Positions 1 to 53,943 of a stretch of 53,943 bases of DNA are shown here, piece by piece. How positions within the stretch are numbered: the first letter of the stretch is position 1; each line of letters begins with the position of its first letter. Position numbers and translations under genes: made by a program. Where the stretch lies: IMG/VR virus record IMGVR_UViG_2869947659_000002. One strand, given 5' to 3'. The notes beneath the pieces were generated by a model, which worked only from the letters and a program-made list of their open reading frames with translations, was not told where the DNA came from and searched no databases. The stretch comes from a virus (lineage: Duplodnaviria; Heunggongvirae; Uroviricota; Caudoviricetes).

Positions 1-147
1 TCAATAAATCCCATCATTGCGATCAACCTCATCCTTAACCATTGATGCGAGCAGTTCTTCCAGTTTCTGCGCTGACAGCTTTACCTGGTGATCTTCAGCA
101 TCTTCCCGGGCTATTGTGGTTCGCGCAGTGGCTGATTTTGCTGACAT
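1..147 (-). CDS. hypothetical small protein (48 aa), speculative
   Basis: ATG at 147..145 to TGA at 3..1; it is the only protein-like part of six-frame ORF 1..282; no recognisable family; weak RBS. Confidence 0.2.
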   Translation of the reverse strand: MSAKSATARTTIAREDAEDHQVKLSAQKLEELLASMVKDEVDRNDGIY

Positions 148-285
148 CACCACAGGGGGCAGACGGACCATTGAACCATGGCCTCCGGAACAAATAAGGG
201 CAAAAATAACAACCACTATCGAAAGCTCACAAACTAACCGCAGCACGTTCCTGCATACGACGTGTCTGCGGCATAATCCCAATGA

Positions 286-555
286 TTACTCCCTGACAGG
301 ATTTGCAGGCCACTCAATATCAGGTACAGTTGATGTATCAACACGATTCAACAATACCCGATATTTATTCCATGCCTCCAGCAACGATCTTTCTTCCTCC
401 GTTGCGATTTCCAGATCTACAGCATCCTGCAGTGGCGCAATATACTCACTGAATTCCTGGATGTAGAACTGTGTGGTGACGGTCTTCCAGCCATTCGGCT
501 CCTGCTGTATCGAAGCATACCAGGCTATTTCAATATCGCTATGCTGCGGCAGCAT
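286..555 (-). CDS. tail fiber assembly protein fragment (Tfa-like C-terminal segment)
   Basis: C-terminal ~55 aa ([53 protein letters not shown]) closely matches the C-terminus of the Tfa at 1335..1685; N-terminal part unrelated; DNA 238..557 is a near-repeat of 1281..1520. Confidence 0.55.
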
Positions 556-611
556 TTAACCCCTTGTAATTCATCGCCATAATTGATTTAATTCACAAAT
601 AAAACTATAAC

Positions 612-1280
612 ATGGTGAAATCAATGAAAAAAAACACAGATGATGGGGCTAAAATTTACACACCACTTACCCTAAAGCTTTATGACTGGTGGGTTTTGGG
701 AGTATCAAATCGGCTTGCATGGGGATGTCCTACAAAGGAACACCTTCTTCCACACTTTCTGGAACATGTAGGTAACAACCATCTGGATATTGGTGTTGGA
801 ACTGGGTTTTACCTTACTCACGTACCTGAGAGTAGTCTGATATCTTTAATGGATTTGAACGAAGCTAGCCTGAACGCGGCATCTACAAGGGCTGGGGAAT
901 CAAAAATTAAACATAAAATTAGCCATGATGTTTTTGAACCTTATCCCGCGGCGTTACATGGTCAATTTGATTCCATTTCCATGTTTTACCTTCTTCACTG
1001 CCTGCCTGGAAATATATCTACAAAAAGCTGTGTAATACGCAATGCGGCGCAGGCCTTAACTGACGATGGAACTCTATACGGAGCCACAATTCTTGGCGAT
1101 GGAGTTGTGCACAATAGCTTCGGTCAAAAACTGATGGGCATTTACAATCAGAAAGGCATCTTTTCAAACACAAAAGATTCCGAAGAAGGCTTAACACATA
1201 TACTCTCAGAGCATTTCGAGAATGTTAAAACCAAGGTTCAAGGTACTGTAGTAATGTTTTCCGCTTCAGGGAAAAAATAG
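612..1280 (+). CDS. class I SAM-dependent methyltransferase (cargo gene)
   Basis: Motif I-like HLDIGVGTGFYL, acidic post-I residue (LMDLNE), motif II-like FDSISMFYLLHCLP; lower GC than flanking phage genes; start could be ATG 612 or ATG 624. Confidence 0.75.
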   Translation: MVKSMKKNTDDGAKIYTPLTLKLYDWWVLGVSNRLAWGCPTKEHLLPHFLEHVGNNHLDIGVGTGFYLTHVPESSLISLMDLNEASLNAASTRAGESKIKHKISHDVFEPYPAALHGQFDSISMFYLLHCLPGNISTKSCVIRNAAQALTDDGTLYGATILGDGVVHNSFGQKLMGIYNQKGIFSNTKDSEEGLTHILSEHFENVKTKVQGTVVMFSASGKK

Positions 1281-1334
1281 CATCCAACCGCAGCACGTTC
1301 TTGCTTAAGACGTGCTGCGGCATAATCCCAATGA

Positions 1335-1685
1335 TTACTCCCTGACAGGATTTGCAGGCCACTCAATATCAGGTGCAGTTGATGTATCAACACGGTTCAG
1401 CAACACCCGATACTTTTTCCAGGCTTCCAGCAATGAGGTTTCTTCCTCCGTTGCAATTTCCAGATCTGCAGCATCCTGAAGCGGCGCAATATGCTCACTG
1501 GCTACCTGCATCAGGTTGTTTTTTGTTTCTTCCGCTTCCCGTATCCGAAACAGTTTTTCTGCTTCTTCATCTTTCACCCAGGATGTGCCGTTCCACTTCT
1601 GAAACTCCCCTTCCGGGGATAACCAGGTGACATTTTCCGGTAATGAGCCGAGTTCAGAAATAAATAACGCGTCGCCGGAAGCCAC
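1335..1685 (-). CDS. tfa: tail fiber assembly protein Tfa, N-terminally truncated (GTG start)
   Basis: Protein matches Tfa of lambdoid phages ([12 protein letters not shown]...[46 protein letters not shown]); in-frame TGA 24 nt upstream of the GTG, so the usual ~75-aa N-terminal part is absent. Confidence 0.7.
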
Positions 1686-1847
1686 GTCATAAACCGTTTT
1701 ACCCCGATGATCCCATCAGTAACAGACAACGGACCTGAAATAGTCCCTCCAGTTGTTGGCAGCGCTCCAATATCTGATGGTGTAGGTTTCTGATGTGAGC
1801 TATACATCGTATAAACAACACCATCGGTAACGCTGGTGGATTTGCCC

Positions 1848-2753
1848 CTATATTTCCAGACATCTGTTATCACTTAACCCATTACAAGCCCGCTGCCGCA
1901 GATATTCCCGTGGCGAGCGATAACCCAGCGCACTATGCGGATGCCATTCGTTATAATGTTCGAACGCCTCTGCAAGGTTCTTTGCTGCCGTTAACCCGTC
2001 TGGTTTGGGCATGATACTGATGTAGTCACGCTTTATCGTTTTCACGAAGCTCTCTGCTATTCCGTTACTCTCCGGACTCCGCACCGCCGTGTTCTTCGGT
2101 TCAAGTCCCAACATCCGGGCGAACTGGCGTGTTTCATTAGCCCGGTAGCATGAACCATTATCCGTCAGCCACTCCACTGGAGACGACGGAAGATCGTTGC
2201 CGAAGCGGCGTTCCACCGCACCCAGCATGACGTCCAGTACTGTTTCACTGTTGAAGCCGCCGGTAGTCACCGCCCAGTGCAGTGCCTCACGATCACAGCA
2301 GTCCAGCGCGAACGTGACACGCAGTCTCTCTCCGTTATCACAGCAGAACTCGAACCCGTCAGAGCACCATCGCTGATTGCTTTCTTTCACGGCCACTCTG
2401 CCTGTATGTGCCCGTTTCGATGGCGGTACAGCAGGTTTTCGCTCAAGCAACAGCGCATTCTGGCGCATGATCCGGTAAACACGTTTGGCATTGATCGCAG
2501 GCATACCATCAAGTTCTGCCTGTCTGCGAAGCAGCGCCCATACCCGACGATAACCATACGTGGGCAGCTCTCCGATAACATGGTGTATACGGAGAAGCAC
2601 ATCCGTATCATCAGTGTGACGACTGAGGCGGCCATCCATCCAGTCATCGGTTCGTCTGAGAATGACGTGCAACTGCGCACGCGACACCCGGAGACAACGG
2701 CTGACTAAGCTTACTCCCCATCCCCGGGCAATAAGGGCGCGTGCGCTATCCAC
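1848..2753 (-). CDS. insD: IS2 transposase OrfB (InsD)
   Basis: 301-aa ORF with IS3-family DDE transposase features; identical to the copy at 46075..46980. Confidence 0.95.
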
Positions 2754-3076
2754 TTTTTTGCCCGTCCATATTCAACGGCTTCTTTGAGGAGTTCATTTTC
2801 CATCGTTTTCTTGCCGAGCAGGCGCTGGAGTTCTTTAATCTGCTTCATGGCGGCAGCAAGTTCAGAGGCAGGAACAACCTGTTCTCCGGCGGCCACAGCA
2901 GTAAGACTTCCTTCCTGGTATTGCTTACGCCAGAGAAATAACTGGCTGGCTGCTACACCATGTTGCCGGGCAACGAGGGAGACCGTCATCCCCGGTTCAA
3001 AGCTCTGCTGAACAATTGCGATCTTTTCCTGTGTGGTACGCCGTCTGCGTTTCTCCGGCCCTAAGACATCAATCAT
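2711..3076 (-). CDS. insC: IS2 OrfA (InsC), HTH protein
   Basis: 121 aa from [18 protein letters not shown]; overlaps insD as expected for a -1 frameshift fusion. Confidence 0.9.
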
Positions 3077-3674
3077 CTGTACTCCAATGACTAGTCTAAA
3101 AACTAGTATTAAGACTATCACTTATTTAAGTGATACTGGTTGTCTGGAGATTCAGGGGGCCAGTCTAGCTGGAAGGCTTACTCGCTGAATATGTTAGCGA
3201 GGTATAAATAGAAACTGACGCATTTGTAGTACAATCCCAATGGATATTTACACTCGTCGCATAATTGCCAATCTCAACGTAAATATCATATATATCGCCG
3301 GATGTGTTGATCCAGGCGAAATTCGTTAATCCGACGGCTGTACGCTTCCACAAAGCTCCGGTAATCCCTTTGGGGTTTCCATTGCCTGCTCGTAGAACCA
3401 GTTCAGATATACCTGCCTGTTGAGGTGCCCCCACGTTAAATCCAGCGCCACCAATCAATGCGATGTAAACGATGGAACTCGCTTGTGGCATGGTAACCGT
3501 TGCCAGTTTGAACCACCCTGCCCCGCCAGAGAAAGAGATCGTTACTGAATTTAAAGTGCCAATATCTTTCGGTGTTAATGTTATATCCGCAGTCAGTGCT
3601 TTCCCGTTAACTTTTCGGTTAGATGGTACCCTGAGGTGTACTGGCAATAGCGGACACTACCATTTGTTCTTTTT

Positions 3675-4493
3675 TTAAGCAGCTATCTGATGATATTTTT
3701 CCCTGAAGGCTGCCGGGGAGATATTCCCCAGACGAGAGTGACGACGCTGACGATTGTAGAAAATCTCAATGTATTCCCGTATTACTGAGATGGCTTCATC
3801 CCGGTTATTAAAACGATAGTGGCTCAGGCTCTCATTTTTCAGCGTTCCCCAGAAGCTTTCCATCGGAGCGTTGTCGTAACAGTGACCTTTACGCGACATT
3901 GATGTTTTCAGACCAGACTGCTCCTGTATGACCCGGTAATCGTATGCGCAGTACTGTGAACCTCGATCAGAGTGGTGGATTAGCCCGGCAGGTGGGCGCT
4001 GGCTCCTGAGCGCCATAAACAGGGCTTTACCTGTCAGCTCTTTTGTCATGCGCTCTCCCATGGCGTAGCCGACAATTTCGCACGTATAAACATCTTTGAT
4101 GCCAGCGAGGTACAACCATCCCTCCTGTGTGGCAACATACGTCAGGTCCGCCACCCAGACCTGATTTGGTGCTGTAGGAGCGAACGTCTGGTTCAGCAGA
4201 TTTGGCGCAACTGGCAGATTGTGGTTCGGGTTCGTAGTCGCTCTGAACTTGCGTTTCTGCTTACAGCGTAGCCTTAGCTCCTTACGAAGACGTGCCAGTC
4301 GGTCACGACCAACGATGATGCCATTCTCTGCCAGCTCCGTCTGGAGCCGCCGGGTTCCATATGTTTCGCGAGTGCGGATATGTGCCACCTTAATCTCCAG
4401 TTTTAGCCGCTCATCACTTTGTTTTCTGTCTGAGGGTTCATGCTGTACCCAGTTGTAATAACCGCTCCTGGATACACCAAATACCTGACACAT
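3675..4493 (-). CDS. IS3-family transposase OrfB (DDE integrase domain)
   Basis: 272-aa ORF; same protein (one residue different at the C-terminus) as the copy at 48769..49587. Confidence 0.9.
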   Translation of the reverse strand: MCQVFGVSRSGYYNWVQHEPSDRKQSDERLKLEIKVAHIRTRETYGTRRLQTELAENGIIVGRDRLARLRKELRLRCKQKRKFRATTNPNHNLPVAPNLLNQTFAPTAPNQVWVADLTYVATQEGWLYLAGIKDVYTCEIVGYAMGERMTKELTGKALFMALRSQRPPAGLIHHSDRGSQYCAYDYRVIQEQSGLKTSMSRKGHCYDNAPMESFWGTLKNESLSHYRFNNRDEAISVIREYIEIFYNRQRRHSRLGNISPAAFREKYHQIAA

Positions 4494-4528
4494 CGCTTCA
4501 ATGGGAAATTGTTGTCGCCATTGTTCGA

Positions 4529-4831
4529 TTAACGCGTATTTTTCAGCGACTCCTGTGCAAAATACGCTGTTGCTTTTTTTAATATATCTCGCTCAAGGCG
4601 AGCTTCATTTAACGCCTTACGCAGTTGCAGAATTTCAGATTCCAGTTCAGCCACCGTGCGGGAACCAGGAGTACCGAGCCCTTTTCTGGCGGCGGTAACC
4701 CATTGTCCTAAAGTGCCTTCAGGAAGGGATAATCGGGAAGCGCCTTCACTGATCGAAAGTTGATTTTCAAGAACCGTTCTGACAGCTTCGGCTTTGAACT
4801 CTTTAGAGTAACGTTGGTTTTTTCTGCTCAT
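4529..4831 (-). CDS. IS3-family OrfA (HTH/leucine zipper)
   Basis: 100-aa ORF MSRKNQRYSKEFKAEAVRTVLENQLSISEGA...; identical to the copy at 48431..48733. Confidence 0.9.
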   Translation of the reverse strand: MSRKNQRYSKEFKAEAVRTVLENQLSISEGASRLSLPEGTLGQWVTAARKGLGTPGSRTVAELESEILQLRKALNEARLERDILKKATAYFAQESLKNTR

Positions 4832-6071
4832 TATTAGCTCCTTCTGATGCCATTCTATTTCAGGAAGGAGTGTCCGTTAAACTCAGGCTACCTCACCCTG
4901 CCATTCGCATTGTCATTCGCTGCTTTAACTGCCTTCGGTGTCGCGGCAAGCGTTTCAGATGTGCTGTTGGTTGCACTGCTGAGCTGTACTATCCCCTTTT
5001 TCGTCGTGCTCGCATCCTCAAGCGCCACGGCGGATGCAATATCCTCTGCCCGTTTTGCCGCTGTCTCGGCGCGCGTTGCCGCGGATTCCGCCGTACTTTT
5101 GCTCTGAGCTGCCGCCGTCACACTGCCAGCTGCCTCTGTCGCCTTCGTGGATGCCGTCGTGGCGCTGCCCTTTGCTGCTGACGCCTGTCTGGTCGCCTCA
5201 TCTTTTGAAGCAGACGCAGATGATGCCGATGACGCCGCCGAACTGGCGGACGATGCGGCAGCCGTTTTTGAGGATTCTGCGCTGGTTTCCGAGGCTTTCG
5301 CGTTCGTTTCGGATGTCTTCGCTGCCTCTTTTGAGGCCGCCGCATCCCGTGCTGAAGTGGCTGCTTCTGACGCTTTCGTGGTCGCGGTGGATGCAGAAGT
5401 GGCTGCTGATTGTTGTGACGCAGCCGCATTCGTTTCTGACGTTTTCGCCGCACCGGCACTGGTAGCCACCGCGCTTTTTGAGGACTCTGCAGCGGCAGCA
5501 CTTTTTGATGCTTCAGTAGCCTTTGTTGATGCCGTTCCTGCGCTGGAAGACGCTGACTGAGCCGACGTCGCGGCCTGCCCGGCTGATGTGCTGGCTGCAC
5601 GTGCTGAGCCTGCAGCATCAGTCGCATGGGTTGCCGCCTCACTGGCAGATATGCTGGCATCGCTGGCTGACTTCTTCGCGGCTGCCGTGTTCTGTGCAAC
5701 CGCGGAGGCGTTACGTGACACCTCTTCCACCATCTGCTCAAAGCGGCGCAGTGCCTCCGGTCGGACATCATCCTCCGTCATGGCACCGAGAAAATCATTC
5801 AGCGTACCTGGTCTGGAACCTTCATAGACGGTAATGGTCCCGGCATGTGAAGGCGGAAAACCTTCAACCAGCAGGGTGACGCTGTACTGGCCATGCTCAA
5901 CATCCATGCTGTAACGTCCGGCTTCATCCGGATTTTCAGAGGCCACCGTGTTCACCACCACCGTGCTGCTGGTTCGTCTGGCCTTCAGCACAATGGTGCA
6001 GTTCTGTACTGGTTTTCCTGTGCCATCTTTAAGCACGCCAGAAATTTTTACTGTCATACTTTTCCACCAAT

Positions 6072-6102
6072 AAAAAAAGCCCGCAGCAGTGACGCCACGG
6101 GC
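6072..6102 (-). terminator. intrinsic terminator downstream of lom
   Basis: Minus-strand hairpin GCCCGTGGCGTCACTGCTGCGGGC followed by T7. Confidence 0.55.
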
Positions 6103-6208
6103 TTCAGGACAGTGTAACTTTACGTTTCCTCAAACGCAGTTCACCCCATAAGGTGGATGAACCTGCGTATCATAACAATATTTACAGAAGATAAATCGGC
6201 GTCTGTTG

Positions 6209-6808
6209 TCAGAAACGGTATCCGATACCAACAATAAATGCATCCGTTCGCCAGTCGCCACTACCGGAACCTTCATAAGCAAGGTCAATGGTCACGGATT
6301 CGGTCGGGTTAAACTGCACGCCAGCCCCCCACGCCAGAGACGTGTTGCTGTGGCGACCGTCATCACTTCCGGTCAGCACATCGTGCGTTTTCCCCTTGTT
6401 GTCAGTTACGCGGAGATAATCCCCGGAGAAAGTCGACACACGGCTGTAAGCCACACCCGCCATCGAATACGCGCTGAACCATTCATTCACGCGTACAGAC
6501 GGCCCCGCCATCACGCTGAACCAGCGGTTACGCACGGAATCTTCATGCCAGCGGGTATCGCTGTAGCGCGTTTTTTGCTCATCCTCAGCATTGGCATAAC
6601 TGAAGGACGTAATCAGCCCCAGCGCGTCCGTAAACTCATAACGGTATTTCACGTTAATCCCGTTCAGATCATCACTACCGGGAACGTTCGTCGAGGCATG
6701 GAGATACCCCGCGCTCAGCGTGGACTGATGTTCTGCTGCACTCGCTGGCGTAGCAGCGGCGACCTGCCAGACTACTGCGGACAAAATAACAGCACATAAT
6801 TTACGCAT
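6209..6808 (-). CDS. lom: Lom/Ail-family outer membrane beta-barrel protein
   Basis: 199 aa with signal peptide and C-terminal ...IGYRF; lies between J and stf as in lambda. Confidence 0.85.
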   Translation of the reverse strand: MRKLCAVILSAVVWQVAAATPASAAEHQSTLSAGYLHASTNVPGSDDLNGINVKYRYEFTDALGLITSFSYANAEDEQKTRYSDTRWHEDSVRNRWFSVMAGPSVRVNEWFSAYSMAGVAYSRVSTFSGDYLRVTDNKGKTHDVLTGSDDGRHSNTSLAWGAGVQFNPTESVTIDLAYEGSGSGDWRTDAFIVGIGYRF

Positions 6809-6832
6809 AATTACCTCTCGCTTTTCTGCAAT

Positions 6833-6856
6833 AAAAAAGGCGCCATTTCTGGCGCC
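6833..6856 (-). terminator. intrinsic terminator downstream of J
   Basis: Minus-strand hairpin GGCGCCAGAAATGGCGCC followed by TTTTTTATT. Confidence 0.55.
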
Positions 6857-6875
6857 CGTATCTGGGTTATAAAAT

Positions 6876-9800
6876 TCAGCTAATCGTGATGCCTGCAGTG
6901 GCTTTCTTCATCACCACAACCAGCAAATCGCTGATACTTGCTGTGGGATACCAGTTATTTACCAGCCATGCTGACACCGAAAACTCCAGTGTCATGTGAC
7001 CGTGACCGGCAGGCATATCAATAACACCACTGTAAATCAGCGTATTATCCAGCGCGGTACGGTTATAAATTTCAGCACCGTTTTTCCGCACTATCAGACG
7101 GCATGAGGAGTAAATATCAGTATGCTCTTTCTCATGTTTAGCGCCGCTGAATGCCACCGCCGGAATAACAATCTGCCGGTCAAACGGCTGATCGTCATAA
7201 ACCCTGACGGTAATGGTTCCTGATGGCCACCGCTCCGGTGCACGGGAGTCCCGGGGGAAAGCTTTGCCCACTGTTTTAACGAGATCGCCTTCAATCTGGT
7301 TCGCGGACAATTTTCCCAGAACCCGACAGTTCTCGTTAATCGTGACGTTGTTGAGCGTCCCGGAGTTCGCATTCACGTTACCGCTGATATCGGCATTTTT
7401 CGCCGTCAGCCGCCCGTCCGGTGTCAGGGAAAATGCCGGAGGATTACCGCCGCTGGTAATGGTGGGGGCCGTCAGGCGTTTCAGGAACACGTCGTTCATG
7501 AATATCTGATCACCCTGACCAACAAACATCGGTTTTGTGTTGCCATTTGCAGGATTAATCATCGCAATCCTGTCTGCCGCCAGCAGCACCTGACTCTGCA
7601 TGCCGTCGGGGGTGTTCTCAATACCGGCACCGATACCCGCAATATAAAGGCGTCCGTCCTGCATCTGCTGCAGCTTCACAGCCCACATGCTGTTCAGATT
7701 ATTATTTGTATCAACCTGAACCTTCTGTATCTGCTGGATCGCTGCACTCTGGTCTTCCAGTTTTTTATTGACGGTCTGCGTGATTTCATTGCTGACATCC
7801 GTAATGGACGTCCTGATTTCAGCCAGGTCAGGCGCAAGCTGACCGTTATCAATCTGCGTCCACAACTCCTGAGCCAGATGGGTTTTCCCTATCTCTCCTT
7901 TGAAAAAATCCAGATAGCCGGATGCATCATCACTCGGCTGGCCAACAGCCTCCACAAATGCCGATTTGCCAACAGTATTCACACTGCGGATATAAAAATA
8001 ATAATCATGGCCCGGTTTGATATTGATACTGGCAGCTATCCAGTACAGCGCCGAGCCAAGATAGCGGGCTGCGGTTTCAACCTGCCTGATATCCGCAATC
8101 CGCTTTTCCGAGAACCAGAACTCAAACTGTACCGTCGGGTCATAAACGGCAAGATGCGGCGTGGCGGTTATCTGAAAATAGCCCGGCGTCAGCTCAATCC
8201 GCGACGGTGCTGCCGGTGCGGCAATCCGGAAGGTGGTGGTGGCAGGTTCACCCTGCTGGCCATAGCTGTTTATCGCCCGCACCGTCAGGGTGTATTCCCC
8301 GAGCGGCAGGCCGCTGAAACGGTGCTCCGTGTCTGCGGTGATGGCGGTGGTCACCAGTCTGGCATCCGTTCCCTTACCACTGGTCAGGCGCAGACTGAAG
8401 CGCACGCCCTTCACCACCCGCGGCGTGTCCCATTTAGCCTGCGCCAGATACTGGCCGTCAGCTGCGCTCACCTCCACCGTCAGGTGCTGTACTGCCGGTG
8501 GGATGACGCTGTTCAGGGAGCCTGACTGCGGCTCAAAGCGGGCACCGTTATCCACGATGGCTTCTTTTTCCGGTACGTGCTGCACCGCCGTGATGGCAAA
8601 GGTGCCGTCCGTGTTTTCCCGGATGGAGACACAGCGGAACAGGCGACGGCGCAGTGACGGCAGGGAGAGTCCCCACACCCCGTATGTCTCCACACCATCA
8701 GGCAGGGTACTGACCTGTATCCGGTCCGGCGCGGGGTGTTCGGTGATGTCCACACTCACCGGCTTACCGCTGCCGTTAATCAGGTTCACCGTGGCGGCAC
8801 CGGTCTCCGGCAGGGTAACCTCACGGTCCAGCGTCAGGGTGCGGGTGGCAGCATCAATGGACAGGACACGTCCACCGGTCAGGGTCCCGGCATAGTCATT
8901 ATCACAGATTTCAATAATGTCACCGGGTGTGTGCCGCAGCCCCTGAGACCCGAGCGTGAAATCCACCGTCTGCGTTTCCAGCAGTTCGGTCTTTATCACC
9001 CACAGTCCGGCACGGTGGGCCTGACCGCGGCTGGTACAGCCGAACGCGTCCATCTTCAGCAGATTGCGCCCGTAGCGCAGTATGGCTTCCGGGTCTTCCA
9101 CCAGTTCCGTGGAGGTCTGCCAGCCGTTCTGCGGGTCGGTGTAATTCACCTCCACCGCCGTGTGCCGGTCCTTCAGGGCACTGAAGCTGTAGCGGAACCC
9201 CACGCCGTTATCATCCACCACCACATCGCTGTTGGTGTACGGCCACACCACATCCGACAGGCGGTCCTGAACAAACGTCAGCATCTGGCCGTTCCATACC
9301 GGCATACAGCGCATCGCCGAGCAGAAATCACTGAGAACATCCCACGCCTTACGCTGTTGTGCCAGGTACGCATTGAAGGTCATCCGCGGCTCGGTGCCCC
9401 CGAAGCCATCCGGCACCATCTGGTCGCAGTACTGCCCGATGGCATACAGCGCCCACTTGTCCACATCCGCCGCCCCCAGACGTTTTCCCATGCCGTAGCG
9501 CGGGTGAGTCAGCATGTCCCACAGACACCAGGCCGGATTGTTGCTGTATGCCGGTTTCAGACTGCCGTCCCAGATACCACTGTACGTGCGTTTTTCCGGG
9601 TCATAGTTTGACGGCACCTGGATGATGCGACCGCGGATATGGTAGTTCACCGTCATCTGCTGACCACCAAACTGCTCCGCATCCACCTGCATCCCCACAA
9701 TGGCCGTGTTCGGGTAGCACTGTTTCACATCGATGATTTCGGTGTATGACGACCACAGCGTTCTGTTCTGCAGCTGGTCCGTGGTGCTGTCCGCCGTCTC

Positions 9801-10349
9801 CCTGACCATCCGGATGTTAAAGGGGCGGGGAGGCAGATTATCCAGAATCACCGAGGCCAGGAACTGTGAGGTGGTCTTGCCGTTAATGGTGACATCCTTT
9901 TCTGTCACCCAGTTACCGTTACGCTGTAACTGAATCAGCAGACGGACAGAGGACGGATTACGGTCACCCTTTGACGTGGTCTCCACCAGTGACTGCACCC
10001 CGAAGGTCACCCGCAGGCGGTCAATGTTCGCTGACGTAATGGTGCGTGTTACCGGTTTTGCCCTGGTCACTTCGACACCCAGTACAGTTTCAGAGCCGGA
10101 GGACTCAAAGCCTTCCGGTGGTGTCTGCTCCTGCTCCCCGGCACGCCAGACCGCGGTCACACCGTGTATCACGGGATTACCGTCCGTGTCCGTCAGCGGG
10201 GTTTTGTTCACCAGAATACTCTGCAGGCCTTTCACCGGGCCTTCTATCGGTCCCTCACCAATCGCATCAATCACGCTCATCATCTGCGTGGATTTGAGAT
10301 TGTCTTTCGCCTCACGCGGTGTGTGCGCCTTGCCGCCACCTTTGCCCAT
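6876..10349 (-). CDS. J: tail tip host-specificity protein J
   Basis: 1157 aa; N-terminus [39 protein letters not shown]... matches lambda gpJ. Confidence 0.95.
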
Positions 10350-10452
10350 TACATCACCTCTTACCGTGATAATTGTTCACTCACAAAAACAACAGGCACC
10401 TCACCGGGTGCCTGCGTCATGACGGAATAAAATTTCTGAATATCTTCACATT

Positions 10453-10584
10453 TTCACACACTGACTGTGGCGCGTATAATTTCGCTGCGTTAGTGTTTTT
10501 TTGCCCGAGTAACAAAAACAACTCCTTCACATTGATCTTCATTTGTCTGTCCCCGCAGCTCCGCGATCACTGCGGGATTTTTTT
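10453..10584 (+). ncRNA. candidate small RNA unit antisense in the I-J intergenic region (promoter to terminator)
   Basis: TTCACA (10453..10458), 16-nt spacer, TATAAT (10475..10480); hairpin CCCGCAG...CTGCGGG (10552..10576) followed by T7 (10578..10584); no credible ORF with RBS in between. Confidence 0.3.
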
Positions 10585-10589
10585 ATGTT

Positions 10590-11270
10590 TTATCCCTGTC
10601 GCCCGATAACCACGACCTTTCCGCCCCCGCCTTCATCACGGGTGCTGATGTCCTGGGATATACGGCGGGAGCCAACCAGCATTTCCCCGTAAGGCACCGG
10701 CATCGGGTTCCCCTGGGCAATCATGTTATCCAGCGAGGAAAAGTACGTGTTCTGTCTGCCGTTATCCGTTGCGCGGTAATCCGGTGTTTTTGCCTTCGGG
10801 GCCAGCATCTGGGCCACACCGCCCAGAATCATGCTGGCTCCAAGTGAAAACAGCATCGTGGTGGCAGAAAAACCACCGGCTGCCAGGGCTGAACCCCATA
10901 ACGCCATTGATGCCCCGGCAGTGAAGAAAGAGCCCACGATGGCTGCCGCCCCCAACACAATCTGCAGTCCACCCTTTCCGGCCCCGGCCAGTCGCGGCAC
11001 AATGTGGATGACCGTTCCCTCACCCAGCTGTTCGTGAAGGCGGGCGTACACCACCTCCGGTGCCGTGTCTTCACCGGCAATACGTATCTGGTACCAGCCT
11101 TCGTTCATCTGACGGCGAAAGCCCGGCATCTGCATCGACAGGGCGCGGATGGCTTCCGCTGCCATGTTCACATACAGGCTGAGGCGGCGGCCAAATCGTT
11201 GCAAATCCCCGTGAAGGCAGATGTGTGCCAGTGGCGGTGACGCCAGACAGAATGCGTTCGTCGTTGCCAT
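10590..11270 (-). CDS. I: tail assembly protein I
   Basis: 226 aa; matches lambda gpI (ICLHGDLQRFGRR..., C-terminal Gly-rich). Confidence 0.9.
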   Translation of the reverse strand: MATTNAFCLASPPLAHICLHGDLQRFGRRLSLYVNMAAEAIRALSMQMPGFRRQMNEGWYQIRIAGEDTAPEVVYARLHEQLGEGTVIHIVPRLAGAGKGGLQIVLGAAAIVGSFFTAGASMALWGSALAAGGFSATTMLFSLGASMILGGVAQMLAPKAKTPDYRATDNGRQNTYFSSLDNMIAQGNPMPVPYGEMLVGSRRISQDISTRDEGGGGKVVVIGRQG

Positions 11271-11911
11271 TTTTCGGAATACCTCTCCCGTTTACTCAGT
11301 TGTTCAGGAATATGGTGAAGCAGTTCACCGTTGCCGCAGTAAATGGCGGCATGATTAGCCACCGATGCGCCGAAGCAGCACAGCAGGATATCGCCCGGCT
11401 GTGCAGAGGACAGGGGCACCCGGTAAAAGCCGGTGACCGCCATATTGTCCAGGTACAGGTTCTGGCCGTTGCGCCACCAGTCATCCTCGCGATGAAAATC
11501 CGGCATATCAATTCCCGCCAGATGGTATGCATCCCGGAACAGCGTGTAACAGTCCGTCACCCCGTGCTCAAAGCGCCGTCCTGTCAGATGTGGCACACAG
11601 CGGAATTTATGAATTTCCCCCCGGCAGACCAGCCACCAGGGTAGTGCGCTTTTTATCTGCAGCCGCCGGTCAGCCTCGCTCAGCCAGGGCAGCTCACCGG
11701 GATGACTGTGGACCAGTGCCACAATCTCCCCCTGCATCTCTGCCCGCAGCCAGTCTTCCGGTGCGATACGAAAATACGCCTCCGGCTCTGCGGAAATATT
11801 CACACAAGGGATATACCGCTCCCCCTCCGGCGTGCTTATCACGAAGCCGCACGACTCCGCAGGCGCACACCGCCGGGCATGCGCCAGAATCGCTGATTCA
11901 GTCTGTGTCAT
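11168..11911 (-). CDS. K: tail assembly protein K
   Basis: Starts MTQTESAILAHARRCAPAESCGFV... as lambda gpK; six-frame ORF extends upstream to 12172 but the homologous start is ATG 11911; overlaps I as in lambda. Confidence 0.9.
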   Translation of the reverse strand: MTQTESAILAHARRCAPAESCGFVISTPEGERYIPCVNISAEPEAYFRIAPEDWLRAEMQGEIVALVHSHPGELPWLSEADRRLQIKSALPWWLVCRGEIHKFRCVPHLTGRRFEHGVTDCYTLFRDAYHLAGIDMPDFHREDDWWRNGQNLYLDNMAVTGFYRVPLSSAQPGDILLCCFGASVANHAAIYCGNGELLHHIPEQLSKRERYSEKWQRRTHSVWRHRHWHTSAFTGICNDLAAASACM

Positions 11912-11921
11912 AAACCGGGAT

Positions 11922-12620
11922 TTACTGCGAAAGTTTATTAATGGAAAGGAAACCGCCAAAATTGCCGACATTCCTGCGCAGTTCACACCCGCGCATGCAC
12001 TTGCTGCATCTGTCCTTACGGATATCCGTGGTGGGTTTATCGAACTCATCCGCCACAGCCCCGCCCGTGTAACCACACTCATCAGAGCGGTAGGTCCACA
12101 TACAGGTGTTCGCCAGCATGATACGACCGGGAAACTGCGCTCCGTCCGTCTCGGTCGGTGTGGCCAGCACAAACGAGGCCGTCATGGCTGTCAGCTGCGA
12201 CATCTGCTCCACCACCCAGCGGTCGCTCAGCTCCTGCTCCGGGTCCGCTTCCGGATTGCCCGCCACAAAATTCACCGCATCCAGAAAACGGGCATACACC
12301 CGGCGGCGGACCACCGTGGCCCCCACCAGACTCTGCAGGTCTTCCGCCATCCCGGTGACAAGGCCGAACAGATTGGACACCGTCAGCGACGGTCTGGCAC
12401 TGCTGCCTTTCCCGTTCATTTCAAAGCCGCTGCCATCAATCGGGTACGCCTCATACTTACGCCCCTGCCAGGTGACCGGCTCCCCTTTTTCATTCAGCTC
12501 ATTACAGAAAAAATACCGCTCACCACCCTGTACCGTCAGGTCGATTTCCCAGAGTACCACCCGCGGTGACTGCTCTGACTTAACCGACTCGTTCAGACTT
12601 TCTTCGCGAATATCCTGCAT
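11922..12620 (-). CDS. L: minor tail protein L
   Basis: 232 aa, matches lambda gpL in size and position. Confidence 0.9.
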   Translation of the reverse strand: MQDIREESLNESVKSEQSPRVVLWEIDLTVQGGERYFFCNELNEKGEPVTWQGRKYEAYPIDGSGFEMNGKGSSARPSLTVSNLFGLVTGMAEDLQSLVGATVVRRRVYARFLDAVNFVAGNPEADPEQELSDRWVVEQMSQLTAMTASFVLATPTETDGAQFPGRIMLANTCMWTYRSDECGYTGGAVADEFDKPTTDIRKDRCSKCMRGCELRRNVGNFGGFLSINKLSQ

Positions 12621-12949
12621 CAGTTCACCACCTGCTTAAACTCCGCGCTGAACTCAACGCGCAACATCCCGACCCGCGCAGACCACCCGGCACAGGTCAC
12701 CTTTATCTGCCGGTATGCATAGGGTGGCTTCCACAAAAATGCCTTCCAGCCACCGTGCTCTGCCAGAAACGACTCCAGCGCCGTGGCCTCCTCACGGGAG
12801 ACAGACAGCGTCACGCTGTACGTTTTCAGGTCAGCGTTCAGCCCGGCAGGCGCACGCTGGGAATAGCCATCACCAAAGCGCACCTCCCTGACGGAAGGAG
12901 CCGATGTCACATCCATCCCGGGTTTCACTTTCCAGCGGAAGGTTTTCAT
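12620..12949 (-). CDS. M: minor tail protein M
   Basis: 109 aa, matches lambda gpM. Confidence 0.9.
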   Translation of the reverse strand: MKTFRWKVKPGMDVTSAPSVREVRFGDGYSQRAPAGLNADLKTYSVTLSVSREEATALESFLAEHGGWKAFLWKPPYAYRQIKVTCAGWSARVGMLRVEFSAEFKQVVN

Positions 12950-15519
12950 CGTCCACCTCCGGAGAACAGACCACCATCGCGCATCTGTGCCTGGATTTCA
13001 TCACGGGCACCCTTGCGGGCCATGTCATACACCGCCTTCATCATCTGTGGACCTGGCAGACCATTCGTACCGTCGTTCTGAATCACCACGTGATTGTTCT
13101 GATTAAAATTAATGCCTTCGGCCCGCCGCATTTGCGCCGGACTTCCGGTGCCACCGACATAACCGCCGGTGGCATAGCCGCGCATCAACCGGTAGAGATT
13201 TCCCACGCCAATCCGGCTGGTTGCCTCCTTCGTGAAGACAAATTCACCACGGTGAACAATCCCCGCTGGCTCATATTTGCCGCCGGTTCCCGTAAATCCT
13301 CCGGTTGCAAAATGGAATTTCGCCGCAGCGGCCTGAATGGCTGTACCGCCTGACGCGGATGCGCCGCCACCAACAGCCCCGCCAATAGCGCTGCCGATAC
13401 TCCCGACAATCCCCACCATTGCCTGCTTAAGCAGAATTTCTGTCATCATGGACAGCACGGAACGGGTGAAGCTGCGCCAGTTCTGTTCACTGCCGGTCAG
13501 CATCGCCGCCATATTCTGTGCAATACCATCAAAGGTCTGCGTGGCCGTGTTTTTAACCTGCGAAAAACTGTCCGTCGCACTTTCCGCCCACTCGCCCCAG
13601 CCGGACTTCATCCCGGCCATCCAGCTTCCACGAAGCTGCTCCTCCGCAGACCAGGTGTTCTTCAGTGCCGATGTGGCCTTCGCCAGCGCAGCCGGATTAT
13701 CACCGTACACCTCACGAAGGCGCTGCTCTTCCGACTCCCGCTGCGCCTGACGGTCGGTGAGGCCGCGGGCTTTTGCTCTGATTGCCGCCTGCTTCGCGCT
13801 TTGCTGCTGTTCAAACCGCGCCGCCTGCTGTGCCAGCTCATTCAGCCGCTTCTGGTGTTCAATCTTGTCTCCCAGCTCAGCCAGCTGGCGTTTGTACTCC
13901 AGCGTCTCTTTCTCATGAGCCAGCAGGGATTTTTCCTGCTCAGATAACTGCCGTTTCGTGGCGGCCTCTTTCAGGACCACATACTGATTTTCCGCTTTCC
14001 ATAAATCACGGCGCTGCTGGCTGATTTTTTCATTCGCACCGCTGTGCTTCTCCAGCGTCCTGAGCTCAGTTTCAAGCGCCAGCAGGGCTGCATGCGCCTG
14101 GTCTTCCTGGCGCTCACCGGCAGACACCTTCACACCGGACGGCTTTTTCTGCGTCGACTCATAATCCTTTTTTGCCGACGCCATCAGCGTGTTGTAATCC
14201 GCCTGCAGGATTTTCCCGTCTTTCAGGGCCTTATTCAGCTCTTCCTGCCGGGCGGTATATTTCTCCAGTGGCGTCAGCAGGCGCTCATACGCCTTCTGCG
14301 CCTCTCCGGTATACTTCAGCTGTGACGACTCACGCTCAGCCCTGTCCCTTGCCGCCAGTTCACCGGCTTTTTCCATATCCGACTGCAGCGTTACCGCTGC
14401 CAGACCCAGACGGGCATTTTCCCGGTCATCCCATGCGCCCTGAAGGTTGGCACGAAAAGAGGCGGTTTTTCCCCGGCGCTGGCTCCGGCTCTGGTACCAC
14501 TGCCATTTTTTATCCGCCTCATCAAATGCCTTCTGTGCACTGGCGAGCATATCCGCTGAGGACTCAGGACGACCGATATCCAGAATGGCATCCCACATCG
14601 ATTTGAATGCCTTCCCTGTTTTATCCGCCCAGGTCTCCAGTGTTCCCATGTTTTCTTTCAGGCGACGGGTCTGCTCATCAAAGCCTTTCGTGGCGATATC
14701 GTTCGCCGCCTGCAATGCCCCGGCCTCGTCTCCGGAACGCTGCAGCTGTGCAACATACGCAATCTGCTCTGCCGTCACGTTACGGAACTGGCGCGCCATC
14801 GCCATCAGTCCCGACGTCGGGTCAGTGGTCAGCTTCCCGAAGGCTTCAGCGACTTTATCCACCTCCACACCGGATGCAGACGCAAAACGCGCGACACTCT
14901 GGTTGATGGCATCAAACTGTTCACCACCACGCACACCGGCATTCACCAGGGCTGCCAGTGACTCTCTCGCCTGGTTAAACGTCAGCCCTGCTGCCTGCCC
15001 GGCTCTTGAGAGAGTCAGCATACGATCGGCAGTCAGTCCGGACTGATTACCGGAAAGAACCAGGGTTTTATTAAACGCTGAAAGCGTGGAATCTCCCTGG
15101 TACCAGGCGTACACCAGCGCACCTGTCGCCACCGCCAGCGAGGTGACCCCGACCATCGGCAGGGTGATCGCACCGGCGAGCCCCCTGAACATGGGGATCA
15201 TCCCGCCGAAGGAGTCCTTCACCTGACCGCCCTGTTGCAGCAGGATCAGCCAGGGATTCTGACCACCGGCAAGCTGCGTGGCGATATCCGTAAACTGTGC
15301 GGGCAGGGTTCGCATGGCCGCTTTATACTGCCCGACGGAAATCCCGGCTTTTTGTGCAGCCAGCGCCTGGCGGCTCAGGCCCTGTTCAACAGCACTGGCG
15401 GTTTTTCTGGCGTCGGTATCCAGACCTGAAAAATGACGCCTTACCCGGCTCATCTGCTCATCGAAACGGACAGCATCCAGACTCAGGTCAATAACAAGAT
15501 CACCAACCGGCTGGGACAT
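12946..15519 (-). CDS. H: tail tape measure protein H
   Basis: 857 aa, coiled-coil rich, lambda gpH-like. Confidence 0.95.
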   Translation of the reverse strand: MSQPVGDLVIDLSLDAVRFDEQMSRVRRHFSGLDTDARKTASAVEQGLSRQALAAQKAGISVGQYKAAMRTLPAQFTDIATQLAGGQNPWLILLQQGGQVKDSFGGMIPMFRGLAGAITLPMVGVTSLAVATGALVYAWYQGDSTLSAFNKTLVLSGNQSGLTADRMLTLSRAGQAAGLTFNQARESLAALVNAGVRGGEQFDAINQSVARFASASGVEVDKVAEAFGKLTTDPTSGLMAMARQFRNVTAEQIAYVAQLQRSGDEAGALQAANDIATKGFDEQTRRLKENMGTLETWADKTGKAFKSMWDAILDIGRPESSADMLASAQKAFDEADKKWQWYQSRSQRRGKTASFRANLQGAWDDRENARLGLAAVTLQSDMEKAGELAARDRAERESSQLKYTGEAQKAYERLLTPLEKYTARQEELNKALKDGKILQADYNTLMASAKKDYESTQKKPSGVKVSAGERQEDQAHAALLALETELRTLEKHSGANEKISQQRRDLWKAENQYVVLKEAATKRQLSEQEKSLLAHEKETLEYKRQLAELGDKIEHQKRLNELAQQAARFEQQQSAKQAAIRAKARGLTDRQAQRESEEQRLREVYGDNPAALAKATSALKNTWSAEEQLRGSWMAGMKSGWGEWAESATDSFSQVKNTATQTFDGIAQNMAAMLTGSEQNWRSFTRSVLSMMTEILLKQAMVGIVGSIGSAIGGAVGGGASASGGTAIQAAAAKFHFATGGFTGTGGKYEPAGIVHRGEFVFTKEATSRIGVGNLYRLMRGYATGGYVGGTGSPAQMRRAEGINFNQNNHVVIQNDGTNGLPGPQMMKAVYDMARKGARDEIQAQMRDGGLFSGGGR

Positions 15520-15913
15520 ATCTCACACCTCCCGGAATCCCCGCTGAAGCCATCATTAATGCGGCATCATCCACCATGACATCCGCCACATCCGCAGACG
15601 ATAAAATATCGCGCCCTCCGTCCCCACCGAACCGGACGCCTCCGGCAAGTCCTGCCGCTTTCTGCATCAGCATTTTGTCCTCATCCGGCCTCTCCACCTG
15701 CTCTTCCTCATGCCGGGGGACAAGCAGACTGAAATCAGAGGGATGCATATCCGGATCGCAAAAAAACAGGCTGAGTACAGCGTACGTCAGCCCGGAAAAA
15801 TGCATATCCAGCTGGGTATCCTGAAAATAATGCGTGCGGTAAAAACGGTGCCAGTCGGCATATTCGGTGGATGTCATCCCGGCAAGCATGGCGCGCCAGT
15901 CGGGTCTCCCCAT
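15500..15913 (-). CDS. T: tail assembly chaperone T segment (expressed as G-T fusion by -1 frameshift)
   Basis: ORF in -1 frame relative to G; reading from the slippery site gives ...VFDGELNFALRLAREMGRPDWRAM... Confidence 0.85.
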   Translation of the reverse strand: MGRPDWRAMLAGMTSTEYADWHRFYRTHYFQDTQLDMHFSGLTYAVLSLFFCDPDMHPSDFSLLVPRHEEEQVERPDEDKMLMQKAAGLAGGVRFGGDGGRDILSSADVADVMVDDAALMMASAGIPGGVRYVPAGW

Positions 15914-15939
15914 CTCACGCGCCAGTCTGAGGGCAAAGT

Positions 15940-16371
15940 TCAGCTCGCCGTCGAAGACTTTCCCGCAGAAAAATCATCATCAGTCAGCGTGTTATTTTTC
16001 GCCACTTCAGTAATATCAGTATCCGGACGAACAGCTTCGATCATCCCGGACAGGCACAACACCACGTCTTCCGCCCGGGCAATGGCATCGGCAGGCCAGG
16101 TGGTGAGCACTTCCTGCTCTATCTTCATCACGGCCTCATTCATTGACGGTGACTGCGTTTTCTGTGGATGGTTATGCCACAGGGACATCGCCACCAGAAA
16201 CGCGCCGGTTCTGACGAGATCTTCCACGCTTACCTGCAGGTTGCCGCAGGATTCTGCCTGTTCTGCACGCCGTTTCAGGAGGGCAAGATGCTCGATACGC
16301 TGCAGCGCAGACAATTCGGAAAGCGTGACAGACACACCGTTATATTCAAATTGTTCTGTTTTCAGAAACAT
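15940..16371 (-). CDS. G: tail assembly chaperone G
   Basis: 143 aa MFLKTEQFEYNGVSVTLSELSALQRIEHLALLKRRAEQAES..., lambda gpG-like. Confidence 0.9.
   Translation of the reverse strand: MFLKTEQFEYNGVSVTLSELSALQRIEHLALLKRRAEQAESCGNLQVSVEDLVRTGAFLVAMSLWHNHPQKTQSPSMNEAVMKIEQEVLTTWPADAIARAEDVVLCLSGMIEAVRPDTDITEVAKNNTLTDDDFSAGKSSTAS
15958..15964 (-). other. programmed -1 ribosomal frameshift site (G GGA AAG) for G-T
   Basis: Heptamer GGGAAAG in the G frame 6 codons before the G stop; T ORF continues in the -1 frame. Confidence 0.75.
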
Positions 16372-16384
16372 GTATTACCTCCGT

Positions 16385-17137
16385 TTACCCTGCAGCGCCC
16401 GCTTCAGTAACGGTGACTTCAGCCACTGCGGCGAACTGACCATTTCCGCTCACCACAGGGATCTGCACCTTACCTGTCGCCACGCCGTTTACCGTAATTG
16501 TCATATCTTTCACACTAATGGTGGCTTTCGACGGATCGGCGGAAACCGCTCTGAACGTCTTGTCGGTTGCACTTTCCGGCTCAAAAGAAACCGTCAGGGT
16601 GGTTGTTTTCCCTTTTGCCACCGTACCGGATGTCGGCGTCACCTTAATCGCACTGACCGGCGTAATTTTGCTGCGTTCTTCCGCTACAGAAGGTTTACCC
16701 ACGTTAGTGACTTTCACCGTGCGGGTGATCACTTCTTTCGCCGTCACGGCCTTACCGATACTGCTGACCCAGCCACGAAACACATCCACCGTGCCATTCG
16801 GAAAACGGATTTTATAGGCCCGGACATCGCCGCTTTCAAACCAGCCTATAAGCCCTTTCTGGCCTTCCTCTCCCGGTTTCCAGGCCAGCGTAAAACTGGT
16901 ATCACCTGCAGATTTCTGCCCCTGCCCGGTCGCGGTCCAGTCCGCGTCTTCATCATCCAGGTAGTTATCATCGTAGGATTCTGCCGTCATCTCGCCCGGC
17001 GTCAGATCCTTCACCTTAGCCAGTCGCTGCCAGTCATCGTCTGACAACGGGTTTGCATAAGCATCACCCTTGCCGTTGTAAACCCACAGAGTGGTACCGG
17101 CACCTTTTACCGGCTCAAGGGGATTTGGTGTTGCCAT
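16385..17137 (-). CDS. V: major tail protein V
   Basis: 250 aa, lambda gpV-like with C-terminal Ig-like region. Confidence 0.95.
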
Positions 17138-17144
17138 ATCGTCC

Positions 17145-17540
17145 TCACATCTCGTATGTAATGGAATAAGTCAGATCTGCAGAACTCCATAACGCCATAT
17201 CGTCATCACGACGATACTCATAGCCCTGCGTAACCATCGTGGTAATCAGTCCTGCCAGTGCCGGGATCGCGGTCATCGCCGGGTAAATCCGGCTTTCCAT
17301 CCACTGATCAAGCTCTGAATCCGGTACCTGTGCCGGTAAAAACACCTCAATATGCAGCGTGGCCCGCCAGGTATCTGCATCCAGCTCTTCACCGGTATAC
17401 TCTGCATCCGTCAGATAAACCGCGATCGCAGGAAAATCCTCTTCGTCAAAAACAACGGGGCGACCATCAAACAGCGTCGCCCCGTGTTCATGCTGCTCGA
17501 GTGCATCCAGCACTGCGGCACGAATGTCAGTGTGTTTCAT
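17145..17540 (-). CDS. U: tail terminator protein U
   Basis: 131 aa [37 protein letters not shown]..., lambda gpU-like. Confidence 0.9.
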
Positions 17541-18070
17541 CGTTTTATTGCAATCCTCAGTTGTTGTTTCAGCGCGTATGCCAGTTCTTTAGGCAGGCGT
17601 TCACGCCGGATACGGTCAACATTCTCATCAAATGCCTGTTTCAGTGGGGCCGCCATCGGGATTTTCACCACATCAATGGGGTAACGGTTTTTCCCGGCCA
17701 CACGCTGCATGACATGCCAGCGACCATTTTTTAATCGCTGAATAAATGCCCGCTGATACCGATGCTGACCGGCTTTAAGTATGCTGTTCGGGCGACGCCC
17801 CAGCATCCTGATCCCCAGCTTAATCACAGGGAGATCACCGCGGTTAACGATAATTTTGGCATTCGGATTTCTGACCGTCGCCCGTTTCAGTCTGGACCGT
17901 TCCTTAACCAGTTTCCGGCGAACCTTTGTCTCCCGGGCAACCTGTGATGAAGACTGATTAATCGCCGTTGTGGCCACGCGGTTAATGGCCATTGCTGAAG
18001 CCGCCGGAATGGCGTTTTTACGAACCCGGCTCAGATTGTCAATCGCCTGATCAAGCCCTTTTATCGCCAT
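17537..18070 (-). CDS. Z: tail completion protein Z
   Basis: 177 aa MAIKGLDQAIDNLSRV...IQRLKNGRWHVMQRVAGKNRYPIDVVKIPMA, lambda gpZ-like. Confidence 0.9.
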   Translation of the reverse strand: MAIKGLDQAIDNLSRVRKNAIPAASAMAINRVATTAINQSSSQVARETKVRRKLVKERSRLKRATVRNPNAKIIVNRGDLPVIKLGIRMLGRRPNSILKAGQHRYQRAFIQRLKNGRWHVMQRVAGKNRYPIDVVKIPMAAPLKQAFDENVDRIRRERLPKELAYALKQQLRIAIKR

Positions 18071-18085
18071 AATTTCACCCTGCGT

Positions 18086-18439
18086 TTATCGTCGCCGGTT
18101 AACTGCGGGTGGTTGACCACGGTTGAGCCAGAGATAACAGCTGCCCCCGTCATCCGGAGAAACACGATCCACCCAGAATATCTCACCATTAATGGTCAGC
18201 GTGTCACCACGCCGCACGGCACGAACCGTATCCGTCCGCACAAATAATGACGGGCTGCTTCCTTCAATACGGACCCCGCCACCGGCAAACCCCAGCGACT
18301 CCGGATCGTCAAAAACCCCCTGAACTTCGCTGCCACACTGTGCCCCCGAGGTGAACTGCGCACAGAGCCCCATCACTTCAACGATCGTACTTTCTACCCC
18401 GGCGAGGGCAGCATCAAAGGCATTCTGAAAATCACGCAT
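18086..18439 (-). CDS. FII: head-tail joining protein FII
   Basis: 117 aa at the lambda FII position. Confidence 0.85.
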   Translation of the reverse strand: MRDFQNAFDAALAGVESTIVEVMGLCAQFTSGAQCGSEVQGVFDDPESLGFAGGGVRIEGSSPSLFVRTDTVRAVRRGDTLTINGEIFWVDRVSPDDGGSCYLWLNRGQPPAVNRRR

Positions 18440-18815
18440 ATTCAGCCGTTCCGTGCTGTATCATGGCCGTTGCCAGTGATGATGGCACCAGAACACGCAT
18501 ACCCCGTAACGCCAGCTCAACGGGACGACCTGTCTCCGGGCAATACCCCATTACTTGCAGGCACTTCCGTACCCGGACGGCTTTAACATCATCCGGAGCA
18601 TCCGTGTTGTTCAACTGCTCACCATCGTCTGTGTGATTTTGATCAGCCCCGCTCTCATCAGAGTGCATAATGCCCTCCGGGGAAACAGCAAGCTCCTCTT
18701 CCCACTCAGACACACGTTGAGCAATATCCGCAGCACTCCCCGACATATCCGCCTCGCGCCCCAGCAGGCCAGCCAGTTGACGAAGACGATTCAGATTTTC
18801 TTCTTTTGTTGCCAT
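18432..18815 (-). CDS. FI: DNA packaging protein FI-like
   Basis: ATG 18815 preceded by AGGAGG; six-frame ORF extends to 18863; acidic protein at the lambda FI position. Confidence 0.7.
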   Translation of the reverse strand: MATKEENLNRLRQLAGLLGREADMSGSAADIAQRVSEWEEELAVSPEGIMHSDESGADQNHTDDGEQLNNTDAPDDVKAVRVRKCLQVMGYCPETGRPVELALRGMRVLVPSSLATAMIQHGTAEYA

Positions 18816-18866
18816 CTCAGCCTCCTGTGAAAAAAGACACGGGGGCATTTCGCCCCCGCTCACGGA

Positions 18867-19895
18867 TTATTTCACCTGTACCACCACAAACTCATCCGGA
18901 TCCGGCAGCACCATCAGCGGAGCGGACTGCGTCATGGTGAATTCACAGGACGGATCGCCCACGGTCAGCCAGTGTTTCGGGTAACGGGAAGAAGCCACCA
19001 CTCCTTCAGACAACGCCTGTGCATCCTTAATGGCACCATAGCAACGAATCCCCTCTGCCGCCGTATTCCCCAGCACCAGCATGCCCTCCGGCAGATAACG
19101 TTTTTCGGTACCGTCCTCTGCCACATAAGACGTTTTCGCCACCACAATGGCCAGATCGCCGTAATACCCCTTGAAGGACACCACTGCGCCCAGCTCTTTC
19201 ACTGCCGTTTCGAGTTGTGAATTTGAGCCGCGACGGGTATCCAGTTTTTCGCGGAACAGCTTAAAGCCATTCAGCAGACGCCAGACCGTACCGTCCATAA
19301 TGGCGATATTCACAAGGCCGCTGGCCTGATCGCAGTAGAGGTCAATATCATGCGTCGGATCAAACGTATCACGGTCCTGCTCAGACCATTTTTTACCGTC
19401 AGCCTGCTCAATGTTATTTCCTTCAGAGCGCCCGAAATCCACCTCGACAGTATCAAACTGATCCCCTTCCATGGTGTATTTGCCATACAGCACGGCATTC
19501 ACCGCCTGCATTTCTTCCACCTGGACAATGGCGTGCTCTTCCTGTTTGAGGTTATCGGTAATGATACGCAGACGACGGTAGGCCGGGTCGTTCAGCTGAG
19601 CCGGATCTTCACCAGGAAGGCGCTCAACCGCCTGCTGGTAATTAAATTCGTGTTTCGGCTTGACGTAGCCCGGACGCAACACGCGGGTTTCACCACCACG
19701 ATGGCGCAGCACTTTTCCTTCAACGATCGGGGAGACATAGGCCGCCACCGGCGTTTTTCCGGTAATTTTGTCCAGCATCACCTCTTCGGTGTGGAAATTC
19801 ACCGTACGGCGGAAAAACAGCTCCAGAAATAGCGCACGGAATTTAACTTTTTGTTCGGTATAACCGAGTAACTGGCGGGTCGTAAACAATCCCAT
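18867..19895 (-). CDS. E: major capsid protein E
   Basis: 342 aa, lambda gpE-like (...SPIVEGKVLRHRGGETRVLRPGYVKPKHE...KLDTRRGSNSQLETAVKELG...). Confidence 0.95.
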   Translation of the reverse strand: MGLFTTRQLLGYTEQKVKFRALFLELFFRRTVNFHTEEVMLDKITGKTPVAAYVSPIVEGKVLRHRGGETRVLRPGYVKPKHEFNYQQAVERLPGEDPAQLNDPAYRRLRIITDNLKQEEHAIVQVEEMQAVNAVLYGKYTMEGDQFDTVEVDFGRSEGNNIEQADGKKWSEQDRDTFDPTHDIDLYCDQASGLVNIAIMDGTVWRLLNGFKLFREKLDTRRGSNSQLETAVKELGAVVSFKGYYGDLAIVVAKTSYVAEDGTEKRYLPEGMLVLGNTAAEGIRCYGAIKDAQALSEGVVASSRYPKHWLTVGDPSCEFTMTQSAPLMVLPDPDEFVVVQVK

Positions 19896-19952
19896 AAATC
19901 AGTTCCTTTCATTCAGAAATCAGTCAGGCCACCATGGTGGCCTGATAACGTG

Positions 19953-20300
19953 TTACGGCAGAGCCGCGTGACTCAGGGCTGTGCCGGCAAAGGCATTTGC
20001 CTTTTTGTGTTCATCCACACTGTCAGGCCAGCGGATTGCCTCCGTCGCAAAGGTCCCCGACTTGTAATAGGTCAGCACCGTCTCTGTGCCTTCAAGCGGC
20101 AGTACCAGTATGCCAACCGCACTACCGGCTTTCTGTCCATCCCAGACCACCAGTTTCCCGGTGGCTTCATCCAGCATCAGGGGCGTCAGAGCCGGTGTTG
20201 CAGAAGAAATCCCGCTGCTGCCTGTGGCGGTATGAGCCGGATCATTACCAGCAAAAATACGTACTTCCGCACGCTGTTCAGTGATGGTTTTCGTCACCAT
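19953..20300 (-). CDS. D: head decoration protein D
   Basis: 115 aa with DPAHTATG...TPLMLDEATGKLVVWDG..., lambda gpD-like. Confidence 0.9.
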   Translation of the reverse strand: MVTKTITEQRAEVRIFAGNDPAHTATGSSGISSATPALTPLMLDEATGKLVVWDGQKAGSAVGILVLPLEGTETVLTYYKSGTFATEAIRWPDSVDEHKKANAFAGTALSHAALP

Positions 20301-20336
20301 TTTGTTAAAACCTCATATTGATGGTCAGCACTGACT

Positions 20337-21842
20337 TCATGGCAGGGCCATGAGCATTTTCACGTCCGCATCACCGTCTGCTGACGTCTGTGACACGCCA
20401 CCCCGCACCGCTGCCGGTGAATGATTCGCCATGAAATGTTCAAACAGGGCGGTTGTGGATGCAGAGACCGGTTCGGCCTTACCTGATCCCGCAGCCAGCA
20501 CAGCCCGGGCGTTCTCCACGGTCATTCCCGGGCAGGCCGCCAGTTTTTCAGCCTGCGCTTCTGCCCCTTTTGCCTCATCCAGGGCCATGATCTGATCACG
20601 AAGTGAGGGCCCGGCATTCGCCTGCGGTGAGGCAGCCAAGATCGGGCGGGCTTTTTCCACCGTCATCTCCGGCATCGCCGCCAGCGTTGCCGCCAGTTGT
20701 TCACGACCTTTCGCTTCTTCACACGCCATAATGCGATCGGCTTCACTCTGCGCGGATGCCACCGGCTGCTGTGGTGCCGCCGCGGCCAGAATCGCCCGGG
20801 CCTGTTCAATGCTCATGCCCTGTTGTCCTGCCAGCATCGTGGCAAGCTGTTCACGTCCTTTCGCTTCCTGACACGTCAGGATCCCCATCACTCGCTGGTT
20901 CTCCTGCACGGCAGCTTCCGTTGCAGTTAATTGCGGCATAGTGCCTCCTGTATCATGAGTGTTCAGCGCCGCAGCCATCACGCTGATGGCATCCGACGCA
21001 TTGATTAATTCATCCGCCAGTCCGGCCTTAATAGCGGACTGACCTTCAAAAACGGCAGCCTCTGTCCCCGTGACAGCTTCCACAGACAGCCCCGTATACA
21101 TCGCCACTTTTTCGGCAAACATCCGGTGCGCCGCATCAACCCGCTGCTGCATGTCCTGACGCACCTCTGCCGATAAGGCTTCAAACTGATTGCCATCCAC
21201 CTTGTGCGCCCCGGCATAAATCAGCGTGATATCCACCCCGGCCTGCGCCAGATGACCGGCATAGCTGACATGGCTCATCATCACGCCAATGGAGCCGATA
21301 CGGGATGTCTGGGTAACCAGCCGTCGGGAGCAGGCCGACGCCAGCAGCATGGCTGCAGAACAGGCCGTGTCATTGCACAGTGCCCAGACCGGCTTCTGCT
21401 GACGGAGGCGGTAAATCATGTCAGCGCAGTCAAACGCGCCGGCGGCCTGCCCGCCCGGACTGTCAATGTCCAGCAGTACGCCCCGCACCTGGCTATCTGC
21501 CATTGCCTGCTGAAGACAGGCGACAATGCCGTCATAGCCTGTCATTCCGGAAAATGGCCGCATACCGCCCAGCCGGTGCACCAGCGTGCCGGTCACCGGC
21601 AGTACAGCAATACCGTTCACCACCCGGTAAACACGGGCCGGTCGTTTACCTCCGGCCATGTACTCGTCCGTTTCAGCCAGCATTCCGGGAGCATCAAGCT
21701 GTACCTGTTGTTGTGGTACCGAAAGACTTGCTGCCCCCATCTCGCGCCCGAGCGCGCAAAAGAAAACCCGCGCATAGGCGGGCTCCAGAAGCAGCGGTTC
21801 ATTGAATGCTGCGGCAATAATGTGTGAAAGATTACGTCTCAC
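20337..21842 (-). CDS. C: capsid assembly protease C (S49 family), with nested scaffold Nu3 region
   Basis: 501 aa; ClpP/SppA-like segment VLLDIDSPGGQAAGAFDCADMI; Ala/Glu-rich C-terminal scaffold region; true start uncertain. Confidence 0.85.
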   Translation of the reverse strand: MRRNLSHIIAAAFNEPLLLEPAYARVFFCALGREMGAASLSVPQQQVQLDAPGMLAETDEYMAGGKRPARVYRVVNGIAVLPVTGTLVHRLGGMRPFSGMTGYDGIVACLQQAMADSQVRGVLLDIDSPGGQAAGAFDCADMIYRLRQQKPVWALCNDTACSAAMLLASACSRRLVTQTSRIGSIGVMMSHVSYAGHLAQAGVDITLIYAGAHKVDGNQFEALSAEVRQDMQQRVDAAHRMFAEKVAMYTGLSVEAVTGTEAAVFEGQSAIKAGLADELINASDAISVMAAALNTHDTGGTMPQLTATEAAVQENQRVMGILTCQEAKGREQLATMLAGQQGMSIEQARAILAAAAPQQPVASAQSEADRIMACEEAKGREQLAATLAAMPEMTVEKARPILAASPQANAGPSLRDQIMALDEAKGAEAQAEKLAACPGMTVENARAVLAAGSGKAEPVSASTTALFEHFMANHSPAAVRGGVSQTSADGDADVKMLMALP

Positions 21843-23424
21843 GTGGTGTTGTCTCCTCTTCCGGCCTGCGACTCTCCGCTATCTGCTGCTGATACGCCTG
21901 CGCTATCCACACCGGGCGTGAGAGTCCGGCTTTTTCCCGCTCTGCAGATTCCCTGACCTGCTGGCGGAAAATGTCCTGATAATCCTCGCCCATCAGCGCC
22001 AGCTCTTTCTCATACGTGCTCAGTCCGGCCTCAATGCGCATCACTGATTCCTGAACCTCCTTGAGCCCGTCAATGGCCATTCTTCCGGCTCCAATCCACT
22101 CAGCCCGTGACCAGGCTGATCGCGCCTGATAAAAATCAAACCGTGCCCGTGGCGGACGAATAATCCCCCGAAGAAGTGCCTCTTCCAGCCAGCAGGAAAA
22201 CATCTGCGTGGCCAGCCGGGACGCAATAAATTTTCGCCGCCCCATAAAATAGCGCCACGACTCATTGGCGGATGCGCGGGCACTTGAGTAACTGACCTTC
22301 GAGTAATCACGGGACAACTGTTCGTAGGAAACGCCAAGACCGGCGGCGATATACCGCAGCAGCGCCTGTTCAAGCGCCGAAAATCCATTGTCTGAATCCT
22401 GCGCGGTCTGAAGTTTCAGATCATCACCGGGGAAAAGGTGCGGAATTTTGACACCGCCCAGCGTCACGCTATTCGTGTCATACCAGGTGGAGAACTTATC
22501 CAGAATATTAATAAGCGGATTATCCTTCTGCCCCTGCGGCGCACCGGCGATATATTCAAAGGCCTTTTCGGTATCAAGGTCACTTTCAATCGTCGCTGCA
22601 TACATCGCCTTCACTATGGCCGACTGAAGCTGTGTTGCCTGCAGGGAATCCAGCATCTTCAGCCGTTCCATAACGCTGTAAAACTGATTGGCTCCACGGG
22701 TCTGCCCGTCCTCCACCGGCTCGAAAATATGCAGCATGGCCGGACGCCCGGTGGGTAGTTCACGCGGGATCCGTTCCCATCGTCCACTCCCGGAGCGAGG
22801 AAAATCATCCTCACAGATATGGTACGCAACGGCACGGCCATATCGATCAACCTCCACACCGGCCCGCAGAAAACGGTTCCCGATACCGTGTCCTGGCGTG
22901 TCCACCCGTTTCGGACTCACGGCTTTAAAACGCGTACGAAACAGTTGCGTACTCTCCGTATCCCAGACCGGCTGCACAAAGATTTCGCCGTTAAACGCAT
23001 GAACGCCCACACCTTCACGGATAAATTCCGTAAACGTGCGTTTCCCTTCCACGTCGATCTCACCAAACATCCCTTCTGCGTATTCTGACCAGGCCGCCTC
23101 CACCTCATCGACAAAACTTTTTGCCGCGGTCTCCCGCATCCCCAGCCAGCGCCAGTTCGGACGGTAGCTAATCAGAAACATATGCCCGACAATGTGATCC
23201 TTATGCAGGGCCACCGCATTGGCCGCTATTCCGTTATTGCGCACCAGATCATCTGCACGGGCATTCCCCAGACGCAACGCGGGCAGCAGGGCCGCATCGG
23301 CACTCTGCGAGGGTGGCAACCACTCTGCCATTTGCCCGCCAAATCCTGCACCGCCACCGGTGTAGCTGAGGCTCTCCCGAAGCGGAACGCCGTTCACATC
23401 AATCAGGACAGGCGTTCGTTTCAT
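21832..23424 (-). CDS. B: portal protein B
   Basis: 530 aa, lambda gpB-like. Confidence 0.95.
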   Translation of the reverse strand: MKRTPVLIDVNGVPLRESLSYTGGGAGFGGQMAEWLPPSQSADAALLPALRLGNARADDLVRNNGIAANAVALHKDHIVGHMFLISYRPNWRWLGMRETAAKSFVDEVEAAWSEYAEGMFGEIDVEGKRTFTEFIREGVGVHAFNGEIFVQPVWDTESTQLFRTRFKAVSPKRVDTPGHGIGNRFLRAGVEVDRYGRAVAYHICEDDFPRSGSGRWERIPRELPTGRPAMLHIFEPVEDGQTRGANQFYSVMERLKMLDSLQATQLQSAIVKAMYAATIESDLDTEKAFEYIAGAPQGQKDNPLINILDKFSTWYDTNSVTLGGVKIPHLFPGDDLKLQTAQDSDNGFSALEQALLRYIAAGLGVSYEQLSRDYSKVSYSSARASANESWRYFMGRRKFIASRLATQMFSCWLEEALLRGIIRPPRARFDFYQARSAWSRAEWIGAGRMAIDGLKEVQESVMRIEAGLSTYEKELALMGEDYQDIFRQQVRESAEREKAGLSRPVWIAQAYQQQIAESRRPEEETTPRET

Positions 23425-23627
23425 AACCTCACTCCCAGCGGACGACGGCGACGGCGGGTTGTCCCCAGTACCGACTCCGCATCATTGATCGCCCGGTTAA
23501 GCTCATCCAGAGAAGCTGCCGTATATTCAATTCTGCGACCATCTTTCTGGACAGACACCACCCGTTTACCGGTTAATAAATCAAGGCGCGCCTGACGCAG
23601 CGCCTGCAGTTCAGCGACTGTAACCAT
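23421..23627 (-). CDS. W: head-tail joining protein W
   Basis: 68 aa (...LLTGKRVVSVQKDGRRIEYTAASLDEL...), lambda gpW-like. Confidence 0.85.
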   Translation of the reverse strand: MVTVAELQALRQARLDLLTGKRVVSVQKDGRRIEYTAASLDELNRAINDAESVLGTTRRRRRPLGVRL

Positions 23628-25539
23628 TCACTCCTCCGGACAGCTTCGCTGCCAGTTCTTTAAGGGTTGGCCGGGTCGTCTCTTCTTCCCGGGATTTTGC
23701 CAGTACAGCCAGATCAAGCTGCCAGCGTTGCACGGACACACGTAATGCCGCGTAGGCATACACCAGGCAGTCCAGCGCTTCGTTACGCCGCTTTTTGTTA
23801 TCCCACAGCAGACGCATCTTTCCTTTTTCCCACTTCTCCACAAGCTCTTCCGCCACCAGTTGCTGCGCCTCTGTCTGCGAAAAAATCTCCGGATCATCAG
23901 GAAAACGGATGGCATACGACGTGGCTTCATCCGCAGGCGTGGGATCGGCTTTCATACGGGCATAGAGAATTTCTTTTGCGGTGTCCGTCCCCACTTCGCA
24001 CAGATACACGCCCCGCTGATTGCGGGTTTTTGGCATGGTGATCACCGGCTTGCCATAAACAGATGCACCTTTTACCGGCAGCACCCGGAAAACACCGTGT
24101 TTTTTTGACCTCTGATAGACAATTTCGCCATCGATCCCCCCGGTGTCCCAGCAGACACGGGAAATGGTCATTTCGGTTCCGTCTGCATGGCGGTATTTTT
24201 TGTTGATCGCCACATCCACACGTAACAGCGTCTCTTCCTCATCGGGACGCCCCATAATGATGATTTTATCCACCAGAAAGGCTTCCTCTCCCGGAGCCCA
24301 TCCCCAGACATACATCTCAAAACGGTTTCGCTGCGAGTCAATGCCCGCCGTCAGATAAACCACCCGGGAAGGCACCGCAGCCGTGTAACGCACAACCTTA
24401 TCCATCAGCACCTGGTGATCGAGTTTTTCGCCCACGGCCTCTTCCCAGGTCTCGCCCAGCGTGGTGTTCACAAAGGTTTTCAGGCCGTTGGGATCTTTCA
24501 GTGCATCCAGCCAGTCATAGACAATCTGTACCCAGGTGGTGAACGGACTGTACGCCGTCCAGATATGGAATGTGATGGAGCGCGGCGGCGGAATTTCATT
24601 ATCCGCGGCGCTGAAAAATGTCAGACCGTCACGAGTCCACATGCCCGTGTTTTCACAGATCCACCGCCCATTACTCTGGTCAAGCTCAGACTGATGGATC
24701 ACACAGCCATGATGCTCACAAAGGTAGAAAACACTTTCTGGCTTATTCTTCTCCCACTTAAGACCGAAAGGCGAGGCATCATCGCCAAATTTCAGATACT
24801 GCTCCTCCCCACAGTGCGGACAGGGCACATAAAAACGCATGAAATGTGCCGACTCGTTAGCGGCTTTTTCGATCTGGCAGGAGCCTTTGATTTTAGGCGT
24901 CGAGCCGCGAATGGATTTTGGCCATACAGAGCCCTCAATACGTTTATCCCCCAGCAGGGTTGGCGAACCCTCTTTTTCAACATCCGGTTCGAACGAGGAA
25001 AGCTCGTCATAACAAACCACATCCACGGATTTTTCACGGTAGTTTTTTGCTGCCGCTCCCCCCAGACACCAGAAACCCACACCGGAGGAAAAACGCTTCA
25101 GGGTGAGCGTATTATCGCGGTGTTTTCTTCCGAACCATGGAGCCAGCTCCAGCAATGCAGGAACATCCCTTATCGTTGGCTCAACATGAGATTTCATAAA
25201 ATCTTCAGCAGCTGAGTCCGTGGGCTGAAAAAGAAGGCTGTTGCGTGATTTATGCTCAATAAAATAAGCCTCCACTCCCAGCAACATCTTTGTATAACCA
25301 ACACGGGCAGATTTAATCAGGTTAACAGTGCGAATCAAATCGTTGCCCATACAGTTCATGATGCCAACCTGAAACGGCAGTGTTTCCCACCGCCCCGGGG
25401 TATAAGACGACTCTTTAGGAAGGTAATAATGTTTATTGGCCCACTGAACTGTCGTCAGTGGAACAGGAATAATGAGAGATAAAAGCCCTGTAGCTATCGC
25501 ACCGGCTGCATTAGCTGCCTTCTGTGCGTCTGAAATCAT
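23611..25539 (-). CDS. A: terminase large subunit A
   Basis: Lambda gpA-like ([20 protein letters not shown]..., [12 protein letters not shown]...); start at ATG 25539 (MISDAQK) gives ~642 aa and a Nu1 overlap as in lambda; six-frame ORF extends to 25581. Confidence 0.95.
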
Positions 25540-26059
25540 CGATCCACCCGCCCACGTTTTCACCGGCCTTAGCTGCAACATTGGAGGCTTTCGCGATTTC
25601 AGTTTTCACCACATCAAGGTGTGATGGTGAAATGTCCGGATATTTACGCTGTAATGTCAACGGCACACGCACAAGTATCCCCGAAATCTCCTGTGCCACA
25701 CGTTGCAGAATGAAGGTAAACAGTTCAGTTTTCAGCACCACTCCGTCTTCACGGGCATTTTTCAGTTCCTGCGCATCTGCCTGCGCTTTTGTGAGCCGGT
25801 AGCGTTCATAGTCAATGGTGCCGGGTTGTAAATCTGACTCCGCTGCCGCACGCAAATCGGCCAGTTCTTTGCGGAGCTTTTCGTTTTCGATATCAGTTTC
25901 CCTCTGCGCATACCACTGAATTGCCATGGCAGTATCAAATACAGATTCAATGCCCTTACTGCCTTTGGAGACGCAAGGGAGCCCCTGAGACTGCCAGCGT
26001 TCAATCGTCCGCGGGTCCACGTTAAAAATTTCGGCAAGCCTCTTTTTATTAACCTTCAT
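25511..26059 (-). CDS. nu1: terminase small subunit Nu1
   Basis: From [28 protein letters not shown]...; lambda Nu1-like HTH and ...[29 protein letters not shown]... Confidence 0.9.
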
Positions 26060-26233
26060 AGAACAACCCATTATCAAATACAAGGCCCGACATGAAAACG
26101 CCAGAAAAAGGCATTTTCGGACACTTTCATGTCGGACATTTATGAATGCAATATTAAAAAAAACAAAAAGTTATATTCGAGAAGTACCGACACGATTTTC
26201 CCTGAAAAATTTTCATAAATAGTGAAAAACCGC

Positions 26234-26245
26234 GAGGTCGCCGCC
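26234..26245. other. cosN cohesive-end site (12-nt lambda-type)
   Basis: Minus strand reads ...GTTACGGGGCGGCGACCTCGCGG..., matching the lambda cos sequence GGGCGGCGACCT just upstream of Nu1. Confidence 0.8.
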
Positions 26246-26469
26246 CCGTAACGATCTGGATCACAGGAAAGGACCCGCCAACGACTTTCGCGTGCAGGCA
26301 TTAAAAATTTTGCAGTTCCATGCCTAGTTGAAACCTCGATTTCTATAACATCCAATTTTGTAAATTTAGATATAGCTCAACTTTTCCCAATGTTTTCAAG
26401 TGTATAAAAACAATTGGCGTTACGCCATAACACTATACTTAGGATAAGTAAAGATTTTAAGGAGTTTTA

Positions 26470-27537
26470 ATGAGTCAACATCAATATTATCCACAGCTGA
26501 AATGGAAGCCTGCTGAATATGAATCTCTGATGCTTTTAGATCAAACTACGCTCTCTGGTTTTACTCCGATCATTACCATTCCAGACATAGACTGGGATTA
26601 TGAAAACGAATGCTACAAGAAGAATTTGAGTTCTTACTTATCTGACTTCGGTATTAACCTTGCGGCATCCTGGAAAGCCAATCGTCCTGTTTTGCTGGAT
26701 GTTAAATATTTAGATAAACATGGTTCGAGCCGCCATCATCCTCTAGATATGTGTATCCAAGATGCTAGAGTAAATGGTAAGGAAATTATCCCTGTTGTTT
26801 CTCCCGCATATTCAACAAACTATATACATGCTGTTCAACGCAACTTAATCAATGGGCTCGCTATATCTATCACCCCCCAGACATGGCACCAATTCACAAG
26901 TCTGGTTAACCACTTAAATATTCATCCTAGTTTAATTGATGTAATCATTGATTTTGGAGATATTCAAAACGCAACTGATAGTTTAAAACAACAAGCATTA
27001 AGCATGGTCAACACATTATCAGGCCAAGCTCCGTGGAGAAACTTGATTTTATCTTCAACCGCATACCCGGCATCACAGGCAGGGATACCGCAACATCAAG
27101 TTCATCATATTCCGCGCCATGAATACGATCTTTGGATGTACGTAGTACAGAATTTTAGCAATGGAAGAACGCCAAGTTTTAGTGATTATCCCACCGCTAG
27201 CTCTACCATTACGAGCGTAGACCCACGCTTCATGTCTCAGTATGTCTCAGTGAGATATTCGAACGATACCTCATGGATCTTTGTAAAAGGTACCGCAGTT
27301 AAAGGAAATGGATGGGGCCAAACTAAAAACTTATGTACTACCCTTGTTAGTTCGCCAGAGTATCAAGTCTTTGGCTCCAAATTTAGTTGGGGGGATGATT
27401 ACATTTACCAAAGATCATTAGGCGCTAACAAATCTGGCGGCTCTAAAGAATGGCGTAAAGTTGCACATACGCACCATATTACGTTAGTCGTGAGACAGCT
27501 TTATTGGTTGGCGCAGACTCAGCCTGCCAAGCCTTAA
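26470..27537 (+). CDS. hypothetical protein (355 aa), cargo gene; candidate component of a two-gene module
   Basis: ATG with AAGGAG RBS 7 nt upstream; AT-richer than phage genes; no motif I can assign; 3' end overlaps the convergent gene 27479..28099 by 59 bp. Confidence 0.7.
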   Translation: MSQHQYYPQLKWKPAEYESLMLLDQTTLSGFTPIITIPDIDWDYENECYKKNLSSYLSDFGINLAASWKANRPVLLDVKYLDKHGSSRHHPLDMCIQDARVNGKEIIPVVSPAYSTNYIHAVQRNLINGLAISITPQTWHQFTSLVNHLNIHPSLIDVIIDFGDIQNATDSLKQQALSMVNTLSGQAPWRNLILSSTAYPASQAGIPQHQVHHIPRHEYDLWMYVVQNFSNGRTPSFSDYPTASSTITSVDPRFMSQYVSVRYSNDTSWIFVKGTAVKGNGWGQTKNLCTTLVSSPEYQVFGSKFSWGDDYIYQRSLGANKSGGSKEWRKVAHTHHITLVVRQLYWLAQTQPAKP

Positions 27538-28099
27538 CTTTCCAGCCTACGCGTTTCTTTAAGGCTGTTCTGACTTCAGGCCTGAGATTCGCTATTGGAA
27601 TATTTTCCGCAATAATATTCCATAACTCAAATCGGGGCTTGCTTTTGATTCCTTTGGAATAGCCCCATCGTTCAAGTACGTCGATACATTCATCTTTCCA
27701 AAGCAATTGAGCGAGCATCAATGTGTCATGGTTTCGATTAAGCTTTTCTCCACGCATGTGCTTTATAAGAATGGCGCCTTTTGGCCCAACAGAAACCGTT
27801 TTAACGCCCCACCAACCTGGGATTAACTTTAATGCTCCCTCAAGGTGTTTCTCAGCTACGACAAGAGTAACCTTGTCCATTACAGAAGAATAATGCTTGA
27901 TTTGAAGAGGCAAACGCTCCAAAGAGTCATATTCACTTTTGAGCTCGTACCCGTGTATAACACCATTTATTACAGCAATGTCTGCTCTACTGGCGCCAAG
28001 GGATATGGAAAATTCATCGACCACAAGGCAGTCTGGATCTAAATGCGATTCTTTCAAAAGCTTATGATGCACCGCGAACCTAACATCTTGATCTTTCAT
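27479..28099 (-). CDS. hypothetical protein (206 aa) with PD-(D/E)xK-like nuclease motif
   Basis: ATG with AAGGAG RBS; segment SRADIAVINGVIHGYELKSEYD fits the D...(E)xK restriction-endonuclease-fold signature; sits at the lambda bor position. Confidence 0.7.
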   Translation of the reverse strand: MKDQDVRFAVHHKLLKESHLDPDCLVVDEFSISLGASRADIAVINGVIHGYELKSEYDSLERLPLQIKHYSSVMDKVTLVVAEKHLEGALKLIPGWWGVKTVSVGPKGAILIKHMRGEKLNRNHDTLMLAQLLWKDECIDVLERWGYSKGIKSKPRFELWNIIAENIPIANLRPEVRTALKKRVGWKVKAWQAESAPTNKAVSRLT

Positions 28100-28448
28100 G
28101 ACTTCTCCTTACTCCCTCCGTTATTGAATTATAGCGCACTGCATTTTACTGCATTTGAGAGATTTGACCACTTCAATCACAAAATGCTTATCTGCAGCAA
28201 CAAGATTCATAGCCATACGACTATGGTGATTACCTTTTGTCTGGAAAAATGACCATTCCACGAAGATCAGATAGGTCTATAGAATCTTGGTTTGTCATAG
28301 CGTTCGTCTTACTTTGAGATGAACCTTTGCTGCATAGGAGATCAGCCCGTCAAGGCTCACCAGCACTAACTGACTACTCAAAGGCTCATTCCAAAGGGTT
28401 TGGTTCGACGTGGTTGAGTGCGCTGCGGTGCGCGGTGAAATACCTGTA

Positions 28449-28480
28449 CAAAAATGCCCCGCATCTGCGAGGCATTTTCC
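28449..28480. terminator. bidirectional hairpin terminator downstream of Rz
   Basis: AAAATGCC-12 nt loop-GGCATTTT stem with A/T tracts on both sides. Confidence 0.5.
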
Positions 28481-28515
28481 TGAAAGTCACGTATTAAATT
28501 TCAGTGAAATTAAAA

Positions 28516-28989
28516 TTATTTTAAGCACTGCGTCCTGATGTACTCCTGCAGGTAGTTGACCTGAGCGGTTAACTTGTCGATTCCACTTCGGAGACGGTAA
28601 TAATTGAGTTCAGCATCTGCTGTAAGTCTTGGGCTTTCTCCATCGCCCATGCTGCTGGCTCCGGTCGTTGACTTTGCACAGGTGGCGGCGACTTGCAGGC
28701 GCTTACGCCCAGCAGAAACATCAGCACGAAGACTTTCGATAGTCGCGTTAGCATCAGCAAGCTCCTTTGTGTATCTGGCGTCGAGTTCTGCTACATCACG
28801 CTGACGCATCTGCATGTCAGTAATTGCCACGTTCGCCAGCTTCAGTTCTCTGGCATTTTTGTCGCGCTGGGCTTTGTAGGTAATGGCGTTATCGCGGTAA
28901 TGATTAACAGCCCATGACAGGCAGACGATGGTGCAGATAACCAGAGTATAAATAATCGCTGCGACTCTGCTCACTGAGCTATCCCCCAA
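28516..28989 (-). CDS. Rz: i-spanin Rz
   Basis: 157 aa with N-terminal TM, coiled-coil; immediately downstream of the lysozyme gene. Confidence 0.85.
28569..28760 (-). CDS. Rz1: o-spanin Rz1 (lipoprotein embedded in Rz, +1 frame)
   Basis: 63-aa ORF inside Rz with lipobox-like LLGVSAC and Pro-rich [13 protein letters not shown]. Confidence 0.7.
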
Positions 28990-29504
28990 CAGGCTAATGC
29001 GCTTTCCTGGTCACGACGAATAACCTGTCCATAGCAGTTATTTGAACGTATGCGGCAATCGCGCCCACCATCTTTTATCCACCAGCGAATCGCCTCGCAT
29101 GCGCCCTTACGATCACCGGCATTCAGCCGCTTATAAAACGTCGACGGGAAACACTTACCGGGGCCAATGTTATAGGGACATAATGACGCTATACCCGCTT
29201 TCTGTGGTTCGGTCAGTGGTACTTTAATATTGCGCTCCACCCATGCCAGCGCCTTATCACGTTCAATAGCGTTAACCTGGTCGCATTTTTCCTTCGACAG
29301 CTTCATTCCCGGTATGACGGGCTTACCATCCACCATTGTGGCACCACGACAGATGGTCCATATACCGGAACCATCGCGGTATGCCGTAGTGTGGTTACCC
29401 TCTTTTTCATCCAGAAACTGGTCAAGTATTTGAGGAGCAGACGCGCCTGCAGCAATCAGCGCCAGAACAGCAGCTGACAGGCCGTATTTGATTTTTGCGC
29501 TCAT
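28971..29504 (-). CDS. R: phage lysozyme (endolysin, lysozyme-like fold, with N-terminal signal-anchor)
   Basis: 177 aa; hydrophobic N-terminus [14 protein letters not shown] then ...[18 protein letters not shown]... Confidence 0.9.
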
Positions 29505-29559
29505 GGATATTTATCAGGATGCTACCAATGAAAGATACTGGAAAGCCAACTGCAAAAAG

Positions 29560-29874
29560 CTAACAACCCGTAATCGAGTTATCAGAACTGTTAATTTTTA
29601 TGGTATACCGCGCCTCTGAACAGGGGCGCGTTTCTGGCAACAGCTCGTCCCCTTCACATAACCCGGCAGCAACATCCAGGAAGACCTGTCTGATGCTCCT
29701 TCTGGCTGCTGCCTCATAAAACTCCAGCGCGGCACCTTCAACACGGTCCAGCGAGATGTCCAGGTCAAAAATTTCACCGTCAAAGCGTTTTTTGTCCCGT
29801 AACGCTAAAGTTACCGTAACTTTATTCTCAAAATTGCGGATCCCTTTCACAATCAGTTCATAGTTTTGAGTCAT
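29560..29874 (-). CDS. small phage protein between holin and lysozyme (YdfR-like by position)
   Basis: 104-aa ORF in the same position as ydfR between essQ and rrrQ in Qin; assignment from position and size only. Confidence 0.5.
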   Translation of the reverse strand: MTQNYELIVKGIRNFENKVTVTLALRDKKRFDGEIFDLDISLDRVEGAALEFYEAAARRSIRQVFLDVAAGLCEGDELLPETRPCSEARYTIKINSSDNSITGC

Positions 29875-29878
29875 TGAA

Positions 29879-30094
29879 TTACTCTCCCCGTGCAGCCTTA
29901 CGACGGTCCTCTCTGATTTTGAAATACAGGTTAGTCAGATATGTCAGCAGCCCAAACAGCAGACTCCCCAGCACGCCTATTGCCGCCCACTGAGACGGGG
30001 AAACCCTGTCCAGCAACTGCAGGAACCAGTAGCCCGTTCCCACCGCTGACGTGGTGTATGACACACCTGTTGTGATTTTTTCCATCTGGTACAT
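29879..30094 (-). CDS. S: holin (phage 21 S-type pinholin family), dual-start motif
   Basis: [71 protein letters not shown]; two TM segments; Met1 and Met4 dual start; six-frame ORF extends to 30172. Confidence 0.85.
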
Positions 30095-30244
30095 ACCCCG
30101 TCTCCCGTTATCCGGAAGCTGACAACAATAAAAAAAGCCACCAGTTAAGTACTGATGGCTCTGATAACTCATGCAGGCATCTCAGACGACCCACTGACAC
30201 TACCGGTGAGTTTAACGATACCTTCCATTTGACTGGCTCACTTT

Positions 30245-32101
30245 TTATGATGATGCTGGTGCATTTATCTCCAGCACCAGACTTTCTATCTCAACGCCAT
30301 ACGCTGCATTTTTGGTAATATCCGTCAGCGTCAGCGCATTCAGCCCCAGTGTCAGACTGTCTTTTATGACCTGGAATGCCGGGCCAGCCACTCCATTCAG
30401 TTTCGGAGTAACCGTGGCACTGCCGGCGGTGAACACCAGCTCCAGCGTCTGCCAGTCGTTACTGTAATTCCCGAACTCGCCCAACTTTGTGTTTCCTGCT
30501 TTCCTGTGATGCATCAGATTCAGTTTGCCGTCTGTGGTCTGGGTGAAGAACGACATCAGGAACGGGTTACCAGTCCCGGTCATCGCCACGACGTCAGGTA
30601 ACGCTACATCGGTATACAGATAAATTCCCAGACCGAACTGGTTGTTGGTCAGTGCGCCTGACAGTCGAAACTTACAGCTCAGTCTGCCACCCCGTGTCAG
30701 CAGGGAGACTGCGTCATCCACCGGATGCATCAGGGACCAGGTTTTATTGCTCTGCTTGGTAACCTTAAACACACCATCTTCCAGCGCAACACTGCCGCCG
30801 GTGATGGTCCAGCCCTGCGCAGCAGCCTCTCCGGCTGTCGGCAGCAGGGAGACTGTACGAACGGATGTGTCACCATCAGACGGCCCCGATGGAGTGTCGC
30901 CGCCGGGCGAGGGTTTGATTTCCGGTGCCTTACCACTAATGAAGGCTAAGGTGCGACCGGCTACGTTCAGAATAGCAGTTGCCATACGATCGGGAATAAT
31001 GCCACGACGCGCCCATGAGCTGAAATGCGTCGGGCGATTTGATGATACCCAGTTTTTGTTCGTTCGGGATGCCGAACCGTAATAACCAGACCCGGCAATA
31101 TCAGGATCTTCTGACGGGTTGTTTGTCGGTGTATTAACTCCGCTACCATCGGTCATAAAGGGAACAAAATAAATCTGCTGGGATTCTTTACCTTTATATG
31201 CACCATATACCACTTCATATTGCGTACCGTGTTCTTGTTTCCACGCGTATGTCGTGTCGCCACAAATCCAGGGGACTGATGCCGGACTTCCACCGTGACA
31301 CTGCGCCGCCAGCCCGGCAAGGTCAGCACGGAACTGCTGTACCATTGCAAGAAATGCTGCTGGCTGCTGGGCGTAACTGGCATTCGTCATATCGAATTCC
31401 CCCTGCATCCAGCATATCGCCAGCAAAACGTTTTTCGGGTTTTTCTGCAATGCTGCCTTCGTGCGGAAAAGCAGATCCTGATATAACGGCTTACCCACTC
31501 CCCAGCGAGCCGAATCCTGACTGGCCCCCGTGGACTCGCTGAATGTCCCCTCCGTGCCCTGGGTGAATGCCGAACCACCACGACAGCATGGTACCAGCAG
31601 GATCCCCGCGTTATTAGGGATATACGGAAGCAGTTTTTTGGCAATATGTAAGCCCTGTCCGACACAGCCGTACTGCCCTTTGCTCAGGTCAGCCCGGGGA
31701 TGGTTAATCGTACTCATATCCTGAACATCATGCAGACAATGGTCAGCAGGAATGATGTCGTTAAATACGCATACTTCACCACCGGGAGTCACTGTGTTAC
31801 GACGGGCCAGTTGCTTAATGCGCGGATGGGGCGCATCGTATGAATCCGGCAGCGGAAGCCCTTCACCGTAAGCCATGGCATTGGACTGCCCGGCCAGTAC
31901 GATGACGTAGTACCAATCCGGCTCAGTTGCACCACTGACCACCACATCACCTTCTGCTGCAATCGCCTGCATCAGGGTATAAGGGGTTATGGCCACCGGA
32001 CTACCAAACGGCTGCCAGCCCTCCTTCAGTTTTTGTGTCAGTCGTTTCGCAAGGTCTGACGGCGATACCGCCCTGACCACGTCATAGTGTTTAAATGCCA
32101 T
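30245..32101 (-). CDS. prophage 9-O-acetyl-sialate esterase (NanS-p-like, SGNH/SASA domain)
   Basis: 618 aa; N-terminal small domain, then YVIVLAGQSNAMAYGE (GQSN esterase motif); strong RBS GGGAGGA; same slot as nanS-p downstream of stx in Stx phages. Confidence 0.85.
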   Translation of the reverse strand: MAFKHYDVVRAVSPSDLAKRLTQKLKEGWQPFGSPVAITPYTLMQAIAAEGDVVVSGATEPDWYYVIVLAGQSNAMAYGEGLPLPDSYDAPHPRIKQLARRNTVTPGGEVCVFNDIIPADHCLHDVQDMSTINHPRADLSKGQYGCVGQGLHIAKKLLPYIPNNAGILLVPCCRGGSAFTQGTEGTFSESTGASQDSARWGVGKPLYQDLLFRTKAALQKNPKNVLLAICWMQGEFDMTNASYAQQPAAFLAMVQQFRADLAGLAAQCHGGSPASVPWICGDTTYAWKQEHGTQYEVVYGAYKGKESQQIYFVPFMTDGSGVNTPTNNPSEDPDIAGSGYYGSASRTNKNWVSSNRPTHFSSWARRGIIPDRMATAILNVAGRTLAFISGKAPEIKPSPGGDTPSGPSDGDTSVRTVSLLPTAGEAAAQGWTITGGSVALEDGVFKVTKQSNKTWSLMHPVDDAVSLLTRGGRLSCKFRLSGALTNNQFGLGIYLYTDVALPDVVAMTGTGNPFLMSFFTQTTDGKLNLMHHRKAGNTKLGEFGNYSNDWQTLELVFTAGSATVTPKLNGVAGPAFQVIKDSLTLGLNALTLTDITKNAAYGVEIESLVLEINAPASS

Positions 32102-32325
32102 GAATCCTCCCGGCCGGGATAATATTGTGAGTAAAATAAGGAGCGGGCTGAAGTCCGGAAGTTACAGGACAATGGCAGAAGAGAGACGACAGCCCGCAAT
32201 TCGAAAAAGACCGCGCAGTTGCGCAGAGTGATTACTATGGGGTATTATTCGCCAGCTGAAATATTACTTCACGTTTTATTGTTTATTCCTTGCCGCCCGC
32301 GTCTCCCAGCGCGGGCTTTTTTTGC

Positions 32326-32575
32326 CCACAAGAAAACCCCTCCGGAGAGGGGCTAAAGCCGCGTATCTGTATCATCATGCACATGGTGCCGGGTGCCTCC
32401 CGGTGAGTTCAGCCCGGTGCCACTAAACCCGCGTCATTCTCGTTTTGATAATCAGAGATTATACCGTCACCAGTCGCCCCTCCGCTCAGGGGGATTCACC
32501 ATGCGAAATTTTTTTAACAAATGCCCAGTCTGACAGGCAACTGTCAACTTACTGAATTGTGAGCAACATAGCATT
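32326..32575. repeat. structured ~245-bp repeat unit A (imperfect direct repeat of unit B)
   Basis: Shares conserved blocks with 32815..33060: CCCCTCCGGAGAGGGGCT hairpin, CATGGTGCCGGGTGCCTCCCGGTGA, GCCCCTCCGC.CAGGGGGATTCACCATGC, CTGAATTGTGAG. Confidence 0.6.
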
Positions 32576-32814
32576 TAACGGGGAACCTGTTTTCTGCAGT
32601 AAAAAGGCCCACCGGAGCGGATGGGCCTGGAAGGATAGCGGTCATGTGATGCCGGTTTCCCGGTAACTCAGCACCGGTATCTGAGTCAACGTTTTCTCTA
32701 CTGGGTCATTTCCGATACGCCCTGCCTGCTGACAGGCTTTCATCACATCTGAAAATATAGCACCCTGACTGATACTGTAGTACCTAAGGTTCCAGAAACT
32801 GTGATGTATCCGGC

Positions 32815-33060
32815 ACAGAAAAGCCCCTCCGGAGAGGGGCTGGAGAGTGGCGCTATGTGCCATTGCATGGTGCCGGGTGCCTCCCGGTGAATTCAGTACC
32901 AGCACCTGAATCCGCGATTATCCCATATACCTACTCGCTGATTGCCCCTCCGCACAGGGGGATTCACCATGCCAGTTTCTTTTAACAAACTCCCCGCAAA
33001 CCAGACAACAGTCAACCGCCTGAATTGTGAGACATTTAAAAAAAAGCCCGCAAAAGCGAG
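32815..33060. repeat. structured ~245-bp repeat unit B
   Basis: See unit A; the GC hairpin is followed by a T-tract on the minus strand (terminator-like); lies directly downstream of the tRNA cluster. Confidence 0.6.
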
Positions 33061-33076
33061 CCAGGGAAAATAAGTG

Positions 33077-33153
33077 TGGCGCGTTGTACTGGATTCGAAC
33101 CAGTGACCGATTGCTTAGAAGGCAATTGCTCTGTCCGGCTGAGCTAACAACGC
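33077..33153 (-). tRNA. argN: tRNA-Arg (anticodon UCU)
   Basis: 77-nt cloverleaf read by eye: GCGUUGU acceptor, D-arm AGCUCAGCCGGACAGAGC, anticodon loop CUUCUAA, T-loop GGUUCGAAUCC, CCA end. Confidence 0.85.
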
Positions 33154-33166
33154 AGGATACAGATAA

Positions 33167-33243
33167 TGGACCGCCTTCGGGGACCCGAACTCCGCGCAAC
33201 CAGCTTCGAAGGCTGGCGCTCTTTCCTGATGAGCTAATGGCGG
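33167..33243 (-). tRNA. tRNA-like gene, probably tRNA-Arg (anticodon UCG), possibly degenerate
   Basis: Anticodon stem-loop CCAGC-CUUCGAA-GCUGG and CCA end, but an A-A mismatch in the acceptor stem and an imperfect T-stem. Confidence 0.5.
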
Positions 33244-33250
33244 TATGTGA

Positions 33251-33326
33251 TGGTGGCCCTTGCTGGATTTGAACCAGCGACCTGGCGATTATGAGTCGCT
33301 CGCTCTCACCACTGAGCTAAAGGGCC
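33251..33326 (-). tRNA. ileZ: tRNA-Ile2/Met-type (anticodon CAU), ileX-like
   Basis: GGCCCUUUAGCUCAGUGGUGAGAGC...CUCAUAA...GGUUCAAAUCC...GGGCCACCA; closely resembles E. coli tRNA-Ile2. Confidence 0.8.
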
Positions 33327-33366
33327 GGGAGCCGCATAATAACGACGCGTAATTAATTCTTCAATA

Positions 33367-34425
33367 TCATCCGTTCTGGCTGACTAAATCCTGTACTTCC
33401 CGAACCGTCTGCTCAAAACGTTCAGTCTCCAGCTCAACGCCAATTGCACGACGCCCGAGCGCCAGTGCCGCTTTCACTGTCGAACCCGACCCCATGAAAA
33501 AATCTGCAATCAGGTCACCCGGACGACTGCTAGCGCTGATTATCTGCTGCAGCATTTCTGCCGGTTTTTCGCACGGATGTTTCCCGGGATAGAACTGCAC
33601 CGGTTTATGCGTCCACACATCGGTATACGGCACCTGCACCGTCACGCCAAAATACCGCCGCAGATGTTTATATTCACTCAGCAGCTCCGCATACTGCCGG
33701 TTCAGTGAGGTATACGTATCCACCAGCTGGTGGTGGAGCTTTTCCAGTTCACCACGCCGATGCTTCTCTTCTGCCACCCGGGCAAACAGCGCCTGTAATT
33801 TCAGATAATCGCTTTCATTCGGCAACTGCCACTGACTGGCACTGAACCAGTGCGACACCATGTTTTTCTTTCCTGTGGCATCTGCAATCTGTTTTGCCGT
33901 TATCCCCAGGGCAGCTCGCGCATCACGAAAGTAAGAAATCAGCGGGGCCATCACATGCTGTTTCAGTGCACTGCCCTTCACCGCATACCCGGCATCTTTC
34001 GGACGATACGGCCCCTGATAATGTTCCGCGAACAGAATGCGCTCTGTGGCGGGGAAATACGCCCGCAGGCTTTCCTTGTTGCATCCGTTCCAGCGTCCGG
34101 ACGGCTTCGCCCAGATAATATGGTTCAGCACACTGAAGCGTTCACGCATCATGATTTCGATATCAGATGCCAGGCGATGACCACAGAACAGGTAAAGACT
34201 TCCGGCAGGTTTCAGCACCCGCCAGAACTGCGCCAGACACTGGTCCAGCCACTTCAGGTAATCATCGTCGCCCTTCCACTGGTTATCCCAGCCCTCAGGC
34301 TTCACTTTAAAGTACGGCGGGTCCGTGACTATCAGGTCAACAGAATTTTCGGGTAACGACCGGATAAATTCCAGGCAGTCGGCGTTGATTAACTCACAAC
34401 TGGATATTTTTACAGTATTAAGCAT
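33367..34425 (-). CDS. DNA methyltransferase (N6-adenine/N4-cytosine type, beta class), no adjacent restriction enzyme
   Basis: 352 aa; motif IV DPPY (IVTDPPYF) near the N-terminus and motif I FFMGSGST near the C-terminus. Confidence 0.85.
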   Translation of the reverse strand: MLNTVKISSCELINADCLEFIRSLPENSVDLIVTDPPYFKVKPEGWDNQWKGDDDYLKWLDQCLAQFWRVLKPAGSLYLFCGHRLASDIEIMMRERFSVLNHIIWAKPSGRWNGCNKESLRAYFPATERILFAEHYQGPYRPKDAGYAVKGSALKQHVMAPLISYFRDARAALGITAKQIADATGKKNMVSHWFSASQWQLPNESDYLKLQALFARVAEEKHRRGELEKLHHQLVDTYTSLNRQYAELLSEYKHLRRYFGVTVQVPYTDVWTHKPVQFYPGKHPCEKPAEMLQQIISASSRPGDLIADFFMGSGSTVKAALALGRRAIGVELETERFEQTVREVQDLVSQNG

Positions 34426-34575
34426 GGATCATTAAGCCTGTCTCTGATAGGCTCATTCTGCTTTTGCGCAAAGCAGTGGGCCTGAGGTTTGCTTGTGATC
34501 CGGACGCATGAGCAGATGGCTGGTGGGTGCCCCTAACACCCACCAGCCGCCCATTTACCACAAATAAAAAAGCCT

Positions 34576-34773
34576 TCACTGCGGAAGGCGTCTGTAACAA
34601 CCGAACTGATAGTCTGCCAGACCCGCCATAACCAGCTGAGTCAGTATTAACTGGCAGCGTTCGCGTGAAAGGTAAGTATTCTGCGCTATCTCCCCGACTG
34701 TCGCCGGGTCGGTAACGCTTAATTCATTAAACACCACTCTGGCGGTTTCTGTCATATCCTGCTGTTTTAGCAT
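34576..34773 (-). CDS. hypothetical small protein (65 aa)
   Basis: ORF between the tR'-like terminator and the DNA methyltransferase gene; no family recognised. Confidence 0.4.
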   Translation of the reverse strand: MLKQQDMTETARVVFNELSVTDPATVGEIAQNTYLSRERCQLILTQLVMAGLADYQFGCYRRLPQ

Positions 34774-34893
34774 GTCTTTTCCTTTTCCGGTTAACGTGAC
34801 ACACCAATAACTCTTGTCGAAAAAGCCAGCAAGCTGAAAGACAGGTATTCACCGCCACCAGCGCGTTTACTGTACTGACGCGATTTCAGTCAT

Positions 34894-34992
34894 AAAAAAC
34901 CCGCCAGGCGGCGGGGTGTAAAAAATCTTCTAACGTCAGGCATAAAACGCCCATCGTTAGAGCAAATTTACCACAGATTCGGGAAAAATCAA
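34894..34992 (-). promoter_or_regulatory. late promoter pR'-like with short leader RNA and tR'-like terminator (Q antitermination module)
   Basis: Minus strand: TTGATT (34992..34987), 16-nt spacer, TAAATT (34970..34965), then hairpin CCCGCC-GCCT-GGCGGG (34915..34900) followed by T6 (34899..34894); directly downstream of the Q-like gene. Confidence 0.6.
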
Positions 34993-34997
34993 CAACA

Positions 34998-35819
34998 CTA
35001 TCGCGTTACCCTCTTTAACTGCCGCTCCGCCCATGCCTCTTCAATGTCAAACCGAACCACCAACGTATCGTAAAAGCGTTTCACTGATTTTTTCCACGTA
35101 TCAAGCGTGATAGCACTCGTCACTTTGCATATGGCATTAAATGCCTCCGTTGATGGCAGCCTTTCACAGCCACGACCACCACAACGCTGGCAATCTCTGA
35201 TAACAGGCATACCACGTTTTACCGACTCTTCACGATGAATGGCGACACCACGCCCACGGCAATCCTTACAGGCGGTGGAAACCTCACCCTTTCCGCCACA
35301 CTCCGGACAGGCAACTTTTACCACCTCCCTGACTTTTTTCCATTCTTCCCAGTAAGACGGATACACGCCTTTTGTGCACTTTGCCCACACTGGTGGCTTA
35401 CCATCCGGATACTGGATCTTGTTTGTAAAAACCTCGCTTTCAATAAATTTTTTTCCGTGACAGCAGGGGCACTGTTTTTTGCTCGCCGCGCTACGGGCAT
35501 AATCTTCAAACGCATACGAAGCCATAATGCGCATCACTACCGGTTTTATTTCTGCCGGAAGTTTTCTCAACGCCGCCACACGATCGCACCGACTGAGTGC
35601 ATAATCTGCCAGTAATTCTGTTGCCCGCGCCCTGTCATTCATACTGATGCCCATTTTCCCCAGGAACGCAGAAAACCCCATCTCAGCCCGATTCTGTGTC
35701 ATGCCCTGCGCGGCCATCACATCAGTGATACTCAGCGCATCTTTTGACGTTGAGGCCGATGCATCGGTCAGGCCAGGGGATTTTGGGGAGTAGTATTTCG
35801 GTAAATCTTCCAGTTTCAT
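34998..35819 (-). CDS. late antiterminator Q-like protein (Cys-rich zinc-binding)
   Basis: 273 aa with several CxxC pairs (CPCCHGKK, CPECGGKG, CKDCRGRG, CQRCGGRG); lies between rusA and the pR'-like promoter. Confidence 0.7.
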   Translation of the reverse strand: MKLEDLPKYYSPKSPGLTDASASTSKDALSITDVMAAQGMTQNRAEMGFSAFLGKMGISMNDRARATELLADYALSRCDRVAALRKLPAEIKPVVMRIMASYAFEDYARSAASKKQCPCCHGKKFIESEVFTNKIQYPDGKPPVWAKCTKGVYPSYWEEWKKVREVVKVACPECGGKGEVSTACKDCRGRGVAIHREESVKRGMPVIRDCQRCGGRGCERLPSTEAFNAICKVTSAITLDTWKKSVKRFYDTLVVRFDIEEAWAERQLKRVTR

Positions 35820-36190
35820 TTTTTGACCTGCTCTTCATGCATTATGGGGTAAATCTTCACCCCCATACGTCCACCAGATACTGGCTGACCACGAACGATA
35901 TTGATTTCATCAAACTGCTCATCGTCCATTAACACTCCCGCATGCGTCAGCGCATCCAGCGGTGCTTTCAGGATATTGTCCAGGTCGCGACGACGCTTAT
36001 CCGGTGGCTCTGCAATCACCTTTATCGCCAGCCTTCCGGACAGGCTTAATTTCAGCCGCTGCTGGCGAACAATAAGCGCCACAGCCCGGCGATAACGCTT
36101 TCCCTCCTCCGAGATAAAATATGTGCTGCCACGGCGTCGCCAGTAAGTGTTCACCGTCGGCGGGTAAGGTAAAACCAAATCTATGAGCAT
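35816..36190 (-). CDS. rusA: Holliday junction resolvase RusA
   Basis: 124 aa with RusA signature ...PPDKRRRDLDNILKAPLDALTHAGVLMDDEQ... Confidence 0.9.
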   Translation of the reverse strand: MLIDLVLPYPPTVNTYWRRRGSTYFISEEGKRYRRAVALIVRQQRLKLSLSGRLAIKVIAEPPDKRRRDLDNILKAPLDALTHAGVLMDDEQFDEINIVRGQPVSGGRMGVKIYPIMHEEQVKK

Positions 36191-36202
36191 CAGTCACCTC
36201 TT

Positions 36203-37249
36203 TTACCCAAGCACGCCAGTTGCAAAGGCGTGATCAAGAAAACGAAAAATTAAATCAACCTGAGAACCATGCTTTTCTTCGAACGCCAGAGGATCCGCAT
36301 GAAGCTCGTTGTGATGCTCCCGACACAGCGGTAGCGTGAAAATATCGTGAGATTTTGTCCCCATTCCGCCCTGACCATGACCAATCAGGTGATGGGGATC
36401 GTCGGCTGGCTTACCACAACACGCACACGGCTGTGTCTTCACCCAGCGTGTGTATTTCTCGTTAACCCAGCGGCGACGTTTAGGTCGTTTCATGAAAGAT
36501 TCCGGAGACTCAGGATCAACGGCAATGCTGACCACCGTCTCTTCCTGTGGCAGGTTTTGCTGGTGGGCGTGAGGCAGCGGCGCAAGATTTTTTGTGCGCT
36601 GCTTCAGTATGCTGGTGGCGGTCTGCTCTCCCGGTACGATGTCGCTTTCACGGTACATTGAGCGGATTTTTTCCGCACGCAACCCCAGCGAACGACGTAA
36701 TACCGCTTCCGGTAGCGCGTCCGCCACCTGATTGCGGACCGCCCACCAGGATAATTCAGCCAGCGATAATTCCCGTTCCTGCGAGCCATTCATTGCATGG
36801 AGTATGACGTCAATCATCCATGCAGACAGGTTTTGGTGAGCAAGTTGCCCGAGTGATTCGGAGGTCTGGTCGCGCAGCTGGTTGTCGCAGTGCCAGCACA
36901 ACACCATTGCGCCGGTACCATAACGGTGAATGACGGTTTCACTGTGGTGATAATCGCCGTGTGGCCACTGGCAGGATTTAACATGGCGCAGTAACCAGTC
37001 AGACAATGCGCCAGCGCCACCAGCAGCACGAATCACTCGTTCGTCGCTGAAAAATGGCAGTAATGATTTATCCTCCGCCAGCGGCTGGCGAACGGCAGGA
37101 ACGACCCCGGACGACAGATTACGCATGCTTTTCGGTTCCGGCTCCACCAGTACCCGGGTATTGTGGAATACCGGCATGGATTCACGGCCCGGCTTAACGA
37201 TCACCAGCCCGAGTTCCGGTACCAGAACAGGTCGAAGTAATACCCGCAC
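36203..37249 (-). CDS. nin-region protein with C-terminal HNH-like motif (YdfU-like by position and size)
   Basis: 348 aa; C-terminal CACCGKPADDPHHLIGHGQGG...CREHHNELH Cys/His cluster. Confidence 0.7.
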   Translation of the reverse strand: MRVLLRPVLVPELGLVIVKPGRESMPVFHNTRVLVEPEPKSMRNLSSGVVPAVRQPLAEDKSLLPFFSDERVIRAAGGAGALSDWLLRHVKSCQWPHGDYHHSETVIHRYGTGAMVLCWHCDNQLRDQTSESLGQLAHQNLSAWMIDVILHAMNGSQERELSLAELSWWAVRNQVADALPEAVLRRSLGLRAEKIRSMYRESDIVPGEQTATSILKQRTKNLAPLPHAHQQNLPQEETVVSIAVDPESPESFMKRPKRRRWVNEKYTRWVKTQPCACCGKPADDPHHLIGHGQGGMGTKSHDIFTLPLCREHHNELHADPLAFEEKHGSQVDLIFRFLDHAFATGVLG

Positions 37250-37250
37250 G

Positions 37251-37529
37251 TTACCTCCAGATACGTTGCTGGAATGTGCGGGACGGACGCGGTGGCCGTT
37301 CGGAGTAAGGGAGCCTGACGGAGATTATCCAGTGACGGTAGTCGAGGCTAAGGGCTTTTTTAACCTCGCATCCGCGCCTGCGGTAACACTGAATGAGCCA
37401 TTCGGCCTGTTCTTCAGTGCATGGGGGGTGCTGGTACCAGTCTGACTTAAATGCATGAGAATACCGCTCGTGCGTGTGGGCAAGAACGGTCGAATTATCA
37501 TGATTGTAATATTTTGCGTTGCGTGCCAT
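37251..37529 (-). CDS. hypothetical nin-region protein (92 aa)
   Basis: ORF immediately upstream of the YdfU-like gene in the same operon; no family recognised. Confidence 0.5.
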   Translation of the reverse strand: MARNAKYYNHDNSTVLAHTHERYSHAFKSDWYQHPPCTEEQAEWLIQCYRRRGCEVKKALSLDYRHWIISVRLPYSERPPRPSRTFQQRIWR

Positions 37530-37595
37530 CGGTTTTCTCCGGTGGCACGGTGTTACTCAGCGGGAGTTCAGCCCCGCGCAAGATTGTAGATGAGT

Positions 37596-37847
37596 TTATT
37601 CTTCTGAAAAAGCAGAAAAGCCAGCTTTTATTCCGATCTCTTTCAATGCCTGTAATGAAGTGACAAACTCACCGTCGCGCAAGATAAATCCGTCCGTCAC
37701 TCGGGCATCCACAAAATTAATTAACGCAGCCCCATTTTTTTGCAAACACACAATGCGGTAATGACTAACAATATTTCCATTTTCAACGCACACAGCATAG
37801 AGGCCATCTTCACAAAAAATTTTACGCAGTTCTTCGATGTTCATCAT
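37596..37847 (-). CDS. small hypothetical protein (83 aa), Rem-like by position
   Basis: Same size and position as rem between hokD and ydfU in Qin. Confidence 0.5.
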   Translation of the reverse strand: MMNIEELRKIFCEDGLYAVCVENGNIVSHYRIVCLQKNGAALINFVDARVTDGFILRDGEFVTSLQALKEIGIKAGFSAFSEE

Positions 37848-37962
37848 CAGAATCCTTCCGGATAATTAGCTCTCCCCTTTAAGGGACCATCCCTCTTATC
37901 CCTGCGCGCTACTTAAGTATTTTTGATTCTATTCCGGCACCGTCCAGAACTTCAAACGCGTT

Positions 37963-37993
37963 GAAAATAAAAACAAAAACCCGCCGAAGCGGG
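37963..37993 (-). terminator. intrinsic terminator at the 3' end of the hok mRNA
   Basis: Minus-strand hairpin CCCGCTTCGGCGGG followed by TTTTTGTTTTTATTTT. Confidence 0.5.
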
Positions 37994-38063
37994 TTAAGTG
38001 CGGGTGCGTTGAGGATGCCTGCCACATCAGAGGTGGCGAGGGATTTCTCCCTCGCCGGGTCTC

Positions 38064-38219
38064 TTACTCCTCAGGTTCGTAAGCTGTGAAGACAGCGACC
38101 TCCGTCTGGCCGGTTCGGATTCGTACCTCGCAGAGGTCTTTCCTCGTTACCAGTGCCGTCACTATGACGGTTAAACAGATGACGATCAGGGCGATTAGCA
38201 TCGCCTTTTGCTGCTTCAT
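38064..38219 (-). CDS. hokD: Hok/Gef-family type I toxin (HokD/RelF-like), with overlapping mok-like frame to 38276
   Basis: MKQQKAMLIALIVICLTVIVTALVTRKDLCEVRIRTGQTEVAVFTAYEPEE; six-frame ORF 38064..38276 gives the mok-like upstream extension. Confidence 0.9.
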   Translation of the reverse strand: MKQQKAMLIALIVICLTVIVTALVTRKDLCEVRIRTGQTEVAVFTAYEPEE

Positions 38220-38961
38220 AGCCTGCTTCTCCTTGCCTTTCGGCACGTAAGAGGCTAACCTACGTGTGTAGAGCATAGATATGGCCTCAGATTAATGTTA
38301 AGCGTCTTGCCGGACGCGTAATGTTAACTGGGGCTTTTCTCTATCTGCCTTTGGTGTTGATGCCCGAGGCAGATAGCCTCAAGCACCCGCAGCAATTCTA
38401 CTTAACTACCGTTACCTCGCCAATATGAAATCAATCAGAAAGGTGATCCATAAGAACAACAGCAAGACAATAAATTGCCATTACAGCAGCAATAGCCAGC
38501 GCACATTTGAGAACCAGCACCACAACCTCCTGTATTGGACGTACACCAGTCCTGATAAATATGAGGCTGTCTCGTCAGTGATTCAATACAACTACTGGGT
38601 ATAGTTTCTATGATTTTGTTCTGTGGAAATGGAAAACAGCAACCAGTCACCACCAGCACTTCTTTAAACATGCCAAGTCACACGCAAGCCAACATTATAG
38701 TTCCCTTTGAGCGAGCAGATGAAGCTAGCAAAAATATTGATCACTTAGGATGCATTACTAACGTTGCTATGTGTTAACGAACAGGGAGTGGGTCATCAGC
38801 ATAAATATTTATGCAGTAGGTTTCTTTTAGGACTAGATTAATCAAAAACATTTAGATAAAATTATAAAATCAAGAAATTGGTGGCAATTAATCTTTAATT
38901 GTGCCAGCTGAATTTCGTTATTATAGAAGATTAGCTTTTTTTTGAATGTTTGGAGAGTAAA

Positions 38962-39657
38962 ATGTTAGAACCACCAAAGAGTTATAATGAAATGTTGCCT
39001 ATGCTCCATAAGGCGACTTTTATTACTACATTTATATTTTACCTATCATTAGTCATTTATGGCTACATGCCATTGGTTGGCATTAATGCCAAGTATATCC
39101 TCCCCGTTAAAGACTACGAGGAATTTATTAAATGGATATTAACCTTTGGCATATTACCAATTGCATCTTCAGTTTTTTGGTCAGTAATTAGTGGAGCTTT
39201 AGATCTACATAATAATGTAGCAAAAATTATTGGAATAAGGAAGATGTGGGATAGTCATTTAATTATTAAACCATTAGCAAAAATTGCAGGCGTTACGAGA
39301 AAATTAACTACTGATGAATCTCACAAGGTAATGAGTAAACTGTATTACCCAGAAGTTAAAGAGTTAAAAGACAAACATTACGTTGAACTTTTCTGGAACA
39401 AAGTTTATTACTTTTGGGTTTTCTTTGAACATACAGTAATCGCATTTGTTACTATTTTAATAATAAGTATCGCCAAATTAACAAATATATTCTCTGTTAC
39501 TGGCTCTTTAATTAATCTTTGGTTGTGGATTATTTCTCTTGTCGCATTTGACTTCCTTATTTTCATAGCATCAGTTAAACCAAGAACAGAAAGCCAAGTA
39601 AGACAAATACCTGATAGCAAAATAAAAGAATTCTTTAACAATAACAATATTTTTTAA
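38962..39657 (+). CDS. hypothetical integral membrane protein (about 4 TM), AT-rich cargo
   Basis: ATG 38962 after GGAGAG; hydrophobic segments ATFITTFIFYLSLVIYGYMPLVGI, WILTFGILPIASSVFWSVISGAL, VYYFWVFFEHTVIAFVTILIISIA, LINLWLWIISLVAFDFLIFIASV; very low GC. Confidence 0.7.
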   Translation: MLEPPKSYNEMLPMLHKATFITTFIFYLSLVIYGYMPLVGINAKYILPVKDYEEFIKWILTFGILPIASSVFWSVISGALDLHNNVAKIIGIRKMWDSHLIIKPLAKIAGVTRKLTTDESHKVMSKLYYPEVKELKDKHYVELFWNKVYYFWVFFEHTVIAFVTILIISIAKLTNIFSVTGSLINLWLWIISLVAFDFLIFIASVKPRTESQVRQIPDSKIKEFFNNNNIF

Positions 39658-39663
39658 ACGAGG

Positions 39664-40323
39664 TTGATTTTGAATTACAAAATAAATGGAATAAACATAC
39701 GTTCAGAAAATGCAGCGAAACCGCACACTATGCCATCTAACTATCTCTGTAAACAGATTGAAAGCACTAATAAAAATGGCAATGCCCTTGATTTTGGATG
39801 TGGAAAACTTAGATATTCAGAACAATTAGTAAATAAATTTGAAACTGTGACATTTTTAGATTCCAGAAGACAACTAGAAAGAGTGCAAATTATCAGAGGT
39901 GTACAAACCACGATTCCAGATTACGTGATAAATAACTATAAGAATGCTAATATTGTTTCTTATGAAAATATAGATAAAATAACAAATCATTATGATTTCA
40001 TACTTTGCACAAACGTGCTTTCCGCAATTCCATGTGAATCCACAATTCACAAAGTCCTCAGTGCGATTAGAGAATTATTAAAGAGTGATGGTGAAGCACT
40101 GATTGTCAATCAATACAAAAGTTCTTATTTCAAGAGGTACGAGAGCGGTATTAAACATTTGCATGGGTATATATACCAAAACTCTCGTAATGCTTTCTAC
40201 TATGGTTTATTAGATGTGGATACTGTAAGTAAAATATGCTCAGATAATAATTTAGAAATAATAAAATCATGGAGCAAAGCAGGTAGTTCATATGTGGTTG
40301 TTGGTAAACATATACATATTTAG
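39664..40323 (+). CDS. hypothetical protein with class I SAM-methyltransferase fold, AT-rich cargo
   Basis: Motif I-like ALDFGCGKL, acidic post-I (TFLDS), motif II-like YDFILCTNVLSAIP; starts 6 bp after the membrane protein gene. Confidence 0.7.
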   Translation: MILNYKINGINIRSENAAKPHTMPSNYLCKQIESTNKNGNALDFGCGKLRYSEQLVNKFETVTFLDSRRQLERVQIIRGVQTTIPDYVINNYKNANIVSYENIDKITNHYDFILCTNVLSAIPCESTIHKVLSAIRELLKSDGEALIVNQYKSSYFKRYESGIKHLHGYIYQNSRNAFYYGLLDVDTVSKICSDNNLEIIKSWSKAGSSYVVVGKHIHI

Positions 40324-40638
40324 TTTATTTCAACAAATTATTAGAAAGAGTGATTTGCTTGTTAATTATTAGCTCGGCAGTGCCGGATCGACATGACCCT
40401 GCCACTTAGGCCATTGCCGGTTTACCTACTTTTGTAAGGTTCTGCATGAAGTTTTTATATACTCTTCCTAATATCAATAGTGATGCTCGCTTATGTTAGC
40501 TGCTTCTTGTACATAGTAGCCTTCTCCGACAGTACTGCAATGAGCGGAGAGTAAAAGTCGATAAACAATAAGGAGGTTCACAATAAATATTTCTCGGTGA
40601 AACTTTCAAAGCATTCTCTGTTTTGCTAAATCGACCAA

Positions 40639-41539
40639 TTATAAATCAACAACATTTAGTGTTATATCAATATTATTTAGCCTTGCAATCTCTGATGAAT
40701 CACTTGCTATTTTAGCTTTTAATTTATCAATATTAATCATATCTTCATGGCTTATATAAACCATATCACCTTGGTTAACTTTAGATTTGTTCACTATGGC
40801 TTGAATAACAGACAAATCATCCATTACACCTCTCATAAATTTCACCATGCTTTGATCTTTGAAGTCAGATATCGATTTTGAACGTTGCTTACGTTGAATT
40901 GTTCCTTTTGTAATTACTTCATTAATTTCTTTTAAACCAGTGAGCATATCAGACAGACTGCCTTCGCAACTCATCCGATGTTTTATTGCATTGCGATTAA
41001 TAATATTGAGTATAATTTCGAGTGAATCTTTATCACTCCATGGATGTAATGATGTATAATCATGATGGCGTCGAATGGCGTCAATCATATCCTGGACCAT
41101 ATCTTCATCTGCTTTATCGCAAAGTTCATTCACGAAATAGCTGGGGTCGATTATTTTACAATAACTTGGAGTTAGGTATCTTGAGGCTTTACAAAAACCA
41201 AAAATATATAAAGTAGAGTATTTATCTTTCAGACTCTCTCCTATTTCATTTGTTTCCTCAAAAGATTCGATAGTTTTTTTTAATTTTTGCTGGACTTGCA
41301 TTCGTAGTAACTTGAACTGCTATCATGTTTTTATTATCAGCTAAATCAATGGCGGGAAAATTAACTTTAATCTGATTCATGTTTACCAGTTCACCCATTT
41401 TCAGCGCGCGAAACATAAAGATGGTCAATGACTCAATTATTCTTTCCATGTCATGAAAGCCTGCCTGTTTGCGTTGCGCGATATAAAGCTGGAGTAGTGC
41501 AATATCACTCTGTAAGTTTCTAATAAGTGGATCAATCAT
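40639..41539 (-). CDS. hypothetical protein split into two ORFs (41258..41539 and 40639..41301) by a 1-nt frame change at an A8 tract
   Basis: ATG 41539 with AAAGGA RBS; upstream frame stops just after the A8 run (plus-strand T8 at 41274..41281); contraction to A7 would give one ORF of about 305 aa; second ORF has no RBS of its own. Confidence 0.5.
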
Positions 41540-41791
41540 AGCTAATAATCCTTTTCAATGAAGCTGGAGGTGTGTTTAACTATTAGTTAAATTTCTATTT
41601 TTATAGAAACAAGCTTTACAACTTCATCAAAGTTTCTCAAATCCTAATCCACTTTGCAAATCCACTAACCATGCTGAATGCTTTCTGTTGTTAAACATAT
41701 CCGCTGCTGGCACCAAGCAGACAAACACACTAACTCTACCCTACTCCACAAAAGAGCCAATCAATATCTGAACTAATAAACTTTAATCTCA

Positions 41792-42214
41792 TCACTTCAA
41801 TAAATATCGAGCATTTCCCTGATAGAATGCTAGTATGCGCTGCATAACTTCACTCTTCCGGCACTCGCGACAGATTATGTTCTGACGCCTGTCGTAGCGA
41901 CGTATTTCTCCGTCAGGTAATGACCAGATAAGGTCCGGATCAACCGCAGATGGTTCCTTCAGCTTTGCCCTTGAGAGCTTTTTACGGGCATTTTGCCAGT
42001 CCTTACGCGCCTGTTCAGACGGGAATAACCCGTAACCAGAGTTGTATACATCGCCGCTGGCAACCAGCTCTCTTGCGAGAACGCTCATCAGATATCTTGT
42101 CGCACCTGTCTTGACTTCCAGTTGCCGTAACGTCTCACGACCGCTCTGGCGCACGAGTTCCACCACCTGCCCTTTAATTTTTTCCCGCTCTTCTTGTGTA
42201 AAAACTTTTGCCAC
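41792..42214 (-). CDS. hypothetical early-region protein (140 aa)
   Basis: ORF downstream of the replication-initiator-like gene; basic, contains CRECRK; no family recognised. Confidence 0.5.
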   Translation of the reverse strand: MAKVFTQEEREKIKGQVVELVRQSGRETLRQLEVKTGATRYLMSVLARELVASGDVYNSGYGLFPSEQARKDWQNARKKLSRAKLKEPSAVDPDLIWSLPDGEIRRYDRRQNIICRECRKSEVMQRILAFYQGNARYLLK

Positions 42215-42254
42215 AAGTCCCCCTTAAAATTACCTCATGACCTGAAATCAAAAC

Positions 42255-43274
42255 TTATCCTCTGAAACCAGGCGGAATTTCTGTATCCGGTTCAGAAATA
42301 TGATTAACACAACGCTGTACAGGTGAACGCCCCAGGCGGATGACCAGTTCGTCCCATTTTTCGCGGAGCTTTGACGGGCTCATGATGTTTTTTACCCAGA
42401 ACGGATCCCGCTGTACCCGACCAAACATTTCACAAATTTGTCTGTGGCTTCTGCCATCCAGCATCCGCATTGTGCGCACATCATTGGCCCAGACAGTCCA
42501 GTTAGGCTCTTTTGGTCGCATGATCTCGCCATCATCACTGGCGGCCTGTTCGTAGAGACCCACGATCCGCCCCCATATCCACTGCGCACACGCCAGATCC
42601 TCCTGGCTACCCCACTGGCGTTTTTTCGCACTAAACACAACTGCGCCAGGGTGCCGGATTAAAAAATCCTGTTCAGCCGTCTGCGGGTCCGGTTGCGAAG
42701 CTTCCGGACGAAAAGTGTTTTTATTCTCTGTAGTAATCTCTGTTGTATTCTCTGTAGGATCATCGGGCCATTTTGACCCGATGACATTGGGTCGTTTTGA
42801 ACCAATGGAGCGTTTCATTTTGACCTCTTCCATCGTGTCATTTTGACCTGATGGAGCGGCGCATTTTGAACCGATGGATTCGCTCAATTTGCCATCATCT
42901 AAAAGCTCGCTCCCATAGTTAATCGTGTAGAAATTGGTCATATCGCGCTTTGATTTATTGAGCTTTTCACAACGCAAGAGCCCCAGCGTTTTCAGACTTG
43001 CAAACGCGCGCTTTAACGTTGACTCTGACCAGAATGGGAACTGTTCCAGCCATTGTTCCGTTGTGTTGTAAATCCAGCGAACACCATCACATTCCATGCC
43101 GGAATTGGTATCTCTCAACCAGTAATGCAACTGCTGCAACACAATGGCTTCATTTAAGCCAATCTTCATCGCAAGCTGTGTGTTTATAACCAGTGGGCGT
43201 TCAGCAAAAAGAAGGCTCATAATTCCATCCAGCTTTTTGTTGGTATTGCTGTCGATACGCAAGTTTGAAAGCAA
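42255..43274 (-). CDS. putative phage replication initiation / replisome organizer protein
   Basis: 339 aa; N-terminal region (...LNEAIVLQQLHYWLRDT...) resembles replisome-organizer N-domains; position downstream of cro-like gene. Confidence 0.5.
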   Translation of the reverse strand: MLSNLRIDSNTNKKLDGIMSLLFAERPLVINTQLAMKIGLNEAIVLQQLHYWLRDTNSGMECDGVRWIYNTTEQWLEQFPFWSESTLKRAFASLKTLGLLRCEKLNKSKRDMTNFYTINYGSELLDDGKLSESIGSKCAAPSGQNDTMEEVKMKRSIGSKRPNVIGSKWPDDPTENTTEITTENKNTFRPEASQPDPQTAEQDFLIRHPGAVVFSAKKRQWGSQEDLACAQWIWGRIVGLYEQAASDDGEIMRPKEPNWTVWANDVRTMRMLDGRSHRQICEMFGRVQRDPFWVKNIMSPSKLREKWDELVIRLGRSPVQRCVNHISEPDTEIPPGFRG

Positions 43275-43722
43275 TTGCTTTTTCTATAAGTTCGTCAGTT
43301 TCACGATCCACTACGGCAGGATCAGCAAAAAGCAGTCCGGACTCCACCACATCGCCATATTCTTTGTTTAACCCGGCGATCATGTACGTGATGCTTTTTC
43401 CGTCACTAATTTCACGATACAACCTGAAATCATTAATCCGGATAGCCTCCATAATTGCAGGCACTAGCGCCGTGAACTTTTCACGCTTATCCCTGGTGTC
43501 GATAGCCTTCCAGCGTTCGAATATCTTCACTCGATTAACGCCAAGCGCTCGCTGATCAACCGCGCCACCTTCATCTGTGACACGCTGAACATCGATGTTC
43601 GGGCGCTCTTTCAAAGCCCAGAATGCTTCAGTGATTAATATCGTCGCCTGCTCCTGTGTCATTCCTGGTCGACATATCCAGGCATCCAGAGCCTCACGAG
43701 CCTGTTCAGGAGTGATTTTCAT
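43201..43722 (-). CDS. hypothetical early-region protein (173 aa)
   Basis: ORF immediately downstream of dicC; no family recognised. Confidence 0.5.
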   Translation of the reverse strand: MKITPEQAREALDAWICRPGMTQEQATILITEAFWALKERPNIDVQRVTDEGGAVDQRALGVNRVKIFERWKAIDTRDKREKFTALVPAIMEAIRINDFRLYREISDGKSITYMIAGLNKEYGDVVESGLLFADPAVVDRETDELIEKAIAFKLAYRQQYQQKAGWNYEPSFC

Positions 43723-43933
43723 TGTTCAACCGCCCCGCCCGCTTCGTCTTACGATATTCGTCATAAACCTTGGGATCATACAGAAGCTCGCCGCCAGATG
43801 CCTCCTGTAGACGCATCGCGCGACCTTCAGGAACTAGCTCTTGCCATTGAGAAACAGCAGATGGGTCAACGCCAGCAGCTTTCGCTACTTTGGCTTTCGT
43901 ACCGTAAAAATTAATTACGTCTGATTTAAACAT
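43706..43933 (-). CDS. dicC: Cro-like repressor DicC
   Basis: From MFKSDVINFYGTKAKVAKAAGVDPSAVSQWQ...VPEGRAMRLQEASGGELLYDPKVYDEYRKTKRAGRLNNENHS; divergent from dicA; six-frame ORF extends to 43960. Confidence 0.8.
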   Translation of the reverse strand: MFKSDVINFYGTKAKVAKAAGVDPSAVSQWQELVPEGRAMRLQEASGGELLYDPKVYDEYRKTKRAGRLNNENHS

Positions 43934-44010
43934 CGCACCTCCAATATTGAGTTTTCTCAATGCTAATCACTCAAGGAATCTCAAGTCAAGGATTATTAAG
44001 ATATCTAAAT
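43934..44010. promoter_or_regulatory. immunity-region operator/promoter region between dicC and dicA
   Basis: Contains 14-bp palindrome TTGAGTTTTCTCAA (43947..43960) and CTCAAG half-site repeats; related sites recur at the pL-like promoter. Confidence 0.5.
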
Positions 44011-44418
44011 ATGAACGAGAAAACTTTAGGTCAACGCATTAGAGAAAGACGTAAGCAGGTAGGCTTAAGTCAAAACGGTTTAAGCAAAGCTGCTGGCGTA
44101 TCTGGCTCATCAATTTCATTATGGGAAAGTGACCATACAGCCCCGCGCGGGCAAAATTTGCATCGCCTCGCCGAGGTATTGCAATGTTCACCAACCTGGA
44201 TACTGTTTGGCGACGAGGACAAAACACCAGCTCCCCCTGTTTCACTCGATAGTACCCTAGACTTATCGGAAGATGAGTTAGAGATGCTGCGTTTGTATCG
44301 CGCACTTCCTAAATCAGAGCAACAAGCACAACTCAGCGAACTCCGCGCCCGCGTTGAGAATTTTAATCGCCTGTTCACCGAGCTATTAGAGGCTCGCAAA
44401 CGCAACAAGCATCAATAA
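44011..44418 (+). CDS. dicA: prophage repressor DicA (CI-like HTH)
   Basis: MNEKTLGQRIRERRKQVGLSQNGLSKAAGVSGSSISLWESDHTAPRGQNLHRLAEVLQCSPTWILFGDEDK..., 135 aa. Confidence 0.85.
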   Translation: MNEKTLGQRIRERRKQVGLSQNGLSKAAGVSGSSISLWESDHTAPRGQNLHRLAEVLQCSPTWILFGDEDKTPAPPVSLDSTLDLSEDELEMLRLYRALPKSEQQAQLSELRARVENFNRLFTELLEARKRNKHQ

Positions 44419-44505
44419 TCATCCCTTCACAAAATTTTAAAGCCTTACATTTCAATGTATTGGCTTTATCTTGCGCCAACACTTGAGTTTTCTCATCAAA
44501 AAACC

Positions 44506-44534
44506 TTGACGAAAAATAATGAGAAAACTAAATT
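44506..44534 (+). promoter_or_regulatory. pL-like early-left promoter with overlapping operator-like sites
   Basis: TTGACG (44506..44511), 17-nt spacer, TAAATT (44529..44534); flanked by TTGAGTTTTCTCA (44484..44496) and its near-inverse TGAGAAAACTAA. Confidence 0.45.
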
Positions 44535-44610
44535 ACCTCCATCAACACACCGCACGGTGTTCTCCGCAAACAGTTCCGCTACCCCGGCGTTAAGGGGAAA
44601 TGAGGTCAGC

Positions 44611-44766
44611 ATGGATACTATCGATCTTGGCAACAACGAATCTCTGGTGTACGGCGTGTTTCCAAACCAGGACGGCACGTTCACCGCAATGACGTATACC
44701 AAAAGCAAAACGTTTAAAACCGAAAATGGTGCCCGTCGCTGGCTGGAAAGAAACTCAGGTGAGTGA
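44611..44766 (+). CDS. ydfA: small prophage protein YdfA-like (51 aa)
   Basis: ATG 44611 with GAGG RBS; size and position after dicA as in Qin; the upstream part of six-frame ORF 44455..44766 overlaps the promoter. Confidence 0.7.
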   Translation: MDTIDLGNNESLVYGVFPNQDGTFTAMTYTKSKTFKTENGARRWLERNSGE

Positions 44767-44767
44767 T

Positions 44768-44896
44768 ATGGATTTCGACACAATCATGGAAAAGGCTTAC
44801 GAAGAATACTTCGAAGGCCTTGCCGAAGGCGAAGAAGCTCTCAGCTTCAGTGAGTTTAAACAGGCGCTTTCCAGCTCGGCAAAATCTAACGGCTGA
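44768..44896 (+). CDS. ydfB: small prophage protein YdfB-like (42 aa)
   Basis: ATG overlapping the ydfA stop (TGATATG); MDFDTIMEKAYEEYFEGLAEGEEALSFSEFKQALSSSAKSNG. Confidence 0.65.
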   Translation: MDFDTIMEKAYEEYFEGLAEGEEALSFSEFKQALSSSAKSNG

Positions 44897-44925
44897 TAAG
44901 CGAAGCAGCACCGCGAGGAATCAGT

Positions 44926-45144
44926 ATGCAGAAACGAGAACCCGTCATCATCGCGCCAGACTATACCGATGATGAACTTTATGAGTGGATGCACCAGAAA
45001 ATTAATGCAGCGCAGGATCTGAAATGGGCCAATGAAGCCAGGGCTAAGCAGGCTGAAAATCTGTCCGCTCTGGAGCAGGATATCACTAATCTGGAAAAAG
45101 CAGCGGCATTAAGCATTGCCAGAATGATTACATACCCGCGTTAA
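44926..45144 (+). CDS. ydfC: small prophage protein YdfC-like (72 aa)
   Basis: 72-aa ORF immediately upstream of the DicF precursor region. Confidence 0.7.
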   Translation: MQKREPVIIAPDYTDDELYEWMHQKINAAQDLKWANEARAKQAENLSALEQDITNLEKAAALSIARMITYPR

Positions 45145-45485
45145 TAGCTAACCAACGAAGCTAAGGTTGGTAATTAAGGAGTTCTCCACGGGTGAGGTGG
45201 AGTGCGTGCGCCGGACACGGGTGAGCATCCGGCACTGACAGTTTACTGAAAGGATATTTCCCTGAAAAGTCAGACCATAACGCGAAAGCGCACGGCGAGG
45301 TAGCTGGTTCATAGATAGCCTGTCGTTAAATTTTCGTCGACCGTGCGCTTCCGGTTGTGGCAATCCGCGAAATGGCGCGGCGGTAAGTATGGCGGGGTTA
45401 TTCCTTCCACCGTTGAGGACACCGGGTTGTCAGGTTGACCATACGCTTAAGTGACAACCCCGCTGCAACGCCCTCTGTTATCAAT

Positions 45486-45543
45486 TTTCTGGTGACGTTT
45501 GGCGGTATCAGTTTTACTCCGTGACTGCTCTGCCGCCCTTTTT
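45486..45543 (+). ncRNA. dicF: DicF small regulatory RNA (53-nt mature form plus U-tail)
   Basis: Exact match to the DicF sequence as I recall it: TTTCTGGTGACGTTTGGCGGTATCAGTTTTACTCCGTGACTGCTCTGCCGCCC followed by TTTTT. Confidence 0.85.
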
Positions 45544-45751
45544 AAAGTGAATTTTGTGATGTGGTGAATGCGGCTGAGCGCACGCGGAACAGTTAAAACC
45601 AAAAACAGTGTTATGGGTGGATTCTCTGTATCCGGCGTTAATTGTTAACTGGTTAACGTCTAGACTGGCCCCCTGAATCTCCAGACAACCAGTATCACTT
45701 AAATAAGTGATAGTCTTAATACTAGTTTTTAGACTAGTCATTGGAGTACAG

Positions 45752-46117
45752 ATGATTGATGTCTTAGGGCCGGAGAAACGCAGACGGCGTACCACACAGG
45801 AAAAGATCGCAATTGTTCAGCAGAGCTTTGAACCGGGGATGACGGTCTCCCTCGTTGCCCGGCAACATGGTGTAGCAGCCAGCCAGTTATTTCTCTGGCG
45901 TAAGCAATACCAGGAAGGAAGTCTTACTGCTGTGGCCGCCGGAGAACAGGTTGTTCCTGCCTCTGAACTTGCTGCCGCCATGAAGCAGATTAAAGAACTC
46001 CAGCGCCTGCTCGGCAAGAAAACGATGGAAAATGAACTCCTCAAAGAAGCCGTTGAATATGGACGGGCAAAAAAGTGGATAGCGCACGCGCCCTTATTGC
46101 CCGGGGATGGGGAGTAA
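45752..46117 (+). CDS. insC: IS2 OrfA (InsC)
   Basis: Identical to copy 1 InsC. Confidence 0.9.
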
Positions 46118-46980
46118 GCTTAGTCAGCCGTTGTCTCCGGGTGTCGCGTGCGCAGTTGCACGTCATTCTCAGACGAACCGATGACTGGATGGATGGCCGC
46201 CTCAGTCGTCACACTGATGATACGGATGTGCTTCTCCGTATACACCATGTTATCGGAGAGCTGCCCACGTATGGTTATCGTCGGGTATGGGCGCTGCTTC
46301 GCAGACAGGCAGAACTTGATGGTATGCCTGCGATCAATGCCAAACGTGTTTACCGGATCATGCGCCAGAATGCGCTGTTGCTTGAGCGAAAACCTGCTGT
46401 ACCGCCATCGAAACGGGCACATACAGGCAGAGTGGCCGTGAAAGAAAGCAATCAGCGATGGTGCTCTGACGGGTTCGAGTTCTGCTGTGATAACGGAGAG
46501 AGACTGCGTGTCACGTTCGCGCTGGACTGCTGTGATCGTGAGGCACTGCACTGGGCGGTGACTACCGGCGGCTTCAACAGTGAAACAGTACTGGACGTCA
46601 TGCTGGGTGCGGTGGAACGCCGCTTCGGCAACGATCTTCCGTCGTCTCCAGTGGAGTGGCTGACGGATAATGGTTCATGCTACCGGGCTAATGAAACACG
46701 CCAGTTCGCCCGGATGTTGGGACTTGAACCGAAGAACACGGCGGTGCGGAGTCCGGAGAGTAACGGAATAGCAGAGAGCTTCGTGAAAACGATAAAGCGT
46801 GACTACATCAGTATCATGCCCAAACCAGACGGGTTAACGGCAGCAAAGAACCTTGCAGAGGCGTTCGAGCATTATAACGAATGGCATCCGCATAGTGCGC
46901 TGGGTTATCGCTCGCCACGGGAATATCTGCGGCAGCGGGCTTGTAATGGGTTAAGTGATAACAGATGTCTGGAAATATAG
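46075..46980 (+). CDS. insD: IS2 transposase OrfB (InsD)
   Basis: Identical to copy 1 InsD. Confidence 0.95.
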
Positions 46981-47048
46981 GGGCAAATCCAACGTCACCT
47001 GGAGGCACCAGGCACCGCATCACAAAATTCATTGTTGAGGACGCGATA

Positions 47049-47237
47049 ATGAAAACGTTATTACCAAACGTTAATACGTCTGAAGGTTGTTTTGAAATTG
47101 GTGTCACTATCAGTAACCCAGCATTTACTGAAGATGCCATTAACAAGAGAAAACAAGAACGGGAGCTATTAAATAAAATATGCATTGTTTCAATGCTGGC
47201 TCGTTTACGTCTGATGCCAAAAGGATGTGCACAATGA
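47049..47237 (+). CDS. dicB: cell division inhibitor DicB
   Basis: MKTLLPNVNTSEGCFEIGVTISNPAFTEDAINKRKQERELLNKICIVSMLARLRLMPKGCAQ (62 aa); six-frame ORF starts inside IS2. Confidence 0.85.
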   Translation: MKTLLPNVNTSEGCFEIGVTISNPAFTEDAINKRKQERELLNKICIVSMLARLRLMPKGCAQ

Positions 47238-47425
47238 ATTCAGCATTTGTGCTTGTTCTGACAGTTTTTCTTGTTTCCGGAGAGCCAGTTGATATTGCAG
47301 TCAGTGTTCACAGGACAATGCAGGAGTGTATGACTGCAGCAACCGAACAGAAAATTCCCGGTAACTGTTACCCGGTCGATAAAGTTATTCACCAGGATAA
47401 TATCGAAATCCCGGCAGGTCTTTAA
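47234..47425 (+). CDS. ydfD: small secreted/lysis-associated protein YdfD-like
   Basis: MNSAFVLVLTVFLVSGEPVDIAVSVHRTMQECMTAATEQKIPGNCYPVDKVIHQDNIEIPAGL; ATG overlaps the dicB stop. Confidence 0.75.
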   Translation: MNSAFVLVLTVFLVSGEPVDIAVSVHRTMQECMTAATEQKIPGNCYPVDKVIHQDNIEIPAGL

Positions 47426-48430
47426 AACAGTTCCGTAATAAATATCCGGTTTCATTCTTATATGCCAGCAATGGCAGGGATTTGTTCATCCTTAAATCTG
47501 TCATGAGGTTAAAACAAATGAGTAAAGTCTTTATTTGCGCCGCTATTCCTGACGAACTGGCAACAAGGGAAGAAGGCGCTGTGGCTGTAGCCACAGCCAT
47601 TGAAGCTGGCGACGAACGCCGTGCTCGAGCAAAATTTCACTGGCAATTCCTGGAACATTATCCGGCTGCTCAGGACTGCGCTTATAAATTTATTGTCTGC
47701 GAGGATAAACCTGGCATACCCCGCCCTGCCCTCGATTCATGGGATGCTGAATATATGCAGGAAAACCGCTGGGATGAGGATTCTGCTTCTTTTGTCCCGG
47801 TTGAGACTGAATCCGATCTGATGAACGTCACTTTTGACAAGCTGGCCCCTGAAGTACAGAACGCTCTCATGGTTAAGTTCGACACATGTGAAAACATCAC
47901 CGTTGATATGGTTATTAGCGCACAGGAATTGTTGCAGGAAGACATGGCAACATTCGACGGCCATATCGTTGAAGCGTTGATGAAAATGCCAGAAGTTAAC
48001 GCCATGTATCCGGAGCTTAAGTTGCATGCCATTGGGTGGGTTAAGCATAAATGTATTCCTGGTGCTAAATGGCCCGAAATTCAGGCAGAGATGCGCATCT
48101 GGAAAAAACGTCGTGAAGGTGAACGCAAGGAAACCGGAAAATACACGTCTGTTGTTGATCTTGCCCGCGCCAGAGCCAATCAACAGTACACTGAAAATTC
48201 AACAGGAAAAATCAGCCCGGTCATTGCTGCCATTCATCGCGAATACAAGCAGACATGGAAAACACTGGATGACGAACTGGCCTACGCTCTCTGGCCTGGT
48301 GATGTGGATGCCGGAAACATTGACGGCAGCATCCATCGCTGGGCAAAAAATGAAGTTATCGACAACTGAGGTAGCCTGAGTTTAACGGACACTCCTTCCT
48401 GAAATAGAATGGCATCAGAAGGAGCTAATA

Positions 48431-48733
48431 ATGAGCAGAAAAAACCAACGTTACTCTAAAGAGTTCAAAGCCGAAGCTGTCAGAACGGTTCTTGAAAATC
48501 AACTTTCGATCAGTGAAGGCGCTTCCCGATTATCCCTTCCTGAAGGCACTTTAGGACAATGGGTTACCGCCGCCAGAAAAGGGCTCGGTACTCCTGGTTC
48601 CCGCACGGTGGCTGAACTGGAATCTGAAATTCTGCAACTGCGTAAGGCGTTAAATGAAGCTCGCCTTGAGCGAGATATATTAAAAAAAGCAACAGCGTAT
48701 TTTGCACAGGAGTCGCTGAAAAATACGCGTTAA
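48431..48733 (+). CDS. IS3-family OrfA
   Basis: Identical to 4529..4831. Confidence 0.9.
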   Translation: MSRKNQRYSKEFKAEAVRTVLENQLSISEGASRLSLPEGTLGQWVTAARKGLGTPGSRTVAELESEILQLRKALNEARLERDILKKATAYFAQESLKNTR

Positions 48734-48768
48734 TCGAACAATGGCGACAACAATTTCCCATTGAAGCG

Positions 48769-49587
48769 ATGTGTCAGGTATTTGGTGTATCCAGGAGCGG
48801 TTATTACAACTGGGTACAGCATGAACCCTCAGACAGAAAACAAAGTGATGAGCGGCTAAAACTGGAGATTAAGGTGGCACATATCCGCACTCGCGAAACA
48901 TATGGAACCCGGCGGCTCCAGACGGAGCTGGCAGAGAATGGCATCATCGTTGGTCGTGACCGACTGGCACGTCTTCGTAAGGAGCTAAGGCTACGCTGTA
49001 AGCAGAAACGCAAGTTCAGAGCGACTACGAACCCGAACCACAATCTGCCAGTTGCGCCAAATCTGCTGAACCAGACGTTCGCTCCTACAGCACCAAATCA
49101 GGTCTGGGTGGCGGACCTGACGTATGTTGCCACACAGGAGGGATGGTTGTACCTCGCTGGCATCAAAGATGTTTATACGTGCGAAATTGTCGGCTACGCC
49201 ATGGGAGAGCGCATGACAAAAGAGCTGACAGGTAAAGCCCTGTTTATGGCGCTCAGGAGCCAGCGCCCACCTGCCGGGCTAATCCACCACTCTGATCGAG
49301 GTTCACAGTACTGCGCATACGATTACCGGGTCATACAGGAGCAGTCTGGTCTGAAAACATCAATGTCGCGTAAAGGTCACTGTTACGACAACGCTCCGAT
49401 GGAAAGCTTCTGGGGAACGCTGAAAAATGAGAGCCTGAGCCACTATCGTTTTAATAACCGGGATGAAGCCATCTCAGTAATACGGGAATACATTGAGATT
49501 TTCTACAATCGTCAGCGTCGTCACTCTCGTCTGGGGAATATCTCCCCGGCAGCCTTCAGGGAAAAATATCATCAGATGGCTGCTTAA
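48769..49587 (+). CDS. IS3-family transposase OrfB
   Basis: Same as 3675..4493 apart from one C-terminal residue. Confidence 0.9.
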   Translation: MCQVFGVSRSGYYNWVQHEPSDRKQSDERLKLEIKVAHIRTRETYGTRRLQTELAENGIIVGRDRLARLRKELRLRCKQKRKFRATTNPNHNLPVAPNLLNQTFAPTAPNQVWVADLTYVATQEGWLYLAGIKDVYTCEIVGYAMGERMTKELTGKALFMALRSQRPPAGLIHHSDRGSQYCAYDYRVIQEQSGLKTSMSRKGHCYDNAPMESFWGTLKNESLSHYRFNNRDEAISVIREYIEIFYNRQRRHSRLGNISPAAFREKYHQMAA

Positions 49588-50170
49588 AAAAAGAACAAAT
49601 GGTAGTGTCCGCTATTGCCAGTACACCTCAAACGACCGCGAAGACTGGAAGCGTATCTCGGCATCAATGCGCAAACAGCCTGATGTCCTTCGCTACGACC
49701 GCCAGACTATTTTTGGCCTTGTCCGTGAACGTCCGATCGACATTCACAAAGACCCTGTGGCACTGAACAAATACATTACTGAATACCTGACTACAAAGGG
49801 CGTGTTTGAAGATGAAGGAAGAAATCAGAGCGCAACTGATACTCTCTCGTCGCCAGTACCAGAAACTGATGCAGTGGAAACGGCAATTCCGGACAACGAA
49901 AAAACCGAATGCAAAGTGGAAGTCGAACCATCTGTAGAGCGTGAGGGGCCGTTCTACTTCCTCTTCACCGACAAGGATGGCGAAAAATACAGTCGCGCAA
50001 ACAAACTTTCTGGTCTGGATAAGGCGCTGGCTGCCGGGGCAACTGAAATCACGAAAGAAGAATATTTTGCCCGCAAAAACGGCACATACACAGGTTCACA
50101 ACAAAATGAGGTAGCCTGAGTTTAACGGACACTCCTTCCTGAAATAGAATGGCATCAGAAGGAGCTAATA

Positions 50171-50458
50171 ATGAGCAGAAAAAACCAACGTTACTCTAAA
50201 GAGTTCAAAGCCGAAGCTGTCAGAACGGTTCTTGAAAATCAACTTTCGATCAGTGAAGGCGCTTCCCGATTATCCCTTCCTGAAGGCACTTTAGGACAAT
50301 GGGTTACCGCCGCCAGAAAAGGGCTCGGTACTCCTGGTTCCCGCACGGTGGCTGAACTGGAATCTGAAATTCTGCAACTGCGTAAGGCGTTAAATGAAGC
50401 TCGCCTTGAGCGAGATATATTAAAAAAGCAACAGCGTATTTTGCACAGGAGTCGCTGA
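50171..50458 (+). pseudogene. IS3-family orfA, frameshifted
   Basis: Frame lost after ...ERDILKK at an A7-to-A6 contraction relative to copies 1 and 2. Confidence 0.8.
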
Positions 50459-50507
50459 AAAATACGCGTTAATCGAACAATGGCGACAACAATTTCCCAT
50501 TGAAGCG

Positions 50508-51344
50508 ATGTGTCAGGTATTTGGTGTATCCAGGAGCGGTTATTACAACTGGGTACAGCATGAACCCTCAGACAGAAAACAAAGTGATGAGCGGCTAAAA
50601 CTGGAGATTAAGGTGGCACATATCCGCACTCGCGAAACATATGGAACCCGGCGGCTCCAGACGGAGCTGGCAGAGAATGGCATCATCGTTGGTCGTGACC
50701 GACTGGCACGTCTTCGTAAGGAGCTAAGGCTACGCTGTAAGCAGAAACGCAAGTTCAGAGCGACTACGAACCCGAACCACAATCTGCCAGTTGCGCCAAA
50801 TCTGCTGAACCAGACGTTCGCTCCTACAGCACCAAATCAGGTCTGGGTGGCGGACCTGACGTATGTTGCCACACAGGAGGAATGGTTGTACCTCGCTGGC
50901 ATCAAAGATGTTTATACGTGCGAAATTGTCGGCTACGCCATGGGAGAGCGCATGACAAAAGAGCTGACAGGTAAAGCCCTGTTTATGGCGCTCAGGAGCC
51001 AGCGCCCACCTGCCGGGCTAATCCACCACTCTGATCGAGGTTCACAGTACTGCGCATACGATTACCGGGTCATACAGGAGCAGTCTGGTCTGAAAACATC
51101 AATGTCGCGTAAAGGTCACTGTTACGACAACGCTCCGATGGAAAGCTTCTGGGGAACGCTGAAAAATGAGAGCCTGAGCCACTATCGTTTTAATAACCGG
51201 GATGAAGCCATCTCAGTAATACGGGAATACATTGAGATTTTCTACAATCGTCAGCGTCGTCACTCTCGTCTGGGGAATATCTCCCCGGCAGCCTTCAGGG
51301 AAAAATATCATCAGATGGCTGCTCAAAAAAAGAACAAATGGTAG
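50508..51344 (+). CDS. IS3-family transposase OrfB with stop-loss extension (6 extra residues)
   Basis: Identical to copy 2 OrfB except one Gly-to-Glu change and read-through ...[11 protein letters not shown]. Confidence 0.8.
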
Positions 51345-52586
51345 TGTCCGCTATTGCCAGTACACCTCAAAATACTGATGCATCTGACACGACCGCACAA
51401 CCAGACCTGGTAAAAGTTACCGCTGACGAAGTAAACAAAATTATGCAGGCAGCCAGTATCAGCCAGCCTGACGCTAATAAGTTGCTCGCTGCATCACGTG
51501 GTGAATTTGTTGAAGGGATTAGCGACCCGAATGATCCGAAATGGGTGAAGGGGATTGAAACCCGCGATTCTGTGCACCAGAACCAGTCAGAAACGGAACA
51601 GTACGACCAAAAAGCGGAACAAAACAGCCAAAATGCGTTACAAAACGAGCCAGAAACGAAACAACCTGAACCAGTCGTGCAACAGGAAGAGGAAAAAGTT
51701 TGTACCGCATGCAATCAGACTGGTGGTGGTAACTGCCCTGATTGTGGCGCAGTGATGGGTGACGCAACCTACCAGGAGACATTCAACGAAGAAAGCCAGG
51801 ATGAAGCCCGGGAAAAAGATCCAGAGGAAATAGAAAATGCCGGACTCCCGAACAAGGAGTGCACCGAAGGCGATCAACATGCCAATGACAATAATGAAAT
51901 AGGCGAGACAGCAAATCCCTTAATTAAGGTGAACGGTCATCGTAAAAGCACATCCACCAGCAGGTTGTGGCACCATCTGATGATTGACCTTGAAACCATG
52001 GGAAAAAATCCTGATGCCCCGATTATCTCAATAGATGCAATATTTTTCGATCCGCAAACCGGAGATATGGGACCGGAATTTAGTAAGACTATCGATCTGG
52101 AAACTGCTGGCGGAGTCATTGATCGTGACGTCATTAAAAGGTGGCTGAAGCAATCACGTGAAGCGCAGTCTGCCATTATGACCGATGAAATCCCGTTAGA
52201 TGATGCACTGTTACAATTGCGGGAATTTATCGACGAAAACTCCGGTGAATTTTTTGTTCAGGTCTGGGGAAATGGAGCCAACTTCGAAAACACGATTTTG
52301 CGCCGTTCATACGAACGGCAGGGGATCCCCTGCCCATGGCGTTACTACAACGATCGCGATGTACGCACAATCGTTGAGCTGGGGAAAGCCATAGACTTCG
52401 ATGCCAGAACGGCTATTCCATTCGAAGGTGAGCGCCATAATGCACTTGATGACGCCCGTTACCAGGCAAAATACGTTTCAGTTATCTGGCAAAAACTGAT
52501 CCCGAATCAGGCTGATTTTTAATGTTCAACCCCGGTCGTTGCCCACCAGCTATAGTGGCGGCGACCATGATTAGCGAACGACGCTC

Positions 52587-52835
52587 ATGGCAAGACTTAT
52601 TCTGCTCACTGAGTGGGCAAAAGAGGAATTCAGTGAACCGGTCCCAACTCCGAGTACGTTAAGTAAATACGCTAAAGCCGGAATGATATTTCCTCTCCCC
52701 AAAAAAGTTGGAAGACGCTGGCGAGTGGATCCGCAAGCTCGCTTTGTCGGAATGGTAAACAAGCCGGAGGTGATCGCCACAGATCACCCTGCTTTGAAGA
52801 GGATACTGGAAGATGGCGCGCCCGCGAAAATATAA
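52587..52835 (+). CDS. xis: excisionase-like protein (Xis)
   Basis: 82-aa basic protein directly upstream of and overlapping the integrase gene. Confidence 0.7.
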   Translation: MARLILLTEWAKEEFSEPVPTPSTLSKYAKAGMIFPLPKKVGRRWRVDPQARFVGMVNKPEVIATDHPALKRILEDGAPAKI

Positions 52836-53943
52836 AACCAATGTTCCGGGGTTATCTCCGTATTTTGACAAAAGAAATAACAAAGTTTACTGGCGTTACA
52901 GGCATCCCATAACAGGCAAAAATCACGGTCTCGGCAGTATTGACCAGAAACTGGCAGAAACTATTGCAGCAGAAGCGAACAGCCGTCTTGCCCGGCAGCA
53001 AATGGAACAAATGCTCAGTCTGCAGGAGAAAATTATTAGTGATACCGGCGGTTCATCAACCGTTACCATTTTTCTGAATAATTACAGAAAAATTCAACAG
53101 GAAAGATATGAAAACGGCGAGATCAAACTCAACACGCTGAAACAGAAAGCGGCCCCTCTCAGGGTATTTGATGAACGTTTTGGCACCAGACCGTTAGATG
53201 CCATAACCGTAAAAGATGTGGTATCAGTACTGGAAGAGTACAAGGCCAGAGGACATAACAGAATGGGACAAATTTTCAGGAAGGTACTGATCGATGTTTT
53301 CCGGGAAGCTCAGCAAACGGGCGATGTCCCGCCAGGCTTTAACCCTGCAGAATCGGCAAAAAAACCGCAGGTGCGGATATCAAGACAGCGACTGACTTTT
53401 GATGAGTGGATGATGATTTATAACGCAGCGGAAAAGGATGGTTACTTTTTACAGCGCGGTATGCTGCTGGCACTGATGACAGGCCAGCGCCTTTCAGATA
53501 TTTGCAAAATGCAATTTTCGGATATCCGGGATGGTTATCTTCATGTCGAACAGCAAAAAACAGGAACCCGGATTGCCATCCCTCTGGCTCTGCGTTGCGA
53601 TAAATTAAATCTCACCCTAGATGATGTGGTGTCATCCTGCCGCGATTGCGTTCTTAGTCCGTGGCTATTGCACCACCATCACGCGAAAGGGACAGCTAAG
53701 CGCGGCGGGATGGTTAAGCCAGCAACATTAACCGTTGCATTTAAAAAAGCCCGGGATTCTGTGGATTACAACTGGCGTGCTAATGGCACCCCACCCTCTT
53801 TCCATGAGCAGAGATCTTTATCAGAGCGATTGTTCAGAGAGCAGGGGGTTGATACCAAAATTTTGCTGGGCCATTCGAATCAAAAAATGACCGATATTTA
53901 CAACGACGCACGCGGTAAGGAATGGAAAAAACTGGTCATTTGA
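52813..53943 (+). CDS. int: tyrosine-family integrase (lambda Int-like)
   Basis: 376 aa with catalytic-domain motifs (...LMTGQRLSDI..., ...HEQRSLSERLF..., ...LLGHSNQKMTDIYNDARG...); stop at window end, so attL lies beyond the window. Confidence 0.9.
   Translation: MARPRKYKTNVPGLSPYFDKRNNKVYWRYRHPITGKNHGLGSIDQKLAETIAAEANSRLARQQMEQMLSLQEKIISDTGGSSTVTIFLNNYRKIQQERYENGEIKLNTLKQKAAPLRVFDERFGTRPLDAITVKDVVSVLEEYKARGHNRMGQIFRKVLIDVFREAQQTGDVPPGFNPAESAKKPQVRISRQRLTFDEWMMIYNAAEKDGYFLQRGMLLALMTGQRLSDICKMQFSDIRDGYLHVEQQKTGTRIAIPLALRCDKLNLTLDDVVSSCRDCVLSPWLLHHHHAKGTAKRGGMVKPATLTVAFKKARDSVDYNWRANGTPPSFHEQRSLSERLFREQGVDTKILLGHSNQKMTDIYNDARGKEWKKLVI

What the first reader, a model, noticed from the sequence alone, without database searches (positions are those of the whole stretch)
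40639..41539. Unknown AT-rich gene split exactly at an A8 homopolymer tract
ORFs 41258..41539 and 40639..41301 overlap by 44 bp in different frames, and the frame change falls in a run of eight A on the coding strand (plus-strand T8 at 41274..41281). Contraction to A7 would give a single ORF of about 305 aa with a good RBS. This may be a pseudogene, a sequencing error at a homopolymer, or a slipped-strand on/off switch. The protein has no family I can assign and converges on the membrane/methyltransferase pair.
Basis: partly seen in the sequence, partly recalled or inferred. Interest (0 to 1): 0.7.

Follow-up and report, generated by a model that had tools for sequence, protein, structure and literature searches.

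The report
Frameshifted prophage SMEK nuclease gene
The two overlapping ORFs are one ordinary 299-residue prophage gene for an Mrr-like (SMEK) nuclease-domain protein, knocked out of frame by one extra A in a slippage-prone run of seven A's; nothing indicates a designed on/off switch.

Summary
ORFs 41539..41258 and 41301..40639 on the minus strand overlap by 44 nt, and the frame change lies in an A8 run (plus-strand T8, 41274..41281). Removing one A gives a 299-aa ORF, not 305 aa.

The protein does have a family. It is a SMEK domain protein (Pfam PF21941, NCBIfam NF033859) with an Mrr-like nuclease fold, and the domain match runs across the break. Homologues from many Proteobacteria are single ~293-305 aa proteins. 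They sit alone in defence or mobile islands with changing neighbours.

The window is 100% identical over 20,282 bases (31258..51539) to CP026766.1, which carries a Shigella boydii-specific allele. Draft assemblies of the same lineage all have the intact A7 gene. One of them differs from the window over 12.3 kb only by this base and one SNP. The extra A is therefore private to this assembly: either a very recent slippage mutation or a single homopolymer miscall.

Among 146 complete E. coli genomes the tract is A7 in 134, A6 in 11 and A8 in 1. A8 recurs on at least three haplotypes, so the run is a real indel hot spot. However, the run is not conserved in the family, it is short, and it is stable within lineages.

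Verdict: an ordinary hot-spot frameshift, of low interest. The uncharacterised stand-alone SMEK family is the more useful lead.

The parts
40639..41539 (-). Whole frameshifted SMEK-domain gene (901 nt here; 900 nt and 299 aa when intact)
   Evidence: Searches give the ORF geometry. Searches give the family matches on the repaired protein. RefSeq annotates an intact 900-nt CDS, WP_000566847.1, at the same place in E. coli.
41258..41539 (-). N-terminal fragment ORF (93 aa). It keeps the conserved E36, D65, Q76 and K85 but ends after ...AKIKK+NYRIF, and so loses the rest of the SMEK fold.
   Evidence: invariant columns. In the model, strand 109-118 and the Pfam match to aa 120 lie beyond the break. 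This exact 93-aa product is found on 53 contigs.
41274..41281 (-). A8 homopolymer (T8 on the plus strand), the site of the +1 insertion. The in-frame allele is A7, encoding K-I-K-K-T (AAA ATT AAA AAA ACT).
   Evidence: Population counts are A7 134, A6 11 and A8 1 of 146 complete E. coli genomes.
40639..41273 (-). C-terminal 211 codons of the gene, now out of frame with the start. They encode the end of the SMEK domain plus a helical-bundle C-terminal domain. The listed ORF reaches back to an ATG at 41301 that has no RBS.
41549..41553 (-). Shine-Dalgarno-like AAGGA, 9 nt upstream of the ATG at 41539
   Evidence: Read directly.
40635..40635 (.). Extra C, 4 nt after the stop codon, relative to E. 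coli copies. It is a real sub-lineage marker in S. boydii and is also present in a draft assembly with the intact gene.
38600..41700 (.). AT-rich cargo island of the lambdoid prophage that carries the gene. It also holds a 4-TM protein gene at 38962..39657 (+) and a class I SAM methyltransferase gene at 39670..40323 (+).
   Evidence: GC is 0.29-0.36 against 0.45-0.55 in the flanks. Annotation. Pfam results.

Best explanation
This is one gene, not two. It is a 299-aa stand-alone SMEK-domain protein: an Mrr-like PD-(D/E)xK nuclease fold followed by a helical-bundle domain. It is carried as AT-rich cargo in a Qin/Rac-like lambdoid prophage of Shigella boydii (CP026766.1).

In the functional allele the conserved peptide K-I-K-K-T is written AAA ATT AAA AAA ACT, which creates an A7 run. 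Replication slippage added one A in the sequenced isolate. Translation from the normal start now ends after 93 residues. The remaining 211 codons have no ribosome-binding site of their own, so the allele is null: a very young pseudogene.

Shown here: the gene identity, the position of the break inside the domain, the privacy of the A8 to this assembly, and recurrent A6/A8 alleles elsewhere.

Inferred: that the change is a true mutation rather than a consensus error, that the truncated product is inactive, and that the intact protein is a defence or abortive-infection nuclease. The last point rests on the SMEK effector role in short-Argonaute systems and on the defence-island neighbourhoods.
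For: - Family assignment with the match spanning the break. A PDB profile hit to the Mrr domain of the Kordia jejudonensis Mrr-APAZ pAgo partner, E=1.5e-12.
- 108 homologues, almost all single proteins of 293-305 aa, with K85 and T89 invariant on either side of the break.
- The repaired protein is identical to the commonest intact allele, seen on at least 1000 contigs.
- The window is 100% identical to CP026766.1. Its methyltransferase allele is specific to S. boydii.
- All other same-lineage contigs read have the intact 299-aa gene. L041 differs from the window over 12.3 kb by one SNP plus this one base.
- There are no indels against five same-lineage draft assemblies over another 13-16.7 kb, so the assembly is not generally error-prone.
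- A8 alleles occur in independent draft and short-read-style assemblies on at least three haplotype backgrounds that also have A7. One distinguishing site is only 18-22 nt from the run. A6 alleles are found in 11 complete genomes and on 214 contigs.
- Indel rate rises exponentially with homopolymer length in E. coli (PMC8510543).
Against: - The only A8 copy in this lineage is the complete genome. Its sequencing platform is not shown by the tools. If it is a long-read assembly, a single homopolymer miscall would look exactly the same.
- No read data could be inspected.
- No further disabling mutation has accumulated in the gene. That fits a very recent event, but it equally fits an error or a reversible state.
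Confidence: 0.55

Rival explanations
1. Assembly or base-calling error. The strain really has A7 and an intact gene, and the extra A is a homopolymer consensus error in the complete-genome assembly.
For: - All other same-lineage contigs read carry A7, and only the complete genome carries A8.
- Two NCTC assemblies (L024, L028) with A8 also show split neighbouring genes, such as the exonuclease, YdaT and DUF968 genes. That is consistent with indel errors.
- The gene carries no other defect.
Against: - Across about 27 kb compared with same-lineage draft assemblies, this is the only indel. Seven other homopolymers of 7-8 bases, including the T8 at 38936..38943, agree.
- The same A8 allele occurs in many draft and Logan assemblies of other lineages, so the mutation does occur in nature.
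Confidence: 0.3
2. Contingency (phase-variable) locus. The A-run is an evolved slipped-strand switch that reversibly turns a costly or toxic nuclease gene on (A7) and off (A6, A8) within populations.
For: - Tract length is polymorphic, with A6, A7 and A8 alleles.
- A8 arose on at least three haplotypes.
- Off alleles carry no other lesions in the gene, so they are revertible in principle.
- The gene family sits in defence islands, where on/off variation would be plausible.
Against: - The run is not conserved. Homologues encode KINKT, KIEKT, KIDKT or KVRHT with no run at this site.
- The on state is only A7, which is short for an A/T switch in a mismatch-repair-proficient enterobacterium (my own knowledge).
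- 134 of 146 complete genomes are on, and 11 of the 12 off alleles share one tract length (A6). The two of these examined lie on one haplotype and share a second frameshift in the neighbouring gene.
- Lineages are uniform: 8 related chicken isolates are all A6, and all S. boydii draft contigs read are A7.
- A nearby non-coding T8 shows at most 4 variants in 146 genomes, which is of the same order in number of events.
Confidence: 0.1
3. A 'pseudo-pseudogene'. The A8 allele still makes some full-length protein, either because RNA polymerase slips on the A8/T8 run and drops one A, or because tRNA-Lys shifts +1 on AAA AAA A.
For: - A one-base loss in the mRNA, or a +1 shift from AAA to AAA, would give exactly the wild-type K-I-K-K-T-I-E sequence (read).
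- Productive slippage on runs of 8-9 A, and frame restoration of frameshift alleles, are documented (PMC1088944).
Against: - The frameshifted arrangement is not conserved. It is a rare allele, and the family is a single ORF.
- Eight A's is at the low end for efficient slippage.
- No expression data exist.
- This would be incidental leakiness, not a designed mechanism.
Confidence: 0.05

Closest known systems
SMEK domain-containing proteins (Pfam PF21941 SMEK_N; NCBIfam NF033859), e.g. RefSeq WP_000566847.1
   Same: The repaired protein is identical to WP_000566847.1. Profile scores are far above the cut-offs (80.3 bits against 27; 106.4 against 30). The conserved E, D, Q-x-T and K residues are present.
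   Different: In this window the gene is broken at codon 88 by one extra A. No member of this stand-alone ~300-aa subfamily was found to be characterised in the literature searched.
SMEK/Mrr-APAZ effector of short prokaryotic Argonaute systems (SPARDA-type; Kordia jejudonensis KjAgo partner; PDB 26bh)
   Same: The N-terminal nuclease domain is homologous (family profile against 26bh_D, E=1.5e-12, with the motif NFPAIDLAD...QxTS...KI shared). PADLOC model Aga_REase-PNTD1-PNTD2 matches at 1e-20. In that system the domain is a collateral nuclease effector (PMC10810196, PMC12205087).
   Different: Only profile positions 9-143 of 463 in the PADLOC model match, so there is no APAZ part. No Argonaute gene lies nearby. 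The C-terminal half is an unrelated helical bundle. It may work like an activated nuclease effector, but it is not a member of that system.
Homopolymer frameshift pseudogenes in Shigella and E. coli prophages (ordinary gene decay)
   Same: A single-base indel in a mononucleotide run, inside a cryptic prophage that is also cut by several IS elements, in a genome carrying a Shigella boydii-specific allele.
   Different: The same run has mutated repeatedly (A6 and A8) in other lineages, which makes it a notable hot spot.
Slipped-strand contingency loci (e.g. phase-variable restriction-modification and surface genes of Haemophilus, Neisseria, Campylobacter)
   Same: A coding mononucleotide run whose length differs between isolates and sets the reading frame.
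   Different: The run is short (A7 when on), is not conserved in orthologues, and is stable within lineages, and the host has mismatch repair. No within-culture heterogeneity has been shown.

Membership tests
SMEK domain family (PF21941 / NF033859) | Profile match above the curated cut-off | tested here: met
   Repaired protein: Pfam 80.3 bits (cut-off 27), NCBIfam 106.4 bits (cut-off 30).
SMEK domain family (PF21941 / NF033859) | Conserved core residues (E36, N60, D65, Q76, T78, K85, T89) present | tested here: met
SMEK domain family (PF21941 / NF033859) | Domain encoded as one uninterrupted reading frame in this window | tested here: not met
   The frame breaks at codon 88, inside the domain. 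The window copy is a disrupted member.
Short-pAgo nuclease system (SMEK-APAZ + short Argonaute, SPARDA-type) | APAZ region fused to the nuclease domain | tested here: not met
   The PADLOC Aga_REase-PNTD1-PNTD2 model matches only its positions 9-143 of 463. There is no Pfam hit on the C-terminal half, and the model there is a helical bundle.
Short-pAgo nuclease system (SMEK-APAZ + short Argonaute, SPARDA-type) | Adjacent short Argonaute (MID-PIWI) gene | tested here: not met
   The neighbours are a DUF977 gene and a methyltransferase plus 4-TM pair. No PIWI gene appears in any of the loci examined.
Slipped-strand contingency (phase-variable) locus | Tract length differs between isolates and sets the frame | tested here: met
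   A7 134, A6 11, A8 1 of 146 complete E. coli genomes. A8 is found on at least 3 haplotypes.
Slipped-strand contingency (phase-variable) locus | Repeat tract conserved at the site among orthologues | tested here: not met
   Enterobacter, Pseudomonas, Vibrio and other enterobacterial homologues have no run at this site. The Citrobacter koseri homologue has an in-frame A8.
Slipped-strand contingency (phase-variable) locus | Frequent on/off differences among closely related isolates | tested here: not met
   [not shown]
Slipped-strand contingency (phase-variable) locus | Length heterogeneity within one culture (read level) at a high switching rate | not testable with these tools
   No read data or cultures are available.
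Programmed recoding gene (transcriptional slippage or ribosomal frameshift, e.g. mxiE, dnaX, IS3 transposases) | Two-frame arrangement conserved among homologues | tested here: not met
   The family is a single ORF. The split arrangement is a minority allele.
Restriction-modification pair (Mrr-like nuclease plus DNA methyltransferase) | Conserved linkage to a DNA methyltransferase | tested here: not met
   The convergent methyltransferase matches small-molecule-type class I SAM families (Methyltransf_23/12, TehB), not DNA methylase families. It is absent next to homologues in other genera.

The most novel reading that the evidence does not exclude
The A7 run in this prophage-borne Mrr-like nuclease gene acts as a low-rate, reversible evolutionary toggle. 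A6 and A8 alleles silence a costly abortive-infection effector. A8 alleles keep a trickle of full-length protein through RNA-polymerase slippage, and reversion re-arms the gene. This would make it a contingency locus for a single-gene phage-defence candidate in E. coli and Shigella.
Probability: 0.08. Interest if true: 0.6.

Novelty: new member of a known kind. Interest (0 to 1): 0.25.

Why it matters
For annotation, the two ORFs should be merged into one disrupted SMEK gene, and the '220-aa hypothetical protein' entries are artefacts of the frameshift.

Biologically, the frameshift itself is routine gene decay or a single miscall.

Two side results have modest value. First, this A-run is a demonstrable recurrent indel hot spot, with A6, A7 and A8 alleles on several haplotypes. 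That makes it a convenient natural marker of slippage, and a caution for anyone counting defence genes as present or absent. Second, the intact gene belongs to a widespread stand-alone family (SMEK nuclease domain plus helical bundle) that keeps turning up beside CBASS, Lamassu-like, Abi and toxin-antitoxin genes, and for which the literature searches found no published functional test. That makes it a reasonable single-gene defence candidate to test.

Tried and rejected
- **Two separate genes.** Rejected: homologues are single proteins, the domain spans the junction, and there is no RBS for the second ORF.
- **Functional triad with the convergent membrane/methyltransferase pair, or an R-M-like system.** Rejected: the pair is absent from homologues' neighbourhoods, and the methyltransferase is not of a DNA-methylase family.
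- **Member of a short-Argonaute system.** Rejected: no APAZ region and no pAgo gene.
- **Known named defence system.** PADLOC gave only the partial REase-domain hit. PHROGs gave only a weak hit of unknown function. There was no match in the phage genome collection.
- **Literature searches.** Searches for the accession and for the PADLOC label 'PNTD1' found nothing useful.
- **Structure prediction on the repaired sequence.** It was redone with the 99%-identical P0001 as the first row.
- **Promoter and terminator scan.** The simple scan found no convincing promoter in the 252-nt gap upstream of the gene and no terminator between the convergent genes. How the gene is transcribed is unresolved.

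Full report
**1. The observation**

On the minus strand, an ORF runs from the ATG at 41539 to 41258 (93 aa). A second ORF runs from 41301 to 40639 (220 aa). They overlap by 44 nt in different frames. The coding strand has eight A's at 41281..41274.

Deleting one A joins the two into a 299-aa ORF. Adding one A does not restore the frame.

The first ORF has AAGGA 9 nt upstream of its ATG. The ATG at 41301 has no such sequence before it.

The window holds only six homopolymers of 8 or more bases, and protein-family matches span the junction (below). The coincidence of frame change and run is therefore real.

**2. What the gene is**

The repaired protein matches:
- Pfam SMEK_N (PF21941): E=1.6e-22, aa 10-120, 80.3 bits against a cut-off of 27.
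- NCBIfam NF033859: E=4.9e-31, aa 5-97, 106.4 bits against a cut-off of 30.
- PADLOC model Aga_REase-PNTD1-PNTD2: 1e-20, but only over the first 143 of its 463 positions.

The break at codon 88 therefore lies inside the domain.

A profile of the family hits one solved structure, the Mrr domain of the Kordia jejudonensis Mrr-APAZ partner of a short Argonaute (26bh_D, E=1.5e-12). The motif NFPAIDLAD...QxTS...KI is shared. In the literature, SMEK is the Mrr-like nuclease effector domain of some short-pAgo systems (PMC10810196; bioRxiv 10.1101/2023.06.08.544223; PMC12205087).

**3. Homologues**

A search returned 108 relatives, nearly all 293-305 aa. They come from Enterobacterales, Pseudomonas, Vibrio, Burkholderiales and Xanthomonas, and all carry the SMEK_N domain. 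In a 39-sequence alignment, 26 columns are invariant, including E36, N60, D65, Q76, T78, K85 and T89. The frameshift falls between K85 and T89. The ancestral state is one gene.

The neighbours change from genome to genome. They include integrases and resolvases, a CBASS pair (SMODS + S_4TM), LmuB_C/MC3/CTD7 genes, AAA_21 ATPases, Abi_alpha, SLATT_5 and SymE/TacA. The gene therefore stands alone in mobile or defence islands. The convergent 4-TM protein and class I SAM methyltransferase occur with it only in the E. coli/Shigella prophage island.

**4. Context and source**

The gene lies in an AT-rich island (GC 0.29-0.36, about 38600-41700). The island sits in a Qin/Rac-like lambdoid prophage, between the replication-side genes (Cro, YdaT, DUF977) and hokD, rem, DUF968, RusA and the antiterminator.

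The window is 100% identical over 20,282 bases to CP026766.1. Its methyltransferase allele is reported only from Shigella boydii. Several IS3-family insertions cut the prophage.

**5. Is the extra A real in this genome?**

The exact methyltransferase allele of this lineage is indexed in 73 blocks of the collection. In the 24 contigs read, every draft assembly has an intact 299-aa SMEK gene, and only CP026766.1 is split.

One draft contig (GCA_013996715.1, L041) matches the window over 12.3 kb (33334..45657), except for one SNP and T7 instead of T8 at the tract. Five S. boydii draft assemblies covering another 13-16.7 kb of the window show no indels at all, and one is identical over 14,479 nt.

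So the assembly is not generally indel-prone, and the A8 is private to it. That leaves a very recent slippage mutation in the sequenced isolate (I put this at about 0.55) or a single homopolymer consensus error (about 0.3). I cannot separate these without reads.

**6. The tract in the population**

Of 5,426 complete E. coli genomes, 146 carry a copy at 99% identity or higher. The run is A7 in 134, A6 in 11 and A8 in 1 (strain L65, annotated as two CDSs exactly as in the window).

In the large protein collection:
- the exact 93-aa A8 fragment is on 53 contigs;
- the 95-aa A6 fragment is on 214 contigs;
- the intact allele is on at least 1000 contigs.

Ten A8 loci, from different prophage insertion sites and including draft and Logan assemblies, fall on at least three haplotype backgrounds that also have A7 members. 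One distinguishing site is only 18-22 nt from the run, so recombination is an unlikely explanation and recurrent +1 slippage is the likely one. The two A6 loci examined (L003, L004) share one haplotype and a second one-base deletion in the neighbouring replication gene. That points to one inherited event.

This behaviour fits the known exponential rise of indel rate with run length in E. coli (PMC8510543).

**7. Is it a switch?**

For:
- The tract length varies and does so recurrently.
- Off alleles carry no other damage in the gene.

Against:
- The run is a by-product of Lys-Lys-Thr written with AAA codons. Homologues with KINKT, KIEKT, KIDKT or KVRHT have no run. The Citrobacter koseri homologue has an in-frame A8 at the same place.
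- 92% of complete genomes are in frame.
- Lineages are uniform. Eight related chicken isolates are all A6, and all S. boydii draft contigs read are A7.
- A nearby non-coding T8 (38936..38943) shows at most 4 variants in 146 genomes. That is of the same order as the number of events at the coding run.

I rate an evolved contingency switch at about 0.1.

Incidental rescue of the A8 allele by RNA-polymerase slippage or a +1 tRNA-Lys shift is chemically possible, since either would regenerate K-I-K-K-T-I-E. It has precedent on 8-9 A runs (PMC1088944). It would be leakiness rather than design (about 0.05).

**8. How the intact protein probably works (inference)**

The conserved E, D, Q-x-T and K set is shared with the pAgo-associated SMEK/Mrr domain, which there acts as a collateral nuclease. 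Together with the defence-island settings, this suggests a stand-alone nuclease effector whose helical C-terminal domain senses or regulates.

It is not a member of the Argonaute systems, because it has no APAZ region and no pAgo gene. No experimental work on this subfamily was found.

**9. Verdict**

This is an ordinary hot-spot frameshift, or a single miscall, in an already annotated gene family. The novelty is limited to one more instance of a known kind. Interest is 0.25.

Noticed in passing
window 38962..40323 (+): A 4-TM protein gene (no family in Pfam, NCBIfam, PADLOC or PHROGs) and a class I SAM methyltransferase gene (Methyltransf_23/12, TehB-like; weak PADLOC mad2 hit, 1e-4). They form a tight pair in the same AT-rich island, convergent with the SMEK gene. 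Function is unknown. The pair is not seen beside SMEK homologues in other genera.
   Followed up: partly
window ~45752-46980, 48364-49632, 50104-51371; also 1837-3168 and 3632-4895: Multiple IS3-family insertions (HTH_Tnp_1 + rve ORFs; near-identical copies inside the window). They cut the prophage early-left region. The exonuclease gene is in pieces and the dicB ORF is lengthened to 90 aa. The prophage is decaying.
   Followed up: partly
window 40635: An extra C, 4 nt after the SMEK stop codon, relative to all E. coli copies. It is also present in one S. boydii draft assembly (L041) with the intact gene and absent in two others, so it is a true sub-lineage marker and not an error.
   Followed up: yes
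window 41575..41609: Two adjacent perfect palindromes (TTTAACTA-T-TAGTTAAA and TTTCTAT-AAAA-ATAGAAA) 36-70 nt upstream of the SMEK start codon. They might be an operator or mere AT-rich chance. The simple scan found no promoter in this 252-nt gap.
   Followed up: no
window 38936..38943: A non-coding T8 just upstream of the 4-TM gene. It is T9 in one Logan assembly (L031), and 142 of 146 complete E. coli genomes match exactly. I used it as a rough neutral control for homopolymer variability.
   Followed up: yes
[not shown]
   Followed up: partly
L014 6001-6906 (Citrobacter koseri homologue); L011 (Pseudomonas): The C. koseri homologue (49% identity) carries an in-frame A8 at the same K-I-K-K-T codons (ATA AAA AAA ACA). 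The Pseudomonas homologue has an in-frame A8 elsewhere. Long A-runs are tolerated in intact members of this family.
   Followed up: yes
L024, L028 (NCTC assemblies GCA_900448385.1, GCA_900449295.1): These assemblies show several split genes around the locus (exonuclease, YdaT, DUF968). Their A8 calls may be assembly errors and should not be counted as independent natural events.
   Followed up: no

Follow-up and report, generated by a model that had tools for sequence, protein, structure and literature searches.

An IS2 insertion between DicF and dicB in a Qin-like module of a Shigella boydii prophage

Insertion of IS2 into an operon is classically polar, with Rho-dependent loss of distal gene expression, and a 1985 work by Yarulin and Gorlenko is reportedly cited for such a polar insertion. 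Old genetics also held that IS2 in one orientation ('orientation I/II') can turn on distal genes, and a promoter upstream of dicB has reportedly been suggested. In Escherichia coli K-12, the operon that carries DicF and dicB is served by one promoter, dicBp, upstream of ydfA, with no internal promoter found; the main dicBp transcript of 1,146 nt ends just past DicF, and the dicB mRNA is a longer transcript of 1,608 nt produced by read-through of the DicF terminator (PMC10448788).

Here we analysed a stretch of 53,943 nucleotides of viral DNA (hereafter the window), in which a complete IS2 lies between DicF and dicB. With a probability of roughly 0.7 for the explanation as a whole, we attribute the locus to a simple and fairly recent IS2 transposition into the DicF-dicB spacer of a Qin-like dicBF module, carried by a lambdoid prophage of a Shigella boydii lineage, in which polarity would strongly lower dicB expression, DicF would be unchanged and no new promoter would be made.

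The IS2 copy, its insertion site and the host prophage

The features that define the insertion are as follows.
45656-45660: target-site duplication ACGTC, left copy, flanking the IS2 start
45661..46991, plus strand: IS2, 1331 bp, complete, transposase genes co-directional with dicB
45752..46117, plus strand: orfA of IS2
46069: A6G frameshift site (AAAAAAG) of IS2, intact
46075..46980, plus strand: orfB of IS2
46992-46996: target-site duplication ACGTC, right copy, flanking the IS2 end
1837..3167, minus strand: second IS2 copy, with its own duplication GCTGG

The element in the spacer begins with TAGACTGGCCCCCTGAATCT and ends in GGGGCAAATCCA, and its termini form imperfect inverted repeats (left TAGACTGG..., right ...GCAAATCCA). 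Within it, orfA overlaps orfB, with the A6G site for -1 frameshifting between them; OrfA is the same as K-12 OrfA, OrfB carries 2 substitutions relative to K-12, and the called IS2 genes match the Pfam families HTH_Tnp_1, HTH_21, rve and rve_3. The copy differs from an IS2 of K-12 HMS174 by 8 nt mismatches (99.4% identity) and from the other IS2 copy in the window by 1 nt. Judged from this sequence, it is apparently a functional element.

The empty site, that is, the ancestral state of the DicF-dicB spacer, exists: it is present in E. coli strain 203740 over 278 bp at 100% identity. At the corresponding place in K-12 and 15 other loci, ACGTC occurs a single time (GGTTAACGTCACCTGG), which identifies the ACGTC repeat as a true target-site duplication and the event as a simple insertion. 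The spacer measures 174 bp without IS2, and in the window 122 bp separate the end of DicF from the start of IS2. These ends and the empty site confirmed what the initial annotation had read from the sequence, namely an ACGTC-flanked IS2 with DicF intact on one side and the dicB and ydfD genes intact on the other, and its placement of the IS end 57 bp upstream of the dicB ATG agrees with the coordinates (46991 versus 47049). The coordinate 45150, from which that annotation started the locus, is simply the end of ydfC.

Across 12,426 nt, the window showed 0 mismatches to GenBank CP026766.1, a record found via the exonuclease fragment at 47518..48369 and whose DicB protein the sources name as that of Shigella boydii. 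An ORF spanning the IS2-dicB junction occurs in 3 assemblies, which indicates that the insertion is real and inherited within an S. boydii lineage. Misplacement of an IS2 copy between DicF and dicB by repeat misassembly would be conceivable for a multicopy element with two near-identical copies in one window. Nevertheless, the perfect 5-bp duplication that is single-copy at the empty site, the recurrence of the junction-spanning ORF in separate assemblies and the fact that CP026766.1 is a 4.68-Mb contig leave such an artefact with a negligible probability.

With junction queries, we found the ACGTC site occupied by a spacer IS2 in 0/5426 complete E. coli genomes, and the exact left junction had no match in a species-representative genome collection, in which Shigella is presumably folded into E. 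coli. A literature search on IS2 in dicB or dicF, with a reach that stopped short of the older IS2 and dicB papers, returned nothing relevant.

The dicBF module resides in a roughly 50-kb lambdoid prophage adjoining ompW. The prophage carries two IS2 and three 1264-bp IS600-like copies (a name that we take from the length and the OrfA sequence) and is decaying. A YdfE-type exonuclease gene (47518..52522; 823 aa in relatives) is in 3 pieces, split by two of the IS600-like copies.
48367..49630, plus strand: IS600-like copy splitting the exonuclease gene
50107..51369, plus strand: IS600-like copy splitting the exonuclease gene

Insertion sequences bracket the prophage in mirror image, with IS2 and an IS600-like copy on the minus strand at the left (1837..4895) and IS2 and two IS600-like copies on the plus strand at the right (45661..51369). 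This layout could allow a 42-kb inversion. We considered recombination between the inverted IS2 copies and rejected it, as both keep matching duplications and there is no inversion across them. The other Rfam matches in the window, all on the minus strand, comprise IS009, two STnc100, three tRNA genes (33080..33326) and a sok antitoxin RNA; these lie at 1378..1576, 32324..33326 and 38214..38388 and are typical of lambdoid late and accessory regions.

DicF and dicB on either side of IS2

The operon around the insertion comprises the following features.
43706..43960, minus strand: Cro/DicC-like regulator gene, an ORF divergent from the repressor gene, in the immunity region
44011..44418, plus strand: DicA-like repressor gene, 135 aa from the ATG at 44011, with HTH_3/HTH_31 Pfam matches
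44506..44534, plus strand: dicBp-like promoter 5' of ydfA, from a promoter scan (TTGACG, 17-bp spacer, TAAATT)
44611..44766, plus strand: ydfA, product identical to K-12 YdfA
44768..44896, plus strand: ydfB, product identical to K-12 YdfB
44926..45144, plus strand: ydfC, R23H relative to K-12 YdfC
45276..45362, plus strand: long hairpin 5' of DicF, from RNA folds of the window and K-12, conserved with K-12
45487..45538, plus strand: DicF sRNA (Rfam RF00039), the U-tract of its terminator running to about 45544
46992..47048, plus strand: 57-bp residual spacer holding the dicB ribosome-binding site GAGGA
47049..47237, plus strand: dicB, 62 aa, V24A relative to K-12, intact
47234..47425, plus strand: ydfD, lysis protein (DUF1482, PF07358 match), identical to K-12 YdfD

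Upstream of the operon, the repressor/Cro pair (43706..44418) shares only about 50-60% nucleotide identity with K-12 dicA/dicC, and its immunity type is not that of K-12 DicA/DicC. Gene callers gave the repressor as 152 aa, with the K-12-length form beginning at 44011, and the Cro/DicC-like gene matched Pfam P22_Cro on the identical locus (L015/L035). A mosaic boundary lies just 5' of ydfA, near 44590, with ~99% identity to K-12 downstream (ydfA-ydfD) and ~50-60% upstream. The TTGACG/TAAATT site was assigned by its position as the equivalent of K-12 dicBp and is termed dicBp-like; its regulation by the DicA-like repressor is assumed by homology.

DicF is identical in sequence to K-12 DicF and matched RF00039 at 76.7 bits (gathering score 48) over model positions 1-52 of 52, and its terminator consists of a hairpin of -15.9 kcal/mol followed by CUUUUU. 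RNase III processing of DicF is known (PMC10448788), and the hairpin at 45276..45362 is the likely RNase III substrate yielding the 190-nt DicF precursor, as suggested by that length of 190 nt. The elements predicted to be needed for DicF production, namely a promoter-like site, a hairpin upstream and a terminator, are all present and conserved. Since the determinants of DicF (the dicBp-like promoter, ydfABC, the hairpin, the RNase E-side sequence and the intrinsic terminator) all lie upstream of IS2 and are unchanged, DicF output should stay unaffected by the insertion.

Downstream of IS2, DicB agrees with its K-12 counterpart at 61 of 62 residues and matches PF05358 on the record; the V24A variant recurs in exactly the same form in 422 collection blocks. 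The GAGGA motif is positioned 7 nt ahead of the dicB ATG. The reading frame of dicB is open for 135 nt upstream of its functional start, and the ACGTC insertion site falls inside this longer ORF. The description of IS2 as inserted precisely between DicF and dicB thus holds for the spacer, but the insertion also interrupts this longer ORF. K-12 dicB is likewise preceded by 135 nt of open frame, the old 'long ORF' with an internal start. By its title, the 1988 work of Cam et al. is said to indicate that the 62-aa inhibitor does not come from the longer ORF.

The insertion creates an ORF of 90 aa (46965..47237), whose ATG lies within the right inverted repeat of IS2 and which continues in the frame of dicB; it is catalogued in RefSeq and UniRef under the name 'cell division inhibition protein DicB [Shigella boydii]' (WP_422785489.1). 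We saw no Shine-Dalgarno sequence before the ATG of this ORF, and the 90-aa 'DicB' starting inside IS2 is for that reason probably an annotation artefact. An OrfB-DicB fusion was also considered and rejected, because the frame of the 90-aa ORF differs from that of orfB.

In E. coli GPEC1035, PGAP annotates a pseudogene 'DicB, missing C-terminus' upstream of IS2 (L001, 2727..2795), which corresponds to the beginning of the long in-frame ORF, with a GTG start, so RefSeq DicB models sometimes take in the upstream extension. In E. coli FDAARGOS_1299, an inverted IS2 lies about 23 nt into dicB (L026, 2837..4338), and the annotated dicB (WP_204638963.1) begins within the IS2 left end, a chimeric start. 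Genomes named S. dysenteriae or S. flexneri (L031 3880..4282, also L032-L034) carry dicB-ydfD-exonuclease but have lost dicF and ydfABC entirely. A rearrangement there has its breakpoint about 88-90 bp 5' of the dicB ATG, only a few bp from where IS2 sits in FDAARGOS_1249; it adjoins an antiterminator-Q gene encoded on the other strand, and a 93-aa ORF (P0025) results.

Possible transcription out of IS2

The initial annotation had also proposed that the insertion uncouples dicB from the ydfABC-dicF transcript and puts it under whatever transcription exits IS2. The first part is plausible by analogy with the K-12 operon; the second has little support. A promoter scan from the last 300 bp of IS2 (46700 on) to the dicB ATG found no consensus promoter and none scoring at least 9/12, the best promoter-like site in the outward IS2 end reaching 8/12 with a 15-bp spacer. 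A candidate outward -35 box in the right inverted repeat, TGGAAA at 46970 (our own placement), leads at 17-bp spacing to CGTCAC, which gives 6/12, no other -35/-10 pairing over this junction scoring higher; no fusion promoter of the ampC::IS2 type is therefore formed. In reporter assays, promoter activity was undetectable for both strands of the right-end 150 bp of IS2, and the right end had the lowest probability of promoter gain by mutation (PMC12095673). The known minicircle-junction promoter of IS2 takes its -35 box from the right inverted repeat and its -10 box from the left one, and needs a spacing of exactly 17 bp (PMC3299598).

Under the explanation that we prefer, dicB and ydfD would be reached only by transcription that reads through the DicF terminator and on across 1.3 kb of IS2. 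Some ~870 nt of orfB would be largely untranslated, as its translation needs a rare frameshift, and would be prone to Rho-dependent termination, which makes Rho-dependent polarity the likeliest outcome. The DicA-controlled expression of dicB would thereby be strongly reduced, with no new promoter made by the insertion. As dicB itself lacks a promoter, its expression is probably lowered by the polarity of IS2. Such attenuation may be incomplete, however: IS2 is co-oriented with dicB, so some repressor-independent dicB expression is possible. The repressor here is of another immunity type than that of K-12, and its control of dicBp is assumed by homology. At most, a weak repressor-independent trickle might reach dicB from the co-directional IS2 transposase promoter, and the other conceivable source of exit transcription would be read-through from dicBp itself.

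A stronger form of this idea is that IS2 acts as a mobile promoter, giving low constitutive expression of dicB-ydfD from the transposase promoter independently of the DicA-like repressor, in which case DicB-mediated exclusion of ManYZ-using phages would be possible. The transposase genes and dicB share a direction, orfB stops 11 bp short of the IS2 end, no intrinsic terminator was predicted from the IS2 left-end promoter to dicB, and the dicB ribosome-binding site is intact. In addition, IS2 is documented to build promoters for neighbouring genes (PMC9330008), and low-dose DicB is described as protective against phages (PMC10448788). Nevertheless, the left-end transposase promoter is weak and repressed by OrfA (PMC3299598), the right end is without promoter activity, the documented IS2 cases need a fusion-promoter -10 box at 17 bp that is absent here, and ~870 nt of poorly translated orfB RNA precede dicB. 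Taken together, these points make activation of dicB by IS2 unlikely.

IS2 in the dicBF module across E. coli and in known systems

We surveyed 5426 complete E. coli genomes with junction queries in both IS2 orientations and fetched 16 loci. This mapped 16 independent IS2 sites in the operon, all in a stretch of about 1.4 kb and in both orientations; positions are given relative to the dicB ATG and orientation relative to the IS2 of the window.
Same orientation: -722, -514, -248, -83, -45, +78, +315, +328, +494
Inverted: -612, -512, -465, +23, +107, +352, +668
This window (same orientation by definition): -57

Insertions within the spacer occur in the window, in GPEC strains and in FDAARGOS_1249, within 40 bp and in one orientation. 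It is conceivable that such insertions were favoured, silencing a toxic dicB/ydfD while keeping DicF, and that the spacer is a recurrent adaptive target. The three independent spacer insertions (-83, -57 and -45) with one orientation, a fourth IS2 22 bp 5' of DicF, and the toxicity of DicB and YdfD on expression would fit this idea. On the other hand, 13 further IS2 sites are spread over ~1.4 kb in both orientations and also fall inside dicB, ydfD, the ydfB/C region and the exonuclease gene, and with 3 insertions in 174 bp the spacer is hit about as densely as the region (17 in ~1,400 bp). A shared orientation in 3/3 or 4/4 cases lacks significance, an intact repressor gene already keeps the operon repressed, and the uninterrupted DicF-spacer-dicB arrangement is kept at least once per genome in 4007 of the 5426 genomes. 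We accordingly regard selected uncoupling as improbable. Still less probable is the further idea that the same-orientation insertions represent a recurrent adaptive rewiring, with DicF under repressor control and dicB-ydfD expressed at a low, repressor-independent level from the transposase promoter; if true, it would provide constitutive DicB exclusion of ManYZ-dependent phages without lethal filamentation.

Two hotspot hypotheses were examined and rejected. An orientation-specific hotspot is at odds with chimeric queries carrying an inverted IS2, which show inverted insertions to be about as frequent. A regional hotspot would rest on IS2 places at ~2-3x the uniform genome expectation, an excess that is too weak and is confounded by clonality and module copy number. 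Overall, there is no significant sign of a spacer- or orientation-specific hotspot, or of selection. The insertion in the window is probably one more of the numerous IS hits, neutral or mildly beneficial, that go with prophage decay in IS-rich Shigella. The shared orientation of the window, GPEC and FDAARGOS_1249 spacer insertions might point beyond neutrality, but n=3 is not significant.

The locus is a previously undescribed allele of textbook type: its parts all belong to well-known families, and it involves no new element or mechanism. As a natural allele that should part DicF from DicB/YdfD production, it could be used to test the respective shares of DicF and DicB/YdfD in filamentation, metabolism and phage exclusion in Shigella.

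Among known systems, the insertions in GPEC1035/1209/1210, FDAARGOS_1249, Eco_23-2678 and 13 others are likewise IS2 copies in this operon. Three of these E. coli IS2, located in the DicF-dicB spacer or adjoining it, have the orientation seen in the window; the insertion points and duplications in E. coli (for example GGCAC and GCAAC) differ from the ACGTC of the window. K-12 Qin (dicC/dicA, dicBp, ydfABC, dicF, dicB, ydfD, ydfE) has the gene order and orientation of the window and ~99% nucleotide identity over ydfA-ydfD, whereas the window has IS2 in the spacer and another immunity type. The window module adjoins ompW, in contrast to the Qin site of the K-12 module, and its exonuclease gene is split by two IS600-like copies where K-12 has an IS2 remnant.

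In ampC::IS2 (Jaurin and Normark 1983) and at the minicircle junction, a gene lies downstream of a right end with an outward -35 box, as in the window. Unlike in ampC::IS2, the -10 box at 17 bp is missing here, and dicB is 57 bp away without another promoter-like site. The anatomy fits a polar insertion, with IS2 inside a single-promoter unit, the polarity effect itself being predicted. Polar insertions of the gal::IS2 type likewise place a full IS2 within a polycistronic unit whose distal genes are intact; in the window, by contrast, the interrupted unit holds an sRNA with its own terminator upstream, and only the distal protein genes would be affected.
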